The notes under the pieces: generated by a model | The model's input: only the letters and a program-made list of their open reading frames with translations | What the model was told of the DNA's origin: nothing | Databases searched by the model: none | Translations under genes and position numbers: made by a program | Shown here: positions 1 to 64,000 of the stretch, one piece after another | Layout of the letters: the number at the start of each line of letters is the position of its first letter | Position numbering within the stretch: position 1 is the stretch's first letter | Assembly: GCF_003019035.1 (NCBI RefSeq) | Contig: NZ_CP027448.1 | Source of the DNA: Escherichia coli | GTDB lineage: Bacteria; Pseudomonadota; Gammaproteobacteria; Enterobacterales; Enterobacteriaceae | Reading direction: 5' to 3' (one strand) | Length of the DNA stretch: 64,000 nucleotides

Positions 1-225
1 CCTGTTACGGCCATCCTGCATGCGGCTTAAATCCGCCCCGTCTGGCAACCTGCCCTCCAGAAGGCGGGTAAAGACATCCTTATCGACACTGCCCTGCAGC
101 CCCAGTTGTTCAGCCCCCTGGCCGGCCCAGCGTTCTCCCATGCTGCCCAGCACATAGTAATTATCCTTGTCGGTATAATAGTTCCCGGCACTTCCGGCCG
201 ATCTGACCTGCGCAATACTCATCAT
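1..225 (-). CDS. traI: TraI relaxase/helicase, N-terminal 75 codons (partial, runs off window start)
   Basis: Reverse-complement of 1-225 translates MMSIAQVRSAGSAGNYYTDKDNYYVLGSMGERWAGQGAEQLGLQGSVDKDVFTRLLEGRLPDGADL, matching the remembered F TraI N-terminus; ATG at 225, in frame to position 1. Absent from ORF track because no stop in window. Confidence 0.85.
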   Translation of the reverse strand, partial: MMSIAQVRSAGSAGNYYTDKDNYYVLGSMGERWAGQGAEQLGLQGSVDKDVFTRLLEGRLPDGADLSRMQDGRNR

Positions 226-306
226 AAACGTATATCCCTTTGACATATCCCGGCATCAATCCCACAATGGATATACACAAGACATATCCACATAAGGAGG
301 CAAATA

Positions 307-534
307 ATGGAAACCACCGTATTTCTCAGCAACCGCAGCCAGGCGGTCAGACTGCCAAAAGCGGTTGCATTGCCGGAAAACGTAAAACGCGTTGAAGTGA
401 TTGCTGTCGGACGAACCCGAATCATTACGCCTGCCGGAGAGACATGGGACGAATGGTTCGACGGAAACAGTGTCAGCGCTGATTTTATGGATAACAGGGA
501 ACAGCCTGGTATGCAGGAAAGGGAGTCATTCTGA
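307..534 (+). CDS. vapB: VapB/VagC antitoxin (AbrB/SpoVT-type)
   Basis: 75-aa ORF METTVFLSNRSQAVRLPKAV... matches remembered VagC/VapB antitoxins; 1-nt overlap with downstream PIN gene. Confidence 0.85.
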   Translation: METTVFLSNRSQAVRLPKAVALPENVKRVEVIAVGRTRIITPAGETWDEWFDGNSVSADFMDNREQPGMQERESF

Positions 535-932
535 TGCTGAAGTTTATGCTCAATACCAACATCTGCATTTTTACGATAAAGAACAAACCCGCCAGTGTCA
601 GGGAACGTTTTAACCTGAACCAGGGGAGAATGTGCATCAGTTCGGTCACTCTGATGGAGCTGATATATGGTGCAGAAAAAAGCCAGATGCCTGAACGTAA
701 TCTCGCTGTGATCGAGGGATTTGTTTCCCGCATTGACGTTCTGGATTACGACGCTGCTGCTGCCACACACACCGGCCAGATAAGAGCAGAACTTGCCCGT
801 CAGGGACGCCCTGTCGGGCCATTTGATCAAATGATCGCAGGTCATGCCCGCAGTCGGGGACTGATTATTGTGACTAATAACACCCGGGAATTTGAACGTG
901 TGGGCGGCCTGAGAATTGAAGACTGGAGTTGA
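534..932 (+). CDS. vapC: VapC/VagD PIN-domain toxin
   Basis: 132-aa ORF coupled to vapB (stop/start overlap at 532-536); size and sequence consistent with PIN-domain VapC. Confidence 0.85.
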   Translation: MLKFMLNTNICIFTIKNKPASVRERFNLNQGRMCISSVTLMELIYGAEKSQMPERNLAVIEGFVSRIDVLDYDAAAATHTGQIRAELARQGRPVGPFDQMIAGHARSRGLIIVTNNTREFERVGGLRIEDWS

Positions 933-940
933 CCTGTTCA

Positions 941-3094
941 TCAGAAATCATCTCCCGGCTCAACATCCTCCCCGCGCTCCCGGTGCACATTAATGTTCAC
1001 CTCTTCACGACGCTGCATCTGCTGCTGGATGTCCGGATGATTTTCCTGTTGCCATGCCTCATAAGCGGCCATATCCACCACTTCACCGGATTCACTGATC
1101 CCGGGTGGCAGTTGCTGTTCCATCTCTTCTTCCGGTTTCATTTTCAGCTCCTGCTCGATCCCCCCTACCGGAACATTCACACCTGAATCTGACTTCTTAT
1201 CGTTGATGGCAGGAGACACCGGCTGTTGCGGCTGTTCAGCCTGAGTCACGTCTTCTCCGGAAACAACCTCCGGGACATCCGGTTCGAAGAGGCTGGCCAT
1301 CTGACGACCTTCTGCTTCCCTTGCGGCAAGTACGGCACTCAGACGGTTCTCCATTTCCGGGTTGATGTCACGCGGAATAAACTCCGGAGCGACCTTCGGT
1401 CGTGTCTGATATTTCAGAGAGAGTTTTACTGCCGGATACGGTCCGGGCAGGGTGACATAACAGGTCAGATCCGGCAGAGACTGAATGTCGGAATAACTGA
1501 CCAGCGTCTGGCGCTCCATATCCTTACCGGTCGATACCCCGTCACGTACCGGATCAGCACCGTAGGAATACTGCTCGCTGGCTTTCAGGTGCTCTTTCTC
1601 ACCAATTTCACCGGCAGCGAACTCTGCAATCTTATGGCTGGGAGAACGGAAAAAGGCACGGGTGTTCATGACGTCAAACAGCGAGGCAGCCGCTTTCTCA
1701 CCGTAGATATCTTCCAGCTGGGCATAGGACTGGATACCAAACACATAACAGCCACCGAACTTACGGGCTTCCGGCAGGATCTCCACCAGGTCCGGCAGTT
1801 TGTGTAACGTGGGTAACTCATCACAGAAAAACCACACACGACGGTTACGGTTTTCTCCCATTGCCAGCAGACCACGAATGGCAATGGACAGCCACATGGA
1901 GATCACCGGCTTCAGGGAGGCATGGGTGTCGGCATTCGACGAAATAAACAGCCAGCCGTTTTTCTGATCTTCCCGGACACCACGCATCCAGTCACGGATG
2001 GTAAAAGACTCACCGTTATGCTCAATCCCCTGCAGGTAACGGATGGCTTTCACGTAGTTGGTCAGCACAGCACGGATGGAAATCGCCGTTTTCTCAATTT
2101 TCTCTTCCACCAGGTTGGCCGCCGGTGAATTACGCAGGAAGGTACGCAGTTTTTCGATTTTGATGGAAAGCAGTGTGTCCACCAGTTTGCTGTAGCTGCG
2201 GTTGGGGTCATTACGCATCAGGTACGCCGCTTCCGCAAAAATGGTACGTCCTGACCCCTGCCAGAACGGGTCCTCTTTTGTGCCCATCGGGATCAGCGTG
2301 TTCGCGGTATTATCAAAATCCGGCTGTGTCAGGCACTCCTTCCACAAATCCCAGGCGGCACAGCGGGCATCCAGCGGATTCAGGATTTTATCGATGGAGG
2401 GATCATAGTAACTTTTAACAAATTCCCCTGAACGGTCATAAATCACCACCATATCTCCACGCTGACGGGCGTAGTTGGCCAGACGACGGATAACTTCCGA
2501 CTTACCGGCCCCGACCGTGCCGTGCAGACAGAAGTTCTGGATTTCGGAATCCCGGATAATCGGCAGGTCGCCAATCCGTATATCGGAGTCCTTGCCGTCT
2601 TTTTTCAGCATCCGGGCAACGTCTTTCGGATTGTCTGTCAGCTGACGACCACCTGTGACTTCATTTTCGCTCTGTTGTTTACCCTGACGCCCCAGAATCC
2701 AGGAGACAACAAAGAAGGTAATCAGGCAAATAACCAGTGCCACAACTGTGGCCAGAACGAATGCGGACCATAGCTGCTCTCCGCACCAGATCATATATTT
2801 ATCATGCAGTACCTGAGCAGCATTCATCCGGAAGGTTTTGCCGTAATACTGGATCTCATATACCGGCTGGGACTTGATTAAATCCCGCATGCCTTCCAGC
2901 GTGGTACACCACCAGTAAATACAGCCGTTCACAAACGTCTGCCAGCTTATTTTTACCCATAAAACCAGACCAACGAGTATCCAGAAAAAAATAAACAGGC
3001 AGTAAAGCATGATATTGGCGATCTGGCTGAACATGCGGATACGCATGGACGCAATCTGACCGCCCTGGGTCATATCCTTTGCGTTAAAACTCAT
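941..3094 (-). CDS. traD: Type IV coupling protein TraD
   Basis: 717-aa ORF with Walker A (GTVGAGKS), N-terminal TM segments and Q/P/E-rich C-terminal tail ending ...GDDF, as remembered for F TraD. Confidence 0.95.
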
Positions 3095-3345
3095 GATGAT
3101 ATTCCGAAGAAAAAAGTCAGTCGGACTGATTATTAATGATGAAAAGATTAATAACCGTTAAATTCCGGCTTCGCCGGCAACACTTCACGGTCGCACAAAG
3201 AATTTGCACAACCGCTCAGTGTTTTCATATTTATTTCGGAAACGCCGGGGAGAAATAAAATTTATTTTATTTCTTTCCGGGGTTGGACAACGAGCAAAGC
3301 GAGGCGTCAGTCAGGAGGCCGGTCAGACCAGCCTCCGGAAGATAA

Positions 3346-4077
3346 TCAGAGAATATTTGCGATTGATTTGGCCAGCTGGTCTTCGAGAACAGGCTTCGCC
3401 TCTTCAAATTTCAGGTTAACCTTGTTCGCACTGGAGACCACACGGGTCTGATATTTATGCTGGTTACCTGTTTCAGTACTGGTCTGAATTTTCGCACCTG
3501 AAGTGCCCTGACGCAGGGCGGCAACATTATCTGTTGTCACCGTTGTCTTAGTACGCTCTGCAATCTGCACATCCGTGATCATGGTATAGTTCACATCTTC
3601 CACCATCGCATCTGCAGCCATACCCACCAGACCAGCAGCAAGGCCCACACCGAGTGTGGCACCGGCAGAATTGGAATTATATCCGGTAATACCGGCACCT
3701 AACGCTGCACCAACAGCTGCGCCTTCATAACCACGGTTCAGCCATCCCTGAGACTCCCGCAGATCCATCTTATCGGCCTTCAGCACATTCGCCTGAATCC
3801 AGTAGTAGGCTTTATCCGGAGAAGTCACCACCTGATACCCTTTTGCTTTCACAGCATCAGCAATTTTGCCCTGCAGCCCACTCATGTCTTTATCAGACGT
3901 GTTTTTGATCTGCAGAAATACCGTGCGTTCGCTGGCGGGTTCAAGCCAGATGGTCTCACTCATCTGGGTCTTCACCTCAAGGTTACGCTTCTTGATTGCT
4001 GTGCTCATCGCACCACACCCTGAAAGGGCCAGAGTGGAACTGACCAGTGCAACCATCATCAATTTTTTTGTTTTCAT
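3346..4077 (-). CDS. traT: Surface exclusion lipoprotein TraT
   Basis: 243 aa, lipoprotein signal [21 protein letters not shown]; position between traS and traD as in F. Confidence 0.95.
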
Positions 4078-4090
4078 CCAAAATATCCTT

Positions 4091-4600
4091 TTAACTAACA
4101 GACTCTTTTTTGAACAGCCCTATTACTGAGGCTATAGCTGAGAGATTATAACGATTTATGTCTATAGCATAAATAAAGAAAAAGATTATAAACAAAGCAA
4201 TTAATAAAAACTCATATAAGAGTGTATGGGCAAATGAAACCATTGAAAAAGCAATCAAAAATGACAAGATATAAGTTTTGTTCTTATCATACATAAAAGA
4301 TATAACTTTCGACTCATCTCTGAATTTTTCAGGGATAGCAAGATACAACATCATTCCATTAGTAATGGCAACAAAAAGGATAAAACCCATTACGCCACTA
4401 AAACATATATCAAATCCGGCATCTCGGATATCAATTTTATCTGCCAGCAAACGAAGAAATGTTGGCCATAATAAAACCCATAAAAACACATACCCCCCTG
4501 GCTTTATGACCTGTAATAATGGCGGGATATTAACCCCGTCTACAGAGAGTACATCCTTTAGTTTCTGTGTCTCCATTTTTATATCATAGTGAGTGATCAT
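4091..4600 (-). CDS. traS: Entry exclusion inner-membrane protein TraS
   Basis: 169-aa hydrophobic protein located between traG and traT; assigned by position and character, sequence family is variable. Confidence 0.7.
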
Positions 4601-7422
4601 AATGGCCCCTTCAGTCGTTCCTTTTTACCATCAATCATTTTTTTCACAGCCTCTCCTGATGGCTCAGGTATTATCTTTTGACTTTCTCGCTCTTCATTAT
4701 ATTTATTATTCTGAGATAATGCTTCTGTTTTATGGTGATTCTGCAGTTCAGAATACTGTCCTCTTACAATATTTTCCTCGCCATGTATGCTGTTCTGAGT
4801 ATCACCTATATTCCCTTTATATTCTGTGACCATATTATCAACCTGATGTTTTACATCATTACGGATATTACTGTCCTGTGTTCTTTGATCAATAATGGCC
4901 TGATGCCCCTGATGGTCAGCAATAATATTCTGGCTGCCACCACCCGAAGGTACGCTCTCCATTCCTTTACCAATATCGCCACGGGATTCACGCCAGGCAT
5001 TATCAACACCAGGTTGTACCTGTTCTTGCACAAAAGACCATGCCATCGCCCGACGGCGTTCTGCAATCTCCGGTGAACTGGTGTTTGTCAGAATAGCTTC
5101 TGCATACTGCGGCGCGTGTTTCATCACATACTGTGCAAACTGTTGCGACAGGTCTTCACTCATCTGCCCACTCATGCTTTCAGTACGGGATGCCATTTCA
5201 GCATATTCATGGCTGCGGGTCATATTCGTCGTGTACTGGTCGTAACTCTGTTTCGCTGAGTTCAGGGCTGCAGACAACTGGTCCACGCGGGAATCGGCAT
5301 TATTGTCAGTATGGCTTCCGGATTCACTGACTTTGCGACTGGTAAAGTAATCGCTGGCCTCTTTAAAGTCCTTACTGGCTCTAGCGTCAATATCATGGCG
5401 AGCATCATGGGAAGCCCTGCTGCCACTACTGGCTTCATGTGAGTCCAGATCACTACCGTCAATACTGGCTCGCCCACCAACCTTAGCGCCAACATCAACA
5501 CGCACACCAAAAAGGCTGGGCTTTGCATCTAATCCGGCATGAGCATCACCATACAATCCAGCTGATGCAGTCGTACTTCTCGATGCCAGTTCTCTTGTCG
5601 CCTGCTCATTACTGATATTATGCGCCTTCGCATAGCTTTCCACTGCACTGCGCATACGGCTGGCCATCATGGAGTCCTGAGCACTCATCGTGCTGTCAGC
5701 ACCACCGGTGACAGAATCACTGCTCCCCCGGTTAGAACCAAACTGACTGAGCGTGTTCCAGGCACTGGCAATACTGCTGCTGAACCCATGCAGGGCACTT
5801 TCTGCTCTGTTCGATGCTTCCCGGGCCATTTCCTGTTGTGCCGCCGCAATCTGACGCGTTGCATTGATGCCGACCGGTAACCGGGACATCGCTCCGCTTG
5901 CATCCATCACCATATTACCATCACGGGTCTGTGTGGCGGTTGCGCCACTGCCGGTCTGGTACATCATCTGACCAAACGACGTGGTGCTGTTGGTGCTCCA
6001 GCTGAAGCCGTTCACGTTCTCCGTCTGCATGTTGCCGTAGGAGTAATTACCGTCAACCACACTGCCTGCTGCACTGGCGGTCGGGCTGATAGCAGAGGAA
6101 GCGAAATGGCTGTACACACTGGAAAATCCTGCCCCGAGCCCCCTGACCATCATCCAGGATAATGGCGGGATCATCATGGAAAGATACCCGGCAGTGGAAG
6201 CCAGATCGGAGTATTTCAGCTGTATCTGTGAAATTTCCGAGAGCACCACCGGTGCACCATTCTGCTTCGCATAAAATGTCATGGCGCTGTTCAGAATGGC
6301 GTACAACATTGGCCATGACTGCAACCACATCAGGGCAAACACATAGCCTTTCAGGACGGACAGCGTCAGTTTGTTGAAGACAGCCGCCAGTACCAGGAGC
6401 GGGAAAATACCGATGGCGATCCCCGTCAGGATGGTCTGCGTCATGGGCAGTGTCCGCATCGCCACATGACCGATGGAGACATGTGCCAGACGTTGCTTCT
6501 CCATCGATGATGTGGTGGCCAGATTCACCAGGCTGGCCGAATCACCATTACGTGCGGCATAACTGGTGATCCCCTCCTTCAGCGCATTGATGGTGACATT
6601 CTGGCGGATGATCTGGCTGGCTGATTTACTTGAGCCATAGAAGTAACTGTAACTGTCGCCAATCAGCGTACTGAACAACAGGTTCGGATCAGGGCGTCCA
6701 CCAAATAGCTGCTGGGCATAATAATGCCATGTTTTTCCGCCACTCTGTGTGTCCAGATTCAGCTTGTCTTTCAGCGAAACCGACGCGTCCTTACAGGTCA
6801 CGAAATTATTATTGCTGTCATAAACGCCCCGCAGCGGACTGGGGCGGGAAAAAATCAGCGTGTAAGGATCAGCGGAGGCCATCAGTTCCTCCAGCGTGTA
6901 TTTGTGGTTCAGGTAAATATCCCCCATCACGCAGTTCTGCACATAATCCTGGAAAAGATTGGCGATTTCCGGATTACGGGACAAAAAGTCGGTGCTTTTT
7001 GATACCAGTTCTGCGCCAAACAGCATCCCCGTTTTGCTGTAGGTGACACTGTCCGGTTGCGTGAAGATCATCTCGTAACTGGCCACCATTGCATGCCCGA
7101 TACGGGTCGTCAGTGAAAGTGGCATCGCCAGTCCGACCGGCACATTATCCACCCGGTGAATTTTGACCAGGTCACTGTTATCAATAATCTGCACCGATGT
7201 GCGGACATTAACCAGCAGGCTGATAAGCACAAACACGGCCACCCAGCCCAGCAAATCCATCACGTTGTGCCGCTGTACCCACATTACGGCCACCGCTAGA
7301 ACAGACAATGTGAGCGCAATTTTTTCAATGGAATCCCACGTCCGGGTCCCCATAAAGGCGGCAATGGCATTCAGGTTATTCCGCAACCACTCACCACCGG
7401 CAATCACATAAACTTCATTCAC
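4597..7422 (-). CDS. traG: Mating pair stabilisation / pilus assembly protein TraG
   Basis: 941-aa ORF with N-terminal polytopic membrane region; size and synteny match F TraG. Confidence 0.93.
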   Translation of the reverse strand: MNEVYVIAGGEWLRNNLNAIAAFMGTRTWDSIEKIALTLSVLAVAVMWVQRHNVMDLLGWVAVFVLISLLVNVRTSVQIIDNSDLVKIHRVDNVPVGLAMPLSLTTRIGHAMVASYEMIFTQPDSVTYSKTGMLFGAELVSKSTDFLSRNPEIANLFQDYVQNCVMGDIYLNHKYTLEELMASADPYTLIFSRPSPLRGVYDSNNNFVTCKDASVSLKDKLNLDTQSGGKTWHYYAQQLFGGRPDPNLLFSTLIGDSYSYFYGSSKSASQIIRQNVTINALKEGITSYAARNGDSASLVNLATTSSMEKQRLAHVSIGHVAMRTLPMTQTILTGIAIGIFPLLVLAAVFNKLTLSVLKGYVFALMWLQSWPMLYAILNSAMTFYAKQNGAPVVLSEISQIQLKYSDLASTAGYLSMMIPPLSWMMVRGLGAGFSSVYSHFASSAISPTASAAGSVVDGNYSYGNMQTENVNGFSWSTNSTTSFGQMMYQTGSGATATQTRDGNMVMDASGAMSRLPVGINATRQIAAAQQEMAREASNRAESALHGFSSSIASAWNTLSQFGSNRGSSDSVTGGADSTMSAQDSMMASRMRSAVESYAKAHNISNEQATRELASRSTTASAGLYGDAHAGLDAKPSLFGVRVDVGAKVGGRASIDGSDLDSHEASSGSRASHDARHDIDARASKDFKEASDYFTSRKVSESGSHTDNNADSRVDQLSAALNSAKQSYDQYTTNMTRSHEYAEMASRTESMSGQMSEDLSQQFAQYVMKHAPQYAEAILTNTSSPEIAERRRAMAWSFVQEQVQPGVDNAWRESRGDIGKGMESVPSGGGSQNIIADHQGHQAIIDQRTQDSNIRNDVKHQVDNMVTEYKGNIGDTQNSIHGEENIVRGQYSELQNHHKTEALSQNNKYNEERESQKIIPEPSGEAVKKMIDGKKERLKGPL

Positions 7423-8795
7423 AGTGTGCTCCCTCCGAAGTGATAGTTGTTCTGGTAACGACTGAGCATGCGGGCGGAAAGCTGCTGACGCATGTAGCTC
7501 ATCTGACGATCGACAACCAGCAGCGCATCCTGCTGTACCTGCACCTGTGACTGAAACGCCGCAATCTGCCGGGTGGCATCATTCATGTTGTCGTTAATAT
7601 GCTCGATAACCGCTTCGTCATAATTTCCCGTGGCCACCATCGCCCGGGCCTGCTGTATCAGCTCCTGAATGTACTGCAGCAGGATGTCGTAACCGATATA
7701 GTCCGTCAGCTGGTAAATCATGCTGTTGGAAACGCCGAGCATCTGCGGGTCAACCAGATATTTGAAGACGGGGATGGTGGTACTGGAAATAAAACCTTTT
7801 TCCTTGTCATCCAGAGGCGTGTCACTGACCGCTTTGTTCTGAATGCTGGCCAGAAGTTTAGTAATCTGAGACTTCAGTGCATTATCCCGGCTGATGGTCA
7901 CCGGTGTGTCAGCCACCACTTTCAGGCATTTATCAGAATCGTTGCAGTGATAAATTTTTGCTGTGCCGCCTTCCATCATGGCCCGGATAATTGAGCGGTC
8001 AGAGGTTCTGGCTGACAGCGGTGTGATTTCGCCGTTGGGACCAAACACCAGTGAGCCGGTCAGCGTCATCACAAATTCTTTCAGCTCTTTGTTGCCGTCA
8101 AACATTCTGTTTTTGGAAAGCGCATTCCACATGATGTTGATGTTTTTGGTCACCCGCTCCTTATCCTTGTCGCTGGCTTTATCCCTGACACTGTCAGATT
8201 TCCCGCCAACGGTACATCCCTGCCGGGAAGCCGCCCAGTCAGCAAAAATATTGCTCTCACCGGCAATGTCCTGACAGACTTTCTGCTGGGACACCTGCGT
8301 CCGGGGGAAAAGCCCGCCGATAATCCCCTGTGCAGCCTGGCAGGAACTGAGGTTCATACTGTTAATGTCGCTTGCCATTTTCTGCACGAAGTCTTTTGCG
8401 GTTTTTATTTCCGGCACCGTTGTCTGCAGGGCAAGGTCAAAAAAGTAACCGGCAGCATTGCTCATAATCTGCTTAACAAAACGCTGCAACTGCTCACCAT
8501 TAATAAAACTGAACGAGCCGAGATAGGCGTCGATGCCGCCACATCCAGCATTGATATCCGGCAGCGTCATGGAAATTAGCTGAACATTTTTGACCTGAGT
8601 ACGGGCATACAGGGAGCCACCGTAAGCATAGCCGGCGGCCTGCCCCTGCCAGACGCCCGGCTGTGTGGTATTGGAAGCAAATCCCAGCTTATTAAAGAAC
8701 TGATTCATGTCGCTGTTCACATCCGCTGACGCTGCAGGCGTCACCGTCAGTAAGGCGGCACAAAGAACCAGAAGAGGTTTAATGCGTGGCATCAT
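7419..8795 (-). CDS. traH: Pilus assembly protein TraH
   Basis: 458 aa with signal peptide; synteny upstream of traG; 4-nt overlap with traG. Confidence 0.93.
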   Translation of the reverse strand: MMPRIKPLLVLCAALLTVTPAASADVNSDMNQFFNKLGFASNTTQPGVWQGQAAGYAYGGSLYARTQVKNVQLISMTLPDINAGCGGIDAYLGSFSFINGEQLQRFVKQIMSNAAGYFFDLALQTTVPEIKTAKDFVQKMASDINSMNLSSCQAAQGIIGGLFPRTQVSQQKVCQDIAGESNIFADWAASRQGCTVGGKSDSVRDKASDKDKERVTKNINIMWNALSKNRMFDGNKELKEFVMTLTGSLVFGPNGEITPLSARTSDRSIIRAMMEGGTAKIYHCNDSDKCLKVVADTPVTISRDNALKSQITKLLASIQNKAVSDTPLDDKEKGFISSTTIPVFKYLVDPQMLGVSNSMIYQLTDYIGYDILLQYIQELIQQARAMVATGNYDEAVIEHINDNMNDATRQIAAFQSQVQVQQDALLVVDRQMSYMRQQLSARMLSRYQNNYHFGGSTL

Positions 8796-9172
8796 TCTTG
8801 CCCTCCCTTAATGTGTTCTCCCGGTGCATACGACATTTCAGCAGGAATATCTTGATATTTCCGTATATTAATTCGTACATTGGGGACAGAAAAAAATGTA
8901 ACAAGAAACCCGGCTGCAAGCGCATATAACGTATACGGAATGGCATATATCAGGATATTCCACATATAACTCGAATTATTTAATTCCGGGTCCGCTTTCC
9001 ACGAATCAATACAGGCATCAAAAATAATATCCATAACTGTCCATAAAACAATTCTGGCAGTCAGGAATACCAGAGACAACCCAGCATACCTGCCAGTAAT
9101 TCTGGAAATGTATTTATAATCTCGTTCTGTACTTCTGATTTTGAGTTCAGGATTACTTTTATTTTCTCTCAT
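8792..9172 (-). CDS. trbF: TrbF (small membrane protein); start trimmed to internal Met giving 126 aa
   Basis: ORF 8792-9205; position between trbJ and traH as in F; start inferred. Confidence 0.55.
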   Translation of the reverse strand: MRENKSNPELKIRSTERDYKYISRITGRYAGLSLVFLTARIVLWTVMDIIFDACIDSWKADPELNNSSYMWNILIYAIPYTLYALAAGFLVTFFSVPNVRINIRKYQDIPAEMSYAPGEHIKGGQE

Positions 9173-9440
9173 TATAAGCCCCCTCTGATATTTCCGATAA
9201 TTCATTCAGACCGGTCATGCGGCTGTAATATATTTCAGACACCGAAATCCATCCCACAATTGCCCCCACAAAAAACACAACAGAAACAGAAAAGGTAAGA
9301 CTCAGAGAAACGACAATTTCTACAGGGCTGGCGGGATAAAAAAGCCCCTGACGGATAAAGGGGATATTCAGGCTGACGATTATTCCCGTCACGATGCCGG
9401 ATATTCCGGCAATGAGTAACACCACCTGCTTATTTCGCAC
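9159..9440 (-). CDS. trbJ: TrbJ
   Basis: 93-aa membrane ORF in the F-type trbB-trbJ-trbF-traH slot. Confidence 0.55.
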   Translation of the reverse strand: MRNKQVVLLIAGISGIVTGIIVSLNIPFIRQGLFYPASPVEIVVSLSLTFSVSVVFFVGAIVGWISVSEIYYSRMTGLNELSEISEGAYNERK

Positions 9441-9975
9441 CTTTTTTTCCTCCGTACATCTGCAAAACGGTATTCACCCGCGCCATAAAACCGGCGGCAT
9501 CCGTTGCCCCCTGTAAAAGCGGTAATGCCTCAAGCGTGTTGACGTTGACCAGGAAGGTGGTCGGTGTGGCCACCGGGATATTCGGGAAGAAGGTCTGCAT
9601 CACCTCCGGTGGCACCGGTAATGCTTCAGGAAAGGCCGTATCCCCCTGACCATCCAGGGTGTAGGAAAAAACGGAAAAGCCGTACTGCTGTGCCAGCTGT
9701 TTCAGTACCGGGTCAAACTGGTGACAGTAAGGGCAATGCCCCTGCATAAACAGCACCACCTTCCAGTCGGCCAGGTTAACCTGCCTGCCATTACTGAGGC
9801 GGAACCAGCGGGGAGTCGGCTTTGCTGTCCTGGCTGACGTGCCTGCTGCCGGTTGTGCAGGCTGCGTAGCCATACCCTGCGGATTCCAGAGTCGCTCTAT
9901 TTCATCCCGGGTGGAGGCCTGCACAGCAGCGGCGCTCAGCAACAGGGTGAACAGCAGTGATTTAGTGAGAGACAT
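9430..9975 (-). CDS. trbB: TrbB periplasmic thioredoxin-like disulfide isomerase
   Basis: 181 aa, signal peptide, CPYC active-site motif (...MQGHCPYCHQF...). Confidence 0.85.
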   Translation of the reverse strand: MSLTKSLLFTLLLSAAAVQASTRDEIERLWNPQGMATQPAQPAAGTSARTAKPTPRWFRLSNGRQVNLADWKVVLFMQGHCPYCHQFDPVLKQLAQQYGFSVFSYTLDGQGDTAFPEALPVPPEVMQTFFPNIPVATPTTFLVNVNTLEALPLLQGATDAAGFMARVNTVLQMYGGKKGAK

Positions 9976-10246
9976 GTCCGCCCTCCTGCTGCCCTTCCAT
10001 CATGGCCTGTTGCCTGGCTTCCAGTGCCTCACGCTCTTCCCGGCTGACACGGGCAATCCATGCATCCAGCACCTGGTATGCGCCGAACAGTACGAGAATG
10101 GCCGCAATCAGCTCCGCCAGAAAAAAAGCCATCCAGGGTTTGCTGTAAACAAGACGGGCGACGATATGAAACCAGACACCCAGGGAAAATACCCACATTC
10201 CCGTAATATCAAGCCGGGGTAAAGAGAATCTGCGTTTACTTATCAT
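9962..10246 (-). CDS. traQ: TraQ pilin chaperone
   Basis: 94-aa membrane protein in the F-type position. Confidence 0.7.
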   Translation of the reverse strand: MISKRRFSLPRLDITGMWVFSLGVWFHIVARLVYSKPWMAFFLAELIAAILVLFGAYQVLDAWIARVSREEREALEARQQAMMEGQQEGGHVSH

Positions 10247-10326
10247 GTTAAACTCCGGTTATTATTTACATGAGAGTATTCATGTCTGTAATATTCGCGT
10301 TTGTGTGATATTAATCAGAGGTACAA

Positions 10327-10641
10327 ATGGAAAAGCGATCTTTTAAAGAAAAACTGGAAATAATCAGAAACATAATAAGAGAGTCGTTACTGGGAAATGC
10401 GGCAATTATTGCGCTGATATATGCAGCATCACATTCATTACCGGTCAATGCCTTCCCTGACTATCTTGTAATAACTTTATTAAGTATCGCAGCAGGCATC
10501 GTTGTATTATGGTTATTTTCAATTATCTATATTTATTTTTGTGAGCTATTCAGAAGCCACTGGATTGCGGTATGGTTTATCATATGGTCTTCAGTAATCA
10601 ACCTCATTATTTTGTATGGTTTTTATGACCGTTTTATATGA
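10327..10641 (+). CDS. artA: ArtA (anti-sense-orientation ORF within tra region)
   Basis: 104-aa hydrophobic ORF on the opposite strand between traQ and trbA, the F artA arrangement. Confidence 0.55.
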   Translation: MEKRSFKEKLEIIRNIIRESLLGNAAIIALIYAASHSLPVNAFPDYLVITLLSIAAGIVVLWLFSIIYIYFCELFRSHWIAVWFIIWSSVINLIILYGFYDRFI

Positions 10642-10642
10642 C

Positions 10643-10990
10643 TTAGCCTGTCATAAGCCCCCTTATAAAAAACCACATCACTCCGGACCATACCGATGAC
10701 AACACAATACAGATAAATATTCTTCTGAACCTGTCGAAGTTCGTAACGTCCGGTAATGCGGCCGCAACTATTGAAACAACCAGTGCTGCGCCCTGACTCA
10801 TAATTGCACCACACAGAGACCAGAGACTGGCGGTAAGCACATATAAACACGCGATATTAATAACAAGGAAAACCAGTGAGCTCAAGAGAAACATTTTCCT
10901 GTCATTACGCTCAGAAAAGAAATAACCGGCAATAATGACAAATATTAACAGAACAACACCTGTAAACATTTTCAAATAATCTTCACTCAT
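10643..10990 (-). CDS. trbA: TrbA
   Basis: 115-aa membrane ORF between traF and artA/traQ as in F. Confidence 0.6.
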   Translation of the reverse strand: MSEDYLKMFTGVVLLIFVIIAGYFFSERNDRKMFLLSSLVFLVINIACLYVLTASLWSLCGAIMSQGAALVVSIVAAALPDVTNFDRFRRIFICIVLSSVWSGVMWFFIRGLMTG

Positions 10991-11005
10991 AAATCAAATC
11001 CGCGA

Positions 11006-11749
11006 TTAAAAATTGGGTTTAAAATCTTCAGAAACGTTCAGGAACTGTTTTGCCAGGTCGTCCTGCGAAATAAAGCCGTATGATAACGGGCGAACACTGC
11101 CCTGTTTCGGGTCAACCAGCATCATGGCCGGGAAATATTTCACGCCGAGGCGCTGCGCCTGCCCCTGGTCAGTCCGGGAATCCGGCAACAGCGGATTAAT
11201 CACGCCATCCACGGAAACGGGAATAACACTCAGACCATACGTATCCCGGAAGCCATTAATGACCTGCGCCAGTTGCCCGTCGATGGGGTCCTGCCCCCGG
11301 TAAAAAAACATGATGCCGTAGTGTTCAGCCAGTTTCGCAATGGCCTGTCGCTGCTGCGCCTGGTCTGCTGCCAGCTGGTTCCGTACCGTGCCGTTGTAAT
11401 GGCTGTACTGCAGGTTATAGTCCAGTTCAGGATGTGCCAGCATGGCCTTTCTGGCGCTCATGGTGAAAAGCCCGGCCTGCTGAGTCCAGTAATTTTGCAG
11501 CCGGAAATATTTCACAAAATTATCCACGCCGGGATACAGAATGGCTTCGTACAGCGCCCGCTTTGTTGCCGTCTGCAGTGCGGCCAGTTTCTGCATAATA
11601 TCCGGTTCCTGACGGGGGGCTGCAGGTACAGGTTTATTTTCTTTTTCCTTCGGATTTATTTTCTCGTTATACCACTGCCAGCCTGCATCTTTTCCTGACG
11701 CCGGAAAAATAAAGCAGCAGAGTAACAGTGGCAGTAATGCTTTATTCAT
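11006..11749 (-). CDS. traF: TraF periplasmic thioredoxin-fold pilus assembly protein (start set to MNKALL..., 247 aa)
   Basis: ORF 11006-11779; signal peptide after trimmed start; synteny. Confidence 0.88.
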   Translation of the reverse strand: MNKALLPLLLCCFIFPASGKDAGWQWYNEKINPKEKENKPVPAAPRQEPDIMQKLAALQTATKRALYEAILYPGVDNFVKYFRLQNYWTQQAGLFTMSARKAMLAHPELDYNLQYSHYNGTVRNQLAADQAQQRQAIAKLAEHYGIMFFYRGQDPIDGQLAQVINGFRDTYGLSVIPVSVDGVINPLLPDSRTDQGQAQRLGVKYFPAMMLVDPKQGSVRPLSYGFISQDDLAKQFLNVSEDFKPNF

Positions 11750-12002
11750 CTTCATTCCTTTCATCACTTTTTCTTTCATCAGGTTTCTGCAGGTCAGTCA
11801 GGGCAGAAAAACAAAAATACAGAATAAACAGGAGCACACCGGAGTAAAGGATAACGAAAGCAGCGGCAAGCATCCCGTCTGCCGTGGTTTCTTTTACCGT
11901 ATCCCACGACCAGATAATTACCGGAGAAATGACAATCGCTGTAATCAAAAGCCGGATAAGAAAATCAATAAAACGGTTCGACGTGAATATGACTTTCATC
12001 AT
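11742..12002 (-). CDS. trbE: TrbE
   Basis: 86-aa membrane ORF between traN and traF. Confidence 0.6.
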   Translation of the reverse strand: MMKVIFTSNRFIDFLIRLLITAIVISPVIIWSWDTVKETTADGMLAAAFVILYSGVLLFILYFCFSALTDLQKPDERKSDERNEDE

Positions 12003-12025
12003 TTCCCCCGGTTATTTCCCATACC

Positions 12026-13834
12026 TTACTGTCCTGCCTGTTTCAGCTGGTCAGCAATCTGCTCTTTCACTTTCTGCGTCAGAACGCCACTGTCCGGGAT
12101 TTTCTGGTTATTCATCAGGTCTTCGTAGAAGTTAGTGAAATCCAGTCTGTTGAACTGAATTTTCTGCAGCTCATCAACCGTAATCCCCCGACAGTCAGGA
12201 TGCTTCGCTCTGCCAAAACTGATACGCAACTGACCGTTGCGCCCCTGCTGCTGGACTATCTGCGCCAGCTTCGAATCAAACTGACAGTAGCTGCGTTTTT
12301 TCTCCAGACAGACGCCCAGCACTTTCTTCGAACAGAACTCCCCGACGCTGACGGTCAGTTTGTTTGATTTTGCTTTAGCCAGGGCTTTTTCATCACTGCT
12401 GCATTTGGCCAGCCCGATATCCTGTCCCCAGCCGCTGTCCTTACAGCAGTTGCTGTATCCGGCTGCAGCCTTCTTACAAAATTTCGCCTGACCGGTGAAA
12501 GCACGGACATCCACCCCGTTCAGCGCCGCAACATCCTTACCTGCAGCGGCCAGTGCTGCCAGCTGAGAAACAGCTTCAGCAAAATCATTACTCTTCCCGC
12601 CCTGAGCCTTATCGCATTCGCCATCGAGACAGAAGACGTCTCCCCCACAGACCATCACTTTCCCTGATGTTTTTGACTCGCAGGAGTAGGTGGCATATTC
12701 ATGCAGACAGGCACCTTCTTCGGAGTAAAAGGCGCACTGGTGTGACACCAGGGTACAGGCAGGATTGTCGGTGTAGGTCTGACAAGTTCCCTTGTCTGCT
12801 GACTGCGTGACATACGTGTCCCGGTATGCCCAGCAGCTCTGGTACATGCTGTATGACTGACCATCTTTCACCAGCGTCCTGTTCCCGCCAGCCTCCGTAC
12901 ATTCTGTTTTTGTCAGTTTCCCCAGCTCCTTGCTGAACGGGCAGCTTTCAGACCAGACAACATACGGGGTGTACGAGGCTTTTTTTACCCTGACAACCAG
13001 ACGCAGCTTCATTGCCGTATGACGTTTGAATTTTGTATTCCCGACCCGGACGGGGTGAGATGACGTAAAAGCCACACCGGCAGTCAGTGTTTTCTGTACT
13101 GGTGTAAATGAGGCATCTGCTGAGTATTTGGCATTCCAGCTCAGTGGGGTTCCCAGTACTGTAATTGTCATAGGTACACTCTTCTGCAAGTAAGTACGAC
13201 TCCAGCTGTAATGCGCATCGACAATTTCACCGGTAACGGGAGAGGTAATGGAGACAACATACTGACCATTCACTTCACGTGCAGGTAGCTGACTCATTTC
13301 ATACTCCAGCGTCCGGGTTTCCCATGTGGTACTCCCCTGCAGCTTCATACGGGCAGTTCGTGTGCAGTACTGCTCCACCTGTAAATCCCGCTCACAGGTG
13401 TAATTCGTGTATTCACTCCTGCTAATCTCCTGCGCACTGCACTGCTGCCCGGTGTTTCCCACAATGCTGTCAGCCCGGTTCACCACATCCCTGCCGGTCT
13501 GGATAAACGGTGCATCCGGTGAAAGAATGTCTTTCGGCTTGTTCATGAATGATTCTGTAATGGTTTTTCCGGTTTCACCGGTCGCCCATTCCGTGGTGCC
13601 GTCATTTTTCAGGCCGCCATCCCCGCCGGCAGTCACGCCACCGTAATATTTTGTCTCGTCCGGATTCGCGTTATAGCCGGGGATACTCTCCTGTGGCTTA
13701 AAGCCCTGAATACTGCTGCTTCCCTGCCCTTTGATCTGGTGAGCAAAATCAGAACCGGCCCGGTAATCACTGTTGCTGTCAGCCTGTGCCATGCCGGCAA
13801 CCAGAGCCAGTATCAGAGGTAAAATACGTTTCAT
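12026..13834 (-). CDS. traN: Mating pair stabilisation outer-membrane protein TraN
   Basis: 602 aa, signal peptide, Cys-rich C-terminal half; synteny. Confidence 0.93.
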   Translation of the reverse strand: MKRILPLILALVAGMAQADSNSDYRAGSDFAHQIKGQGSSSIQGFKPQESIPGYNANPDETKYYGGVTAGGDGGLKNDGTTEWATGETGKTITESFMNKPKDILSPDAPFIQTGRDVVNRADSIVGNTGQQCSAQEISRSEYTNYTCERDLQVEQYCTRTARMKLQGSTTWETRTLEYEMSQLPAREVNGQYVVSITSPVTGEIVDAHYSWSRTYLQKSVPMTITVLGTPLSWNAKYSADASFTPVQKTLTAGVAFTSSHPVRVGNTKFKRHTAMKLRLVVRVKKASYTPYVVWSESCPFSKELGKLTKTECTEAGGNRTLVKDGQSYSMYQSCWAYRDTYVTQSADKGTCQTYTDNPACTLVSHQCAFYSEEGACLHEYATYSCESKTSGKVMVCGGDVFCLDGECDKAQGGKSNDFAEAVSQLAALAAAGKDVAALNGVDVRAFTGQAKFCKKAAAGYSNCCKDSGWGQDIGLAKCSSDEKALAKAKSNKLTVSVGEFCSKKVLGVCLEKKRSYCQFDSKLAQIVQQQGRNGQLRISFGRAKHPDCRGITVDELQKIQFNRLDFTNFYEDLMNNQKIPDSGVLTQKVKEQIADQLKQAGQ

Positions 13835-14472
13835 TTCCCGGCATCTCCTTTCCCTGCCAGTAAATCATGAGCCACCTGCCGGCAGTCACCCGTGGCGGCC
13901 ACTTTCTCCAGCGCCTGGCCGACCCGCAGGTTTCCCCGGATGATGTCGTATCCCTGACTGCAGAACACCACCAGTGCCGGTACAGTGCGAATGCCGTACT
14001 GTGAAAACAGCGTCGGGTCGATCTGAACACCATCAGTCGCGCCGTCTTTCACCAGGGACAACACAGCTTCAGCGGTGGTCTTCAGGTCATTGTTCACCAT
14101 GCCCCGCAGTGTGGCCGGAATACCGTAGTGCCGGGTTTCGCCCAGCATTCGTTTCAGCCCCTCTTCGGGAATGGAAAACGACACAAAATACAGAGCACCC
14201 TGCCGGGGTTTCCCGTCCTGCGAAGCCTGCTGTTTACGAACCAGCTCATCCAGGAAATGGTTATCTGAACGCTGAAGGGGGTTTTCCAGCACCTGTTTCT
14301 CCGCCCAGGCTTTCAGCTGATGGTCAGGTTTTTCACGCAGTTGTCTGCTTAAATTTTCCTGCTGCTTCAGGAACTGGCGGTTTTCAGGAGTGTTCACGTT
14401 TTCTGACGCCATAACCGCCCCGTTCAGCATCATCAGCAGTGCTGCCAGAGATTTCATACTCAGCTTCATCAT
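13831..14472 (-). CDS. trbC: TrbC periplasmic pilus assembly protein
   Basis: 213 aa with signal peptide; synteny between traU and traN. Confidence 0.88.
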   Translation of the reverse strand: MMKLSMKSLAALLMMLNGAVMASENVNTPENRQFLKQQENLSRQLREKPDHQLKAWAEKQVLENPLQRSDNHFLDELVRKQQASQDGKPRQGALYFVSFSIPEEGLKRMLGETRHYGIPATLRGMVNNDLKTTAEAVLSLVKDGATDGVQIDPTLFSQYGIRTVPALVVFCSQGYDIIRGNLRVGQALEKVAATGDCRQVAHDLLAGKGDAGK

Positions 14473-14477
14473 TCACC

Positions 14478-15470
14478 TCACAGGAAGACACAGTTACGTT
14501 TACGCCACATCAGGTAGCCGAAGTTTTTCTTTGTGTTGGGCGGATTTTTCCCGGTTTCCCAGCGGGTCACGCTGCGCCCGAACGGGTGGCACTGCCCGCT
14601 GTCCGGATACATATTCACCATCTGGTAACGCCAGCGTTCTTTGGGCAGGATTGGGGACGGATATTCATTACAGACGGCGTTATTTTTCCCGATGGTTTCC
14701 ATAATCATGCCCTGACGGTGCAGCTTGAACGCCATGCGTTCACTGACCAGCAGGGAGGACTGCAACGGACTGGACTCATTACTCACCCAGCCATTGAACG
14801 GGTACATACTTCCCTGCGAACCGGCACACCAGAACAGAACATCGAGAGGCATATTAAAGGCGCTGGCAATCGCATCTGCTGCGCAGGCTCCCTGTGCTAT
14901 CGGATTGGCAAAGATGACAGCTTCCGGATTGAGAATGGTGGTCAGGCTGCTGTCCGTCCAGGTGGGGTCAATTTCAGAAAGATAAGCGATATCCAGGTCA
15001 CCACCTTCCAGACAGCCCAGCGATGTGATGATGTTCAGCCAGTACGTCAGCGGGTATTTGTACCAGTGAACGTGATAGAACGCCCCATTTACCTGCTTCT
15101 CATCCTTTTTCGCCGTTCCCTGTGCCGTTTTACCAAAAGCCGGCAGGCTGAAGCCCAGGTTCACCATGCATCCCGGTGACCGGGTGACGTCCGTCAACGC
15201 CATCGGCTCCCAGTAACCAATGGCCAGCCCGATACGCCTGAACAGCGGCGGCGGTGCCGGACAAATCTGAATGGGCATCGACGGGTTCGCCGTGTCGGGG
15301 ACCTTACCCTGACTGACTTTGATACTGCCCAGCGAGAGCGGGAAAATACAGCTCCAGCAGATATCTGTGATCGGGTTTACAAAACGCCCCTCACAGGCAG
15401 AATCCGCAGACGCCGCAGGGACATGACCGGCGAAAAGGAATAACATCAGCAGCCACAGCCTTCGCTTCAT
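14478..15470 (-). CDS. traU: TraU
   Basis: 330 aa with signal peptide MKRRLWLLMLFLFAGHVPAASA; synteny. Confidence 0.93.
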   Translation of the reverse strand: MKRRLWLLMLFLFAGHVPAASADSACEGRFVNPITDICWSCIFPLSLGSIKVSQGKVPDTANPSMPIQICPAPPPLFRRIGLAIGYWEPMALTDVTRSPGCMVNLGFSLPAFGKTAQGTAKKDEKQVNGAFYHVHWYKYPLTYWLNIITSLGCLEGGDLDIAYLSEIDPTWTDSSLTTILNPEAVIFANPIAQGACAADAIASAFNMPLDVLFWCAGSQGSMYPFNGWVSNESSPLQSSLLVSERMAFKLHRQGMIMETIGKNNAVCNEYPSPILPKERWRYQMVNMYPDSGQCHPFGRSVTRWETGKNPPNTKKNFGYLMWRKRNCVFL

Positions 15471-16099
15471 TTTCTGCCCTCCTCTGCCGGAATAAATTCC
15501 ACCTTCAGGAAGCGATCGCCGGGAACGGCGTTCACCCGTGCCGGGACCTGATCAATGCCGAGGCGCTGGCAGAGCACACCGTTCTGGTCAAAGTAAACAC
15601 GGCTGTCCAGAGACTTCTGCATCTCCGGGATACTGCCCTGCACGAGGATAATTTTGCTCTCCAGTGTGGGCGGCGTCTGGCGTTTCATCCAGGCCACCTG
15701 CGCCGGATCATCGCCATTGATGAAATACAGCGTCTGGTTAAAAGGAACATACTGCAGCGGATTCATCACTTCACCCTGACGGGCAAACACCCGCCCTTCG
15801 TTATCCCGGATATCCGCAGCCAGTCTGACGGACGGGTCAAACAACCGGCTGCCGTATTTCTCCGTGCGTCCGATACCGGGCACGGCAGGGGGCCGCAGAC
15901 TGTTGCGGATCACCCGCTCCTTAAAGGCATCCATTTTCCGGCCCATCTCACCGGACTGCTCCAGTGCCGTCAGGCGCTGCATGATCACCGTCAGCATGTC
16001 CGGCTCCTTTACCGGCCACAGATCGCCCCAGGTACCAAGATCGGCGGCGGCCACACTCTGCCCCCATATCAGCAGGGCAATCAACCCCCGGCATCTCAT
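15467..16099 (-). CDS. traW: TraW (start trimmed to MRCRGLIALL..., 210 aa)
   Basis: ORF 15467-16213 overlaps trbI; internal Met followed by signal peptide gives the F-type length. Confidence 0.85.
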   Translation of the reverse strand: MRCRGLIALLIWGQSVAAADLGTWGDLWPVKEPDMLTVIMQRLTALEQSGEMGRKMDAFKERVIRNSLRPPAVPGIGRTEKYGSRLFDPSVRLAADIRDNEGRVFARQGEVMNPLQYVPFNQTLYFINGDDPAQVAWMKRQTPPTLESKIILVQGSIPEMQKSLDSRVYFDQNGVLCQRLGIDQVPARVNAVPGDRFLKVEFIPAEEGRK

Positions 16100-16482
16100 G
16101 GTTCCGCCCTCATTCGCCGGGCAATATCCTGCTGGATTTCCCGGGTGATATCCGGTGCCCCCTGTACCACAGCAGGCGACACCAGAATGACCGCGTGGTG
16201 TTTCTGCTGCCACGCCTGCAGGCTGGCTTCCAGTGCCGTGTTAAAACGCGCTGAAAGAGCTTTTGACTGCGCTTCTGACAGTTGTTTCTGACTGGCGCTG
16301 TCAAAAAACGCATCCACGGTCTGTTTCATGTTGAAGGCGACAGTCACCGGTGCGTTCAGTCTGACAATGCCGTAACTGACGGCTGCGTTCAGTAACACCA
16401 TTGCCAGGCATCCCGGCACCGTCCACCACCAGTGGCTGCGTCGTTCTGCCGTGACGTCGGCGGGTTTCTGCGTTGAACTCAT
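16096..16482 (-). CDS. trbI: TrbI
   Basis: 128 aa with single TM; between traC and traW. Confidence 0.8.
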   Translation of the reverse strand: MSSTQKPADVTAERRSHWWWTVPGCLAMVLLNAAVSYGIVRLNAPVTVAFNMKQTVDAFFDSASQKQLSEAQSKALSARFNTALEASLQAWQQKHHAVILVSPAVVQGAPDITREIQQDIARRMRAEP

Positions 16483-19106
16483 GCCACACTCCTGTATTTC
16501 TCATGTTCTTCCAGCCAGGCTTCCAGCGAAGCCATTTCCGGCCCTGACTTCTTCCACGCCAGCTGCCACACTGCCTCATGAATACTCAGCCCCTCTTTAC
16601 GCTTCTGCTGCACAAACTCAAAATCCGGGCCGTCAGAGCTGTACATGGCGCGGCTTAACGGGTCCACAAACAGACGGTGCCAGGAGGAATGGTTTTCCAC
16701 CTGCAGCAGGAAGGAACTGAACCACTGGTCTTTGGCCGCACCAAACTTACCAATCATGTCACGCTGCAGTGGCAGGAACTGGTCCGGATACAGTTGGTTG
16801 TATTTCGCGAACTCCTTCGCACTCTGTTTGAGGATAATTTTGTAGGAGGAGTTACCCCATGCCGCGCGGGCAGCACTGGAGGCCTTATCAGAGTCAAAGT
16901 CGACGATGTTCTGTGTGATGGTGATATAGGCACCGGTATGACGGCGGGCCGTACGGTAGCCTTTCTCAATAAATTCACCGACCTTGTGATTTTTGAAGTC
17001 CAGCAGACGCCAGCCTTCATCAATAACGTTCAGTTTCTTGAGGTTACGCGGCGTGCGGTACATCCTGTTCTCGATGTAGATAATCAGGGAGAACATCACC
17101 GCAACCAGCAGTGACGGACGGTCTTCCAGTCCGCCCAGCTCCAGCACCACCATTTTTGCGTCATCCCTCAGGGACGGCTCATCAGAGTTAAAATACTGGC
17201 CGTAAGTGCCGTTGGCAGTGTACTGGTCAAGCAGCACAATCATTTCGTCCAGACGGCTGCGTATAGTTGGTGACTCGGCATACTGCTCGCTGTCACTGGC
17301 GTTTTTCAGGAAATCCACCACGTCATCAATACGTGCTCTGTTCTCTTTGGCCAGCCAGGAGGCTCTGACCGCCTGCAACAGCAGACCTTCATGCACTTCA
17401 TCCAGGTTACCGTTGGGGCTGGCCATCACTGACAACTGGTCACGGACACGCTCCGCTGACTGGTCAATATCGGTGATGTTCGCAAACGGGTTAAAACGCA
17501 GGGTTTCACCGTCCAGATACACCCCGCCCATGTTCTCACACAGGGACTTGTATCCATCCCCCATGTCGAACACCACGGCAAAGCCTCCGGAGTCCAGCAC
17601 GCTGCGGATAAGTGGCTGTATCAGCCCGGTTTTACCGGCCCCGGAGGTGCCACAGACCGCCATGTTGTAGTTGGTGTTATTCATCCCCCGGAAGAAAATA
17701 TCGATAAACGCCAGCTGGTTACGGTAGGTGGGTGCCAGCAGACCTGCCGGTGTCAGGGGGTTATCCGCCACTAACGGCATCAGGTTGGCAACATTAAAGC
17801 TCTCTGCGCGCTGAACCACTCCGGCCTCTTTCAGCTGTTTAAACAGCCCTTTCCCGGCCATAAAGGGCAGGCAGGTCAGGAAATTGCGCATGTGGTTAAA
17901 GCGCGGTGAAATCAGCTCAAAACCGTTTTTACGAAAGCTGTTCAGGATGTCCTGCTCCACTTCCAGCGCCGTTTCATTATTGTCCTTGCAGAATGCTGTG
18001 ATGTTGAGGAAGTAGGACACCACGGAGGACTGACCGGAGCCCAGCCGCTGACGCAGTTCCCCCCACTCCTTCGCCTCTTTCTCCACGGACGGAAACCATT
18101 TGGCATAGGAGGTCTTCGACTTTTTCTCCAGGTCCATGTACTTCAGGTTGGCTTCGCTGTGGGTTTTCACCTGGTCTTCCACCACCAGAGTCAGCGTCAG
18201 GATGAACGGACAGGAGATGGACAGTTCCGGGTTCAGCAGGTTGCTGTAGTTGTCGGCCATGTTCCACAGGAAAGCGATTTCCGGGTTACGGGCCAGATGG
18301 AAATTCAGGATGCGGGCCGTGCTGTTCCTGCCGTTCTCACGCAGGCCCAGCGTCAGGTAATCAGCCCGGACTTTCAGATCAAAACTGTCCTCCACACACT
18401 GATAATTCAGATCAGAATACGGGTCCAGCTGACGTCTTTTCGGGTACAGGGAGTCCGGGTTATGGTTAATCATCTCCCCGACAATATCGATAAAGACCTG
18501 TGCATCCACCGTCTGTGTGGTGATACTGGCCCCCTGTAACGACGCCCGGATGATTTTCACCAGGTTTTCCATTTCCAGAATGTCGGCCCGGCTTTTTTTC
18601 TTCGAAGGAGAACAGTACGAGATAAACACCCGGTAATGGCGCAGGGTCAGGGGCAGATTCATCCCCTCCGGCAGCGGAAACTGTGTCGCTGCCGCTTTCA
18701 TATAATAGGCCCGGGTAATGGCGTTAAACCGTTCAGCCTGTTCACCTGACCAGGAGAACTCACGCAGCCCGTATTCAATCCTGTCACCAACCAGCTGACT
18801 GGACATCAGATGGATACACAACGGAATACCGCGCGGCAGTTTGGTGCGCAGCATGTGATCGAGGGCCTCCACAATGGACTCATTCGCCCCATTGATGGGA
18901 ATGGCTTCCAGCATAAAGCCCATCGTGGTGTCATTCATGAACAGACCGGATTCCTGGTTGTAATCACGGTACGGCAGCAGACGGCTGAACTGCGGGAAGC
19001 TCATTTCGCCCAGAACTTCATTGGCCTTTGCGGATTCGTCAGGCAGTTTCAGTGCTGTGACGAGGGAGTTAACCGCCTGAGTGACGGCCTCAAGTGGGTT
19101 ATTCAC
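16479..19106 (-). CDS. traC: TraC (VirB4-like ATPase)
   Basis: 875 aa; Walker A GTSGAGKT; synteny. Confidence 0.95.
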   Translation of the reverse strand: MNNPLEAVTQAVNSLVTALKLPDESAKANEVLGEMSFPQFSRLLPYRDYNQESGLFMNDTTMGFMLEAIPINGANESIVEALDHMLRTKLPRGIPLCIHLMSSQLVGDRIEYGLREFSWSGEQAERFNAITRAYYMKAAATQFPLPEGMNLPLTLRHYRVFISYCSPSKKKSRADILEMENLVKIIRASLQGASITTQTVDAQVFIDIVGEMINHNPDSLYPKRRQLDPYSDLNYQCVEDSFDLKVRADYLTLGLRENGRNSTARILNFHLARNPEIAFLWNMADNYSNLLNPELSISCPFILTLTLVVEDQVKTHSEANLKYMDLEKKSKTSYAKWFPSVEKEAKEWGELRQRLGSGQSSVVSYFLNITAFCKDNNETALEVEQDILNSFRKNGFELISPRFNHMRNFLTCLPFMAGKGLFKQLKEAGVVQRAESFNVANLMPLVADNPLTPAGLLAPTYRNQLAFIDIFFRGMNNTNYNMAVCGTSGAGKTGLIQPLIRSVLDSGGFAVVFDMGDGYKSLCENMGGVYLDGETLRFNPFANITDIDQSAERVRDQLSVMASPNGNLDEVHEGLLLQAVRASWLAKENRARIDDVVDFLKNASDSEQYAESPTIRSRLDEMIVLLDQYTANGTYGQYFNSDEPSLRDDAKMVVLELGGLEDRPSLLVAVMFSLIIYIENRMYRTPRNLKKLNVIDEGWRLLDFKNHKVGEFIEKGYRTARRHTGAYITITQNIVDFDSDKASSAARAAWGNSSYKIILKQSAKEFAKYNQLYPDQFLPLQRDMIGKFGAAKDQWFSSFLLQVENHSSWHRLFVDPLSRAMYSSDGPDFEFVQQKRKEGLSIHEAVWQLAWKKSGPEMASLEAWLEEHEKYRSVA

Positions 19107-19265
19107 ATGAATTCCTTAGTTGAAAAATAAAGCGAGAAATGCGGTAGCCATGAAGGGAATACCTGTAATTAACGCACCATTTCCCGGCGCATATACAAAG
19201 ATTTCTGTTTTCTGAATATCCACTCATGTTCATCCGGAATTAAATCACTATGTTCTGCGACTGAC

Positions 19266-19487
19266 TTATGCATAATGTTTTCTCTGTCTTTCCTGATACG
19301 CCTGACATTCAACGCACAACGTCACACCGGGAAATATTTTCCGCCGGGCTTCCGGAATAGGATTTCCGCATGCTTCACAGAGATAAACAGGAATACCATG
19401 AGCATTTATTTTCTGGCGTATCCGGTTTATTCCTGTCATGCTCAGTTGTTCTGTCACTGAATATGCTTCATCGGCTTCATCACTCAC
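19266..19487 (-). CDS. traR: TraR (DksA/TraR C4 zinc-finger)
   Basis: 73 aa with CxxC...CxxC (CEACGNPIP...CVECQ). Confidence 0.88.
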   Translation of the reverse strand: MSDEADEAYSVTEQLSMTGINRIRQKINAHGIPVYLCEACGNPIPEARRKIFPGVTLCVECQAYQERQRKHYA

Positions 19488-19621
19488 GGAATATTCCTCC
19501 CGACATGTTCTGACACGCTACCGCCCATCCCTTTTCACGCACAGGGCACTCGTTTTACAGGCAGATTTTGAATACAGAAAGCCCGCCGGCATTGCCGGCT
19601 GATATACAACTTCAGGGCCAG

Positions 19622-20137
19622 TTAATTAATACGTGGTTTTCCCCATGCAGACGGTTTAATAACAAAAAACACACTGGATGGCTGATGATAAACATCCTGA
19701 TTATCAATATAAGGCGCTATCCATAATGCAGCCGTCTGCTCACCTGTTCTTAGCGGACGGGGAGGTGTTACCGGCGCAACTGAACTGACCGGAACAACCG
19801 TTTTCACTTCCCGGGCAGCGGTAAACAGCGGGCGTGGTGCCAGCAGTTTCTGCTCCGGATGAGCAGTCACTACAGGCCCGCTGCCGGATGGACTGGCCGT
19901 GCTGGCGGCCCGCACCGTGGTTGTCCGGAAGTTCCCTTCAGCCAGGCGCGGCAGTGATGCCGCAGCCGGCTTTGCATCTGCAGGCTGTTCCAGCTTTTTG
20001 GCCTTCTCGTTGGCCTGCTCCATCGTCATACAGGTATCGGATGTGGTGGCGTTACACTCAAATTCCGTACTGGTTCCGGCACAGCCGGAAAGTAATAAGG
20101 TCCCCAGCAGAGGAATAAATAAAGAAATCTGTTTCAT
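19622..20137 (-). CDS. traV: TraV outer-membrane lipoprotein
   Basis: 171 aa, lipobox LLSGCAG; synteny. Confidence 0.9.
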   Translation of the reverse strand: MKQISLFIPLLGTLLLSGCAGTSTEFECNATTSDTCMTMEQANEKAKKLEQPADAKPAAASLPRLAEGNFRTTTVRAASTASPSGSGPVVTAHPEQKLLAPRPLFTAAREVKTVVPVSSVAPVTPPRPLRTGEQTAALWIAPYIDNQDVYHQPSSVFFVIKPSAWGKPRIN

Positions 20138-20385
20138 TGTCCCTCACCTTTCTCATCGCAGTTCACAAAATCCTTCTTCAAATCCCTGACCGTACAGGTT
20201 TTTACAATGTCAGGATTTTCAAAAACCGTACTCCGTGATGATTTATAAACATATGCCACAATGCGTTTTCCCCCCGCATCAGGTTCTGGTGCACTGACTT
20301 CACATAACGGAGGTGTTATTCCGGACTCATACAGCACCGGATAATTTATTTTTTTGACGCTGCCATCAGAAACCAGCTTATTCAT
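20134..20385 (-). CDS. trbG: TrbG
   Basis: 83-aa ORF between trbD and traV. Confidence 0.6.
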   Translation of the reverse strand: MNKLVSDGSVKKINYPVLYESGITPPLCEVSAPEPDAGGKRIVAYVYKSSRSTVFENPDIVKTCTVRDLKKDFVNCDEKGEGQ

Positions 20386-20396
20386 CGAAGGGTTCC

Positions 20397-20594
20397 TTAT
20401 ATTTCTGAATTCTTCATCACACCGACAGCAGTCATATTAAAATTGTCCGGCAATGACTCAGAACCGAATTTCTCCGGTGCAGGAAGTACGATTCTTGTGG
20501 CGCAGTTACTGAGAACAGCATGCATAAAATCATCTGACACGGTTTTACCCGGCACAGAGAGGGCTGTAATAACATTAATATTACGCATGTTCAT
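20397..20594 (-). CDS. trbD: TrbD (start trimmed to MNMRN..., 65 aa)
   Basis: ORF 20397-20627; position after traP. Confidence 0.55.
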   Translation of the reverse strand: MNMRNINVITALSVPGKTVSDDFMHAVLSNCATRIVLPAPEKFGSESLPDNFNMTAVGVMKNSEI

Positions 20595-21171
20595 TTTTAT
20601 CTCCGTTGTTTCTGTTTGTTCTGTCATCAGGAAGATAAACAGGGCATTTCCTGATTTTTCCCGGCAGGGAAGCGTCTTCCGTATAAACTTCCTTCAGATG
20701 TTCATCTGCGGTTACCCCCCGGATACATTTCATTTTTCCGGGTCGCACCGGATATTTCCCGGTGATCGCTGCCAGCGAGACATACATCAGTGCCAGTGTT
20801 GCCCATAATGCGGTGACCAGTTGCATCAGTGACCGGTCAGTCTCCCTGACATAATCTGCAGCATCAGCCGCACGGTAATGGCAGATATCCTGTATTTCTG
20901 ATCTGCCTGAAGAATCAGAGGAAGAAAACCAGCATTCACTGACCGGGAACTGTCCGGCAGGTGCTGTTTGTCTTACGAAGTTAATCTCCTTAACCAGTAA
21001 TTTCCCCGGCGTGGTGTTGTCCTTCCATAAAACAAACAGAGCCATCAGGGCCATTGTGGCCAGTGGCAGAATGACTGTGTACTTCAGACACCAGAACAGT
21101 CCTCGCAGAACCCGGGCGACAACATACCGAGCGGCATGGCACGCCTGACGGGACGACATATTATTTGCCAT
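20581..21171 (-). CDS. traP: TraP
   Basis: 196-aa membrane protein; synteny after traB. Confidence 0.8.
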   Translation of the reverse strand: MANNMSSRQACHAARYVVARVLRGLFWCLKYTVILPLATMALMALFVLWKDNTTPGKLLVKEINFVRQTAPAGQFPVSECWFSSSDSSGRSEIQDICHYRAADAADYVRETDRSLMQLVTALWATLALMYVSLAAITGKYPVRPGKMKCIRGVTADEHLKEVYTEDASLPGKIRKCPVYLPDDRTNRNNGDKNEHA

Positions 21172-22588
21172 CGTTGCCCCCTCCCTGGCTGCCGGACATA
21201 AACTGCTGCGGATTCAGGTTGCCCAGCTGCTTCAGCATCTGGTCAGTATTAAAGCCGTTAAGATGACTTTCAGCCGATGGCGGAACAGGAACCGGACTTT
21301 CCGGATTGTCTTCTTCCGCTCTGCTCTGCGTGCGTTCCAGCGCCATCTCTTCCACGGTTTTCAGCTGGAAGCCGTCCTGGAACACCACGGTCACTTCGTT
21401 GCCCGCACCAATCGGTATCACCGGGTGATACTGTTCGGCACGTTTGATGTAGTAGTCACTGAGCGTCTGTGCGGCTTTCGATGCGCCGCCACCGATACCC
21501 ATTTTCAGGACATCACCAGCCCCGTAAGCGGCTGTGGCACCCAGCCCGACAGCCGGCTGGGAGGCGCGCTCCATTCCCTGACCGATACCGTCAACAAATC
21601 CCGCGCCCCATGCCCAGCCGAGGATTTTGCCGTTACGCATCACCACTTCGCCCTTGATACCGTTTTTACCCCGGAAGCTGACATGCCCCTTAATCGGCAT
21701 ATCAATAGTTTTGCCGTCCTTCAGGCAACTGATATTGCGGGTGCGTACAATGGCACGCTCACTGGACACATCCCCCCAGGCTTCCAGACCCACAAAACAT
21801 CCCGTTGCGTCATACGTCTTGCTGTTCGGCATTTCCACCAGGCCGGTGATACGCAGCTGCATCGGCACCGTGGATTCATTACCGGTGACAGAGGCATTGG
21901 CATCCGCCCCTTCAATCAGCATGGCTTTCGCAAAACTTCCTGACGGAATGTACGGCAGTGATGGTCCCTGTTTTCCCTCATTACGGGTAAACACCTTACG
22001 CTGTATCCGGTTAGGCACCGGCACAGACTGGTACGTCACCTGTGGTGGTGGCGTGACACCATTCCCGGGATAAAACGCCGTCGGCGGTGGAACAGCAACG
22101 CTGCCCTGCGGCGGGAAGGATACGGGGCTGTTTCCTGGCTGTGGTTCGCCTTCCGGGCCGGGCGGTGAGGCTGGCATCTGCGGTACTGGCTCACCGGTCG
22201 CCGTGACAGGATTAGCACCTAGGGCTTTCACCTGCTCTGCCAGGGCGGCATTGTCCTGTCCCAGCTTTTCAATACGACGCTGGTCATCACCGCGCTGTTT
22301 GTTCAGGACATCCAGCTCGCGACGGATTTCCTCATACTGCTTCTGCATCTGCGCTGCCGTCACCTGCATCTCTGTGGTGGCATGCTGACGCACCTTGTCA
22401 TCAAAGGTCGTATCCACCACACCGGTCATATCCGGCACGGGTTCCTGTTCAGCCACGGCCTCACCGTTACCGGACATGTCCACATCAGACAGATACAGTG
22501 CACCACCAATCGCGGAGGCTGTACCGACAACCACAATCCCCAGCCACAGGTACTGCTTGCGTTTCACAATGGTATTGATACTGGCCAT
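21161..22588 (-). CDS. traB: TraB (VirB10-like)
   Basis: 475 aa, Pro-rich region, N-terminal TM; synteny. Confidence 0.93.
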   Translation of the reverse strand: MASINTIVKRKQYLWLGIVVVGTASAIGGALYLSDVDMSGNGEAVAEQEPVPDMTGVVDTTFDDKVRQHATTEMQVTAAQMQKQYEEIRRELDVLNKQRGDDQRRIEKLGQDNAALAEQVKALGANPVTATGEPVPQMPASPPGPEGEPQPGNSPVSFPPQGSVAVPPPTAFYPGNGVTPPPQVTYQSVPVPNRIQRKVFTRNEGKQGPSLPYIPSGSFAKAMLIEGADANASVTGNESTVPMQLRITGLVEMPNSKTYDATGCFVGLEAWGDVSSERAIVRTRNISCLKDGKTIDMPIKGHVSFRGKNGIKGEVVMRNGKILGWAWGAGFVDGIGQGMERASQPAVGLGATAAYGAGDVLKMGIGGGASKAAQTLSDYYIKRAEQYHPVIPIGAGNEVTVVFQDGFQLKTVEEMALERTQSRAEEDNPESPVPVPPSAESHLNGFNTDQMLKQLGNLNPQQFMSGSQGGGNDGK

Positions 22589-23316
22589 CAGTTGCCCTCC
22601 CCGTCACGGATGACATACACATCCATGCGCGCACCTGCCAGTAACTGGCTGGCAGGCTGGCTGAACATCACGGCACGGGTTCCCGGCTGCCAGAAGTCAC
22701 TTTCCCGGATATTCAGGGCAGACAGCGTTTTATTTTCCACGGCAAAGCGGACCATCTTCAGGTGATTCCCCGTCCATACGGCATCTGCCACTGAAGACAG
22801 CCCCGCTGGGGCCTGCAGGGTTTCCTTTGTCACCGGGACCTGATACCAGCCTGCGGGTAATTTTCCGCCACGGACGGCCTGGCTGATGGTCACAAGCAGG
22901 GATTCGTAAGGCGTGGACGTTTCCCACGCACCGGCTTCTTCTCCGGTTCCGCGCAGGTCACTGACCAGCTGAATGGTACGCCCCGCGCCTTCACGGGGAA
23001 CGGCCTGAATGGAAAGATTCAGACCACGTTCTGTTTCCAGAATGAACGTAAAGGGCTTTTTGTTGACGGTGGCAACCACCACACCGCCGGAGGCGGTCTG
23101 CTCATTATTGGTCAGGGCACCATCCAGACTGTTCACGGCGATAATCCGGTCACCGGGAACGGTAAACAGATTCGGACTGGTATTGCTGATGGCAATACTG
23201 GCCTGACCACCGTTCACCATTGGCACCACGGTGGGGGCCAGCGTACCGTTTGCGGCCATCACGCTGCAGGAAAAAAACAGGCTGCCGAATATTATTGCCG
23301 TATTATTTTTTCTCAT
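22588..23316 (-). CDS. traK: TraK (secretin-like / VirB9-like)
   Basis: 242 aa with signal peptide; synteny. Confidence 0.9.
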
Positions 23317-23869
23317 CGTCTGTTTCCCCGAAATTATCCAGCCAGGTCACCCCGTTTTCCCGCTTCAGAATAAGGATGTAATGTTTGATATCAGTGAAAG
23401 GTTTTGAATCACCAATCCAGGTTTTAAGCACACCACGAATTTCCACACGGCCATACTGAGGCCAGACACGAACACTGGTCTGGAAAAAGGCTGAGTTCAC
23501 GTTATCGTTTTTAATACGCTTAGCTTCTTCAGCCAGAATAACTTTCATCTGGTTCTGTGCGCCCGGGCGGATATATTGCAGAAGCGCCTGATGTGAGGCA
23601 TCGACGGTTTCTGATGAAACATTCAGACGGAGGGCAATAAATGACAGCGCCATCTGCTGTAAATAAGAGGCGTCGGCACTGTTCTGTGACACGGCAAAGG
23701 GGGCATTAAATGCCATTGGCGTCACGGCAGTGCGTTGCTCATTCTGAAGACGGTAGTTATTCACCCCCTGAATGACGTTAACAGAGAGGCTGAGAACAAT
23801 AAGCACTGACATAAATATAAAGGCGATGGCCATTACACGACTGGTACTTAAACGGGCACCGTGTTCCAT
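23303..23869 (-). CDS. traE: TraE (VirB5/VirB8-like pilus assembly)
   Basis: 188 aa, N-terminal TM; synteny. Confidence 0.9.
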
Positions 23870-23890
23870 ATAACAATCCTGGTATCAGTT

Positions 23891-24202
23891 CTATTTAATC
23901 CACTGCCGGAAACACGAATCGGGAACATTATGAAAAATACCGCGCAGCAGGGCTGTTGGCATATACCAGTAAATCAGGTCTCGTAACCAGGAACTGCCCC
24001 GCCCTTTTTTCAGTTTTTTAATCCCGAAATAAACCAGAACCGCTGCACCAATACCGAACAGATATTTCGATGTTGTGATACCCCAGCCAATACAGATTGC
24101 TGCGGGGATCAGTTCATCCAGTGGCAGGCCAAACCAGCGGCTCTGGTTGGTCAGTGTTTCCGGGAAACGATATTTCTTAAGTTTATTCTCGTCTCCCGAC
24201 AT
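23891..24202 (-). CDS. traL: TraL
   Basis: 103-aa membrane protein directly downstream of traA. Confidence 0.85.
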
Positions 24203-24216
24203 CGTTTTATTTCCTG

Positions 24217-24582
24217 TCAGAGGCCAACGACGGCCATACCCACAGCAATAAATACAGAGATGATGGCAAAACCGGCCAGGAACTTGACGTTTTTGGTCAT
24301 CATGTACATGACAGCACCGACCAGAACTTCAGCCAGAACAACCCATTTAACAACACTGGAGTCCTTACCGAAGGTCGCCTTAACCGTGGTGTTACCGCTT
24401 GCCATCAGGTCCTGACCACTGCTACCGGCGGCCATCGCCAGCTGCGGGAAGAACATCATCAGAACAGCAGCCGGGATCACAGCGCGAGCCAGGCGAAGTA
24501 TATTCAGACGAGTGAATTTGGAAAAAAACGATTTCTTTTTGACGGGCGAAGAAGCACCCTGAACACTTAAAACGGCGTCCAT
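24217..24582 (-). CDS. traA: Propilin TraA (F-type pilin)
   Basis: 121 aa; long leader then mature pilin [70 protein letters not shown] matches remembered F pilin. Confidence 0.97.
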
Positions 24583-24615
24583 ATGATTCCTCTGTTTAAT
24601 ATTGATAGATAAAAA

Positions 24616-24843
24616 CTAAAGTTCTTTAAATGTTGACTCGCTCTCTTCGGTCACCTCCCTGAATATTTCTTCGTTATAGAAATCAGGAAACCGTTTCAGA
24701 TGATCTCTGAGACGGATCTGGACTTCTATCGTTTTACTTCTTCCACTACGATCTTTGGCCTTAATAAGTCGGTTATTTGTATCCTCATCGAGATACACCG
24801 AGACCGTTCTGCTTATACCGCCTCTCGCGTTACGCCTCCTCAC
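24616..24843 (-). CDS. traY: TraY (short R100-type, 75 aa, inferred GTG start)
   Basis: C-terminal RHH-like sequence ...RSGRSKTIEVQIRLRDHLKRFPDFYNEEIFRE...; ATG-extended ORF (to 24936) abuts traJ stop leaving no promoter space, so start placed at GTG 24843 preceded by GAGG. Confidence 0.7.
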   Translation of the reverse strand: MRRRNARGGISRTVSVYLDEDTNNRLIKAKDRSGRSKTIEVQIRLRDHLKRFPDFYNEEIFREVTEESESTFKEL

Positions 24844-24936
24844 TAAATTCACCTCTGTTTCCCGACTAATAAAATTATGATTGCACAGAAATCGGCGAAA
24901 AAAAACACGCCAAAATTGGCGTGTCTTATTTAACAT

Positions 24937-25623
24937 TTATTTAACACCATAAAATTCACGAATTATACTTAATAGCGAATCTATTTCTCCTTTATATATA
25001 CATGACACTCTGAATAAATCAAAGTGTTCAAAAAACTCTTTTATTTTCCGTTTAACTGGTTTAATTCGATCCTCAGATGCTCTGTCTGTAATACCCAATT
25101 CTCTGGCAATTGTTGCGTGACCAACACCCAGCATATAAAAAGAGAAAACAACCAATGTTCCTGGAGAAAGATCATTCCATATCGTTAATTGACCAGAAGT
25201 ATTTGTATTACTTACACTCTGATTTAACGCAAAAAATGGATAATCAGGAAACGGATTAATTTGCCATAAAACAACAGATTCGTCATTATAAAAAGAAACA
25301 TTCTCCATCCTTATCTGATAGATTTCGCCATGAAAATTAAAACGACGACAAAATGCAGAGCCATGTCCAAGAGCCTGGCATTCCAGTTCAAGTGATGAAA
25401 GAAAAATTTCAACCTGCAGACGTATATAACTCTCTCCGGATAAAGGTTTATCTTCTCTGGAAAAGAGTTCAATAAAAGCCCCATTGGCATAAAGGATTTT
25501 CCGGTTTTTGTTACGGACACAAACCGGAACGGGAGAATTTCTGTAGATATTCTGAACGTTAAGGATGTATTTATTTACAGATTGACTGTTTAGTGGCCTT
25601 TCTCTACGATCCAGCGCACACAT
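24937..25623 (-). CDS. traJ: TraJ transfer activator (start set to MCALDRR..., 228 aa)
   Basis: ORF 24937-25701; ATG 25623 has GGAGG 5 nt upstream; position between traM and traY. Sequence is not the F allele as I recall it. Confidence 0.75.
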
Positions 25624-25692
25624 AGGAACCTCCAGTAAGGATTCTATGGACAGTCGATGCAGGGAGTTACAGCTCCCTGCATCGGCGATTTT
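25618..25692 (+). ncRNA. finP: FinP antisense RNA (candidate), complementary to traJ RBS/start
   Basis: Plus strand opposite traJ leader shows imperfect stem-loop (25622-25648) then perfect hairpin GATGCAGGGAG-TTAC-AGCTCCCTGCATC (25656-25683) followed by T-rich tract: terminator-like, as expected for FinP. Ends approximate. Confidence 0.55.
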
Positions 25693-25812
25693 CAGTTTCA
25701 ATTTTTAACGTGGTATTAACCACATAATTAATATACTAATTATCTGACGTATTGTCATCTTTTTGAATCATAAAAATTCTTATATTTGAACCAACTCAAA
25801 CTTCATTTTCAT

Positions 25813-26196
25813 TTATTCATCATCATTTTTTGGGAAAAACCGGTCCATCTCAACAGACACTTTCTCTCTGATATCGTCAACCATACTGGCATATTCAAAC
25901 TTCGGGTTTCCGGAGACATGAGGACTGAGAGACTCAATACCTAAAATTTTCGCTACTGATGATTGTGTTTTTACAACGCATTCAAGAAGTAATTTATTAA
26001 ACTCAGTCTGATTAAATGCAGACTCTTTACGCTCCATCTGAGCGTCATATACACGGAGCCCTAATTCAAGAAGCATTGAAGCAGTTCCTGAAAGGCTTAT
26101 ATCTTTATCTCTTGCTCCCTCCTGACGACGCTTTTCAACAATCATGTTAATTTTTTCATGAACCTCATTACTGATATACAGATTTACTCTGGCCAT
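25813..26196 (-). CDS. traM: TraM relaxosome accessory protein
   Basis: 127 aa MARVNLYISNEVHEKINMIVEKRRQEGARDKD... closely matches remembered F TraM. Confidence 0.95.
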   Translation of the reverse strand: MARVNLYISNEVHEKINMIVEKRRQEGARDKDISLSGTASMLLELGLRVYDAQMERKESAFNQTEFNKLLLECVVKTQSSVAKILGIESLSPHVSGNPKFEYASMVDDIREKVSVEMDRFFPKNDDE

Positions 26197-26610
26197 AAGA
26201 CAGTACCTTTTAGATTCTGAAATAAGAGTTTTATTTCATCTACTCATAGTATGGTCTGAAAAAATAAGAGCACCCCTAGCAGCGCCCCTAGGGGCATACT
26301 ATAAAAAAACGCACGGCGCTGCTAGGGGCGGCCCTAATATATCCAAATGTTTTTCATGAAAATTGTCAAAACTGACCCTAACAAGGGTCGTCATAGGGTC
26401 GTTATAGGGTCGTCAACGACCCTATTTAATAATGTAAAATAAATTAAAATACATTATTTAGAACATAAACTAATGATTTAAAAAACAAATCAGCAAAAAC
26501 TTGTTTTTGCGTGGGGTGTGGTGCTTTTGGTGGTGAGAATCACCAACCTGTTGAGCCTTTTTGTGGAGTTGGTTAAATTATTTACGGATAAAGTCACCAG
26601 AGGTGGAAAA
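26197..26610 (+). promoter_or_regulatory. oriT: oriT region; nic predicted between 26519 and 26520 on the plus strand
   Basis: Sequence TTTGCGTGGGGTGT/GGTGCTTTTGGTGGTGAGAATCACC matches remembered F nic region; lies between traM and orf169; direct/inverted repeats at 26280-26340 and 26385-26425 are candidate TraM/TraY/IHF sites. Confidence 0.85.
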
Positions 26611-27120
26611 ATGAAAAAATGGATGTTAGCCATCTGCTTGATGTTTATAAATGAGATCTGCCATGCCACTGATTGCTTTGATCTTGCAGGCTGGGATTAC
26701 AAAATAGATCCTGATTTACTGAGAGCAATATCATGGAAAGAATCCCGTTACCGGGTTAATGCCATCGGTATTAATCCGGTAACGGGATATGGCAGCGGAC
26801 TGATGCAGGTAGATTCCCAGCATTTTAACGAACTGGCCCGCTACGGAATTAAGCCAGAACATCTGACAACAGATCCCTGCATGAACATTTATACCGGTGC
26901 TTATTATCTGGCAATAGCATTTAAAAAATGGGGCGTCACCTGGGAGGCCGTTGGTGCATACAATGCAGGATTCAGGAAATCCGAACGCCAGAACCAGAGA
27001 CGTCTTGCCTACGCATCAGAGGTTTACCGGATTTATACCGGGATAAAAAGCAGTAAAGGTATCCGGCTTCCGGCCACGAAGAAATCACTTCCGGAAATTA
27101 ACAGCGTGCAGAACAATTAA
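26611..27120 (+). CDS. Lytic transglycosylase (F orf169 / gene X / R1 gene 19 type)
   Basis: Start set at [10 protein letters not shown]... (169 aa) inside ORF 26518-27120 because the longer ORF would read across nic; signal peptide and ...WKESRY... transglycosylase-like motif. Confidence 0.85.
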
Positions 27121-27365
27121 TCTTACAGATATTGTCAGATACCGGTTATGCCGCAAAAGCGGCATGGAAGGCCACACACAAAAATATCATATGAGTGACA
27201 ATACTGACTGGCCGAAGCCCCGCGAAGAGGTAACCCATCTTATATATACCCGGTAACTGCGCAGCCTCCTGCCAGACCATTTTTCGCGGGCACAATATTT
27301 ACAGACAACCGGAAATCCGGTCGATGAAATTGAGGTATATCAGACGACACAGCAATGCCGAAAAA

Positions 27366-27417
27366 TGATAATATAAGTAAAGCCCCGAAAAATTTTTCGG
27401 GGCTTTACTTATATTAT
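27366..27417. terminator. Bidirectional rho-independent terminator between convergent orf169 and DUF932 gene
   Basis: Long perfect palindrome GATAATATAAGTAAAGCCCCGAAAAA/TTTTTCGGGGCTTTACTTATATTATC. Confidence 0.6.
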
Positions 27418-27530
27418 CATGACTTCCACTTTCTGAACTGTTCGGCAATCACCCATAACGCCTTGTTGATTCTTATATCACCATCAATACCTGTAATGGC
27501 TCTTGTCCTGGTATTTTTCCCGGAGGCACT

Positions 27531-28319
27531 TCACCCCGATAATCCACCTTTTATCATATTCTCCTGAACCCGCTGCCAGGTTGTCCAGAGATCGTTCTGT
27601 TTGTCTTCCCGACGACGGGGAGTAATTATCTGTTCAGGTGTCACTGGCGTTTTATTTTCATCTTCATACCTGACCATCAGTGCAGCTCTGCCAAATAAAT
27701 GTTGCTCGTCACTGTTAAGATGAATTTCTTTCATCGCCTCCATATTATCAGTGACCTTATCAAAGACACCGAGCACTTCATACGCTCCCTCGATAACCTG
27801 CCCGACAATATCACCTTTATGTGGAACGCGGATTTCGCCAAAATTATTTCCGCACACCAGGCCATTTGTGCAGACAAAACGAAAAATTCCGGGGATCATC
27901 TGATAACTGGATGAACCATCATGTGAATTAAGCAGGATAATTTCAGGAGCTTCCTGTCCGTTAATATGCCCTTCCCTGCGAAGACGTAACATATGTTTAC
28001 TGTATTCGCGACGTCCCAAATCACGAACCCGACTCTGACAGGCAAAGAATGGCTGGAAACCTTCATCACGTAACTTATTGATGATATTGATTGTTGGAAT
28101 ATACGTATAACGTTCACTCCGGGACTCATGTTTATCACCGGAAAATACCGAAGGCACGAACTGCATTAATTCATCATCCGTTAAAGGACGTTCACGGCGG
28201 ATGGAATTATACCGACCAAAACGGGAAGCTAATCGCATAACAGCTACTCCTTTATGAAAGAATAAATTTAATAAAAAATTTTTCCGCTTAATATCATCCC
28301 CCCTGATCTCCATTAACAA
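27531..28319 (-). CDS. DUF932-family leading-region protein
   Basis: 262-aa ORF; family assignment from memory of conserved IncF leading-region proteins; not verified. Confidence 0.7.
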   Translation of the reverse strand: MLMEIRGDDIKRKNFLLNLFFHKGVAVMRLASRFGRYNSIRRERPLTDDELMQFVPSVFSGDKHESRSERYTYIPTINIINKLRDEGFQPFFACQSRVRDLGRREYSKHMLRLRREGHINGQEAPEIILLNSHDGSSSYQMIPGIFRFVCTNGLVCGNNFGEIRVPHKGDIVGQVIEGAYEVLGVFDKVTDNMEAMKEIHLNSDEQHLFGRAALMVRYEDENKTPVTPEQIITPRRREDKQNDLWTTWQRVQENMIKGGLSG

Positions 28320-28356
28320 GATTGCAACAATCAGGAGGGATATTCATCACATCCGG

Positions 28357-28644
28357 TCAGCAGATCGCCCGGATATCGAGGCCGGCACGCTTAATCTGAC
28401 GCAGGAACTGTTTGAAGTGATCGGCTTCCGCAATGTTGATATGGCGGAACTGCTTATCCACACCCTGACTGAGCGCGTAGCTATAACTGAAGGCCATCTT
28501 TTCCGGGTGGCTTTTGCGATATTTTTTCAGCTCAGTCAGGCTGCTGAATTCCAGGACGTCCCACTCTTCCCTGGTGTTTTTTTTCTTCCCGGCAACAAGA
28601 AGCGTGTACGACGCGGTGTTAACGTGGATATTTCGGGTACTCAT
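28357..28644 (-). CDS. DUF905-family small protein (YkfF-like)
   Basis: 95-aa ORF, GAGGAGA RBS upstream of ATG 28644; immediately downstream of repeat copy 1. Confidence 0.65.
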   Translation of the reverse strand: MSTRNIHVNTASYTLLVAGKKKNTREEWDVLEFSSLTELKKYRKSHPEKMAFSYSYALSQGVDKQFRHINIAEADHFKQFLRQIKRAGLDIRAIC

Positions 28645-28666
28645 CCTGCTTTCTCCTCTCTCTGGT

Positions 28667-29314
28667 TTTCAGCCCCCATCATCTTTTGAGTTTCGGGAGC
28701 CGCGGTTTTGACGTTTTGCGGGGACCTGCCTTTTGTTCCCTCCGGTATTCACCATCACCTTTTTGAGAACCTTCGCCGCAAGGGGCATCACTGCCACGGA
28801 CGGAAACGACTGTCCGGGGGCAGACCGCAAAAGTTTTTGCCTGCTTTTGAGCAAAAAGTTTTGCGGGATGTACATTTCACCCCTGGACTGGCGGAGACGG
28901 TTGTGGCTGTATCAGCCCCCGGCGACAGGGGCTTAAACAGGTGAATGGCACCGGACAGAACAACGGGCAGGGACCCGCCGCAACGACGTGAAGCGCGGTT
29001 TGCGAAACGGCGTTGCCCCTTACATCCCGGCGGCCTTTTGCCGGGATGCCGGGAGCGCAGGCCACGGCGCGACAGAGGCGGCGCGACCGGAACGGTCGCT
29101 GCAAGCCCGGGGTTTTCACGCATCGGACCGTAGCGACAGCCCGAAACCGCGCCAGCGGGTTCGGCGGAGACTGGCAGGTGCGCCAGCAGCTGCCTGTCGG
29201 AGTCGGGCCTGACGACCGGATGCCGCCAAGCAGCCGGGAGCCGAAGGTGCGCCCGGCAGATAGGACAACACTGCAGTAGTCAGAATCAGAGCAGAAAGAA
29301 AAAGAGAATAATCA
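28667..29314 (+). repeat. Structured ~0.63-kb leading-region repeat, copy 1 (Frpo/ssi-like candidate single-strand promoter)
   Basis: Near-identical to 34087-34720 and 37421-38033; contains hairpins (28825-28866; CATCCCGGC...GCCGGGATG); ends about 20 bp upstream of the DUF905 start. Confidence 0.75.
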
Positions 29315-29565
29315 CAGGGAAGGTGATGTGATTTCTGACAGGCCATAACCAGAGAAGGCGGGGGAAAAGAACGGGCGCCGCAGGCGCGCGTTCATCCCCG
29401 TTCCTGAAGGGAAACGACCTTCCTGAAGTCAGGTTGTTCATGCCCGTACAACATCAGCAAGGAGAAAGGGGCTACCGGCGAACCAGCAGCCCCTTTATAA
29501 AGGCGCTTCAGTAGTCAGACCAGCATCAGTCCTGAAAAGGCGGGCCTGCGCCCGCCTCCAGGTTG

Positions 29566-29724
29566 CTACTTACCGGATTCGTAAGCCATGAAAGCCGCCA
29601 CCTCCCTGTGTCCGTCTCTGTAACGAATCTCGCACAGCGATTTTCGTGTCAGATAAGTGAATATCAACAGTGTGAGACACACGATCAACACACACCAGAC
29701 AAGGGAACTTCGTGGTAGTTTCAT
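29566..29724 (-). CDS. hok: Hok-family toxin (52 aa), flmA/hok
   Basis: Reverse-complement translates [52 protein letters not shown], the Hok sequence as I recall it; below the 60-aa cutoff so absent from ORF track. Confidence 0.9.
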
Positions 29725-29782
29725 GGCCTTCTTCTCCTTGCGCAAAGCGCGGTAAGAGGCTATCCTGATGTGGACTAGACAT
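29570..29782 (-). CDS. mok: Mok (modulator of killing) overlapping reading frame
   Basis: 70-aa ORF overlapping hok in another frame, the known hok/mok arrangement. Confidence 0.65.
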
Positions 29783-29825
29783 AGGGATGCCTCGTGGTGG
29801 TTAATGAAAATTAACTTACTACGGG
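29758..29825 (+). ncRNA. sok: Sok antisense RNA (candidate)
   Basis: Plus strand opposite mok 5' end, contains hairpin GTTAAT-GAAA-ATTAAC; ends approximate. Confidence 0.45.
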
Positions 29826-30003
29826 GCTATCTTCTTTCTGCCACACAACACGGCAACAAACCACCTTCACGTCATGAGGCAGAAAGCCTCAAGCGCCGGG
29901 CACATCATAGCCCATATACCTGCACGCTGACCACACTCACTTTCCCTGAAAATAATCCGCTCATTCAGACCGTTCACGGGAAATCCGTGTGATTGTTGCC
30001 GCA

Positions 30004-30723
30004 TCACGCTGCCTCCCGGAGTTTGTTCGGCACCATCCACCGCTCCATCTCACGGACAGCGTGACCGGCCTCTCTTGCTGCAAGACTGGCTTCCGCAATA
30101 ACCTGCCAGAACGGCATATCCTGCCACTGCCAGCGTTCCATTCCGGCCAGTGACGGAAAACGCTCGCCCCACTGCCAGAACAGGGTTTCCAGGTCATGCT
30201 CTGCCACCCGGTCACTCCAGCGTGCATGCCAGCTTCCGACTGTTTCCGGCGAATGGAATGCCAGTTCGATTTCAGCCTGAGCGACCAGCGCCTGGTACGC
30301 ACGGGCTTTCTGCTCTGCCTCCCTCGCCTGCTGGCGGCTGTACTTCTGCATGACCAGCGCGGATTTATGGCGACTGCGTTCCCTGACACGAAACCGCACC
30401 GACGGGAACAAGCGCTCTGCTGCATCACCGGGAAGGGGAAGGAGGCAGACCTCGCCCTGTGTTTCAATCAGCACATCGATGGCATACAGCCACTGAAGAC
30501 GGTTGCCGTGCAGTTCTTCTGCGGTCAGGGACGGCATGAAAAATCGCAGGTCAGACAGCGATATCCTGCGGCTTCCGTTCAGACAGCGGAAAAACGCCCC
30601 CGCATACGGATATTCAGCCAGCGTGTTACCCTGATGGCGGCGTTTTTCGGTCTCCGCCACCGCCCGCCATACGGCCTGTTGCTCTGTGCTGAGGGGAACC
30701 AGTGCCTGTGAACGTGCGCTCAT
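30004..30723 (-). CDS. psiA: PsiA (plasmid SOS inhibition protein A)
   Basis: 239 aa; 4-nt overlap with psiB; synteny ssb..psiB-psiA. Confidence 0.88.
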
Positions 30724-31157
30724 GCCTGACCTCCTTCCGCCATCAGGATATGGATGATGTCACTGACGCTGTACCCCTGCGCGTCCAGTGACGCCGCCAG
30801 TGCCAGTGAATGGCTGACGGCTTCCGGTGCAAACCGCCGCTGTACCTGAACCACCGCAAACGGCTCACCACCGGCATTCACCAGAACCAGCACCCAGACC
30901 TGAGAGACATCGCCCGGTGAACATAACGCCAGGTGAAAACGTTCGTGGGCAGGCGTGAAACGGACCTGGACGGGGAAAAATCCGCCAAACTCGCTGCCGT
31001 ACTCGCCGTTCATCGTCCAGTTGTCCGGCGCATCCAGCTCCCGCATCACGGCGTGTGTCAGCTCACGGCGTTCATCACTTCCGGCAGCCCGGATATCTTC
31101 ATATTCCTGTGTGTTCATGGTCTGTAATACATTCAGGGTCAGTTCAGTTTTCATCAC
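30720..31157 (-). CDS. psiB: PsiB (anti-SOS, RecA inhibitor)
   Basis: 145 aa [47 protein letters not shown]...; matches remembered PsiB. Confidence 0.9.
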
Positions 31158-31208
31158 GGTATCTCCCTTGCTGCCGCCCCGTCTCCGGCGGGGCGGTGTG
31201 GTTGTTCA

Positions 31209-33167
31209 TCAGGCGGCATCAGCCAGGTTATCGGTGCGTTCAGTGGCATCCGTCTGTGGGCGTGGTGCACACATCCAGCCAGGCACCCAGCGGTTGTCTT
31301 TCATATGGTGCTCTGCATGTTCAGCCGCATCGCCTTTCTTCATCTTCTCCGCGTCCCGTGCAGCACCGGACAGTCCTGCCTCATTCAGGGCTGCGATAAT
31401 CTGCGGCTTTTTCAGGTGTCCGAAGAAGTTTGCTTTTGTCGGCTGCCACCAGTCGCGCATGTGAAAGCCGATGGCGCTTTCCAGCGAATCCAGCGGACTG
31501 CGTGACGTGTGACCATACTCACGGGTCTGAACACCGTGGATGCTGCATGCAGTGCAGAAACTGAGCAGGGACAACAGAACCTCCTGGCTGAGTGACAGGA
31601 ACGTCGTCATATCCCGTGCCCATCCCTCCGGTAACAGGGCTGCAAGACGGGCTTTTTCTGCCATCATCGCCATGAATGCGGCACCGTCCTTCCCCGATGG
31701 CGCATCGCTGGTCAGCGCATAATGCTCACATTCCAGACGAATTTTTGCGGGATTGCTGTACGCCCCGCTACCAAACACATTCAGGCAGAGCGTCCATGCC
31801 AGCAGTGCCAGGGATTTGTCCGGCTGTTGCATAAGCGCCGCCTGGACTGCCAGCGTGCGCTCTGAGGACATTTTCGTCAGCAGTGGCAGACTGATTTCCT
31901 CCACGGAGGCTTTCTCCTGCACCTGTTCCGTGTGGTCAGCGTCGTCAGCCACATCATCCTCACTGCGTAACTGCACACCACGCTGGACACATACGTTTCC
32001 ATAACGCCAGGACACCACCACGCCACTTCCGGCACGCATCTCCGGCGTCCACGCCCTGACCTTCGCCATGCAGTCAATCAGCTTCATTTCTGCTTCCAGC
32101 AGGTCGGATTCCTCACACTGGTTTTCCAGCGCATCGTAACGTGCCATCAGTTCGTTCAGGCGTTCTTCTTCTGCCTCCGTCAGCACCGCTTCCGGCTCCG
32201 GCAGACTGCGGTATGTTCCGGCATCCTCACGGCACTCACCAACGGCCTCCATGCGTCCGGCACACCATCCCCAGCCCTCGGCTTCCCGAAGGTGTTCAGC
32301 AACAGCCTGGAGTTTTTCCAGCAGGGCAGCATCGAGCGCAACACAGTCCACATAGCCACCCTCGTCGTCGCTGAACAAATCGGTGCGCAGTTCATCTGGC
32401 GAGAAGGCATCAGCCCCCACAAAGCGGAATTTAGTGTTCCCCACCACCGCCACTTCACTTTCGGTCACCAGACGACGAATGGTCTGTACTCCCGGTTTTC
32501 CGCCCCATCCCGACTGACAGGCAGCTTCAAACACCTGCACCTGACGCGCGGTGTCGTTCTCCAGCGCCAGCGCCTGACAGTGCTCTGTGGTGATGCGGTC
32601 TTCTGCCAGCGCATCGAGGATGACAGGCGCAAGGTCTGCCAGTTTCAGCATTCGCTGAACGTGGCGGGGTGAATAGCCCAGCAAATCACCGATTTGTGCA
32701 GGCGTTTTGCCTTCCTGCGCCATTGCACGGAATCCGGCAATCTGTTCGGCAGGGTGCATATCCCGACGATGACCGTTTTCAGTCATTGATGCGGCAGTCG
32801 CCAGTTCCTGCGGAATAACCTTCACGCGGACAGGCCAGTCAGCAGGAAGGATGTTGCGCTCTGCCAGCATGTTGAGTGCTGCCAGTCGGCGACCGCCTGC
32901 GGCGACACCGTAACGGTCACCTGGCAGGGCATGAACAACCAGATTCTGCAGCAGGCCGACGCCCTTAATGGACTCTGCCAGTTCGCTGACGGACTCCGCA
33001 GAATACGGCACCGTGCGCACATTCAGCGGTGACTTAATCAGCGAGGCCAGCGGCACGCTCACTTCAGCCGTCTCCGCCAGCAGGGCCGACAGGACTGTTT
33101 CCTGCGTTTTTGCAGGTTTACGGCTGGATTTACGCTCCGTTTTTACCTTAGACTCTGTAACTGACAT
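31209..33167 (-). CDS. ParB/Srx-domain (ParB-like nuclease) leading-region protein, 652 aa
   Basis: N-terminal ParB-like motif ...LVVHALPGDRYGVAAGGRRLAAL...; start set at ATG 33167 with AAGGAG RBS (ORF track begins 33263). Confidence 0.78.
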   Translation of the reverse strand: MSVTESKVKTERKSSRKPAKTQETVLSALLAETAEVSVPLASLIKSPLNVRTVPYSAESVSELAESIKGVGLLQNLVVHALPGDRYGVAAGGRRLAALNMLAERNILPADWPVRVKVIPQELATAASMTENGHRRDMHPAEQIAGFRAMAQEGKTPAQIGDLLGYSPRHVQRMLKLADLAPVILDALAEDRITTEHCQALALENDTARQVQVFEAACQSGWGGKPGVQTIRRLVTESEVAVVGNTKFRFVGADAFSPDELRTDLFSDDEGGYVDCVALDAALLEKLQAVAEHLREAEGWGWCAGRMEAVGECREDAGTYRSLPEPEAVLTEAEEERLNELMARYDALENQCEESDLLEAEMKLIDCMAKVRAWTPEMRAGSGVVVSWRYGNVCVQRGVQLRSEDDVADDADHTEQVQEKASVEEISLPLLTKMSSERTLAVQAALMQQPDKSLALLAWTLCLNVFGSGAYSNPAKIRLECEHYALTSDAPSGKDGAAFMAMMAEKARLAALLPEGWARDMTTFLSLSQEVLLSLLSFCTACSIHGVQTREYGHTSRSPLDSLESAIGFHMRDWWQPTKANFFGHLKKPQIIAALNEAGLSGAARDAEKMKKGDAAEHAEHHMKDNRWVPGWMCAPRPQTDATERTDNLADAA

Positions 33168-33231
33168 ATATTTCTCCTTTGACCGGGGTGGTTGTATGTC
33201 TGCCGGACGTGATCCCCGTCCGGCACCTCTC

Positions 33232-34720
<1,489 letters not shown>

Positions 34721-34929
34721 GAAAAAGAAGAACAGTAGCAGTAGCAGTAGCAGGAACAACAACATCAGTAACAGACAAATGACAGGCATGAAGAAACAGA
34801 AGCCCCCATCAGAACGTCCGCGTAATGAAAGGGGCGGCGCGTGAGCGCGGCCCCTTTCAGCGCCACCGGCGCGCGGTCTTTTCCCGGCGCGGGCAGACGG
34901 GCATTTATCCTCCCGCCTGCCCGGCGTCT

Positions 34930-35493
34930 TCAGGCACGCAGACGAATAATCATCGTCGGGACATCGGTATAAGCAAACGTGCCGCGCGGCAGCTCCTCGC
35001 GGACGTCAGAAAACGGTAACAGCTTCTCCTGCTGGCGTGGTCCGTTGAGACAGACGGCGACCAGCACGCCACCCGGACGCAACAGGGAAAAGGCCCGCAG
35101 GATATGCCGGATATCCTGCCCGTGGCTGAACGGCGGATTCATGATAACCCGGCTGTAATACTGCGCCGGCTGCCATTCCATGAAGTCGCCACACTGAACC
35201 CTGACACCGTTAAAATTTTCCCGCAGATACCGGACCAGCCCGCTGTTGATTTCCACCGCATCACACATGGCCCCCGGCGCGGTATCCCGAATCGCCCGCA
35301 GTATGGCCCCGGTGCCGGCAGAGGGTTCCAGAATGTGATCACGGTTGCTGATCTCCGCCAGCATCACCAGGCGATCACAGACCGGGGCAGGAGTCACAAA
35401 AAGCTGAGATTCAGCCCGGATTTCAGCAACCGGCGCGGCGTTATCCAGCCTTGCGCGCATCAGCCGGATACGTTCTCTTAACTGACTGTGCAT
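34930..35493 (-). CDS. Small SAM-dependent DNA methyltransferase-like protein (NPPF motif), orphan
   Basis: 187 aa with motif I-like EPSAGTGAIL and motif IV NPPF; no adjacent restriction enzyme. Confidence 0.7.
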   Translation of the reverse strand: MHSQLRERIRLMRARLDNAAPVAEIRAESQLFVTPAPVCDRLVMLAEISNRDHILEPSAGTGAILRAIRDTAPGAMCDAVEINSGLVRYLRENFNGVRVQCGDFMEWQPAQYYSRVIMNPPFSHGQDIRHILRAFSLLRPGGVLVAVCLNGPRQQEKLLPFSDVREELPRGTFAYTDVPTMIIRLRA

Positions 35494-35540
35494 GTCATTA
35501 TCTCCGTCATCCCCCGGGGATTTTCCCGGGGGGATATACC

Positions 35541-36902
35541 TTATTTCTGTGGAATTTCCGTGATTTTCATGTCGGTGATATACACATTCACCAGGCGGAA
35601 ATTATTGTCCATTGTGCGGCGGTAGCGGTATGCCCCGTGGTCTTCTGCTTCTGCCACACTGCGCACGGCCTTACAGTCCCGGGGCAGGGCGGCCCACTGT
35701 GCCTTTGTCATTTCCCGGAAACCTTCCCCCGGATAGTTGACTACCGGCGGACGCTTCGCGGCCTGACTGGCGACGGCAGCCTCTTCTGCCGATGGTGCTT
35801 TGTAGTCCGTGATGCGATCGGGCGTCACTTTCATCGTGCCGCTGTACCCGAGAAAACTGTAATTTGGCGTTGTGACTGAACTCACCACCCCGTTGCTTTT
35901 GTTCACACGGATGATGGTCAGCCACTCGCCCCGGCTGAAAACCTGTCCGCCCGGCTCAAAATCCTGTGTCCGGGTAACCACGCCGCCGCTTTCGTCCAGC
36001 ATGGCACGCTCATAGATCAGGCGGTTCTGATAGTGGTTAACCCAGCGTTGCTGACGCTGGATCTGCCGTTCATGACAGCGGATCGCAATTTCGCGGGCCT
36101 GCTCCGTGGTGATGATGTCATCATCCAGGGCCGACCATAACGATCGACTTCCTTCATACTGGCTTTTTTCTGCCGGGCGCGGATACGTATCCAGCGGGAA
36201 ACAGGCGCTAATATGGTCATGACTGCTGATGAGTTTTGCCATATTCAGATCCAGCGATTCAGCCCGCCACATCGTCAGATATTTCTGCGACTGTGCGATG
36301 GTCTTTTCAGCCTTGCGCAAATCAGCTTCGATTTTTTTGATACGACGCCAGCGAACGTCCGGACGTTCTTTATACTTCGCGTGAAGCAGTGCCGACCGCG
36401 CGCGTTCTTCCCAGTATTCCGCACGTTCAAAGAGCATCACGGCACGTTTCATGCCGTTTTCAATACGCTGCGCATCACGACGGGCGCGGCGTTCGCTGTG
36501 ATGCCCCACAAGAATGGGCTGACCGGGCGGGATCATCGCGGCCAGTCTTTCCACTTCATCAAGTGCCTGTGCGGATTCACTGGCCCGCTTTCCGCTGTAT
36601 CCGGTAAACCGCTCCGCCCGTGCTTCCTGACGTTCAGCGAGCGTGCTGTCTTCATCCTCAATCTCTCCGGCAAGTGAGAGGAGCACGTCTTCCCGGCCCG
36701 GTGTCCAGGCTGGCGCGACAAACAGCGCCTGTTTGGGTGCCCAGCGAAAACCGGCATCATGCACTTTTTTATACGTCTCCGGGTCGAGGCGTGACGCGGC
36801 ATACAGGCGCAGTTTGTTGTCATCCGGTGAGTAGGTCGCGCGGTACATCTGCACAGGGCTGGCGGCTTCCGGGGCGGTCATGGTGATGGCTGCTAATGTC
36901 AT
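35541..36902 (-). CDS. Conserved leading-region protein (DUF3560-like, 453 aa)
   Basis: Long ORF, charged/helical middle region; family name from memory, unverified. Confidence 0.6.
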   Translation of the reverse strand: MTLAAITMTAPEAASPVQMYRATYSPDDNKLRLYAASRLDPETYKKVHDAGFRWAPKQALFVAPAWTPGREDVLLSLAGEIEDEDSTLAERQEARAERFTGYSGKRASESAQALDEVERLAAMIPPGQPILVGHHSERRARRDAQRIENGMKRAVMLFERAEYWEERARSALLHAKYKERPDVRWRRIKKIEADLRKAEKTIAQSQKYLTMWRAESLDLNMAKLISSHDHISACFPLDTYPRPAEKSQYEGSRSLWSALDDDIITTEQAREIAIRCHERQIQRQQRWVNHYQNRLIYERAMLDESGGVVTRTQDFEPGGQVFSRGEWLTIIRVNKSNGVVSSVTTPNYSFLGYSGTMKVTPDRITDYKAPSAEEAAVASQAAKRPPVVNYPGEGFREMTKAQWAALPRDCKAVRSVAEAEDHGAYRYRRTMDNNFRLVNVYITDMKITEIPQK

Positions 36903-36953
36903 AAAATGTTCTCCTTCCGTCTGTTGCCGCCCCTCGCGGGGCGGCTCACCTCA

Positions 36954-37184
36954 TCAGTTAAAAGCGCGTTTCAGTTCGAGTGTGCGGAGCACCTGCCCGA
37001 AGGCCGTGTTTTTCATGGCGGGGATGTGTACACCACGCCCCCGGTGAAAACTCCGGGCTATGTGTCGCCCGAAGGCTTTCAGCACGGGGTCAATTTCCGG
37101 CGCGGGGATGTCTTCGCGTCTGAAACGGGGATGACGGCGGGGCTTTACAGCCGCTGCGGAAGGTGAAACAATACTTACCGTCAT
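36954..37184 (-). CDS. Small basic hypothetical protein (76 aa)
   Basis: AAGGAG RBS 8 nt upstream of ATG 37184; first ORF downstream of repeat copy 3. Confidence 0.45.
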   Translation of the reverse strand: MTVSIVSPSAAAVKPRRHPRFRREDIPAPEIDPVLKAFGRHIARSFHRGRGVHIPAMKNTAFGQVLRTLELKRAFN

Positions 37185-37420
37185 AAATGAAACTCCTTAT
37201 GACTGTTGAATGGAACCGCAGAAACTGCTCGAACAGTTTTTGCGGTGTGGATTAAGCAGGTCCTCCCCGGCCTGCTTTTTTCATATCTGCGTCTGACGTT
37301 CTCCGGTGTTTTCCTCCTTCTGTTCCTGCGTTCTCATTACCTGCCAGCCGGATGACTGACAGAACAAATAAATGCGTATTGCCGGAGCCTGAAATAAATC
37401 CTGATTTTTAAAGAACATCA

Positions 37421-38033
37421 CCCGTTGAGTTTCGGGAGCCGCGGTTTTGACGTTTCGCGGGAACCTGCTGCTGTATTCCCTGTGGTATGAACTTCACCCG
37501 TTTGAGAACCTTCGCCGCAAGGGGCATCACTGCCACGGCCTGACGCACCTGTCCTGGGCAGAACGCAAAATTTTTTACCGGGTTTGGGGTAAAAAATTTT
37601 GTGGGCTGTTCATTTACCCTGGACAGTCAGTGCGGCAGGTTGTGGCTGTATCAGCCCCCGGCGACAGGGACTCATACGGGTGTGTGGCACCCGGCAGGCA
37701 ATGAGCAGGGACCCGCCGCAACGACGGAGAGCGCGTGCGCGAAACGGCGTTGCCCCTTACATCCCGGCGGCCTTTTGCCGGGATGCCAGGAGCGCAGGCC
37801 ACGGCGCGACAGAGGCGGCGCGACCGGAACGGTCGCTGCAAGCCAGGGGGTTTCACGCATCGGACCGTAGCGGCAGCCCGAAACCGCGCCAGCGGGTTCG
37901 GCGGAGACTGGCAGGTGCGCCAGCAGCTGCCTGTCGGAGTCGGGCCTGACGACCGGATGCCGCCAGGCAGCCGGGAGCCGAAGGTGCGCCCGGCAGACAG
38001 AACAACACTGCAGTAGTCAGAATCAGAGCAGCA
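37421..38033 (+). repeat. Structured leading-region repeat, copy 3 (Frpo/ssi-like), diverged 5' part
   Basis: 3' two-thirds nearly identical to copies 1 and 2; 5' part diverged but hairpin retained with compensatory changes (37563-37603). Confidence 0.75.
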
Positions 38034-38224
38034 GATAAAGGAACAACAACAACATCAGGAACAGTTCCACAACATAAGAAAGAAACACTCCTGAGTCAGA
38101 CACATCACAGACGGGAAGGGTAACGGGCGACGCGCCAGCGTGGCCCGCTTCCCTTCCGGCAGGCGTCAGCCTGCCAGGGGTTTTCGCGCGGGCTGACAGG
38201 CGGCCTCCACCGCCTGCCCCTGTA

Positions 38225-38416
38225 TCACCTGTTTCTGCTGCCCTGTAAGATGTAGTGACCGCCCAGGAAAACCGCCTGCTGATTCGCCACAAAATCGCAG
38301 ATTTCATCAACAATCTGCGCGGTGGTGAGCGGTTTCTGCCCCATTTCACGACGCCGCGCATTAATCACGGCCCTGTAATTACGCAGAATTTCGCGGGTTT
38401 CTGTGCTGATATTCAT
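38225..38416 (-). CDS. Small hypothetical protein (63 aa)
   Basis: ATGA overlap with upstream gene (38413-38416) suggests translational coupling. Confidence 0.45.
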   Translation of the reverse strand: MNISTETREILRNYRAVINARRREMGQKPLTTAQIVDEICDFVANQQAVFLGGHYILQGSRNR

Positions 38417-38835
38417 GACATCGTCTCCCCGTCCAGCGCCTGTAACACAACGTCCATTGCTTCGCGTTCCTCCCTGACGAATGCGTCACCGTCGCCCCCG
38501 TTCTCACTCCCGACGGCATACAGGCGCTTCATTTCACTGCCTGCCAGCGCCATCACTTTTTCCAGCATCACCGCCGGGACTGTCACATGACGGCTGGCGC
38601 GCTTTTCTTCCATCAGTTCACGAACAACGTCGTGAACAACGCTGACATCCGCACCATGCTCAAAGGCATCGTCCAGCCGCTGCATGACGGTTTCCAGCTC
38701 ATCGTCTGCCAGACTCCAGTCCTGAGCTATGTGGCGCACATCCCCACGGGTCAGCACCACGGCAAAAACGCATTCACTGTCCGGCACGTCTGTATCCAGC
38801 ACTTCGCGGATAATTTCTTTAACAGTACAGTACAT
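38413..38835 (-). CDS. Acidic leading-region protein (DUF1380-like), paralog of 40542-40976
   Basis: 140 aa starting MYCTVKEII...; shares MY.T....RE.... N-terminus and acidic character with the 144-aa ORF. Confidence 0.6.
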   Translation of the reverse strand: MYCTVKEIIREVLDTDVPDSECVFAVVLTRGDVRHIAQDWSLADDELETVMQRLDDAFEHGADVSVVHDVVRELMEEKRASRHVTVPAVMLEKVMALAGSEMKRLYAVGSENGGDGDAFVREEREAMDVVLQALDGETMS

Positions 38836-38881
38836 GTTCTCGTCTCCTTTACAGGGGCGGCATTGCCGCCCCGTCCGTTAA

Positions 38882-39307
38882 TCAGTCCAGTGCCGCGTAA
38901 ATCGCGTTACATTCGGGGTGAAATTCGATGTGGCTCCACAACTGCGCATCGCGCATCCTGTACAGGTGAGTCAGTCCTGCATCACCGCTGTCGTGGTACA
39001 GCCACAACTGACGGTTAATCACAAGGGAAGTCACAATGATGCCTGCGGCATCGGCGCTGACCGTACGGTCAAACCAGTTTTCACCGTTCACCATGTGGAA
39101 ACGGTCGCCATCCGGCATCATGTAACCGCCACCGTCCGGCAGGCGGATGAAGTGCCAGAATCCGCCTTCATATTCCGGCATCATTTTTTTCGCCAGCGCG
39201 TACACAGATGCCTCGGCATACAGAAAATCATTGCCAAACAGATACAGCAGAAAGGAGAGACGGTCGCATTCTTCAACATTCAGAGTGACAGGTTTCGCAT
39301 ACTGCAT
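38882..39307 (-). CDS. ardB: ArdB/KlcA-family anti-restriction protein (141 aa)
   Basis: ...[21 protein letters not shown]...[23 protein letters not shown]... matches remembered ArdB/KlcA pattern; start at ATG 39307 with GGAGG RBS (track ORF begins 39487). Confidence 0.78.
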
Positions 39308-39719
39308 GGGATTTCCTCCGTTGTTCACATATTCCGCGACACCGGGCGGTGCCGTGCCTCCATAAAAGCCGGGCGATAAGGCGGGGATGCACAGGGCGCA
39401 AGGGAAGCCGCAGCCTGACGCACACGGCTGACGGGAGTTGGAGGGGGAGACCGCGAAATCTGAGCGGGTGAACGACCGGAAAATCACGGCAGACGGGAAG
39501 GAGGGACCGGGTGACCGCAGCGTTCATTTTACCCTTGCATCCCCGCCAGCCCGGCTAAGATGGAGGCACGGCACAGCCCGCACACGACACGGTGGCCACA
39601 TAACTGAAAACCCACAAGGCCATGCCTGCATGGCCGGGTAAAGCGGAGCCGGCGGCGACTTCCTTTGTGCTCTGTCCGGGGACCGGCAGAAAAAAAAGCG
39701 GGGATTTTCCCCGCCATCA

Positions 39720-40496
39720 TCAGCCCCTGATTTTTGCCAGGGCATCCGCCATGCTGCGGATTTCGGCCCGGGCTTCCCGGACAACTTCCCGCAGAACACC
39801 ACGGTCAAACCTCTGGCGGGGCGGTTCATCCGGTATACGCAGCACATCGCAGGCCAGCCCACTGGACAGGATATGTTCAATACAATCGCTGACCAGATAC
39901 ATTTCCACCGCCGAAAAACGTGCGCCCCGGTTCAGGATGGCATCGAGCACCACGGGCAGGTTTTCGTCGTCCTCATCGAGCCAGCAGGGGTGATCGCTTT
40001 CCTTCACGACCAGGCGAAAGCGGCGCGTCTGGCGGGTCAGTAACGTCTGACCAGTGGTGGTCAGCGCCGCCCGGATACGCCGCGTATCTTCTGCCACCCG
40101 GCAACTGACACTGCGTACCGCATCGCGCACCGCCGCAAGTACAGCCCTGATTTCGTCTTCGGTCAGCCATTCACCGGCATACGGAAAAGACACCTGCGTT
40201 CCGTCTGCCGGAAGTACCGGCAGCGACTGCCACTGACTGCCGGACAGTACAAGTTCCTCCCCGGTTCCGGTCAGTTTGTGAATGGCGGAGGCCAGGAGCG
40301 GCGGCAGTACGCCGCCGTGACGGTTTATAAGTAACGTCGCCAGCTGGGGCGCATCCAGCCGCACGTAAATGCTGATCCAACCCGGATAGTTCGGGTTTCG
40401 CTGGTCAACATCAGTCTCTTCCGGCCAGCCCTGCGCCAGCAGCAGGTCGCGGGCGTGACGACAAATCAGTGCATTCAGCGTTGTGTTTTCGTTCAT
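39720..40496 (-). CDS. Hypothetical leading-region protein (258 aa), function unknown
   Basis: Uninterrupted ORF in operon context; no family recognised. Confidence 0.55.
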
Positions 40497-40541
40497 GATT
40501 AATCGTTCTCCCTGTATCGCCGCCCGGAGGCGGCGATAACA

Positions 40542-40976
40542 TCAGTCGTTTTCGTGTGTGTTGTTTTTCAGCAGGCTGCGGGTCTGATTAACCACCGCCT
40601 GACGGCGGGTGACGCATTCCGGGACGGCGAGGCCGTTATCACGGGCGGCCCATTCACGCTTCCACAGTGCCTGTTCAGCGGTCTGAATCAGGGACGCCAG
40701 CAGTTCAGCAGGGACGGTCACCTGGCGGTTTTCACTCACGTTGCTGATAATCTCCATCGCCGCACAGGAAGAAATACCGGACTCAGTCCGCTGGTCTTCC
40801 GGGATGTCCTCCAGCCGCGCCAGGACGGTCCTGATTTCATGATCGGACAGGGAAATATCCATTCCGTCAGCGAGGGCCTGAGTTTCTTCCGGGGACCAGA
40901 TAACCAGCATCAGCGGCGTGTCTCCCGGATACTGCGCTGCCAGCTCCCGGCACAGCGTTTCGCATGTTCCGTACAT
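40542..40976 (-). CDS. Acidic leading-region protein (DUF1380-like), paralog of 38413-38835
   Basis: 144 aa starting MYGTCETLCRELA... Confidence 0.6.
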   Translation of the reverse strand: MYGTCETLCRELAAQYPGDTPLMLVIWSPEETQALADGMDISLSDHEIRTVLARLEDIPEDQRTESGISSCAAMEIISNVSENRQVTVPAELLASLIQTAEQALWKREWAARDNGLAVPECVTRRQAVVNQTRSLLKNNTHEND

Positions 40977-40989
40977 TCTCGTCTCCTTC

Positions 40990-41211
40990 TCAATCTTTGA
41001 AGCAGGAATCCAGTTCCAGAATTTCGGTATACGCCTCCATAAACAGGCGATTGGCGCGATACAGCGTCTGGCGTGTCAGGCGTTCAACAAGCACATCGGA
41101 ATCAAAGCGACAGCGATGCTCCATATCGTTCAGCCTGGCCCGAAGGTCACACATGGTGTTGGCCACCTCCGCCACGTCGGCGCGAAGTTTTTCGTGTCCG
41201 GCATAGTTCAT
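40990..41211 (-). CDS. Small hypothetical protein (73 aa)
   Basis: Directly abuts the upstream methyltransferase gene (41212). Confidence 0.45.
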   Translation of the reverse strand: MNYAGHEKLRADVAEVANTMCDLRARLNDMEHRCRFDSDVLVERLTRQTLYRANRLFMEAYTEILELDSCFKD

Positions 41212-41895
41212 TTACGCAGCCTCCGGTTCAAACCAGTTATCATTCGCGGCCCCCTGCTGCATGGCCCGTTGCACGGCGGCCATTCGTTGCTGTCCGGCAC
41301 GGTGATACTGTTCAAGCAGCTCGATACCGATATACCGGCGTCCGGACTGAAGGGCGACCACGCAGGTTGAGCCGCTGCCTGCAAACGGGTCCAGCACAAT
41401 CGCGTTCGGATGTGTGAAGCTCTCAATCAGTGGTTGCAGGCTGGTAACGGGCTTTTCCGTCGGGTGATGGCGGTTGCCTGAATATTTCCAGCCCAGCACG
41501 TCCGGCAGCAGGTTTTGTGGCAGACGTGGACGGCCTTTTGCCAGGATGTAGGCGCATTCGTGGCGATAGCCCACATATGCGGCCTTCGATGTGTAGTTTT
41601 TGGTGAAGACCAGGTGCTCGACCACACTGAATCCCGCATTTTTCCAGGCGGCCATAAAGCGATCGACGCGGTTCCAGCCATAGAGGCTCACCATCAGCGC
41701 GTCTTTTTTCAGCACACGGTACATTTCATTACAGGCCGGTTGCAGCCATTCATCGGTTTTATCACCCGCGATGGTACGTCCCTGACGGTCACGAAAACCG
41801 ACGAGGTACGGCGGGTCAGTCAGCATGAAATCAATGGCGTTATCAGGGATACGGGCCATAACATCGATGCAGTTACCGAGGACAAAACGGGACAT
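41212..41895 (-). CDS. DNA methyltransferase (N6-adenine/N4-cytosine family, DPPY motif), orphan
   Basis: 227 aa with DPPY (motif IV) preceding FAGSGST (motif I); no cognate nuclease nearby. Confidence 0.85.
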   Translation of the reverse strand: MSRFVLGNCIDVMARIPDNAIDFMLTDPPYLVGFRDRQGRTIAGDKTDEWLQPACNEMYRVLKKDALMVSLYGWNRVDRFMAAWKNAGFSVVEHLVFTKNYTSKAAYVGYRHECAYILAKGRPRLPQNLLPDVLGWKYSGNRHHPTEKPVTSLQPLIESFTHPNAIVLDPFAGSGSTCVVALQSGRRYIGIELLEQYHRAGQQRMAAVQRAMQQGAANDNWFEPEAA

Positions 41896-42278
41896 AACAA
41901 CGCTCCTTCTTTCACAGAGGGCACCGGGAGGGCCCCCTGTGGTGCCCGTTCCCCGCTGCCTGTGGGCTGTTCACCGCGTCCGGTAACTGGTCAGGCCGAC
42001 CGTGGAATACCGCAGCCGTCGTCTTTTTGACGGCAAGGTTATGCCGCGAAAGCGGCTTGAAGGGCGTTCATCAGAAAAGGGCGACGGGCTGGCGTACACT
42101 GTCACCGACGCCAGCCGGGAGCGGTAAAAGCGACCGTTCCGTGCCCGCCGGACGCGGGACACTGACCACAGGCAGCGTTCCTGCCGCGCCGCGTCAGCCG
42201 GCGCAGTAAAAAGAGGAGCACGGCGACATCCTTTGTCGGAAAAGAAACGGGCGGTTGCCCGCCCGTCTCCGTCATACT

Positions 42279-43205
42279 TCATCCGCCATAATGCGCCACA
42301 TTGTCGACTATCCACGCAGGTCCGGTGACCTCCGGCAGCTCATCGTCATCTGTCGGGGAAGACCATTCCTGTTCCCCCCACAGAACATCAACAAGCTCTC
42401 CACGCTCATATCGCTGCCAGCCACAGAAATTGCAGCCCTGTTCGGCATACCAGTGCTCCAGCGTGCAGCCGAAACGGCGGCTTAATTCTGCAACAACGTC
42501 GCTTTCCGGCTGACACCACGGCGTGTCAAAATCCACCTGAATGAAGTTTTCTCCCTGACGGCCGATATTCAGGTCATACCCACAAGGCCACTTCACGCCA
42601 TACCGTTCCGTATACCAGTGATATGCAGAAGGAACACCGTTCAGAACACCACCGTTAAAGCCGTTCACTTCAACATCCAGGCGGGTCGGCAGAACCGTCA
42701 GCAGGTCAAACGGCATGGTTTTTTCCGGCACTACGTTGTCACACAGACGGTTCCACCACACCGATACATCCTCGTTACTCCAGAAGCCACACCAGTCACC
42801 TCTTTTTGCGGTGAAAAGTGCGGTGATGGTATCCCTGACATCGTCCGGTAATCCTTCCCAGCGACGCTGTCCAGTACCGCTCTGCAGCCAGAGTTCATGC
42901 AGCATCAGGCAGTTTTGCTCATCCAGCAGTACACCGTCCTGCAGATATGTCAGCCAGCGGGTGAACGCGATATTCTCCGGCGATACAACGCCACGCCCGG
43001 CAGCCGTCAGTCCGGGGCATGGTTCAAACCGCACATCTTCAGTGGTCTGCAGAAGTCCGGCACTTCCGGCCAGAAACAGCTGAATACCTTCATTTGTGGC
43101 GCGGCGATAAAGCGGTGTGACTGCGCCGCTGGCCAGTCGTTTAATCTCAGCGATCTGTGCCGGTTCACCAGAAAAATACATACGATTCGAGCACCAGTTT
43201 GGCAT
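42279..43205 (-). CDS. Conserved leading-region protein with MPNWCxN N-terminus (DUF1281/Api92-like as recalled), 308 aa
   Basis: ATG 43205 preceded by GAGGAGA; track ORF starts 43250. Family name from memory. Confidence 0.65.
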   Translation of the reverse strand: MPNWCSNRMYFSGEPAQIAEIKRLASGAVTPLYRRATNEGIQLFLAGSAGLLQTTEDVRFEPCPGLTAAGRGVVSPENIAFTRWLTYLQDGVLLDEQNCLMLHELWLQSGTGQRRWEGLPDDVRDTITALFTAKRGDWCGFWSNEDVSVWWNRLCDNVVPEKTMPFDLLTVLPTRLDVEVNGFNGGVLNGVPSAYHWYTERYGVKWPCGYDLNIGRQGENFIQVDFDTPWCQPESDVVAELSRRFGCTLEHWYAEQGCNFCGWQRYERGELVDVLWGEQEWSSPTDDDELPEVTGPAWIVDNVAHYGG

Positions 43206-43559
43206 GGGAATTCTCCTCTCACATGCGGCCTCCATCAGGCCGTGCCGCACCTGTAACCGGGCGACCGCATACGAATGCAGGTGCGGCCCCGAAGCCGCAG
43301 CGCGTGGAGGAGGAACGACGAAACGTGACCGGGTGAGGAGGCCGGCGACAGCGACACACTTGCATCGGATGCAGCCCAGTTAACGTGCCGGCACGGCCTG
43401 GGTAACCAGGTATTTTGTCCACAGAACCGTGCACAAAATGCTGTGGATAAGCTGGACACAGCAGCCCACAGCAGGCATACAGCCACACCCTCAGAGAATT
43501 GAACGTTTTTTAGCCGCAACAATGACATTTGACTGTATGTGGATTCAGTTATTAGAATG

Positions 43560-43575
43560 CTGTATATGCATACAG
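43560..43575 (+). promoter_or_regulatory. LexA operator (SOS box) upstream of impC
   Basis: CTGTATATGCATACAG fits CTGT-N8-ACAG; a weaker CTGTATGTGGATTCAG lies at 43542-43557. Confidence 0.75.
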
Positions 43576-43598
43576 CAAAAGAAAAGAGAGATGAGAAC

Positions 43599-43847
43599 AT
43601 GATCCGCATTGAAATTCTTTTCGACCGCCAGAGCACAAAAAACCTCAAATCAGGCACACTTCAGGCGCTACAGAATGAAATCGAACAACGACTGAAACCA
43701 CACTACCCGGAAATCTGGCTGCGTATAGACCAGGGCAGCGCCCCGTCTGTATCTGTCACAGGAGCCCGCAACGACAAGGATAAAGAACGTATCCTGTCTC
43801 TGCTGGAAGAAATCTGGCAGGACGACAGCTGGCTGCCTGCAGCATGA
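43599..43847 (+). CDS. impC: DinI-like small protein (ImpC-like)
   Basis: 82 aa MIRIEILFDRQ...EEIWQDDSWLPAA; start chosen downstream of the LexA box. Confidence 0.75.
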   Translation: MIRIEILFDRQSTKNLKSGTLQALQNEIEQRLKPHYPEIWLRIDQGSAPSVSVTGARNDKDKERILSLLEEIWQDDSWLPAA

Positions 43848-44281
43848 GTACCGTTTATCACCGTCCGGCTGACCCTTCAGGCGATGACAGTTACGTGCGA
43901 CCGTTGTTTGCCGATCGTTGCCAGGCCGGTTTTCCTTCGCCTGCCACTGATTATGCTGAGCAGGAACTGGATCTGAACAGCTATTGCATCAGCAGACCTG
44001 CAGCCACCTTCTTTCTGCGCGCCAGCGGTGAATCGATGAACCAGGCTGACGTGCAGAATGGTGATCTGCTGGTAGTGGACAGGGCCGAAAAACCACAACA
44101 CGGGGACATCGTTATCGCTGAGATCGACGGTGAGTTCACCGTCAAACGACTGCTGTTGCGCCCACGCCCGGCACTGGAGCCGGTTTCAGACAGCCCGGAG
44201 TTCCGCACACTGTATCCGGAAAACATCTGTATTTTTGGTGTTGTCACTCACGTGATACACAGGACGCGGGAGTTACGCTGA
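43844..44281 (+). CDS. impA: UmuD/ImpA-like S24 peptidase subunit of error-prone polymerase
   Basis: 145 aa with Ser-Lys dyad context (ASGESM ... FTVKRL). Confidence 0.88.
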   Translation: MSTVYHRPADPSGDDSYVRPLFADRCQAGFPSPATDYAEQELDLNSYCISRPAATFFLRASGESMNQADVQNGDLLVVDRAEKPQHGDIVIAEIDGEFTVKRLLLRPRPALEPVSDSPEFRTLYPENICIFGVVTHVIHRTRELR

Positions 44282-44407
44282 TGTTTACACTGGCTGATAT
44301 CAACAGTTTCTACGCCTCATGTGAAAAAGTTTTCCGCCCGGACCTTCGCAACGAACCGGTCATCGTACTCAGCAATAACGATGGCTGTGTGATCGCACGC
44401 AGCCCAG
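44281..44407 (+). pseudogene. impB: 5' fragment of umuC/impB-like Y-family polymerase gene, interrupted by insertion
   Basis: Translates MFTLADINSFYASCEKVFRPDLRNEPVIVLSNNDGCVIARSP then homology is lost at 44408. Confidence 0.85.
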
Positions 44408-44453
44408 ATTATGTGGAATTGCAAGTAACGTTGTAGTGCTGATGAGGAAAATT

Positions 44454-46682
44454 TTATCTGACTACAATATTGATATCGTTTTCCGCAACAATCAGCATCA
44501 CGGCAGGTAAACCCTCCACACGCATTTTCTGGTGTAATTTTTTGATTAAATTATCATCTTCATTACTGGCTTTTGCGGAAAAGCCTTGTGGATGGGAGTG
44601 CCATTCGCCAACATAATCGACAACACGAGCGGTCAACTGGTGAACCCGTTCTAATGCTTCTTGTTGTCCCGCTTCTCCCCGGACAAAGGAGGCTGGAGAG
44701 GATTTACTGTCGATAGGTTCAGGGAGCACGTCAACCAGAATAATCGTTTTGTTCTTAAAATCTGTTATGCCAACAATTGCACCTCCTGTTTCATTAGGCA
44801 GTGCCTGTAAGCGGGTGTGCTGCAATTTTTGCGCTAAGCCCTGGTCATATTTAACAACCCATTCGCCAGAAATTATAGATACCACGGAATAGAGTTCAAT
44901 TTCATGTGCATCCATCGCGCCTGATATTTCATCAGATACCCAGATACACAATCGAGCATTTCCTTTGAGTGCAGTCTGGCGAAGTTGGCGTGAGAGGATA
45001 CCGGCATGAACATGAATACATTCACTGGACATACGTACAGAAATATCCCGACATCCACCACCGACCCAACGATCGCCATAATTGTGCTGTAGGTGAGTAC
45101 TTCCCCACTCACTGCTCAAAATTGCCCGATAGTATTGCCCCTCAATTGCATCAATTCGGCATTGTCTGTCTACATCCTCCATTAACATCACGCTAGACTG
45201 ACCCGATGGAGTCAGAAACAGGCTAACTATTCTGGGTATATCATCTTTTAACACTAGAGTCCTCGGCACCTCAAAGGTGGTACTGACATCCACAACTAAG
45301 TCTGCCTCATTCATTGCCTTAGCAATATCATCATCGTCATCAAGAATACTTTTATGGATCGCCTGAGGGAGGGGCTCATGCGGATAAATAGATTTGGCAA
45401 TATGCTGAATAATATGGGGTTTTGAGACTCCAATATGACAATCAAACCCAATATGGCGAGACAAATTATGTGGAAGAAGCCGATCTGGATCAATAAAAGT
45501 CCATGTCCCCCACCCCATTCGAATCCAAATATCAGCCAATGTACTACCAAGAGCGCCAACTCCAGCTAAAATACCTCGAAAAGCTGCACTCTCTGAATCA
45601 ACAGCAGATATGTCTCTCGCATGTGTGGCCTTCATAGCCGAACGTATTTCAACTGGTAAAAGCGGTAATTGTCGCCACTTGGTACTAATTGATCCGCCAA
45701 GAAGCCGTACGCGATGCTGTACTCCTCGCTCATTTTTTGGCGCCAGCATATCTAGTGCAGTGGCAAGTTCACCGAGTGAACTTTGCACAACATAGCCCAT
45801 CACATCCGTACGTTCTGTTTCTCCGTTTCTTAGACGGGGGATCCAAAGCAGGATAAGTAAGCCTTCTCCTTTACCAGACGTTGGGCGGATACCATCACTT
45901 GGTATTGCTTCATAAACAGCGTCAGTTAGTGGTTTTAGGAGCTCACTTCCCCATTCATTAAGTTGTTCTTCTAATTTTCCCAGATTATCCGGGTATGTAG
46001 CCACCGTAGAAACATCGACAGGAGGAACAGCAATAGTTAATAAGCGAAATGGCTTAACGCTTGAGGTATCTTGTTCTGGTACAGCCCTTAAAATAATCGG
46101 TCGCCCCTCACTGACCATCTGGAGACTGAGCTTATTGTCAGTCGCGTGATGATAATCGGGGTAATTGGCTGGCAAAATGAGCTGATAGGGACTCAAATAA
46201 AAAAGTTGCTCAAGTGGCTGATCTTCTCGATGTAGATGCAGTTCGGCCGATTCTCTAAGCCACCAAAAAATGCGCTCAAGGAATCTCTCGGGGGTCCAAC
46301 TGCGCTCAACTGCGCTCCAGGAGGCCTCATATAGGCAAAGAATTCGTGGTGAGCCAGGTTCTCCAGCATGCTGGTGAGAAAGAACAGGGAAATCTTTCCG
46401 CAATGCATGAACCAAGATAGGTATGCTTGATTTGGGATTGACCTCAATAGCCAATCGTTCTTTACGACGAATACGGGCTTGATTACCAGAAGCCACAGTC
46501 CCATCAGCAGCATCAATGATTAGATATTCCGAGCGGTTATCATTTATTTCAGAAAATCGTAATTCTCTGACTGTGACGTAAGGATGATTCTCGCATGCTT
46601 TAAGCAGCGAAATCGTTTGTGGATAAAGGCTATCGCGCCCCGATGAATCGAGGCGCTCACCCAATTCGAAATATTCGATCAT
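44454..46682 (-). CDS. Multidomain E2-like / E1-like (ThiF) / JAB-JAMM peptidase fusion protein (742 aa)
   Basis: HQH..10 aa..C (E2-like), GILAGVGALGSTLADIW...IDPD (ThiF Rossmann), EWHSHPQGFSAKASNEDD (JAMM HxH..S..D) read directly from the translation; ATGA overlap with upstream MBL gene. Confidence 0.75.
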   Translation of the reverse strand: MIEYFELGERLDSSGRDSLYPQTISLLKACENHPYVTVRELRFSEINDNRSEYLIIDAADGTVASGNQARIRRKERLAIEVNPKSSIPILVHALRKDFPVLSHQHAGEPGSPRILCLYEASWSAVERSWTPERFLERIFWWLRESAELHLHREDQPLEQLFYLSPYQLILPANYPDYHHATDNKLSLQMVSEGRPIILRAVPEQDTSSVKPFRLLTIAVPPVDVSTVATYPDNLGKLEEQLNEWGSELLKPLTDAVYEAIPSDGIRPTSGKGEGLLILLWIPRLRNGETERTDVMGYVVQSSLGELATALDMLAPKNERGVQHRVRLLGGSISTKWRQLPLLPVEIRSAMKATHARDISAVDSESAAFRGILAGVGALGSTLADIWIRMGWGTWTFIDPDRLLPHNLSRHIGFDCHIGVSKPHIIQHIAKSIYPHEPLPQAIHKSILDDDDDIAKAMNEADLVVDVSTTFEVPRTLVLKDDIPRIVSLFLTPSGQSSVMLMEDVDRQCRIDAIEGQYYRAILSSEWGSTHLQHNYGDRWVGGGCRDISVRMSSECIHVHAGILSRQLRQTALKGNARLCIWVSDEISGAMDAHEIELYSVVSIISGEWVVKYDQGLAQKLQHTRLQALPNETGGAIVGITDFKNKTIILVDVLPEPIDSKSSPASFVRGEAGQQEALERVHQLTARVVDYVGEWHSHPQGFSAKASNEDDNLIKKLHQKMRVEGLPAVMLIVAENDINIVVR

Positions 46683-47866
46683 TGGTTTGATACACCTGCC
46701 CTAGGAGCGGCGGCCGTAGCAGCACTTACCGCAGCTGAAACAGCACCAACAATAGCGGGTATTAACTTCCCGTCTCCAGCCACTTCAAATTCAAGGAACG
46801 CTGTATCTTTAAGATCCCCCGTACAGCTAAACCAACCATCAACACTGTCCAGAATATCCTCATACTCACGCTTAGCCCGGATGCACGGTGGATCATAATC
46901 ATCATCAAGTATCTGATTGCTACTCGATACAATTGTTGCCCCGGAACGAGCCTGACCTAAAGCATTACGGGCCGCATCACAAACTTCAGCATTCTCCCCC
47001 CATTGTGACCAGCTATCATAGGAAAGTGAATGCCATGAACAATGATGCGGTGTGAGGAGAAGATCATATTCTAGTGCCTCAGCATTGCTTTTGTAACGAT
47101 CCCATAATCGCTCCCAGATGAGAACTTCTGCGTCTCCACCTAATAGAAAGTGCATAGGATTACGGGAATATGCAGAGGGCAGTATTTTCATGTTCATGAT
47201 GATACTGGATTCGTTTTTAGAAAGAGCTTCTTCCAAATATTCATCATCTTCATGTGGTGCGGGCGCCAGAAGCTGTGCGGAGAACACTTCTGAAATTTGC
47301 CCGTCAATTCTGGTGAATGTATCTCCAGCTTTGATAAGAATGGCACTCAGATCATCTGTTTTGCCATTAATATCTTCACCCATGATAAGGATTCGATTAC
47401 CGCTAGATGCATAACCATGTTCCCGCCAGTATTTTACTCGGCGCCGTGCTTCTGTATTAAATGCCTGAGCATCTTCGCAAAGTGTGTGACTTTTGGAACG
47501 ACGCCGAAAAATCAATGGTGATGACCACAATTCTCGAATAATGATACGCTTTTCTGAACGTTTCACATCGTCATCTGGATAATCTTCAGGACGGCCCAGC
47601 CAGAAATGTTTACGCAGGCCACCGCAATGATCCTGATCGGGATGACTGAGCATAAAAACATCAATAAAGGGACGATCTTTTTCATCATACTTCAATCTGC
47701 TACGTAATGCCGAGGCAACATCAGGTGTGTCATCATTGGGGTTATCAGCAGCAGAGCGAATATGTACATCAATCAGAATGGATGTGCCCCGGGTGTCGGC
47801 CAAACGTACCAGTGTCATATCACCGTTGCCGACTTGGAAAAAAGTAATTTTGGCTGCCATCGACAT
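46679..47866 (-). CDS. Metallo-beta-lactamase-fold protein (395 aa) with Ala/Gly-rich C-terminal tail
   Basis: MBL-like motifs ...LIDVH..., SHPDQDHCGG, ...TPHHCSWH...; C-terminus ...AIVGAVSAAVSAATAAAPRAGVSNQ. Confidence 0.75.
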   Translation of the reverse strand: MSMAAKITFFQVGNGDMTLVRLADTRGTSILIDVHIRSAADNPNDDTPDVASALRSRLKYDEKDRPFIDVFMLSHPDQDHCGGLRKHFWLGRPEDYPDDDVKRSEKRIIIRELWSSPLIFRRRSKSHTLCEDAQAFNTEARRRVKYWREHGYASSGNRILIMGEDINGKTDDLSAILIKAGDTFTRIDGQISEVFSAQLLAPAPHEDDEYLEEALSKNESSIIMNMKILPSAYSRNPMHFLLGGDAEVLIWERLWDRYKSNAEALEYDLLLTPHHCSWHSLSYDSWSQWGENAEVCDAARNALGQARSGATIVSSSNQILDDDYDPPCIRAKREYEDILDSVDGWFSCTGDLKDTAFLEFEVAGDGKLIPAIVGAVSAAVSAATAAAPRAGVSNQ

Positions 47867-47994
47867 CTCCTTTAGGGATACGAAAGATTGAGGTTAAGAG
47901 CATCTATTGCTAAGATACATCTAGTAATTATACTAGTCTAGTAATTAGACGTATATTTTGGACTTAAATTGTAAGTACAGGAAATTATTGATAA
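47867..47994. promoter_or_regulatory. Divergent promoter/operator region with tandem direct repeats (TCTAGTAATTA x2)
   Basis: AT-rich intergenic region between divergent MBL operon and WYL gene; repeats at about 47918-47950. Confidence 0.4.
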
Positions 47995-48849
47995 ATGAGT
48001 GATAAAATGGTGAGAACTGGTCATTGGAGCCAAGAAAGACGGCTTGAATTCATCGATTTTCGCCTACTGTGGGAAGGTCGGCTTAACCGTGCAGATCTCA
48101 CGACATTTTTCAGAATTTCAGTTCCGCAAGCCTCATTAGATTTGGCAAAATATCAAGAAGTTGCGCCAAACAACATGGTGTATGATCGAACTCAGAAGGC
48201 TTACATTACGACTCCTGATTTCAAACCTGTTTTTACAAGCTTTGACAGTAATCATTACCTGAATGAACTACTTGGGCGAGAAAATGAAATAGTGGATCCT
48301 GATGATAGTTTCATTGGGTGGGTACCCCCGGTAGCCAGCCTTCCTCTCCCTGCCAGGAAAGTACAACCTGAAATATTGATTGATTTAATTCGAGCCATGC
48401 AAAGAAAACAGGCTTTGGTTGTTGATTATCGCTCAATGACTAATGAACCAGCAATTCGTACGCTATACCCAACAGCATTTGCACATGATGGGCATCGGTG
48501 GCATGTTCGTGCTTATTGTTTTAAGTCTACAATGTTTAAAGATTTTGTTCTTGGTAGGTTTTTTAAAATCGTTGAATTTGTTTCCCCACCGACATCAATT
48601 CCACAAGATGTGGACTGGAATACATTTATTGACGTGGTAATAGGTCCAAACCCTAACTACGATATGAATAAACGGCTATCTATTGAACATGATTATCAAA
48701 TGGTAAAAGGAGAAGCAAAAATCCACATACGTAAAGCGCAATTATATTATCTTAATCGTCGATTAAATTTGGATGTAAATAGCGATGGTTCAATAGATGA
48801 CAAACAGCAGATCATCATGCTCAGAATAGACGAGTCTAAAACCTATTAA
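47995..48849 (+). CDS. HTH-WYL domain transcriptional regulator (BrxR/CapW-like)
   Basis: 284 aa; central ...HDGHRWHVRAYCFKSTMFKDFVLGRFFKI... fits the WYL pattern; N-terminal HTH-like region. Confidence 0.7.
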   Translation: MSDKMVRTGHWSQERRLEFIDFRLLWEGRLNRADLTTFFRISVPQASLDLAKYQEVAPNNMVYDRTQKAYITTPDFKPVFTSFDSNHYLNELLGRENEIVDPDDSFIGWVPPVASLPLPARKVQPEILIDLIRAMQRKQALVVDYRSMTNEPAIRTLYPTAFAHDGHRWHVRAYCFKSTMFKDFVLGRFFKIVEFVSPPTSIPQDVDWNTFIDVVIGPNPNYDMNKRLSIEHDYQMVKGEAKIHIRKAQLYYLNRRLNLDVNSDGSIDDKQQIIMLRIDESKTY

Positions 48850-48861
48850 GGGAATATTTAT

Positions 48862-49380
48862 ATGAATGCGAATGATGTTAACAAACGGAATAAAGAATGG
48901 ATGATTGTAATCATTATTATCTATCTTTTTATTTTGTTATGTATAGCAACATACGCTATTGGGGCTATGTCTCTAGGTTGGTTACCAACACCTTACGCAC
49001 CATTAAGGGTGCCACTGATGTGCGGAGCAATTGCCTATATAGGTGGTTGTTTATATTGTTTTCGTGCAATTTACCTCAATAAATGTATTAGAAAACAATG
49101 GGATCCAGATTGGCATGTATGGTATTTCATTCGCCCACTGACCAGTACAATCGCAGGTGCTATCAGTTATTTATTCCTTAAGGCGGGGTTGTTAGTTTTG
49201 GAGTCTAGTTCCAATGTAGGAGCTAGTGAAATGGGTTTCTTTGCGCTGGCATTTATTGCTGGTTTTAACGTCGATAAATTTGTCGCAAAAATCGAGGAAG
49301 TTGCAAAGGCTGTCTGGGGTATTGAAAAAACTCGAAGCTCGACTAATAATGATGCGAAAAATTCGGAAAAAAAAGAATAG
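48862..49380 (+). CDS. Small membrane protein (about 4 predicted TM helices, 172 aa)
   Basis: Hydrophobic segments throughout; 12 bp downstream of the WYL gene. Confidence 0.55.
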   Translation: MNANDVNKRNKEWMIVIIIIYLFILLCIATYAIGAMSLGWLPTPYAPLRVPLMCGAIAYIGGCLYCFRAIYLNKCIRKQWDPDWHVWYFIRPLTSTIAGAISYLFLKAGLLVLESSSNVGASEMGFFALAFIAGFNVDKFVAKIEEVAKAVWGIEKTRSSTNNDAKNSEKKE

Positions 49381-49426
49381 TCTGGATGTATTTAAATTAA
49401 AATGAAATTAGTGCTGAGCTATTTTA

Positions 49427-50746
49427 TTACTTTCTCTTATTTCCTGGGGTCGCGCCCCCAGTGAGCTTATTCAAAAGTTTGTCCACTGCCTGTATATCGT
49501 TTTCTACAGCGGCTTGTTCGTCATCAGTCAAAGGGATTTCCTGCATCAGCTTGAGTAGATTCTGGCGACCTTCCAAGTATTGTGCTTCAGATGAAGATTT
49601 TGGCATATAAAATGAGCATTTTGCACATGCCATCCGATGGGGGCATTGCTCAAAAAAGTCATAAGTACAGAAACCGTGTCCAAGATCATAATAACGCCAT
49701 GGCTTCCCGGATGCTACCAGCCCTTCAGCTATCGCGTCTTGATCAATGAGAACTGAAACCATGCGGCGATTACATTCAAAGTAACCAGCTTTATCCAGTG
49801 ATCCTGCCAACCTCGTCGGTGTAATTTCGACATAATGTCGGGTAGATTCAGGTGAAGAATGCCCCAACCATTTCTGTAGCTCAAAAATATCAAGTGGTTC
49901 CCTGGCGTTGTAAAGCTGACTGGCTATAGTGGCTCTTGCCCGATGGCTGGTGATTTTACCTCTGGCATCCTGCTCAGGTATACCAGCCTTTCTGCATAGC
50001 AAAGGGATTAGCGAATTATTAATATAACTACTGTGTACCCGTTTCCCCCTGTGCATGAACAAAAAACGGACGCTTTCACCTGTTTTAGAATCTTCCTGGA
50101 GGGGGTGGGGGTTACGAACAAGTTCCCATTGTTCGATATATTCCCCGATAATAGGGTCAACTGGCTTTGTGAATGCCGCGTAAGTCTTGCTAACGGGTAC
50201 ATCTATCAGACAGATACGGGATACATTATTTTCTTCTGGCTGTTGCCAGCGGATACACCCACACTGCATACGTAGAATTTCATCACGTCTGAGGCCTCCA
50301 AATAACCAGAGAACGCTGAGTGCTCTGACCATCTCCAGTGGATAAAAATAAGGATATGCAACACAGTTTGGTAAATCCGACTCCTGCAGGTTCTGTCCGG
50401 CGTGAAGTAATTTACACCACATATCATCGGCCACAATACGAGGCTCTGGTCCAACCAGGGAAGTCAAGCTACGCGGTGCCCTGAAAACTCTTTCTGGGCT
50501 GAATCGTACAGGTATCCATCCCCATTCCTGCAAGTCATGAAAGAAAGTTCTAATATGACCCAACATCCTGGCTCTCGCTGCAGGCATCATCATTTTGCCA
50601 CGACGGTCACGATACATGCCCCCAGGGGTTGCCCATTCACCAACTTTCATTCTACAAGCGGCGGTCACCCAGACGATCGCGGTGTCCCGTGTCCAATCAG
50701 ATGGTGACAGACAGGTTGGATAGCACTCAGCTAACCAGCTGACCAC
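49427..50746 (-). CDS. Tyrosine recombinase/integrase (439 aa)
   Basis: Catalytic signature residues: ...GGLRRDE..., ...SHRARAT..., ...LGHSSPESTRHYV... Confidence 0.85.
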   Translation of the reverse strand: MVSWLAECYPTCLSPSDWTRDTAIVWVTAACRMKVGEWATPGGMYRDRRGKMMMPAARARMLGHIRTFFHDLQEWGWIPVRFSPERVFRAPRSLTSLVGPEPRIVADDMWCKLLHAGQNLQESDLPNCVAYPYFYPLEMVRALSVLWLFGGLRRDEILRMQCGCIRWQQPEENNVSRICLIDVPVSKTYAAFTKPVDPIIGEYIEQWELVRNPHPLQEDSKTGESVRFLFMHRGKRVHSSYINNSLIPLLCRKAGIPEQDARGKITSHRARATIASQLYNAREPLDIFELQKWLGHSSPESTRHYVEITPTRLAGSLDKAGYFECNRRMVSVLIDQDAIAEGLVASGKPWRYYDLGHGFCTYDFFEQCPHRMACAKCSFYMPKSSSEAQYLEGRQNLLKLMQEIPLTDDEQAAVENDIQAVDKLLNKLTGGATPGNKRK

Positions 50747-51677
50747 ACTTTAGCAAAACGTACCAACCGGACAAAATAGATGAAGGGCGAAGTACTGAGG
50801 TAGCACGCCACCGTTTGCACCATACCAGCCATTTAGTTGGTACATCAGCTGTTGCATTATATTCGCGGGGAGGACGGCGACGTTGTGTTATTCGGTAATC
50901 AACCCCTTCCTCAATAGTCCCTGATGCAGCCAGTATACGCGATAGAGTAGCTGAGGCTTCCCGGAGGGAATCCGGGCACGTTGCAGCAATCTGTTGCAAC
51001 GTGGTCACGGTGATATGGTCTAGTTGAGCATCCCTTTGCAGAAGCATTGCCATACACATGGCATTTCTGATGCCGTTGTTCCGACTATCACGAGGCACAT
51101 ATCCCAGAACCTGCATCATATTGTCAAGCTGGCTGACGGCAAAATCGGTGCTCTGTCGGCCAAAAACCTTAAGACAGAGCCGATATTGATAGAATATGCC
51201 ACAGTGTTCCAGCCGCTCAAACCCACATAGCAACCATGCTAACGCTATAACATATTGCCGACAGTTGCCGCTGGCTCCAAACCGTCGACGAAATTCCCCT
51301 TCGCTGTTGCAAATAACTTCTAACCACTCTTCTTGTGTCCAGGCCCAGTATGTTTTCCGGATGCGCTGCATCTCTAGGACTATATCGTGAATAGATGAAT
51401 TGTAGGGGGCCTTGGCCGCATGCATTTTTGTTAGCGTGTCGCGTAGTGGTAAAAGAAGGCGGGAAAGCCGTTTTTGTATATCAGGTGACCAGTTTTTACC
51501 TCCTTGCTGGAAGTGGTCGACCAATGTATCCAGTGCCGCAAGCTCGCTTTCAGAGATCTCCGATCGGGTATCCCAAAGTAGGGCAGGAAGACTGAGTGAT
51601 GTTGTCGGACAAGGCGCTGTATGTTCAGATTGCATCATGGAGAAGGATCCTGCTGTTGTAGTACAGTAAGGCGGCAA
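50727..51677 (-). CDS. Recombinase-operon middle gene (316 aa), divergent/uncertain
   Basis: Overlaps both neighbours (translational coupling); no clear R-H-R-Y motifs seen by eye. Confidence 0.55.
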   Translation of the reverse strand: MPPYCTTTAGSFSMMQSEHTAPCPTTSLSLPALLWDTRSEISESELAALDTLVDHFQQGGKNWSPDIQKRLSRLLLPLRDTLTKMHAAKAPYNSSIHDIVLEMQRIRKTYWAWTQEEWLEVICNSEGEFRRRFGASGNCRQYVIALAWLLCGFERLEHCGIFYQYRLCLKVFGRQSTDFAVSQLDNMMQVLGYVPRDSRNNGIRNAMCMAMLLQRDAQLDHITVTTLQQIAATCPDSLREASATLSRILAASGTIEEGVDYRITQRRRPPREYNATADVPTKWLVWCKRWRATSVLRPSSILSGWYVLLKCGQLVS

Positions 51678-52687
51678 GTATGCAAGGATGCGACCGTGTA
51701 ATTGAAACGACTACTCAGATCACGTGCGCTGAGATGAATATAGAGCAGAGTTGACTGGATACGACGGTGGCCAGCGAATGCAGCAATTTCGTGGATGTCC
51801 CACCCCACGCGTGCCAGTTCTGTCAGACAAAGATGTCGGAATGTGTGGGTGCTGATGAGTGGAAGATCAGCCTTAATAGCTAAACCGCGAACTACTTTTG
51901 ACCAAGTCCAGTTGCTAATAGGTTCTGCCCGATTACGCGGAGAGCGTGAGAGAAACAACGGACCGCGAGATGAGCTTAGCATACGACGTTCAGTGAGCCA
52001 TGCTGTGTAGAGTTCCCCCGTCACAGGAGAATAGGGCACAACCCGACCAAAGCGGTTTTTGGTATGCTCAGCGCGCACAGTGAGCAAGCGTTGAGAAGGG
52101 TCAATATCTCCGGTAGCTACTGTGCAAAGTTCTTCTCTGCGTAATCCGCAGTCGTAGGCCAGTGCCAGCATAAAACGAGTACGGATATCAGCTTGTCCGG
52201 CTACCTCAAGAAAGCGCAACCACTCCGCATCATCCGGGATCCACGGTAGCCGCCGCTGCAACGGCACTATACCAGCTTTTCCTTTCCCTCCGTTTTTCCA
52301 GACACCTCGTCTGACAGGATTTCTCTCCCGTATCCCCTCCTCACAAAGCCAATAGTTGTACAGTCGTACCACCGTCAGCCGGTGGCGGATAGTGGCAGCT
52401 GCCAGCTGGCGACCGGTATGCAGGCTGCGGACATAGAGTGCGACCGTATCACGTCCAGCGACAGCAGCCGTCAGGGCAACAGAGTGACAGAAAGCGAGCC
52501 AGTCATTGACGCCACGGGCATAGGCATCAATGGTGTTTGGAGCACACAGCAGGTCCTCCTGCAGGCACACCCACCGGCAAGCTGAAGGATCGGCCGACAG
52601 AAAAGGCAGCGCATCCAGCAGTTTCTTGTGCACAGCATCCCCCTTTTCGATAACAGAATGTGTTGTATGAAATATAGTCAATTCCAA
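51635..52687 (-). CDS. Tyrosine recombinase (XerC/D-like, 350 aa)
   Basis: ...CGLRREEL..., ...HTFRHLCLTELA..., ...GHRRIQSTLLYIH...; start lies 9 bp from element end. Confidence 0.85.
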   Translation of the reverse strand: MELTIFHTTHSVIEKGDAVHKKLLDALPFLSADPSACRWVCLQEDLLCAPNTIDAYARGVNDWLAFCHSVALTAAVAGRDTVALYVRSLHTGRQLAAATIRHRLTVVRLYNYWLCEEGIRERNPVRRGVWKNGGKGKAGIVPLQRRLPWIPDDAEWLRFLEVAGQADIRTRFMLALAYDCGLRREELCTVATGDIDPSQRLLTVRAEHTKNRFGRVVPYSPVTGELYTAWLTERRMLSSSRGPLFLSRSPRNRAEPISNWTWSKVVRGLAIKADLPLISTHTFRHLCLTELARVGWDIHEIAAFAGHRRIQSTLLYIHLSARDLSSRFNYTVASLHTCRLTVLQQQDPSP

Positions 52688-52696
52688 ATAACATAG

Positions 52697-53841
52697 AAGC
52701 GAAGCGGCTGGGCATAAAAATGGGAGTACCGTGGTTTCAGCTGAAGTCGGTGAAATTTCCGGAGCCGGTCATCGCCTTCTCCAGTAATTACGCGCTATAC
52801 GCATCGATGTCGAACAGGGTTATGTCTCATCTCGAGGAGCTGGCGCCGGGCGTGGAGCAGTACAGTATTGATGAGATGTTTCTCGACGTGCGGGGTATTG
52901 ACAGCTGCATCGATTTCGAGGATTTCGGCCGGCAGCTGCGTGAACACGTCAGGAACGGGACTGGCCTGACTATCGGTGTCGGAATGGGGCTAACCAAAAC
53001 GCTGGCAAAGTCAGCACAGTGGGCTTCCAAAGAGTGGCCACAGTTTGGTGGCGTGCTGGCGTTAACGCCAGGCAATATCCGCCGTACGGAAAAACTGCTG
53101 TCACTGCAGCCGGTGGAGGAAATCTGGGGGGTAGGCAGCAGGATATCAAAGAAGCTGAACACAATGGGGATAACAACTGCACTGCAGCTGGCGCGCGCTA
53201 ACCCTGTATTTATCAGGAAAAACTTCAATGTGGTTCTGGAGAGAACGGTCCGGGAACTCACCGGAGAAAGCTGTATTTCACTGGAGGAAGCACCGCCCCC
53301 CAAACAGCAGATAGTCTGCAGCAGGAGCTTTGGGGAACGTGTCACAACTTATGAAGCCATGCGACAGGCAGTTTGTCAGTACGCTGAGCGTGCAGCTGAA
53401 AAGCTGCGCGGCGAGCGTCAGTTCTGCAGGCATATTGCCGTGTTTGTGAAAACATCGCCGTTCGCCGTAAATGAGCCCTACTACGGTAATCTGGCCAGTG
53501 AAAAACTGCTCATCCCCACGCAGGATACACGGGACATCATTGCCGCTGCCGTCAGAGCTCTGGACAGGATCTGGGGGGATGGTCACCGTTACGCAAAGGC
53601 AGGCTGTATGCTGAACGATTTCGCTCCTGACGGGGTTTCGCTGTTGAACCTGTTCGATGATACTCAGCTCCGAAGCAACAGCAATCAGCTGATGAAAGTT
53701 GTGGACGGTATTAATCATTCAGGACTCGGAAAAGTGTGGTTTGCAGGCCGGGGGATTGCATCTGAATGGCAAATGAAACGGGAGATGCTTTCACCAGACT
53801 ATACAACTCGCTGGTCTGAACTACCAGTAGCGAAATTATGA
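52697..53841 (+). pseudogene. impB: 3' portion of umuC/impB-like Y-family polymerase gene (continues frame of 44281-44407)
   Basis: EAKRLGIKMGVPWFQLKSVKFPEPVIAFSSNYALYASMSNRVM...SRSFGERVTTYEAMRQAV... matches remembered UmuC/MucB; track ORF 52720-53841 starts at internal Met. Confidence 0.88.
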
Positions 53842-53977
53842 GTCACGTAGAAGTTGAGAAAAAGTGGTGATTTCAGTGTGAAAGAATTTTTATTTTTCTT
53901 TTATAATCAAAGAAGTAGCCATGAAATAGGCATGGTGAAAAACATAAGACAAGGATGCTCTCCGGCATCCTTGTCGC

Positions 53978-54949
53978 TTACTCACTTGACTCAGGAAGTC
54001 TTTCCAGAATACGTTTTATTGCCTCATCTATCTCCGACTGTGCCTCAGCGGAAATGCGGGAAAACTCATAAACAACAAGTCGTTTCTTTGAATCAATTTT
54101 CTTTCTTGCAAATTGGTTGCGATCTGAAAATTCTCTCAGCTTCTCAGTTTGAACCGTGCGGGTCGGGCGAACTATCAGCGATTTGCTCTCAGCTCTGATA
54201 ACAGCCAGAATTTTGCTTTTATCAATTGCCGGATAATCTGGCATGGTCTTCAACCGATGCTGAACTTTTTCCATCAGTTCTGTTACTGATCTTTGCTTGT
54301 TGTTTGCTTCTTCAGCTAGTTTCAGTAAAAAATGATAATCCGGCAACGAAATATCATTTATCACAGGGAAAACTGCAACCATTTCATCTGGCACTGCTGC
54401 GGCCTGAAACGCACGAGTCACTTTCGCAGGAGAGAGATTTTCTGCCTGAGCAATCTCTTCCTTCGTCATACTGGTTCCATACGTAACTTCGAGTCGTTTT
54501 CCCAGCTCACGCAAGCTATGCTCACGTGCGGTTTGTATGTCTTTTGCCAGTTGTCGTGCATCTGACAGTTCAATATCGTCCTTTGTAACAAGTATTTCGA
54601 ATTTAACATTGCTATAAATGCAGGCTGCCCGGCGACGTGTGCCGTCCAGGATCTCAATTCGCCCGTTGACCTCTCTCCCAATAGCGGGGAAAAACTGCTG
54701 CAGTTTTATGGTACGGGAAATGTCACTGACTGACTCAGGGGATAACATTGCCTGGTCGCGACCATTAACAGATGAATCAACAAATGTCTTCGATTCGATC
54801 TCACCGCTTAGCACAACCGTTTTCACAAATTTGGCCTGTTTACCAGATTTGAGAGTAAAGGTTTTCACATCGCCATCGCTTTCAAGCATTCGCGCAAATT
54901 CTGAATTGCTGTTGCCAAGAACTCGGCCACGAGCTAAAACTTTCCTCAT
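53978..54949 (-). CDS. parB: ParB partition protein (P1/P7-type)
   Basis: 323 aa, ParB-like HTH region; 4-nt overlap with parA. Confidence 0.82.
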   Translation of the reverse strand: MRKVLARGRVLGNSNSEFARMLESDGDVKTFTLKSGKQAKFVKTVVLSGEIESKTFVDSSVNGRDQAMLSPESVSDISRTIKLQQFFPAIGREVNGRIEILDGTRRRAACIYSNVKFEILVTKDDIELSDARQLAKDIQTAREHSLRELGKRLEVTYGTSMTKEEIAQAENLSPAKVTRAFQAAAVPDEMVAVFPVINDISLPDYHFLLKLAEEANNKQRSVTELMEKVQHRLKTMPDYPAIDKSKILAVIRAESKSLIVRPTRTVQTEKLREFSDRNQFARKKIDSKKRLVVYEFSRISAEAQSEIDEAIKRILERLPESSE

Positions 54950-56151
54950 TTTGATGCTCCACGGATATATTCAATTCGATCAAAAACAGCCTTAGTAAAT
55001 CGTTCAGCTTCAGTTCGGGCTTTTTTCAGTGCTTCAACACTTCCAGGGTAGGAAACGGGGTTTGCACTAATAATGGTGTCAAACGACTCACCACACCGTT
55101 CGAATCCGTCAAGTCGCGGCAGTGACGCATCAAGAATGTTACTTGCGTACACTTCACGCGCCAGACTATGTGACGTCTCGTGGTCACGTTTGCCGGTCAT
55201 TTTTGACATAAACCCAATACTGGCGCTGAGCCTGGGTTCCACACCTTCTTCTTCAAGGCGTTCCAGCATCTCCGGTAAACGTGTCAGGTATTTCAACGTG
55301 GAGTGAAAATCAACCTGTGCCGGTGGAGTAGGGGTCAAGAGCAAATCGCTCGCGGCCAGTCCATTCAGGAGGAACGGATCAAGGTGAGGGCCTGTATCAA
55401 TAAAGACAAAATCATAATCACCTGCGATACGGTCAATAATTGTTTTTTTGAGCACCTCAGAAGGTTTCAGACCTGGTAAATGTTCTGTAACTAATGACTC
55501 CCACTGGCTGGCGACAAAGCCGTCGTCGATCGACGCAGGGATGATATCGACGCCTGGGATAATAGTTGGGCGAATTACAGCTTCTCTCAACGTTTCTGCA
55601 TCGAGATCATTCAGCATTGCCTGGGCTGCTGTTTCAAGAACAGTACCAATGCTATGAGTGTGATCAAGAAACATAGTACTGGATGCCTGCGGATCAAGGT
55701 CAATAACCAGGATGCGGAGATCATGACGAAGCAAGTCCGGATGTACTCGTAATGCATGTGCGAGAGTGACTGTCGTGACTGTTTTTGATACACCGCCTTT
55801 AAGATTGACGACAAAAATCACGTATGGTTCTTTGTGAATATCGCGGTACTTAGGTATTTGACGGTGGGCGTAAATGTCGATAACGTTCTGAATAGTGAGA
55901 GCGTATTGCTCTACGTTGCCAACCTGCTTTTTATTGAATTCGTAACCGCTGTCCTCCATCTCTTTTACAGCAAGTTCAACGATGCGACGGCTTAACTTAG
56001 GCAGTTTTGCCACAGCATTTCTGGTATATGTCTGATGATATTGAGTCAGATTAAATTCTTTTCTCTGAGCCTCAATATCCCTGCTCATAGCCTGAAGTAA
56101 GGCACTTGCTCTGAGAGCTATGGTGCCAACACTACCGTAATCACGTCTCAT
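54946..56151 (-). CDS. parA: ParA partition ATPase (type Ia, with N-terminal HTH extension)
   Basis: 401 aa; deviant Walker A VNLKGGVSKT. Confidence 0.9.
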   Translation of the reverse strand: MRRDYGSVGTIALRASALLQAMSRDIEAQRKEFNLTQYHQTYTRNAVAKLPKLSRRIVELAVKEMEDSGYEFNKKQVGNVEQYALTIQNVIDIYAHRQIPKYRDIHKEPYVIFVVNLKGGVSKTVTTVTLAHALRVHPDLLRHDLRILVIDLDPQASSTMFLDHTHSIGTVLETAAQAMLNDLDAETLREAVIRPTIIPGVDIIPASIDDGFVASQWESLVTEHLPGLKPSEVLKKTIIDRIAGDYDFVFIDTGPHLDPFLLNGLAASDLLLTPTPPAQVDFHSTLKYLTRLPEMLERLEEEGVEPRLSASIGFMSKMTGKRDHETSHSLAREVYASNILDASLPRLDGFERCGESFDTIISANPVSYPGSVEALKKARTEAERFTKAVFDRIEYIRGASK

Positions 56152-56569
56152 TGTTTTCCCCTTCCCCTAAAGATGGATTCCTTGCGCGTCAAATATGTGT
56201 AAAGCTTAATCACATTGTACACAACACAACAAAACGTACAACATTTATAACCACGACATTAAATTAATGTACGTGGCATTATATTTATCACCAAAAGGAA
56301 TAGGTAGTGCTCGCCGCAGCCTTGAGACCGAGCATCGCGAGCGAACTGGCGAGGAAGCGCAACGGCGCTATAGTCACATAATGCTCGTACGCACCTGATT
56401 TAAAGGATATTGTGGGAAACACCCAAAGTTTTCTCTGACAGTTCAGATCAACTTTTCCACATACTCACAGACTGTTTTTTAAGCTATTTTTATTCCTTTT
56501 TAAAAGTTTTCTCCTTTTTGTCCATTTTAGGATGCCCAGAGACCGCGTCATGTCTGCCTTTCAGGCCTC

Positions 56570-56700
56570 CTTTATGGGAATCACCCAGGGTTATGCTGGG
56601 AAATACCACGGATTAATATGGGTAACAGCCCGAATTTTTATGGGAAATGCCACGAGTTGGTATGGGAAACACCTCGTATTGCTATGGGAAACGCCCCTGG
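56570..56700 (+). repeat. Iteron array upstream of rep (six about 22-bp repeats, core ATGGGAAA)
   Basis: Repeats centred near 56573, 56597, 56618, 56641, 56663, 56685. Confidence 0.7.
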
Positions 56701-56744
56701 TTTAAATTCGTGTTTTATGACTGTGGATAACACGTTAATTTCCC

Positions 56745-57503
56745 TTGTTGGATGGGCTTTTGCATGACAATATGGGCGAGTTAAAAACAACCCATACGAT
56801 AATGACAATGACAATAAGTACCGCGAAAAAATCAGTCAACATTAGTCAATCCAATGAACTGACAGAAGCAGCTTACTACTTGCCGTTGCAAGCCAAGAGG
56901 GTGCTATGGTTATGCCTTATTCAGTGCTATCCACTGAAAGATGATCCTGATTCGGTATCGCCAGTATTCACAGTTCTTGTTGCTGATTATCAAAAGTATT
57001 TCAAAGTGTCTGTTGATACAGCGTCATCTGATGTTAAAAAGGGCGTCACTGCACTGGCTGAAAGTAGTGTTGTGTTTTATCCCAAAGACGGAGAGTTTGA
57101 CGAGATCAAACGGCCCTGGCTGGCTGAGGCTGGGCTAAAAAAAGGGCGCGGAAAATGGCAAATTGAATTTAATTACAAAGTCATGCCCTATCTGATGGGA
57201 CTGACCAGCCAGTTCACCACGTATTCACTCTATGACTGCGGAAAAATAAACAGTGTTAGGGTCATTCGACTGTATGAAAGCCTGTGCCAGTACCGTTCCA
57301 GCGGAGTATGGGTTACTACTCAGGAATGGCTGTCAGAGCGATTCATGCTTCCTGAATCGCAAAGATCAAACTTCGCTGAAATGAAGAGAACGTTTATCAA
57401 TCCGGCACTGAAAAAGATAAACGCAAATACACCACTTAAAGCCGCAATGACACAGAATGAAGATGGCAGGTTAGTCTTCACCATTGTTGATTCGAAAAAC
57501 TAA
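56745..57503 (+). CDS. Iteron-binding replication initiator (RepFIB-like)
   Basis: 252-aa ORF flanked by iterons on both sides; true start may be upstream non-ATG. Confidence 0.7.
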   Translation: MLDGLLHDNMGELKTTHTIMTMTISTAKKSVNISQSNELTEAAYYLPLQAKRVLWLCLIQCYPLKDDPDSVSPVFTVLVADYQKYFKVSVDTASSDVKKGVTALAESSVVFYPKDGEFDEIKRPWLAEAGLKKGRGKWQIEFNYKVMPYLMGLTSQFTTYSLYDCGKINSVRVIRLYESLCQYRSSGVWVTTQEWLSERFMLPESQRSNFAEMKRTFINPALKKINANTPLKAAMTQNEDGRLVFTIVDSKN

Positions 57504-57529
57504 CCAGGTTTGTTTACCATAATAATGAA

Positions 57530-57620
57530 CCTGGGCTATTTCCCATACCAGCCCAGCGACACACACTAACCAGGCCTGTTTTCCATTCTATGGAAAACTT
57601 GGTGTGTTTCCCATAGTCTG
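57530..57620 (+). repeat. Downstream inverted iterons (TTTCCCATA)
   Basis: Copies at about 57538 and 57607 in inverted orientation; further copies at 58130-58175. Confidence 0.55.
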
Positions 57621-58189
57621 GGCAATGGGTTCGGGGTTCTGGCGGTATCATCCCGGGCAGATCTCAACGCCCTTGTATTAATTCCCCGCACCGTTTCAGA
57701 GTAAGCACCCTTTTTAGAGCGTAGTGTAAACCCCTGCTTACACTACGCTCTAAAAAGGGCGCTTACAACTGCTCGTTAGCCTATGAATAACAATCAGAAA
57801 GTACCATAACAGACCCGAAAAAAATGAAATATAAGAGAAGATCAGCGGGTGAAGAAAAAGTTCAAAAAATGGCTACCGGGGAGGAAGGAAAGTACCGGAT
57901 GGAAAGAGTCCCCACGAAAGCAGACTGACAGACATCACAAATCCCCGGGAGGAGACTTGTGTATAAGAGACAGCTCAGATACAGGGAAAGTGCAGAATGG
58001 CAACTATGATGTCTGGCGGCAATGCGAGTTCACCGGAACGATACATAGATTCTGTTTACCTCTCTCTCAACGAGTTTAGTCTCCAGGATTCCCGGGGCGG
58101 TTCAGTCTGGCGACTCATCCTAATCATGCCTGTTTCCCATCCAACGGGAAAACCTGGGGTATTTCCCATATACTGGCCAGAGCATTTTC

Positions 58190-58996
58190 TCAGGATAATT
58201 GTTTCAGCATCACAACCGCATCAGATTCCGGCATCGCAAACTGCACCCGGTGCCGTGCAGCCACATCCAGTGCAAACACCTTCGTGTAGACCTCCGTTGA
58301 GCTGATGGACTTATGCCCCATCAGGCTCTGCAGGACCTTCAGCGGTATACCGGCATACAGCATGTGCATCGCATAGGAATGGCGGAACGTATGTGGTGTG
58401 ACCGGAACAGAGAACGTCACACCGTCAGCAGCAGCGGCGGCAACCGCCTCCCCAATCCAGGTCCTGACCGTTCTGTCCGTCACTTCCCAGATCCGCGCTT
58501 TCTCTGTCCTGCCTGTTCGTTTATTACGCCGTTCCATGGGGATTTTCAGTGTGGCCACCATCGTCTGCAGCTGGCTGACGTACCAGGCATCAGAGAGCGG
58601 AACCAGCCGGTGAGTCTGCTGACCGGCGGGCATTCTTCCTGCCGTCCTGGCTGCTTTTTCGGTCCGTTGTTTCAGGGTCGCAAGCTGCACAAACGGATAC
58701 GGAGGCGCGAGCGAAAAATCCCCCCGCGTCAGCGCCAGTGCTTCATTAATGCGCGCACCGGTGTTCCACAGTGTGGCCAGCAGCATCTTGCGGCGCAGAT
58801 CCGGGACGTAATGGAGCAGGGCACTCACTTCCGGAGCCAGCAGATATTTCGGCAGTTCATCATGGACCATCGACATCTGGCGAAGTGCCAGAGCTGCCGG
58901 ATAATCAATGACAACAGGAAGTTGTGGAGACTGTCCGGCAGAATACACTGCCGGTACCATGGCTGCAGACTGGCTGTGTATAACGGAGCCTGACAT
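58190..58996 (-). CDS. resD: ResD-like tyrosine recombinase (multimer resolvase, 268 aa)
   Basis: ...HTFRHSYAMHMLYAGIPLKVLQSLMGHKSISSTEVYTKV...; downstream of ccdAB as in F. Confidence 0.82.
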   Translation of the reverse strand: MSGSVIHSQSAAMVPAVYSAGQSPQLPVVIDYPAALALRQMSMVHDELPKYLLAPEVSALLHYVPDLRRKMLLATLWNTGARINEALALTRGDFSLAPPYPFVQLATLKQRTEKAARTAGRMPAGQQTHRLVPLSDAWYVSQLQTMVATLKIPMERRNKRTGRTEKARIWEVTDRTVRTWIGEAVAAAAADGVTFSVPVTPHTFRHSYAMHMLYAGIPLKVLQSLMGHKSISSTEVYTKVFALDVAARHRVQFAMPESDAVVMLKQLS

Positions 58997-59522
<526 letters not shown>

Positions 59523-61831
59523 AATGCACCTCATCTTACATACTCTCTGTACATCATTAAGTATACACCAGTATTACGCTATAACATGCCTCCGGAAACG
59601 GAATATTGTTATCTGGCTATTATTAACACAATCATCAATAACTGACCTAAAAAGTGATCATGGAAATAATAACCGTCAATGTAGTAACCATGATAAATTA
59701 CAGGATGACTGTTTTTCTATGATCCGATTTTTATGGGATTCAGGATTTTCCGGAAGTGAATCAGGATCAGTGAATAAGCGAAGCGATCTTTTCTGCCGCT
59801 GATGACTGACTCGGGAACACGGGAAGAAACACAACATAGAGCGTCATGTCAGCGAAGCGTGACACCACATCCTGTAAAAGCGGACCAGCGGGCGGCAGCG
59901 AAGGATCTGCGGATCCGGAACTACCTTTTTTCGGATCTTATTAGTGTAGAAGAACGATTGTTGCGGTGAGGGGATTATTGCTTAGGAAGCAAAATTCAAA
60001 ACTGACTAAGCCAGAAATAGCAACAACAAGATAAGGAAATTTTCCCCCTCAGCCCCTGCATGCCGTGAGGGGGAGCAACTACCCAGCTACAGTTTTCATT
60101 TTATGATACGTCTTCACTAGGTAATACCTGTGAACTGACAGAGTCTTTATGGAGTGTATGGCGGACCTAAATTTGATCCCTGAAAACTGTCAGCGCTGCG
60201 AGGACGAAGAAAGTATTACGGCTAAAGCCGTAATACCTCCCCATCCAGCTTCAAGCTATGTAGAAACTTATGTGGGTAGAGCAGTCCCGACAGGGCAGTA
60301 CCGCATTGACAGGCCGTCAGGGCCGCTTACGAGCTTGTATGACAAGGGGGCCGTCTGGATATAGCGAATTATTGTACGGTAAGCCTTTTTTGAACACCTT
60401 ACCTATTGCTATAGAGGGAAACTCCTACGTTATACGCCGCTTTCAGGGGATTCGACCTTAATGAGACAACTCAAATATGATCGACAACTTAAACGCGATA
60501 GCTGCTGATAAAATCAATCCATTACGCGTTTCAATTGATTAAATAATGCACTTAATGTACAAAAATTTCCGATCTCAAAACTGAACCCTAAAGATACCAG
60601 GCATCTCCCCCAGGAAGCGCCCTCATGCGTTTTCCTGTTCCGCCTCTGCCACCTACCTTCTGTTTCATACTTGTTGTATTATTGTTTTTTGTTTTCAATC
60701 CCCAAGGAGACGTCGCTATATGACTGTGCGGGAGACAGAGGAAAACATTGAACAAATCTTCCCTGAGCTTTCGAACTTAATTGATATTATTAATAAATGG
60801 CTTTCCCATGGAAACATTGATCCCGAACTGGCACACTTCATCATTTATCTTCTTGATTACCTAACCACCACACACAAAAGCATATAAAAAATTTCCTTGC
60901 ACATCCATTTCTTTGCGAATATTATTATCCCCGCTGAATATGATTCAATATCGCACGCTACTCATCCATCCCTGGATAATGAGTACATAGGTTGAAGTTT
61001 CAACACCCCCACTACGGGGGTGTTTTTTTACCAATAAAAACAAATCACACCATCGCCATACCCTGTTTGCCAGACATTGATTGGTAAATATGCGTAACTC
61101 GCTATAATACAAAAAGAAAAATCAGAACCAGAAACTAGTTTCCAGATAAAAAACACCCTCCCGAAGGAGGGGACAGACACATTCATATTTCCCAAAACAG
61201 GAATTTTTATTTTTATGACGCATTAATGAAGTTACTTCATCTCCAGTAGATTAACTTCATTTAAAGTGGAGATCAATCATATTTATTACGACTCTAAACC
61301 ATTACAACAACCACAATAAGATATCACCTCAAATATAAAAGACAATTCTTACAAAAACATTCTGAAAACAAAAAAAATACAGATAAACACCAATAAAAAC
61401 AGAAAACTCCTACAAGATTAAAGATGGTAAAATAATATAGAACTGTTAGTCTAATGGAGAAGGCGCATCTAATTCAGAGCAATCTATTGCGAAGAATCAG
61501 AACAACAGTTATCCACAGATTCTGGGGATAACTGCAGAAAGAAGATGTGCAAGAAAAGTCAGCCCCCCGGGAAAGTATTCTTTCTGTTGGGAATCCAATC
61601 ACTATAGGATTCGCGAAGATGGTCAGTACCCGAGTAAAGTAGTTTACACTCTTACTGGCGCTGAACCGAAAAGGCAAAAAAGAAGTTCCAGGCCTGTATC
61701 TGACTAAAAGTGAAGACGCTAACTTCTGGCTATCGGTCCGCAAAACCGTGGTGTGGATGGTCTGACTGTTTTCCCATAAGGCAAACCAGCCTTTGAACAC
61801 ATAAAATATTTTTCTGGACTTTTATATAAAT

Positions 61832-64000: not shown

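Follow-up and report, generated by a model that had tools for sequence, protein, structure and literature searches.

Gene content of the locus

The window, a 64,000-nt stretch of Escherichia coli contig NZ_CP027448.1 taken as a whole, carries an inserted element that splits the umuC/impB gene (Table 1). The element has four cargo genes, encoding an E2-E1-JAB fusion (Cap2_3), an MBL-fold hydrolase (MBL), a WYL-type regulator, and the small membrane protein studied here, which we call MEM. Cap2_3 and MBL are transcribed divergently from the other two, and the start of Cap2_3 overlaps the stop of MBL by 4 nt. In the control region between the two pairs, a repeated CTAGTAATTA forming an imperfect palindrome at 47912-47957 is a likely candidate for the WYL operator. 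Convergent with the MEM gene is the first of three consecutive recombinase genes, which look like a recombinase-in-trio element with the defence genes as its cargo. Among 5,426 complete E. coli genomes, 16 contained at least 80% of an 8.5-kb query (44300-52800), as did 37 plasmid records. In a Klebsiella variant this cargo and these recombinases also lie beside umuD, and in a separate Klebsiella locus a truncated Cap2_3 remnant was found as an IS5-flanked fragment.

Table 1 Features of the inserted element and its borders in the window
Feature	Position	Strand	Description
umuD	43844-44281		
umuC/impB 5' fragment	44281..44436	+	Interrupted gene; 3' part resumes at 52720-53841
Inserted element	~44437-52719		~8.3 kb, bounded by the two umuC/impB parts
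Cap2_3 fusion (E2-E1-JAB)	44454..46682	-	742 aa; Prok-E2_A, ThiF and Prok-JAB domains; NF058523
6A-MBL enzyme (MBL)	46679..47866	-	395-aa ComEC-like MBL-fold hydrolase; HPDQDH and PHHC motifs; NF058524
MBL C-terminal tail	46682..46765	-	Ala/Ser-rich, ...AAAPRAG followed by VSNQ; resembles a Ubl or CD-NTase tail
Divergent control region	47867..47994	.	Promoter-like site at 47907-47934 (+)
BrxR/CapW-type wHTH-WYL regulator	47995..48849	+	284 aa; PF26109, PF13280 and PF26107 on the Pseudomonas orthologue
WYL stop, 12-nt spacer, SD-like AAGGGA	48848..48861	+	
MEM gene	48862..49380	+	172-aa four-helix inner-membrane protein of an unnamed, widespread family
TM1, periplasmic loop, TM2	48901..49077	+	TM1 aa 14-36; loop short and variable; TM2 aa 50-72 with invariant Y65, R68, Y71
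MEM cytoplasmic loop	49078..49134	+	aa 73-91 (NKCIRKQWDPDWHVWYFIR); most conserved stretch of the family
TM3, periplasmic loop, TM4, C-terminal amphipathic helix	49135..49337	+	TM3 with FLKAGLL motif and K107
Three consecutive recombinase genes	49427..52687	-	Phage_integrase matches in two

MEM is a constrained four-helix inner-membrane protein

The MEM reading frame starts with ATG, and its product is identical to RefSeq WP_000993248.1, annotated there as a hypothetical protein. With the TAA stop of the WYL gene at 48847-48849, the spacer is exactly the 12 nt that the earlier note had reported, and an SD-like AAGGGA (48848-48853) lies 8 nt upstream of the MEM start. Coupling of the pair is likewise tight in Pseudomonas, with an 8-nt overlap or a 7-nt gap. 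A scan of the spacer found no promoter-like site, and the best promoter candidate for MEM is the one upstream of the WYL gene (Table 1), which makes it plausible that WYL and MEM share one transcript.

Kyte-Doolittle hydropathy in 19-residue windows gave four hydrophobic segments at approximately residues 14-36 (peak 3.0), 50-72 (1.6), 92-114 (1.7), and 121-141 (1.5). An AlphaFold2 model from a 42-sequence alignment was all-helical with a mean pLDDT of 92.4, and its helices (3-37, 43-76, 82-112, 121-135, 137-152, and 158-171) agree with these segments and are completed by an amphipathic C-terminal helix. Across the family, lysine and arginine are abundant in loop 2 (mean 3.0) and in the C-terminal region (6.2) and scarce in loop 1 (0.9) and loop 3 (0.5). 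The window protein has the same pattern, with its basic residues in the helix 2-3 loop and the C-terminal region. This concentration indicates a predicted N-in/C-in topology with both termini in the cytoplasm. With at least four hydrophobic helices and a positive-inside charge distribution, MEM has the attributes of a generic polytopic inner-membrane protein, and the four-helix description in the earlier note, together with the topology prediction it called for, is borne out by hydropathy, structure model, and charge distribution alike.

The dN/dS ratio of MEM was 0.075 against the Klebsiella copy and 0.089 against the Aeromonas copy, with similar values for the neighboring genes. MEM is a real gene under strong purifying selection and not a chance open reading frame. 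A word-indexed search returned 563 homologues in Gamma- and Betaproteobacteria, with identity down to about 55% among the matches listed, and HMMER, run over all 1.84 billion cluster representatives, gave 561 family representatives (50%-identity clusters) at E ≤ 1e-3. Conservation within the alignment is unusually strong for a small membrane protein and is concentrated in the motifs YCLRAxYLNxC, WDxxWxxWYxIRP, FLKAGLL, AFIAGxNVDxF, and KIExxAxxxWGI. Across 52 loci, some 24 positions show no or almost no variation: Y65, R68, Y71, N73, W80, W84, W87, Y88, R91, P92, S95, G99, K107, G109, A133, G134, N136, D138, F140, K143, E145, G153, K156, and R158. Seven of them (N73, W80, W84, W87, Y88, R91, and P92) belong to the region of the cytoplasmic loop, TM4 corresponds to AFIAGxNVDxF (G134, N136, D138, and F140), and the C-terminal amphipathic helix carries K143, E145, W152, and G153. 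Between E. coli and Pseudomonas, MEM retains 74% identity, as against only 49-58% for Cap2_3.

This large family is unannotated. Searches of Pfam, NCBIfam, PADLOC, and PHROGs with MEM gave no match at E ≤ 0.1 apart from one PHROGs entry at E = 0.099 without a significant stretch. When 42 homologues were scanned individually against Pfam at E ≤ 1, only scattered hydrophobic noise appeared, with no consistent family and, in particular, no transporter family. No structural homologue of the family was found, no viral structure in BFVD matched at E ≤ 0.001, and MEM was absent from 50,697 phage records. In size, number of transmembrane helices, and charged C-terminal tail, MEM resembles holins and small Abi toxins. 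However, it lacks a lysis cassette, phage copies, and a viral structural match, and its roughly 24 invariant residues across phyla are far above holin constraint. Identification as a holin was rejected on the phage and lysis context, PHROGs, and BFVD results. Fusions of MEM to a trypsin-like domain, to Ig-like repeats, and to DUF2769 were seen, as were tandem MEM proteins. The trypsin-like fusion, which has a GDSG motif, is encoded in an operon of the order patatin, HExxH protease, MBL, MEM-protease.

The divergent genes match the 6A-MBL anti-phage system

The MBL gene matched NCBIfam model NF058524 (6A-MBL_enzyme) at 1.4e-127 with 425.6 bits (cut-off 220), and the E2-E1-JAB gene matched NF058523 (6A-MBL_cap2_3) at 2e-198 with 661 bits (cut-off 320). 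These were the only two 6A-MBL models with matches at this locus. Because both scores are far above the curated cut-offs, the divergent neighbors of MEM are assigned by profile match to the known 6A-MBL anti-phage system, in keeping with the defence context proposed for MEM in the earlier note, which had not recognised this identity.

Phage protection by 6A-MBL in Pseudomonas aeruginosa is said to have been validated by van den Berg and colleagues in 2024 (Cell Host Microbe 32:1427). Later papers cite 6A-MBL as a validated defence from P. aeruginosa, and one preprint places it among known jumbo-phage defences. 6A-MBL corresponds to operon type 6a, described as "usually two genes" without mention of a membrane protein (Iyer et al. 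2006, PMC1779556). The window shares with that type an MBL and a Cap2_3 gene that are adjacent, overlapping, and carried on a mobile element, but the unit of the window and of related Proteobacteria is larger by two, the WYL regulator and MEM bringing it to four genes. In a preprint from the Corbett laboratory (PMC11601596), "MBL pathways" are placed together with type II CBASS and Pycsar, and it is stated there, citing van den Berg 2024, that the fused E2-E1 of such systems conjugates a "signalling enzyme" to unknown targets. The cGASylation preprint makes no mention of MBL. Accession and keyword searches of the accessible literature, which excludes the founding 6A-MBL paper, returned no description of the MEM gene, and neither a published model nor one curated in NCBIfam, PADLOC, Pfam, or PHROGs was found for a third, membrane component of 6A-MBL. 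The system itself is thus already known, and the four-gene form and the MEM family and role are new relative to the accessible literature.

The closest structure to MBL was the nuclease domain of ComEC (9ic4; Foldseek E 6e-13, TM 0.70 on the target); beta-CASP and RNase Z nucleases came next. PDB sequence matches were weak and also pointed to ComEC, and RefSeq names the window protein "ComEC/Rec2 family competence protein". An AlphaFold model of MEM joined to MBL by a GS linker, from a 17-row paired alignment, was used only for identifying the MBL fold, its scores (pLDDT 79.8, pTM 0.64) carrying no interface metrics.

Of the examined MBL proteins linked to E1 or JAB genes, nearly all end in a flexible Ala/Ser-rich tail in which a glycine is either terminal (...PRAG, ...PRVG, ...PKAG, ...KGHG, ...QPMG, ...KTYG) or followed by one to four residues, as in the window protein (...AAAPRAG-VSNQ) and in others ending ...GGGGYA. 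One exception is the MBL of an Aeromonas plasmid with a split Cap2, which ends ...AQPAYA without the glycine. Such tails are absent from the MBLs of loci without E1/JAB. This pattern fits the published view, in which MBL would itself be the conjugated enzyme, made as a precursor that is trimmed by JAB.

MEM is linked to the MBL enzyme across loci

Seventy MEM-seeded loci were collected, 67 from one-genome-per-species contigs found with alignment-derived patterns and three from exact-protein look-ups, and all six frames were scanned with HMMs built iteratively from the window proteins. An MBL-clade protein was present within 6 kb of MEM in 63 of the 70 loci, from many phyla, and within 300 nt in 49. 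At least two MBL paralogues were present in 20 loci, an E1 or JAB gene in 29, and a WYL gene in 13. The MBL assignment is supported by Pfam Lactamase_B matches on eight of ten representatives, by HxDxDH in 66 of 80 proteins, and by PHHG-type motifs in nearly all. Most of the seven loci without MBL are decayed or lie at contig ends; a Herbaspirillum locus has an intact solitary MEM with no MBL within reach. One MEM-adjacent MBL was fused to an AGS_C sensor domain.

Gene order varied while the gene set was kept. The order cap2_3<MBL< >WYL>MEM was found in the window, Pseudomonas, and Aeromonas, and <WYL >MBL>cap2_3>MEM in P. aeruginosa and other pseudomonads. P. aeruginosa has both arrangements, so that MEM comes either after WYL or third, behind MBL and Cap2_3. 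In Bacteroidota, Verrucomicrobiota, Planctomycetota, and Pseudoalteromonas the order was MBL>E2E1JAB>MEM with no WYL gene; in Pectobacterium, Citrobacter, and Undibacterium it was MEM>MBL>E1>JAB; and these four genes stand in the order MBL>E1>JAB>MEM on an Aeromonas plasmid. MEM was also found beside MBLs of other subfamilies without conjugation genes, often in defence islands with type I restriction, SNF2, or SMC genes. MEM therefore belongs with the MBL enzyme and not with the WYL regulator.

Identity among MEM proteins was 0.51 within and 0.48 between MBL subfamilies, while that of the MBLs themselves dropped from 0.43 to 0.18. The MEM and MBL distance matrices were modestly correlated (Mantel r 0.36, reached by none of 2000 permutations), and the nearest MEM shared the MBL subfamily in 24 of 41 cases. 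This pattern shows that the two genes are co-inherited with repeated swapping and that the constraints on MEM do not follow the surface of its partner. With MEM identity so nearly constant across MBL subfamilies, these constraints look intrinsic or ligand-related.

The MEM slot is variable in other 6A-MBL loci

We also surveyed a plasmid collection seeded on Cap2_3 or MBL and inspected the position taken by MEM in 16 non-enterobacterial loci, some of which combine classes. A patatin-like phospholipase followed Cap2_3 in half of them (8/16: Sphaerotilus, Gluconobacter, Ruegeria, Agrobacterium, Bradyrhizobium, Fibrella, Rhodococcus, and Deinococcus), the Deinococcus gene lying behind a membrane protein of 225 aa. 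Multi-pass membrane proteins unrelated to MEM were present in four loci (Deinococcus, Polaromonas, Burkholderia, and Sphingobium), and a MEM homologue in one, downstream of the unrelated membrane protein of Burkholderia. Second MBL paralogues were found in four (Acinetobacter, Polaromonas, Sphingobium, and Burkholderia), and an uncharacterised, weakly hydrophobic 227-aa protein in one (Abditibacteriota). In three loci (C. perfringens, C. sporogenes, and Hymenobacter) no gene followed Cap2_3. MEM thus shares a variable effector slot with patatin phospholipases, and a position held now by phospholipases, now by small membrane proteins of unrelated families, has the hallmark of exchangeable membrane-directed effectors, as in CBASS. 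Patatin and MEM also occur together in one operon, so they are not strict alternatives.

Similarity to known defence systems

Type II CBASS consists of a CD-NTase, a Cap2 E2-E1 protein, a Cap3 JAB protein, and an effector, either the patatin CapV or a transmembrane protein. The system studied here resembles it in its E2-E1-JAB machinery, in an enzyme whose C-terminal glycine tail makes it the presumed conjugation substrate, in possible control by a CapW-type WYL protein, and in a variable last gene, whose product can be a small membrane protein or a patatin phospholipase. It differs in that the CD-NTase is replaced by an MBL hydrolase for which no nucleotide signal is known. Neither a CD-NTase nor a PycC cyclase was seen in the window locus or related loci, and MEM matched no membrane-effector family of CBASS or Pycsar in PADLOC, a library that includes CBASS, and no effector domain in Pfam.

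Kiwa pairs the four-pass membrane sensor KwaA with the effector KwaB (DUF4868). The MEM loci are likewise compact defence operons in which a small membrane protein of four helices has a cytoplasmic partner directed at DNA, but this partner is an MBL hydrolase and not a DUF4868 protein, and a sensor role for MEM is putative. MEM had no KwaA match in PADLOC, and DUF4868 was absent among the Pfam-scanned neighbors. ComEC, too, joins a membrane portion to an MBL portion, the latter being the structure closest to the window MBL. MEM has four helices, however, and neither a large multi-pass channel nor an OB fold, and the Competence domain (PF03772) gave no match in the window MEM or in 42 family members. 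DUF4131, which we take to be a domain of ComEC N-termini, matched two of the 42 members at noise level (E 0.57).

Possible roles of MEM

We tentatively favor, at a little short of an even chance, the reading that MEM is a membrane-acting effector of 6A-MBL activated through the MBL enzyme. The exchange in its slot matches the swappable effectors of CBASS-like systems, its linkage to MBL is nearly constant (63/70), and the gene set is kept while gene order varies. MEM is more conserved than its partners, and the recognisable sensor domain (AGS_C) and Ubl-like glycine tails sit on the MBL side. Both divergent genes, moreover, match models of a system cited as a validated defence.

The complete system would then comprise the ComEC-like MBL enzyme, the Cap2_3 E2-E1-JAB protein, and MEM, under a BrxR/CapW-type WYL repressor, with the whole unit probably carried as cargo of the three-recombinase element in a plasmid umuC gene. 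MEM would be made at a basal level along with the regulator and would reside in the inner membrane, its two termini facing the cytoplasm. By analogy with type II CBASS, MBL may be activated by JAB trimming at G391 and conjugation by Cap2_3. Once infection had activated MBL, MEM would open or oligomerise, switched either by a small-molecule product or by contact with MBL, and the resulting collapse of membrane integrity would stop phage production. The effector role, the damage to the membrane, and the manner of switching are all inferred.

Several observations weigh against an effector role. A simple holin-like toxin would not usually have some 24 invariant residues, R68, K107, N136, and D138 in or near the membrane among them; co-expression with the repressor means that MEM cannot be strongly toxic alone; some 6A-MBL loci, such as those of Clostridium, have two genes only, so that MBL must be able to serve as the output there; the nearest structural relatives of MBL are nucleases; and MEM and patatin can coexist in one operon. 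In the main rival arrangement, MBL would be the effector and MEM an anchor or sensor, either recruiting or activating the MBL nuclease at the point of phage DNA entry or responding to envelope perturbation, comparable to KwaA-KwaB of Kiwa or the channel-plus-nuclease layout of ComEC. The match of MBL to the ComEC nuclease domain, ahead of beta-CASP and RNase Z, supports such an arrangement, as do the two-gene loci without a membrane gene. Also in its favor are MEM-MBL gaps of 3-27 nt, or overlaps, kept across at least six MBL subfamilies, the expression of MEM with the regulator as a pre-positioned sensor, and the high conservation of its cytoplasmic face. We consider it less probable than the effector role, though a serious contender. 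Patatin phospholipases, which are enzymes and not anchors, can occupy the same slot, as can unrelated families of membrane proteins, and MEM conservation is almost independent of MBL subfamily (0.51 vs 0.48, where MBLs fall to 0.18). Further, a MEM-MBL fusion was absent among the 12 matches of at least 215 aa in 269 family proteins retrieved, MEM has no match in PADLOC, a library of known defence-system proteins, and its periplasmic loops are short and variable, offering little to sense with.

Two other proposals fare worse. Attachment of the MBL C-terminus by Cap2_3 to a lysine of MEM, which would tether or switch the enzyme, could account for the Ubl-like glycine tail on E1/JAB-linked MBLs and for the conserved cytoplasmic lysines K139, K143, and K156. 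But these lysines and all invariant residues are equally conserved in 29 MEM loci without E1/JAB, and therefore the function of MEM is not tied to conjugation; more than half of the MEM loci lack any conjugation enzyme, and a role as conjugation target is highly improbable. There is an even fainter prospect that MEM is independent cargo, acting alone in superinfection exclusion, immunity, or transport and sharing only the element or the WYL transcript. Its position on the WYL side in the window, outside the MBL operon, and the Herbaspirillum MEM with MBL beyond reach would suit this. Against it stand the MBL linkage in many phyla and in different mobile contexts, the alternative order in which MEM lies inside the MBL-Cap2_3 operon, its absence from the phage records, and the lack of a consistent transporter match. 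The earlier note had regarded MEM as a possible abortive-infection effector, exclusion factor, or immunity or cargo gene, linked to the WYL regulator. The effector idea emerges as the best-supported role, whereas the link to WYL gives way to that with MBL (13 against 63 of 70 loci), since in other genomes MEM is part of the MBL-Cap2_3 operon and WYL is either divergent or missing. A role as immunity or independent cargo gene is not supported, since MEM travels with MBL across phyla whatever the mobile element, and the same linkage makes an exclusion factor acting alone unlikely.

A more specific form of the effector reading, which we regard as doubtful, is that MEM and a ComEC-like MBL form an ancient, widespread two-gene defence module associated with the membrane, which would work with or without ubiquitin-like conjugation. 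MEM, whose roughly 24 invariant residues include an aromatic and arginine-rich cytoplasmic face and a buried lysine, would be a gated channel that answers an MBL product. If so, MBL would be a new type of immune signal generator and the MEM family its receptor-effector. Since about 40 of the 70 family loci are without E1/JAB, the simpler MBL and MEM module may constitute a separate defence system.

MEM offers a concrete candidate effector for 6A-MBL, for which the membrane is suggested as the site of action because the slot otherwise holds patatin phospholipases or membrane proteins. MEM is regularly found as the third component in Proteobacteria, Bacteroidota, Verrucomicrobiota, Planctomycetota, and other phyla. 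The family merits a model in defence-annotation libraries, as its members are now labeled "hypothetical protein" on about 180 plasmids of Klebsiella, E. coli, and other bacteria.

The defense genes are carried by a mobile element inserted in umuC/impB
The umuC/impB gene of the plasmid is split directly past umuD by an element of approximately 8.3 kb, and the defense genes are cargo of this element, which also includes three recombinase genes. Among 5,426 complete E. coli genomes, only 16 contain at least 80% of an 8.5-kb query (window 44300-52800). In a Klebsiella variant the same cargo genes and recombinases also adjoin umuD, and a Y-family polymerase gene adjoins one P. aeruginosa locus. In the intergenic region between the divergent MBL and WYL regulator genes, the repeated motif CTAGTAATTA sits within a 26-nt imperfect palindrome, and a promoter-like site overlaps the repeat. 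This palindrome with its repeats is a likely candidate for the WYL repressor's operator.

Features of the element and of comparison loci from other genomes and plasmids (L-numbers)
Feature	Location	Strand	Details
umuC/impB, interrupted	window 44281-44436 and 52720-53841
Three consecutive recombinase genes	window 49427-52687		recombinase-in-trio type
Promoter-like site with repeat/palindrome	window 47907-47957		TTGCTA-16-TATACT; divergent intergenic region
Ala/Ser-rich C-terminal tail with glycine, MBL enzyme	window 46682-46765	-	ends ...AAAPRAG then VSNQ
Other loci listed for MBL glycine tail	L030, L031, L047, L061, L074, L080-L085, L091-L100
6A-MBL enzyme genes, variously annotated	L001 5380-6561; L087 2431-3615; L097 5489-6649
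Second MBL paralogues	L008-L011, L019, L025, L031, L034/35, L041, L056, L057, L067, L078, L082, L085, L095, L098, L100
MBL with C-terminal AGS_C domain	L067 6611-8008; also L069; related L057 4394-5776		PF18134, 5e-7
Operon around MBL-membrane gene pair	L088 1280-8777		in gene order: patatin, 661-aa HExxH protein, 458-aa MBL, four-helix membrane protein-trypsin-like fusion (GDSG), 444-aa protein
Further membrane proteins after Cap2_3	L095 9832-10524; L098 8926-9636; L100 8939-9703; L081 7138-7815

Nearly all examined MBL enzymes linked to E1/JAB proteins end in a glycine-bearing tail
The MBL enzyme of the 6A-MBL anti-phage system is named inconsistently in public records, as a "ComEC/Rec2 family competence protein," "metallohydrolase," or "hypothetical protein," and elsewhere as "cobalamin biosynthesis protein CobQ" or "cobyric acid synthase CobQ." The window protein has no Pfam match at E<=0.1. 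Among the MBLs examined, nearly all of those linked to E1/JAB carry a glycine that is terminal or one to four residues before the C-terminus, and this glycine is absent from those without E1/JAB. The pattern fits an MBL that serves as a Ubl-like substrate and is cut back by the JAB domain, an idea consistent with published statements.

A second MBL paralogue recurs beside the membrane gene or after Cap2_3, the E2-E1-JAB fusion gene; the window has none. These paralogues (260-440 aa, several subfamilies) lack the glycine tail, and at least two MBLs were found in 20 of the 70 loci seeded on the membrane gene. At L067, the gene immediately upstream of the membrane gene encodes an MBL with AGS_C, a sensor domain whose other known carriers are nucleotide cyclases and SMODS enzymes.

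Other partners and internal repeats of the membrane protein family
The operon at L088 may represent a distinct multi-enzyme system around the same MBL-membrane gene pair. At other 6A-MBL loci, the position after Cap2_3 is occupied by at least two or three further unannotated families of multi-pass membrane proteins of approximately 225-255 aa, with 54% identity between the Polaromonas and Burkholderia proteins. Within the four-helix family itself, one protein (P0189) contains the C-terminal amphipathic helix three times, while in another (P0206) the whole four-helix domain is duplicated in tandem. These arrangements hint at the C-terminal helix being a functional module, and at the domain acting, perhaps, as a dimer or higher oligomer.

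Follow-up and report, generated by a model that had tools for sequence, protein, structure and literature searches.

A probable pMT1-class parS site at the cis end of a P1par-family partition cassette on an Escherichia coli IncF/RepFIB plasmid

The locus considered here lies within a stretch of 64 kb (64,000 nucleotides, hereafter the window) from an F-type plasmid of Escherichia coli that is 99.9% identical over 10 kb to the plasmid pRHB07-C12_2 (typed IncFIA/FIB/FII). It comprises a gap of exactly 136 nt, 53842-53977, between two convergent stop codons, namely the TGA of a Y-family polymerase ORF (53839-53841, plus strand) and the TAA of parB (53980-53978, minus strand), and the GC content of this gap is 37% as against 51% for the whole window. 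The polymerase ORF is of the impB/umuC type, with the Pfam domains IMS, IMS_C and DUF4113. Read on the minus strand, which is the sense strand of parB, the order of features is parA and parB, which overlap by 4 nt, followed by a hairpin and then by an 83-bp parS that begins 40 nt past the parB stop codon. The initial annotation had described four heptamer-like motifs and a hairpin between convergent impB and parB, all of which are found where it had placed them, and these are collected in Table 1 together with the elements to which they were subsequently assigned. One mechanically listed ORF, 53854-54198 on the plus strand (114 aa, TTG start), runs antisense to parB and spans both the parS and the hairpin; it has no RefSeq annotation and is taken to be spurious.

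Table 1. Features of the partition locus and its convergent neighbour, in window coordinates; minus-strand elements read from the higher to the lower number.
Feature	Coordinates	Strand	Remarks
umuC/impB pseudogene	52696-53841	+	lacks the 5' end; convergent on parS; Pfam IMS match starts at profile position 49
parS, centromere-like site	53856-53938	-	83 bp; stacks gap-free on the annotated P1 and P7 parS
box A4 position	53856-53862	-	TTTTCTC at the P1/P7 boxA(4) position; degenerate, 5/7 to ATTTCAC
box B2	53865-53870	-	TCACCA at the annotated P1/P7 boxB(2) position; 1-nt overlap with A3
heptamer-like motif	53868-53875		TGATTTCA
box A3	53870-53876	-	CTGAAAT; orientation opposite to A2; heptamer shared with P7 boxA(3)
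box A2	53878-53884	-	CTTTCAC; distance from A1 43 nt, equal to P1 and P7
heptamer-like motif	53878-53884		GTGAAAG
IHF-site homologue	53905-53917		AATCAAAGAAGTA on +, TACTTCTTTGATT on -; 12/13 to WATCAANNNNTTR
heptamer-like motif	53920-53927		CATGAAAT
box A1	53921-53927	-	ATTTCAT; same heptamer as annotated P7 boxA(1)
box B1	53933-53938	-	TCACCA at the annotated P1/P7 boxB(1) position, 11 nt before box A1
heptamer-like motif	53935-53941		GTGAAAA
terminator-like element of the parAB operon	53938-53975	-	stem 53948-53975, then UUAUGUUUUU (53947 to 53938)
parB, centromere-binding protein	53978-54949	-	323 aa; Pfam ParB PF08775
parA, type Ia partition ATPase with N-terminal HTH	54946-56151	-	401 aa; Pfam HTH_54 (ParA HTH) and AAA_31/CbiA

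What kind of partition system is encoded here? The protein partners expected of a P1par-family site are both present, the ParA carrying its HTH at the N-terminus and the ParB being of the P1 type, which combines an HTH with a C-terminal dimer domain. Over 401 aa, ParA shares 97% identity with the protein in the ParA position of Yersinia pestis KIM pMT-1, and ParB is 90% identical to pMT-1 ParB (292/323 residues), with both proteins the same length as their pMT-1 counterparts. Within the last 63 residues of ParB, 59 are identical to pMT1 and four differ; this is the C-terminal domain, which in P1 makes the contact with box B, and the substitutions in it include I285 and S287 in the window where pMT1 has T and P. 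Identity falls to 68% with the ParB of P7 and to 43% with that of P1. ParB residues 137-317 match the solved P1 ParB-parS structures 1ZX4 and 2NTZ with E = 2e-29.

The gene on the other side of the gap is a remnant. Homology to an intact Klebsiella umuC begins 126 nt inside the gene, such that some 42 N-terminal codons are gone, the same stretch is labelled in RefSeq as 'umuC, incomplete, missing N-terminus', and the remnant has neither an upstream umuD nor a promoter. The homology to intact Klebsiella umuDC breaks at 52696, adjoining an integrase gene. This gene is one of three ORFs (439, 316 and 350 aa) that overlap in tandem on the minus strand (49427-52687); the first and third carry Pfam phage-integrase domains and the middle one has no Pfam match, a layout that resembles a 'recombinase in trio' element and that, because it abuts the truncation point, may have caused the truncation of umuC. 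In pMT1 only the final ~125 nt of the impB/umuC gene are kept. A convergent Y-family polymerase gene beside parB and parS recurs in Salmonella Pomona, in a Salmonella IncFIB/FII plasmid and in Klebsiella, and since these are distant family members the arrangement is taken to be old.

The sequence of the gap was compared with the parS sites of P1 (GenBank AF234172) and P7 (AF503408), both of which are annotated box by box and lie at 1611-1693 (L001) and 1712-1794 (L002), respectively, in the numbering of the comparison pieces, and with pMT-1 of Y. pestis KIM (NC_004838), for which the parS boundaries were taken from the plasmid record by homology. The alignment with P1/P7 parS that had been proposed as a check is colinear and gap-free with both annotated sites. 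Read from 53938 to 53856, in the parB sense, the elements follow one another as boxB1-boxA1-IHF site-boxA2-boxA3-boxB2-boxA4, and the spacings, which are identical to those of P1 and P7 throughout, are 11 nt from B1 to A1, 10 from A1 to the IHF site, 43 from A1 to A2, 8 from A2 to A3, 6 from A3 to B2 and 8 from B2 to A4. The IHF-site homologue thus occupies the exact position of the annotated P1 and P7 IHF sites, and it is used here purely as a positional homology, as IHF consensus matches are not enriched in the window (48 against 55 expected) and a single match is non-significant alone. At the box A4 position the window has one extra nucleotide relative to pMT1, and A4 is degenerate or poorly conserved across the whole group of sites with TCACCA as their box B. 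With respect to the heptamer-like motifs, which had been likened to P1/P7 box-A elements, three of the four do correspond to boxes, namely A3, A2 and A1, while the fourth, GTGAAAA, turns out to be made up of the T-run and box B1. The first list did not include either copy of box B, the IHF site or box A4, which is degenerate.

Could such short words have come together by chance in an AT-rich intergenic spacer, without any centromere function? The gap is indeed AT-rich, short A/T-rich words are common in DNA of this kind, and the IHF consensus, as noted, is not enriched. Nonetheless, the parS is the sole place in the 64-kb window where four TTTCA/TGAAA pentamers fall within 83 bp (expected 0.34, Poisson P ~4e-4), and the A2-A3-B2 composite TTTCANNNTGAAATCNCCA has just one exact match in the window, with 0.23 expected even when two mismatches are allowed. 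Added to this is the exact spacing, in which the site is colinear with the two annotated parS sites and with eight other members of the family, and on this ground the chance explanation is effectively refuted. A two-mismatch match to the composite, TGTCACAGTGGAATCGCCA, is found at 62930-62948 on the minus strand, where it contains the P1-like hexamer TCGCCA and lies within mechanically listed ORFs; as a candidate second parS core it was rejected, since a single such match fits chance expectation.

The other place in which a centromere might be sought, and which had been raised as the alternative, is the region upstream of parA. Here there are RepFIB iterons and a small palindrome, and no composite of boxes A and B, and the suggestion is rejected. 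The iterons number at least six at a 22-bp spacing (56571-56697, core TATGGGAAAYRCC), with an isolated copy at 56405-56423, and they lie upstream of a Rep3-type, RepFIB-like initiator gene (ORF 56745-57503, plus strand). This RepFIB-like replicon is divergent from parAB, such that the par cassette sits beside its replicon in the manner of P1 and pMT1. The palindrome, CCACGTACATTAA-TTTAATGTCGTGG at 56251-56276, is imperfect with exact 7-nt arms (ACATTAA/TTAATGT). It precedes the parA start by some 100-125 nt, at the margin of the block that is conserved in pMT1 and Klebsiella as well, and may be a ParA operator/promoter region.

A further question is whether the gap acts at the level of transcription. 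Within the parS is a sigma-70-like pair, GTGAAA-18-TATAAT at 53878-53907 on the plus strand, which points toward the 3' end of parB and hence in the antisense direction. The proposition that the gap serves mainly as a promoter, from which a transcript, antisense or outward, would run into the 3' end of parB, can draw on the score of this pair (10/12) and on the fact that promoters are predicted inside the P1 parS too. Against this, promoter-like matches are rarer than in shuffled sequence (2 against 5.2 expected), box A2 doubles as the -35 hexamer while the -10 hexamer is supplied by AT-rich sequence of the IHF spacer, no RNA family came up when 53500-54300 was scanned against Rfam at E <= 1, and there is no conserved ORF. 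A promoter role is therefore extremely unlikely, and the sigma-70-like pair inside the parS is probably incidental.

With the gap read as a parS, the matter becomes one of class. Over the 83 positions the site is identical to that of pMT1 at 70 (84%), compared with 51 for P7 and 49 for P1. The P1 site (incB), which is the structural paradigm (PDB 1ZX4, 2NTZ), shares with the window its element order, its spacings and its length of 83 bp, but its box B is TCGCCA where the window has TCACCA, and its parS follows the parB stop at a distance of 5 nt, without any hairpin. The P7 site has the same 83-bp architecture and spacing, the same A1 (ATTTCAT) and A3 (CTGAAAT) and likewise a hairpin between parB and parS, although its box B is GTCCCG/TTCCCA rather than TCACCA and the sequence of its hairpin is unrelated to that of the window. 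With TCACCA, the window thus carries neither the TCGCCA hexamer of P1 specificity nor the TTCCCA/GTCCCG of P7 specificity. It is with pMT1 that the agreement is most complete: the site lies in the same place after parB, with the same hairpin-then-parS layout and with TCACCA at both box Bs, and B1, A1, A2, A3, B2 and the TTGATT core of the IHF site are all the same as in the window. The 13 differences are substitutions that are confined to the spacers and the box A4 position, where the window also has its extra nucleotide. Beyond the parS, the window differs from pMT1 in its host, an E. coli IncF/RepFIB plasmid, and in its longer umuC remnant. Because the TCACCA box B, the ParA and ParB identities and the parS identity all match pMT1, the parS of the window is assigned to the pMT1 class. 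The earlier proposal of a centromere next to parB consequently holds as far as a P1/P7-type parS is concerned, with the qualification that the class is that of pMT1 and of neither P1 nor P7. For the pMT1 partition system, itself a member of the P1par family, the references are Youngren et al. 2000 (J Bacteriol 182:3924) and Dabrazhynetskaya et al. 2005 (J Bacteriol 187:5977).

The ParB family was found in 4,547 plasmid records, and relatives were sampled down to 43% ParB identity, giving 11 sites for comparison. The A2-A3-B2 core is present downstream of parB in all 11, and the TTTCA core of A2 and the TGAAAT core of A3 are likewise invariant in 11/11, as against no invariant column at all in the spacers. 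The sites fall into three box B classes: TCGCCA, which comprises P1 and a Salmonella IncFIB/FII plasmid; TTCCCA-like, which comprises P7, pKpQIL, an Acinetobacter plasmid and a Pantoea plasmid; and TCACCA, which comprises pMT1, the window, Klebsiella pF5_1, Salmonella Pomona pATCC10729_01 and E. coli E110019. In the five sites of the TCACCA group all 12 of the box B positions are invariant. A plasmid search with the interval gave 612 records, 104 of them at 95% identity or more, 428 at 80-90% and 80 at 60-80%. Almost all of the matches listed in the highest band are from E. coli, whereas the rows sampled from the 80-90% band are chiefly Klebsiella, with some Enterobacter, Citrobacter, Serratia and E. 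coli, and include Y. pestis at 88%. By organism over all bands, Klebsiella accounts for 339 records, Escherichia for 102, Enterobacter for 65 and Yersinia for 63. Of 5426 complete E. coli genomes, 260 gave a match to a 1.6-kb query that spans the locus (52500-54100), with at least 80% of the query covered in 113. A full-text literature search for the A3-B2 core string found no paper, and a search of the literature on IncFIB and parS gave nothing specific to this plasmid lineage.

The hairpin that stands between parB and the parS consists of the arms GACAAGGATGC and GCATCCTTGTC, which form 11 perfect pairs (6 GC) around a 6-nt loop, CGGAGA (53948-53975). The perfect hairpin reported earlier (CAAGGATGCTCTCCGGCATCCTTG, from 53950) is therefore present, with a stem that is longer than was first described. 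Its folding energy is -23.6 kcal/mol (z = -4.8) on the minus strand and -22.1 kcal/mol (z = -5.3) on the plus strand, and none of 200 shuffles was as stable. The plasmids pMT1, Klebsiella pF5_1, Salmonella Pomona and E. coli E110019 have conserved a homologous hairpin with its T-run. In this TCACCA group the core of the stem does not vary, and one outer pair has changed in a compensatory way, being C:G in the window and A:U in Klebsiella, while in pMT1 there is a T/T mismatch at the outer stem where the window has C:G. The T-run has 6-8 uninterrupted T in the relatives as opposed to the interrupted UUAUGUUUUU of the window, and with the U-run broken in this way the efficiency of termination may be modest. 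Given that the hairpin is conserved in the TCACCA group, unrelated in P7 and absent in P1, it would be an accessory terminator of parAB and not a part of the parS.

Does the hairpin terminate transcription from one side or from both? It had been suggested that it could end both genes, and the part of this suggestion that stands is the one concerning parAB, where the terminator scan called the hairpin on the minus (parB) strand, followed there by TTATGTTTTT. The claim is not supported for impB, as on the plus strand the hairpin is followed by GCTTACTC, which offers no U-run, and the scan gave no call. That the hairpin might still be a bidirectional terminator for parB and impB transcription is prompted by its palindrome-like stem, the stability of which extends to both strands, and by the Salmonella Pomona hairpin, which is flanked by A8 and T8 runs and has a bidirectional look. 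Aside from the lack of a plus-strand U-run and scan call, however, a transcript from the impB side would cross the whole of the parS before reaching the hairpin, the umuC/impB gene here is without its 5' end, umuD or promoter, and pMT1 retains the hairpin though just ~125 nt of impB are left. Bidirectional termination in the window is accordingly judged unlikely, and it is plausible, from the scan and the U-run, that the hairpin is a terminator of parAB and not a bidirectional one. The A8/T8-flanked hairpin of Salmonella Pomona pATCC10729_01, which has parB on one side and an intact Y-family polymerase gene on the other, looks like a true bidirectional terminator in that plasmid, a symmetry that the copy in the window has lost.

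Taken together, the gap is best read as the cis part of a P1par-family (type Ia ParABS) cassette of the pMT1 class, complete with parA and parB, the terminator hairpin and the 83-bp parS, a reading that rests on sequence comparison and to which a probability of about 0.93 is given. The element is of a known kind, a P1par-family parS of pMT1 specificity, orthologous to a site that has been characterised by experiment and with the same functional boxes throughout, and there is nothing new in it. The background for how it might work comes from P1, where ParB binds both the heptameric box A and the hexameric box B and where BA and AABA clusters of these boxes flank the IHF site (PMC10999674). The minimal unit for ParB binding in P1 is A2-A3-B2, only A2-A3 and B2 being needed, and box B, especially B2, is the discriminator of species specificity and of partition incompatibility (PMC10999674). 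ParB and parS of pMT1 make up a functional pair, one that is orthogonal to other ParABS systems, and a single 86-bp pMT1 parS suffices for the formation of ParB foci (PMC7602700, PMC6275241).

By homology to P1, P7 and pMT1, a mechanism can be proposed for the site in the window. ParB dimers would place their HTH domains on the box A heptamers and their C-terminal dimer domain on the TCACCA of box B. Bending of the AT-rich centre by IHF would then bring the B1-A1 and A2-A3-B2(-A4) arms into one wrapped ParB complex, and this complex would seed the partition complex that stimulates nucleoid-bound ParA-ATP, leading to segregation of the plasmid copies. The TCACCA of box B is expected to dictate which ParB acts on the site. 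In the same scheme the hairpin and its U-run would stop parAB transcription just before the parS, with no role envisaged for the convergent umuC remnant.

Is the cassette still at work? The site could instead be an inactive relic, inherited from a pMT1-like ancestor and carried by a plasmid that now depends on other maintenance systems, and box A4, which is degenerate and interrupted, together with the ccdAB and the typed IncFIA and IncFII replicons of the closest relative plasmid, would fit with this. Yet both par genes are intact at full length, and the boxes required for ParB binding in P1 (PMC10999674), A2, A3 and B2, are identical to those of pMT1, which also holds for B1, A1 and the IHF core. 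The locus is, moreover, conserved at 95% or more in ~104 plasmid records and matched in the 260 complete E. coli genomes mentioned above, and A4 is degenerate throughout the functional pMT1 group. A relic is thus very unlikely. There is also the idea that the E. coli lineage, having lost A4 and having a ParB with I285 and S287, constitutes a new partition-incompatibility subspecies despite its pMT1 box B. This is very unlikely indeed; if it were true, coexistence with pMT1-type plasmids and with Klebsiella plasmids of the TCACCA type would be possible, and it would mean that P1par specificity can shift with box B unchanged.

The importance of the finding is mostly one of correct annotation. 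Public records of these plasmids give CDSs only and leave the parS unmarked, so the coordinates in Table 1 fill a gap. In terms of plasmid biology, since TCACCA is expected to choose the ParB, partition incompatibility should depend on it as well, and the predicted incompatibility would involve pMT1 together with the many plasmids of Klebsiella, Enterobacter and Salmonella in which box B is the same. As TCACCA is common to the E. coli IncF/RepFIB lineage, to pMT1 and to the sampled relatives from Klebsiella, Salmonella and E. coli, plasmids of the E. coli lineage should be partition-incompatible with pMT1 and these relatives. By the same reasoning, plasmids of this lineage should titrate the pMT1 ParB/parS tool for fluorescent labelling, or cross-react with it, when the two are present in the same strain.

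Follow-up and report, generated by a model that had tools for sequence, protein, structure and literature searches.

Iterons on both sides of a plasmid rep gene in Escherichia coli point to a Rep_3 replicon related to IncR

Short repeats of about 22 bp flank a rep gene within a 64-kb stretch of Escherichia coli DNA (the window). The initial annotation took this layout for an origin array and a copy-control array resembling those of RepFIB/P1-type replicons. To which family of replicon does the locus belong, and what might the downstream repeats do?

Upstream of rep, six tandem iterons occupy 56571-56702 on the + strand with exact 22-bp phasing, confirming an earlier count of six copies of about 22 bp. 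Read in register, the copies start at 56571, 56593, 56615, 56637, 56659 and 56681, the last ending at 56702, and extraction of their consensus gave nnTATGGGAAAcaCCnnGGTT. A repeat search combined with matrix scoring also revealed a lone seventh iteron on the same strand, ATTGTGGGAAACACCCAAAGTT (56409-56430), which the initial annotation had missed. This copy lies 162 bp before the tandem array, beyond an AT-rich region, and scored 23.2 bits in a leave-one-out matrix and 23.8 bits with an independent matrix.

The independent matrix was built from only the nine iterons of Klebsiella oxytoca pMB3888B_1, a 94%-related replicon. It recovered 10 of the 13 copies around rep (seven upstream and six downstream) at about 20-29 bits, the seven upstream copies scoring 19.8-26.4 bits, and its best score elsewhere in the 64 kb was 15.2 bits. 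Under leave-one-out scoring, all 13 copies reached 18-27 bits. Across the window, the exact core ATGGGAAA is found 11 times where 2.95 occurrences are expected, and none of 100 shuffles reached 11. Seven of these occurrences fall within 56640-58169, on the + strand upstream and the - strand downstream. The iteron repeats are genuine and specific to the rep locus, and the two arrays are indeed oppositely oriented, as first described. A further iteron-like site inside parB (54828-54849) scored 20 bits with the window matrix and 14.6 bits with the independent matrix; it was left out of the count because the latter score lies within background.

Downstream of rep, six reverse-complement copies form three pairs, each of a weak and a strong iteron on the - strand, in units of about 67 bp. 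Unit 1 (57502-57549) comprises a weak copy at 57502-57523, which overlaps the rep stop codon, and a strong copy at 57528-57549 (16.0 and 27.9 bits, respectively, with the independent matrix). Unit 2 (57568-57617) comprises copies at 57568-57589 (weak, 12.8 bits) and 57596-57617 (strong, 27.1 bits), with an embedded palindrome TTTTCCATtctATGGAAAA at 57580-57598. Unit 3 (58122-58172) likewise pairs 58122-58143 (weak, 9.5 bits) with 58151-58172 (strong, 29.4 bits) and holds the palindrome TTTCCCATccaACGGGAAA at 58133-58151. By score alone, the three weak copies cannot be told from background; their support comes from a constant position, 26-29 bp ahead of each strong copy. Inverted copies had previously been placed at about 57538, about 57607 and 58130-58175, which captured the three strong copies and one weak copy and overlooked the weak copies at 57502 and 57568.

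Unit 3 ends 18 bp from the stop codon of resD (58190-58996, - strand), a tyrosine recombinase gene (Pfam Phage_integrase) convergent with rep. Might 58122-58172 then be a recombinase-binding or res-type site of the ResD multimer-resolution module, and so lie outside the replicon? The iteron pair of a K. oxytoca relative (L004) also abuts a resD-like gene, and F carries TATATGGAAAT at the aligned position after a 97%-identical resD. We nevertheless regard this reading as very improbable, given that no other site in the window fits the Rep iteron consensus as well as 58151-58172 and that unit 3 is, over its full length, a copy of unit 2 with 73-82% identity. The K. oxytoca pair, moreover, begins at the rep stop codon, so the adjacency to resD reflects a short intergenic space. 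In F, moreover, rfsF is presumably located upstream of ccdA, within the oriV1 region, and not after resD, which also counts against a ResD site here.

Units 2 and 3 are separated by 482 bp (57623-58104) in which foreign DNA and insertion-sequence (IS) ends form a mosaic; this insertion is not part of the replicon. Positions 57620-57687 share 79% identity with an intergenic region on a Salmonella plasmid unrelated to this one, 57767-57976 correspond to an IS4-family end and 58049-58104 to an IS3-family left end; together these rule out the segment as an ancestral spacer. A hairpin with a 29-bp stem (z=-11.6) occupies 57701-57766, where an Rfam scan of 56100-58300 returned only spurious microRNA-model matches far below gathering scores. 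GTCTGG is present at both insertion edges, and once the 482-bp segment is disregarded the downstream iterons are regularly spaced (26/40/28/39/29 bp). When a synthetic junction lacking 57623-58110 was searched against a plasmid collection, no uninterrupted control array was found among the matches listed. All 30 of the 30 matches listed aligned as two pieces about 1.1 kb apart, and these 30 plasmids therefore carry the insertion.

The rep gene itself (56802-57503, + strand) is an intact open reading frame encoding a Rep_3-family initiator of 233 aa from the ATG at 56802. RefSeq places the start at 56772 (243 aa), while in the GenBank record CP055749 the coding sequence opens at the position matching 56802. 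Relatives show homology from residue 19 of the longer, 243-aa product onwards. The start is likely 56802; the RefSeq start at 56772 falls inside a probable operator (see below). Within the Pfam set PF01051 and PF21205, the protein matched Rep3_N at 104.7 bits (cut-off 22.4, 7e-30) and Rep3_C at 42.5 bits (cut-off 21.1, 8e-11), and so possesses both winged-helix domains, WH1 and WH2. Its best solved relatives are the F RepE structures 1REP and 2Z9O (E=3e-31), which are complexes of RepE with iteron and operator DNA. At the level of primary sequence, amino acid identity is 70.4% to IncR RepB, the closest Rep, about 55% to IncN RepA and 32% to F RepE; the RepE equivalog model NF010305 (NCBIfam) scored 133 bits against a cut-off of 342.

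Is the locus a member of the RepFIB/P1 families, as had been suggested? The general plan is alike, in that P1 and RepFIB (P307/F) also have an origin set of iterons ahead of rep with a control set behind, and RepFIB RepA also matches Pfam Rep3_N. However, BLASTP found no significant similarity of Rep to P1 RepA (E=89) or to the RepFIB RepA of F, where the alignment spanned 24 residues at E=0.42, and P1 was absent from the tblastn matches in a phage collection that includes the P1 record. The iterons of both are unrelated to those described here. P1 has five iterons in oriR and nine in incA, six inverted and three direct, whereas all six downstream copies here are inverted. Additionally, five Dam sites are annotated in the P1 origin, which has Dam-site heptamers; the present origin lacks such heptamers and has a single GATC, located at 56446-56449 between the lone copy and the tandem iterons. 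With IncR, IncN and RepE as its closest relatives, membership of RepFIB/P1 is scarcely credible and was rejected at family level on pairwise BLASTP and repeat comparison. The module is an ordinary iteron plasmid replicon, a relative of IncR, IncN and F (RepE) and not of RepFIB/P1. Of the original interpretation, the origin-plus-control layout, which is also that of the experimentally studied F and P1 replicons, stands; the family assignment does not.

The features of a Rep_3, RepE-like replicon are present: WH1 and WH2, tandem 22-bp iterons beside rep, an AT-rich region and a DnaA box. The repeats themselves fit a Rep_3-family iteron organisation. At the outer left edge of the origin, on the + strand, lies a conserved element of about 55 bp, GTGCTCGCCGCAG...GCGAGCGAACTGGCGAGGAAGC (56305-56360), which occurs once in the window. 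Counterparts that align with it are found to the left of the K. oxytoca relative's origin and as an inverted pair flanking both ori2-repE-incC in F and the IncR replicon. Considered as a structured single-strand site, the element folds no better than shuffles (z=0.16 in the window). Two degenerate DnaA-box-like 9-mers, TTTTCCACA and ATACTCACA (56453-56469, + strand), carry one and two mismatches, respectively, to TTATNCACA, and by analogy appear to occupy the place of the tandem boxes TTATCCACTTATCCAC found in F, IncR and K. oxytoca. Next comes an AT-rich stretch (56460-56530; GC 0.25 in 56460-56519), a candidate DNA-unwinding element positioned as are the AT-rich blocks of F ori2, IncR, IncN and the K. 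oxytoca relative.

Between the iterons and rep there is a perfect DnaA box, TTATCCACA (56722-56730, - strand), and IncR has DnaA boxes at the equivalent place; TTATNCACA is matched eight times in the window against 2.1 expected. Closer to rep, an operator-like palindrome, TATGGGcgagttaaaaacaaCCCATA (56771-56796), has the iteron 5' half as both its arms and is the sole such palindrome in the window. Its position is kept in the K. oxytoca relative (3447-3471) and in IncR (L005, 2724-2749), and F has an analogous half-iteron inverted repeat ahead of repE. We infer that this palindrome is a candidate site for autorepression by Rep dimers. A promoter scan of the + strand ahead of rep found no sigma-70 promoter at the tool's threshold; candidates identified by eye, TTGCTA-17-TTAAAT (56679-56707) and TTGCAT (56760), match about 8 of 12 consensus positions. 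Judged from sequence, the AT-rich stretch, the DnaA boxes and the half-iteron palindrome complete a putative origin of the F ori2 type.

Comparison with known replicons places the locus nearest to IncR. Both have the TATGGGAAA iteron core, an upstream 22-bp tandem array, inverted downstream copies, an operator-like palindrome, the flank element of about 55 bp and a resD neighbour, and their ParA proteins are related (57% identity). IncR reference plasmids, such as pKpn-35786cz and those of the pK245 type, carry repB with iterons. The differences are nonetheless clear. Downstream of rep, IncR carries a regular tandem array of 36-bp repeats with about 10-14 copies, as against three pairs of about 67 bp here, and the downstream repeats of IncR have been described as Rep-binding iterons of 36 bp in 10.4 copies (PMC9412624). 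The 3' halves of the iterons differ, and in IncR resD, rep and parAB are co-directional, whereas rep here is inverted relative to both neighbours. The MOB-suite type also differs, the module carriers checked being typed as rep_cluster_2313 and never as IncR, whereas the relative with 70% Rep identity is typed as IncR. Cross-reaction with IncR incompatibility is possible because the TATGGGAAA core is common to both, although the iterons diverge in their 3' halves.

The IncN replicon (repA of the pCU1/R46 type) shows the same upstream 22-bp iterons and inverted downstream iterons, and the TATGGGAA core, together with the plan of direct upstream and inverted downstream copies, is common to IncN, IncR and the present locus. 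It differs in having about 25-30 downstream repeats of 37 bp, an iteron 3' half of GCCCACCTT and no parAB or resD adjoining in the locus examined. These downstream repeats are RepA-binding iterons of 37 bp in 24.3 copies, as summarised in PMC9412624 with reference to Papp and Iyer 1995. In the K. oxytoca relative, one lone iteron (3091-3112, equivalent to that at 56409-56430) and six tandem 22-bp iterons lie upstream, and two inverted copies lie downstream, directly after the rep stop, as unit 1 does here.

The RepFIA layout of F resembles that described here in order: DnaA boxes, an AT-rich block, direct iterons, a half-iteron operator, rep and an array that is inverted throughout, ori2 having four iterons and incC five, all five of them inverted. 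This match of direct iterons before rep and solely inverted iterons after it is architectural only. Although the RepE fold class is that of Rep here and F shares a nearly identical ccdAB-resD neighbour module, F differs in its unrelated iteron, TGTGACAAATTGCCCT, in its SopA, which has only 27% identity to the ParA here, and in the opposite orientation of its rep module relative to resD and par. Since inverted iterons follow rep in IncR, IncN and F alike, the layout is typical of the clade.

The neighbouring genes complete this picture of the locus. Divergent from rep are parA (54946-56151, - strand; Pfam HTH_54 and AAA_31) and, with it, parB (53978-54949), while ccdB and ccdA (58997-59534) lie with resD, convergent with rep. 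ResD is 97% identical to F ResD and 90% identical to the integrase abutting rep in the K. oxytoca relative. About 100 F-type plasmids of E. coli carry this module with at least 99% identity, and carriers span F-type plasmids of E. coli, Salmonella and Klebsiella, including ColV plasmids of avian-pathogenic strains. None of the five carriers checked had this replicon alone, each also possessing IncFIC, FII, FIB or FIA. Co-occurrence suggests that the module corresponds to MOB-suite rep_cluster_2313. The replicon could be silent or auxiliary, because every checked carrier has another replicon; the FIB replicon of F has been described in these terms (PMC11983097).

Such multi-replicon carriage fits an alternative in which the upstream array is a working origin and the downstream set is a decaying remnant of a longer 36-37-bp tandem array of the IncR/IncN type and no longer exerts copy control, any control coming from autorepression and the co-resident FII or FIC replicon. 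Three strong copies are left, compared with about 10-30 in IncR and IncN (PMC9412624), the three others are weak, IS debris splits the array in 30 of 30 near-identical plasmids among the matches listed, and the K. oxytoca relative retains just two downstream copies. Decay would not predict, however, that the strong downstream copies, at 27-29 bits the best in the window, outscore every origin copy. Weak and strong pairs with embedded palindromes are kept in all three units, and F functions with only five incC iterons. We therefore consider outright loss of copy control unlikely, while the array may be partly decayed, being far shorter than those of IncR and IncN and split by an insertion. The downstream inverted copies probably serve copy control.

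It is thus highly likely that 56305-58172, in an F-type plasmid of E. coli, holds an entire theta replicon regulated by iterons, of the Rep_3 (RepE-like) class and a sister lineage of IncR; its mechanism may be modelled on F, P1, RepFIB and IncN. By this analogy, Rep monomers would bind the six helically phased iterons at 56571-56702 and the outlying copy at 56409-56430, and Rep, acting with host DnaA bound to the boxes nearby, would open the AT-rich region at 56460-56530 for replication to start. Rep dimers on the half-iteron palindrome (56771-56796) would repress rep transcription. The downstream inverted iterons would form a locus for copy control and incompatibility, corresponding to incC of F and incA of P1. 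This locus would titrate Rep and, by contacts between Rep molecules, pair with the iterons of the origin (handcuffing). Acting in cis and between plasmid copies, handcuffing would switch initiation off as copy number rises. Pairing of ori2 with incC by handcuffing is reported as experimentally established for F (FIA) in PMC11983097, with reference to Uga et al. 1999, and the downstream iterons of FIB are reported there as the controlling set. The 482-bp insertion of foreign and IS-derived sequence has parted the third pair from the other two; this need not inactivate that pair, because handcuffing acts at a distance.

A bolder combination of these elements seems doubtful to us. It would make the module an uncharacterised incompatibility group (rep_cluster_2313) of F-type and ColV-type plasmids of E. 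coli, with a minimal three-pair control locus whose embedded half-iteron palindromes bind Rep dimers and which works despite the 482-bp split. Recombination at the conserved elements of about 55 bp, which flank the F and IncR replicons as an inverted pair, would have turned the ori-rep-inc cassette around with respect to par and res. If true, such flipping would point to a general way in which replicon cassettes are inverted or exchanged.

The locus raises no new biological question. Its value is mainly practical: at present the replicon carries no annotation beyond 'replication initiation protein' and no type beyond a cluster number. Its identity as a sister of IncR, together with the mapped origin and control repeats, would aid replicon typing. 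The mapped repeats would also assist incompatibility prediction and the design of plasmid-curing cassettes, for which downstream controlling iterons have been argued to be the part to use (PMC11983097).

Repeat searching identified six tandem iterons in register from 56571 to 56702, spaced at exactly 22 bp, and a seventh, isolated copy at 56409-56430. The same search recovered six reverse-complement iterons 3' of rep, starting at 57502, 57528, 57568, 57596, 58122 and 58151. Across the 64 kb, 2.95 exact matches to the core ATGGGAAA would be expected and 11 were counted; seven of the 11 reside within the 1.5 kb of the iteron region, where the strand changes over across rep. As a guard against circularity, the matrix used to score each copy was made from the remaining twelve, giving values of 18-27 bits. 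An independent matrix was then derived from another plasmid, K. oxytoca pMB3888B_1, using its iterons alone. With this matrix all seven upstream iterons scored 19.8-26.4 bits and three downstream iterons 27-29 bits, compared with a top score of 15.2 bits in the rest of the window. The 22-bp phasing and independent-matrix scores bear out the six tandem upstream iterons of the initial annotation, and its inverted copies downstream of rep are likewise upheld and extended to six, three of them strong and three weak.

The three weak downstream copies reached just 9.5-16 bits with the independent matrix. They are believable as iterons not by score alone but because each lies 26-29 bp ahead of a strong copy, and the resulting weak-plus-strong units (57502-57549, 57568-57617 and 58122-58172) are alike. 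When an inserted segment is disregarded, the start-to-start spacings are 26, 40, 28, 39 and 29 bp, and the array resolves into three units of approximately 67 bp with two iterons apiece. Short palindromes of divergent half-iterons are embedded in these units at 57580-57598 (TTTTCCATtctATGGAAAA) and 58133-58151 (TTTCCCATccaACGGGAAA) and could provide additional sites for Rep dimers. An iteron-like 22-mer within parB (AATCTGGTAAACAGGCCAAATT, 54828-54849, minus strand) scored 20 bits with the window-derived matrix; it is probably a chance occurrence, since it scored only 14.6 bits with the independent one.

Upstream of rep, GC content falls to 0.25 at 56460-56519. A perfect DnaA box is present at 56722-56730, and two degenerate boxes (56453-56469) take the place of the tandem TTATCCACTTATCCAC found in F, IncR and K. 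oxytoca. The palindrome TATGGGcgagttaaaaacaaCCCATA, which occurs once in the window (56771-56796), lies between the iterons and the conserved Rep N-terminus, with arms that correspond to the 5' half of the iteron. The replicons of K. oxytoca and IncR carry it at the same position, and its counterpart in F is the half-iteron operator ahead of repE. The RefSeq start of rep (ATG 56772) falls inside this operator-like palindrome. Counted from that start, homology to relatives extends only from residue 19 onward, and the gene in GenBank CP055749 starts at ATG 56802; for these two reasons 56802 is the more likely start. No plus-strand promoter before rep passed the promoter scanner. The RefSeq IncR repB CDS (288 aa; IncR plasmid L005, 2615) likewise begins within its iteron array and is therefore probably over-extended.

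Rep comprises Rep3_N (WH1) and Rep3_C (WH2) domains, and its nearest solved structures are F RepE (1REP, 2Z9O), followed by pPS10 RepA. Comparison with plasmids by tblastn returned approximately 104 records with at least 95% identity; identity was 93.8% to K. oxytoca pMB3888B_1, 70.4% to IncR, approximately 55% to IncN and 32% to F RepE. Against the NCBI RepE equivalog model Rep scored 133 bits (cut-off 342). Judged by these identities, IncR is the nearest named group. The initial annotation had likened the arrays to the origin and copy-control arrays of RepFIB/P1-type replicons. Its observation was correct and its interpretation right on function, but the family assignment fails, since BLASTP gave E-values of 0.42 against the RepFIB RepA of F and 89 against P1 RepA, and P1 was missing from the phage tblastn matches even though its record is in the searched collection. 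Five carriers of the module were checked: they share the MOB-suite label rep_cluster_2313 and were never typed IncR, and from this co-occurrence we infer that the label belongs to this Rep. Another replicon is co-resident in all five, so the replicon may be auxiliary or silent.

Many complete E. coli F-type plasmids, pRHB07-C12_2 and pSE11-2 among them, match the region at 99.9% identity over 1,951 bp, and in 95 plasmid records a single match spans at least 80% of the query. In the K. oxytoca relative, rep is preceded by a single isolated iteron, tandem DnaA boxes, an AT-rich block and six 22-bp iterons, and is followed by two inverted iterons reaching from its stop codon to the end of a resD-like gene. 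Upstream, IncR possesses approximately five 22-bp TATGGGAAA iterons and IncN five copies; the inverted copies number some 10-14 in IncR, as a 36-bp tandem array, and approximately 30 in IncN, as a 37-bp array. These downstream arrays have been termed iterons or Rep-binding sites (PMC9412624). F carries four ori2 iterons and five incC iterons, the latter all in the opposite orientation, whereas the incA iterons of P1 are mixed (six of nine inverted, three direct). The architecture is thus clade-wide, and the window conforms to the F, IncR and IncN pattern. In F (L003 5680-5720), TATATGGAAAT lies directly past the resD stop and aligns with the last iteron of the window, TATATGGGAAAT, in the stretch 58140-58190; it may be a relic of a window-type iteron in the ancestry of F.

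The downstream array is split by a 482-bp mosaic insertion (57623-58104) that is not replicon DNA. It comprises a piece (57620-57687) 79% identical to the intergenic DNA of an unrelated Salmonella plasmid, a hairpin with a near-perfect 29-bp stem (57701-57766; z=-11.6 for a DNA fold of -30.9 kcal/mol), the end of an IS4-family element (57767-57976, with CTGTCTCTTATACACAAG on the minus strand at 57959-57976) whose terminus resembles the IS50 outside end, and an IS3-family left end (58049-58104, TGAACCGCCCCGGGAATCC... on the minus strand, ending at 58104). The hexamer GTCTGG is present at either edge. The hairpin is confined to plasmids with this replicon; Rfam microRNA matches to it are spurious. 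When plasmids were searched with a synthetic uninterrupted array junction, none of the 30 near-identical matches listed had an uninterrupted array and all 30 carried the insertion, which appears fixed within this E. coli lineage. A 7-bp tandem duplication (GGGTTCG, 57627-57633) is shared by the window and its closest plasmids and is missing from ColV-type carriers (99.2% identity) such as p1ColV5155. Two plus-strand ORFs (57849-58079 and 57997-58305; 76 and 102 aa) span the IS remnants together with the final iteron pair; neither matched Pfam, and both are almost certainly spurious.

On the minus strand, parB (53978-54949) and parA (54946-56151) come first; rep follows on the plus strand, and resD (58190-58996), ccdB and ccdA come next, again on the minus strand. 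ResD and its F counterpart share 97% identity, and ParA shares 57% with IncR ParA and only 27% with F SopA; from these identities the locus reads as an IncR-like rep and par unit joined to an F-like ccd-resD unit. In F and IncR, resD, rep and par are all co-directional, whereas rep in the window is inverted relative to both neighbours (54946-58996); rep and resD also converge in the K. oxytoca relative. Left of the origin lies a conserved element of approximately 55 bp (GTGCTCGCCGCAG...GCGAGGAAGC, 56305-56360) with no significant fold. It recurs in F (L003 6025-6090 and 7570-7632), IncR (L005 2293-2326 and 4031-4064) and K. oxytoca (L004 2993-3047), adjoining Rep_3 replicons whose Reps share merely 32-70% identity, and may mark a joint at which replicon cassettes recombine. 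F and IncR have it as an inverted pair around the replicon, whereas the window has a single copy, the par-proximal variant. An old inversion between such elements as the origin of the rep flip remains speculation because no second copy lies near resD. Upstream of the partition genes, 44454-52687 holds annotated ThiF-family adenylyltransferase, metallohydrolase and WYL-domain genes (44454-48849), possibly a defence-type cassette, followed by three tyrosine recombinase genes (49427-52687).

From anatomy and homology read in the sequence, we infer the functional steps. Rep monomers at the phased iterons, together with DnaA, would open the AT-rich block, and Rep dimers at the palindrome would repress rep. 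The downstream inverted iterons would form a control locus of the incC/incA type, acting through titration of Rep and Rep-mediated pairing with the origin (handcuffing); that the array is short and interrupted is a caveat on this mechanism. Experimental grounds for these steps come from relatives: handcuffing between ori2 and incC has been reported for FIA, and an FIB replicon is displaced by its downstream iterons alone and not by the upstream set (PMC11983097). The class to which the replicon belongs is well understood; the replicon itself is catalogued but apparently uncharacterised.

Follow-up and report, generated by a model that had tools for sequence, protein, structure and literature searches.

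The 55-codon ORF and the adjacent uptR gene

In the window (the whole 64-kb stretch of DNA analysed), two small elements follow each other on the plus strand, namely an ORF of 55 codons at 60720-60887 and the gene of the small RNA UptR (Rfam RF02568) at 60933-61024. The ORF starts with ATG at 60720, ends with a stop codon at 60885-60887 and is preceded by a Shine-Dalgarno (SD) sequence AAGGAGA, read directly on the plus strand at 60704-60710, 9 nt 5' of the start codon. The deduced protein of 55 amino acid residues (MTVRETEENIEQIFPELSNLIDIINKWLSHGNIDPELAHFIIYLLDYLTTTHKSI) is acidic, is predicted to form a two-helix hairpin and is identical to WP_000218294.1 of plasmid F. The ribosome binding site, start codon, product and stop codon had all been given in the original prediction, and all were confirmed on the sequence.

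The UptR covariance model matched over its full length (model positions 1-92 of 92), with 122.5 bits (gathering score 100; E ~1e-21, 1.3e-21) and agreement at 91 of 92 consensus positions; this was the single match in the Rfam scan of positions 59400-62000, and the fold z-score of the RNA was -3.2. The 3' helix of UptR is an intrinsic terminator on the plus strand (61002-61029), consisting of the hairpin AACACCCCC-ACTAC-GGGGGTGTT at 61002-61024, with a 9-bp GC-rich stem, and a T-run extending to 61029. The original prediction had assigned this hairpin and T-run to the ORF; both are present, but they are not simply the terminator of the ORF, as they form the 3' end of an RNA with a promoter-like site of its own. 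The hairpin is not attributable to chance, since the UptR match runs over the whole model and has this hairpin as its final helix; the terminator is that of an sRNA described earlier. UptR accounts for the hairpin part of the locus only and not for the ORF. The RNA was described by Guigueno and co-workers in 2001 (J Bacteriol 183:1147). In multicopy it reportedly suppresses the toxic effect of exported DsbA'-PhoA hybrids that cannot fold.

A sigma-70-like uptR promoter, TGCACA-16-TATTAT, was recognized by its match to the consensus at 60898-60925 on the plus strand, between the stop codon of the ORF and the hairpin, and transcription from it would begin some 7 nt further on, at 60933, the first position of the Rfam match. 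The small plasmid L028, of the ColE1 type described below, carries the counterpart TGCACA-16-TATCAT in the same arrangement, and the uptR terminator is also conserved there. From these consensus matches, uptR is predicted to be an independent transcription unit with its own promoter and terminator. No terminator was found in the window between the stop codon of the ORF and uptR, so that read-through from the ORF into uptR is expected, and a transcript of the ORF would meet the UptR hairpin as its first terminator.

The ORF had been described as unannotated, which holds for the nearest RefSeq record, p48B2a (99.5% identity, with nothing annotated at the ORF position), and for most PGAP records, but not for F itself, in whose record (NC_002483.1, 40140-40307, complementary strand) it is annotated as the hypothetical protein WP_000218294.1. 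The same 55 residues make up the UniRef entry A0A0J3V1Q5_ECOLX. The entry in F thus has an identical product at the equivalent locus, and is an unnamed database prediction without a family. The exact protein occurs on at least 1000 contigs, where it is named only "hypothetical" or "uncharacterized", and neither the peptide nor its accessions are mentioned in the searchable literature. The neighbours of the ORF differ between the two plasmids, being ccdA in the window and, on either side, pif and RepFIB in F. The reason is that window and F are homologous over a module of 1.6 kb (59922-61508) which occupies different backbone positions in the two.

Matches to the region 60400-61500, with identities of 95-99.5%, were obtained in 362 plasmids of PLSDB and in 365 complete genomes of E. 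coli, F being among them. Conservation in related plasmids was the point on which the original prediction was to be judged, and the ORF is indeed conserved, as 355 of 361 plasmids encode a protein with an identity of 99% or more. Taken alone, this near-identity carries little weight, since the entire stretch of DNA is young. Rare variants with missense changes, an in-frame indel, a frameshift, loss of the stop codon or truncation at a junction occur at low frequency, and the disrupted ones indicate that the gene is dispensable in some settings. Among the protein variants from metagenome and genome contigs, P0013-P0020 are independently truncated near residues 18, 25-27, 31 and 35-36, with unrelated sequence after each truncation, a pattern suggesting that junctions of insertions or rearrangements have arisen repeatedly within this AT-rich ORF.

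Relationship of the locus to ColE1-type plasmids

A word-based protein search recovered near-identical relatives of the ORF product only, whereas an exhaustive phmmer search of 1.84 billion representatives yielded one divergent homolog, P0021, of 63 residues and 67% identity (E = 1.7e-11). Its gene resides on plasmids of 4.5 kb from E. coli and Salmonella, which also harbour Rop, MobC/NikA-like, relaxase and MbeD genes and are therefore ColE1-type mobilizable plasmids. The similarity extends well beyond the ORF, since positions 60703-61373 of the window align with the ColE1-type plasmids at about 71% DNA identity. The alignment starts exactly at the SD, which is identical in both lineages: the stretch CAAGGAGAC recurs without change in the ColE1-type homologs, and clear homology sets in again at this very point. 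No lineages besides the F type and one ColE1 type were obtained with single-sequence and profile k-mer protein searches or with the exhaustive phmmer search, and none with tblastn and distant blastn of PLSDB or with a degenerate DNA scan of 100,044 species genomes. The lone hit of that scan was a chance match within an Ignavibacteriales gene.

The UptR-like RNA of the ColE1-type plasmids scored 34.8-35.3 bits (E about 0.01), under the gathering score, and its homology to UptR is supported by synteny together with a DNA identity of about 70%. Conservation across the lineages extends to the -10 element, to the single-stranded stretch ATTCAATATCGCACG and to the terminator; in the second hairpin the outer stem is kept and the inner stem has been rebuilt from different bases. 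Downstream of UptR, and convergent with it, lies a conserved non-coding block on the minus strand (61132-61373) with a strong intrinsic reverse-strand terminator (stem 61171-61156), which belongs to the same inherited module and is 75-77% identical to the ColE1-type plasmids L030 and L035; no conserved second ORF was found in it on either strand. Within this block, the minus strand of 61148-61300 may form a structured RNA, with a consensus fold of 41 pairs, 4 of which are changed on both sides, all of them in one hairpin (GAAGTTA..TAACTTC versus AAAGCTA..TAGCTTT). This segment, about 76% identical to the ColE1-type plasmids, had no Rfam match and no predicted promoter; it may represent a small RNA that has not been named, or else the structured 3' terminus of the former mob operon.

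The shared block is flanked by two pieces of a ColE1-type origin. The first, piece B (60589-60657, minus strand, 69 nt), derives from the RNA II primer region upstream of ori and is 84% identical to the ColE1-type plasmids L003 and L028-L035, where it occupies the equivalent place between rop and RNA I. The second, piece C (61505-61549, 45 nt), contains TTATCCACA and is 82-84% identical to L003, L029 and L030, in which it is positioned between rop and piece B. In the ColE1-type plasmids the order on the plus strand is rop, the DnaA-box segment C, the origin, the RNA II segment B and RNA I, followed by the SD and ORF, the UptR-like RNA, the reverse-strand terminator with the conserved block, and mob. 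In the window it is piece B, ORF, UptR, conserved block (61132-61373) and piece C, which is the order expected of a circular ColE1-type plasmid opened at its origin.

The small plasmids L003, L028 and L030 encode RNA I (Rfam 73.8 bits), whereas no RNA I match was obtained in positions 59400-62000 of the window at E values up to 1. Intact RNA II, its promoter, rop and mob are likewise absent from the window, which shares with the ColE1-type replicon just the 69-nt and 45-nt origin fragments on either side of the cassette of ORF and uptR, and thus has a relic and not a working replicon. A reading in which UptR would be RNA I from a ColE1-like relic and the ORF would lie antisense within RNA II was rejected, because the ColE1 similarity there is confined to 69 nt and the genuine RNA I is found elsewhere in the small plasmids.

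Judged from the sequence, positions 60589-61549 look like the decayed remnant of a ColE1-type plasmid integrated in an F-type plasmid. Such a plasmid would have been opened at its origin upon integration into an ancestor of the F-type plasmid, with subsequent loss of RNA II and RNA I from one flank and of mob and rop from the opposite flank, while the cassette of the 55-codon ORF and uptR would have survived almost unchanged. Its persistence through this decay is consistent with selection for the cassette. The ColE1-type fossil would account both for the stray origin fragments and for the joint inheritance of the ORF and uptR.

Other features were observed around the remnant. An element of about 248 bp (60345-60592), abutting piece B, occurs with the same sharp boundaries and 70-80% identity in about 4000 plasmids of many genera; its ends, GGGG...TAAG, are inverted and imperfect according to cross-matches to L004 and L005, and were not reported by the repeat search. 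It resembles a Tn3-family miniature inverted-repeat element of the TIME-like kind. No feature is assigned to the left end of the F-shared module (420 nt, 59922-60344); about 59956-60187 match, at 73%, a region annotated "hypothetical protein" in a different plasmid of E. coli, and two single-base indels that distinguish the window from F, at 60345 and 60396, speak against an intact gene. Just upstream of the module, resD, ccdB and ccdA of the F maintenance region are located on the minus strand at 58190-59534. On its other side, from 61832 onward, the plus strand carries a degraded autotransporter gene, which starts with a signal peptide but is broken into several frames and is annotated as a pseudogene in the nearest RefSeq record.

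Evidence for selection on the 55-codon frame

We consider it fairly probable that the locus is a decayed ColE1-type relic in an F-type plasmid which carries a genuine small-protein gene and, separately, uptR. The principal competing reading is that the ORF is not translated and constitutes a chance open frame in AT-rich DNA, travelling with uptR and preserved by recent descent together with constraint at the DNA or RNA level; we regard it as unlikely, though by no means negligible. In 2000 dinucleotide shuffles of the local 1587-bp module (GC 0.395), an ATG ORF of at least 55 codons was present in 78%, in 10% when a loose SD was required and in 4.8% with a strict SD, the last figure amounting to about two such ORFs per 64-kb window; the window itself has seven ATG ORFs of 55-90 residues with a strict SD. 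Taken alone, the ORF with its SD is only mildly unusual. An untranslated frame would also agree with the mostly missing PGAP calls, the disrupted variants and the orphan status of a protein without a family, as well as with the result of the promoter search, which predicted no sigma-70-like promoter 5' of the ORF in either the F-type or the ColE1-type lineage.

The substitution pattern speaks against an untranslated frame, both within the F lineage and between the lineages. The alignment within the F lineage comprised 25 copies, namely the window, F, p48B2a and 22 metagenome contigs recovered by a UptR-internal pattern. In these copies the 168 nt of the ORF have 2 variable columns, compared with 56 in 440 nt of adjacent sequence, distributed as 5 in the leader (62 nt), 10 in the ColE1 fragment (65 nt), 9 in the uptR promoter (45 nt), 5 in UptR (92 nt) and 27 in the next 176 nt. 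The ORF is therefore the least variable segment among the F-type copies, below UptR itself, and its two variable columns are a synonymous C/T at 60824 and the singleton T51A. In the most divergent F-type copy, L018, 46 differences were counted in 752 nt of flanking sequence and one, synonymous, in the 168-nt ORF (Poisson estimate, P ~4e-4).

Between the lineages the codon test was a single pairwise comparison, as the searches yielded only two lineages, and covered 47 gapless codons with 31 differences between the ORF and its ColE1-type homolog. These are distributed over codon positions 1, 2 and 3 as 6, 8 and 17. The Nei-Gojobori estimates in the ORF frame were pS 0.49 and pN 0.145, with an omega of about 0.20 (Fisher p 1.1e-4), whereas the remaining five frames gave omega values of 0.47-1.6, none of them significant. 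In the block encoding LAHFIIYLL four codons have changed, all synonymously and with zero replacements. When 31 substitutions were placed at random with the observed mix of transitions and transversions, at least 33 of 47 residues remained identical without a stop codon with a probability of P = 0.0016. Constraint at the DNA or RNA level does not yield such a frame-specific three-base pattern, and the apparent purifying selection on the ORF frame is the main evidence for protein coding.

The start codon position in the ColE1-type lineage speaks for an untranslated frame. The position of the ATG is occupied by ACG or ACA in all eight ColE1-type copies, which have no in-frame ATG, GTG or TTG past the upstream stop, and gene callers chose an ATC located 3 bases after AAGGAGA. 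In this lineage, either translation starts from a weak non-canonical codon or the gene was lost recently. On balance, the comparative pattern indicates that the ORF of the F-type plasmids is probably a real small gene under protein-level selection.

An extended -10-like motif, TGATATTAT, was observed within the ORF at 60782-60790 on the plus strand, in its most conserved nucleotide block. The ORF region could accordingly be read as mainly regulatory, or as a precursor segment, with this internal motif driving a longer UptR precursor irrespective of whether the peptide is made. The motif is identical in both lineages and its equivalent in L028 (3958-3985) scored as promoter-like, and the absence of a terminator between the ORF and uptR would allow such a transcript. 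This reading is nevertheless distinctly improbable, given that a coding signal is still obtained in the neutral simulation after removal of the promoter-like core (P = 0.0038), that the conserved promoter of UptR is itself placed correctly for the 92-nt RNA, and that the motif in the window lacks a matching -35 element and was not reported there by the promoter scan. It is scarcely credible that the ORF and UptR, although adjacent on a plasmid and co-inherited in both lineages, form a toxin-antitoxin-like or sRNA-target pair in which UptR binds the initiation region of the ORF, as UptR is encoded on the same strand without overlap, the predicted duplexes between UptR and the ORF mRNA are no better than shuffled controls in both lineages, the window contains no sequence complementary to the single-stranded stretch conserved in UptR, and the protein is acidic and soluble-looking and not a hydrophobic membrane peptide. 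A type I toxin-antitoxin system was rejected on the same features.

A decayed relic carrying a small-protein gene and a separate uptR remains the preferred reading. The ORF would be translated from the ATG at 60720 by means of AAGGAGA into a strongly acidic two-helix hairpin protein, and uptR, immediately downstream, would be transcribed from its own promoter and end in the 61002-61029 hairpin, at which the transcript of the ORF would also end after reading through uptR. Neither component is a new kind of element, since UptR is already public in Rfam and the ORF in F as a hypothetical protein, and the terminator has to be assigned to UptR instead of the ORF. The comparison of the two lineages is the first comparative evidence for protein-level selection on the 55-codon frame, and annotation pipelines that skip this ORF in most F-type plasmids therefore probably miss a real small gene.

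Features of the predicted protein

AlphaFold2 modelled the ORF product, a protein of roughly 6.4 kDa with a net charge of about -6 as calculated from the sequence, as a hairpin of two helices (residues 3-30 and 35-54) with a pLDDT of 78. Its sequence and predicted fold indicate an acidic, amphipathic and soluble-looking protein. Family searches gave no match in Pfam at E values up to 10, nothing credible in NCBIfam and no match in PHROGs, and the sole PADLOC match, DruH (E = 0.032, 12 bits), was obtained with one lineage only and is not credible. Neither Foldseek against the PDB (no match below E = 1) nor a sequence search of the PDB returned a relative.

We tentatively suggest, with low confidence, that the protein is a cytoplasmic accessory protein retained along with UptR because the two together are of benefit to the host or the plasmid, and not for a function in replication. 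UptR has, to our knowledge, been an orphan sRNA since 2001. If the protein were confirmed, it would offer a cheap experimental handle on the natural role of UptR in common F+ laboratory strains. A more specific proposal, which we consider rather improbable, is that the small protein and UptR constitute a functional pair, captured from a ColE1-type plasmid and kept for a benefit to the host, in which the protein would stabilise or sequester UptR, cooperate with it or share an envelope-stress pathway with it. If true, this would provide a natural context for UptR and a new small protein on the best-studied plasmid.

In several respects the protein resembles Rop/Rom (63 residues), which is of similar size, acidic and encoded on ColE1-type plasmids, and shares the predicted two-helix hairpin with a turn near residue 31. 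It differs in that there is no sequence relationship and that Rop/Rom is absent from the top 50 Foldseek matches listed for the PDB; moreover, the ColE1-type small plasmids that encode the homolog also encode a genuine Rop. Membership of the Rop/Rom family (PF01815) was ruled out, there being no Pfam match at E values up to 10 and an hhalign probability of 0.13%. A linked tandem dimer, modelled with AlphaFold2 from the single sequence with a four-helix bundle in mind, reached a pLDDT of 59, lower than the 78 of the monomer.
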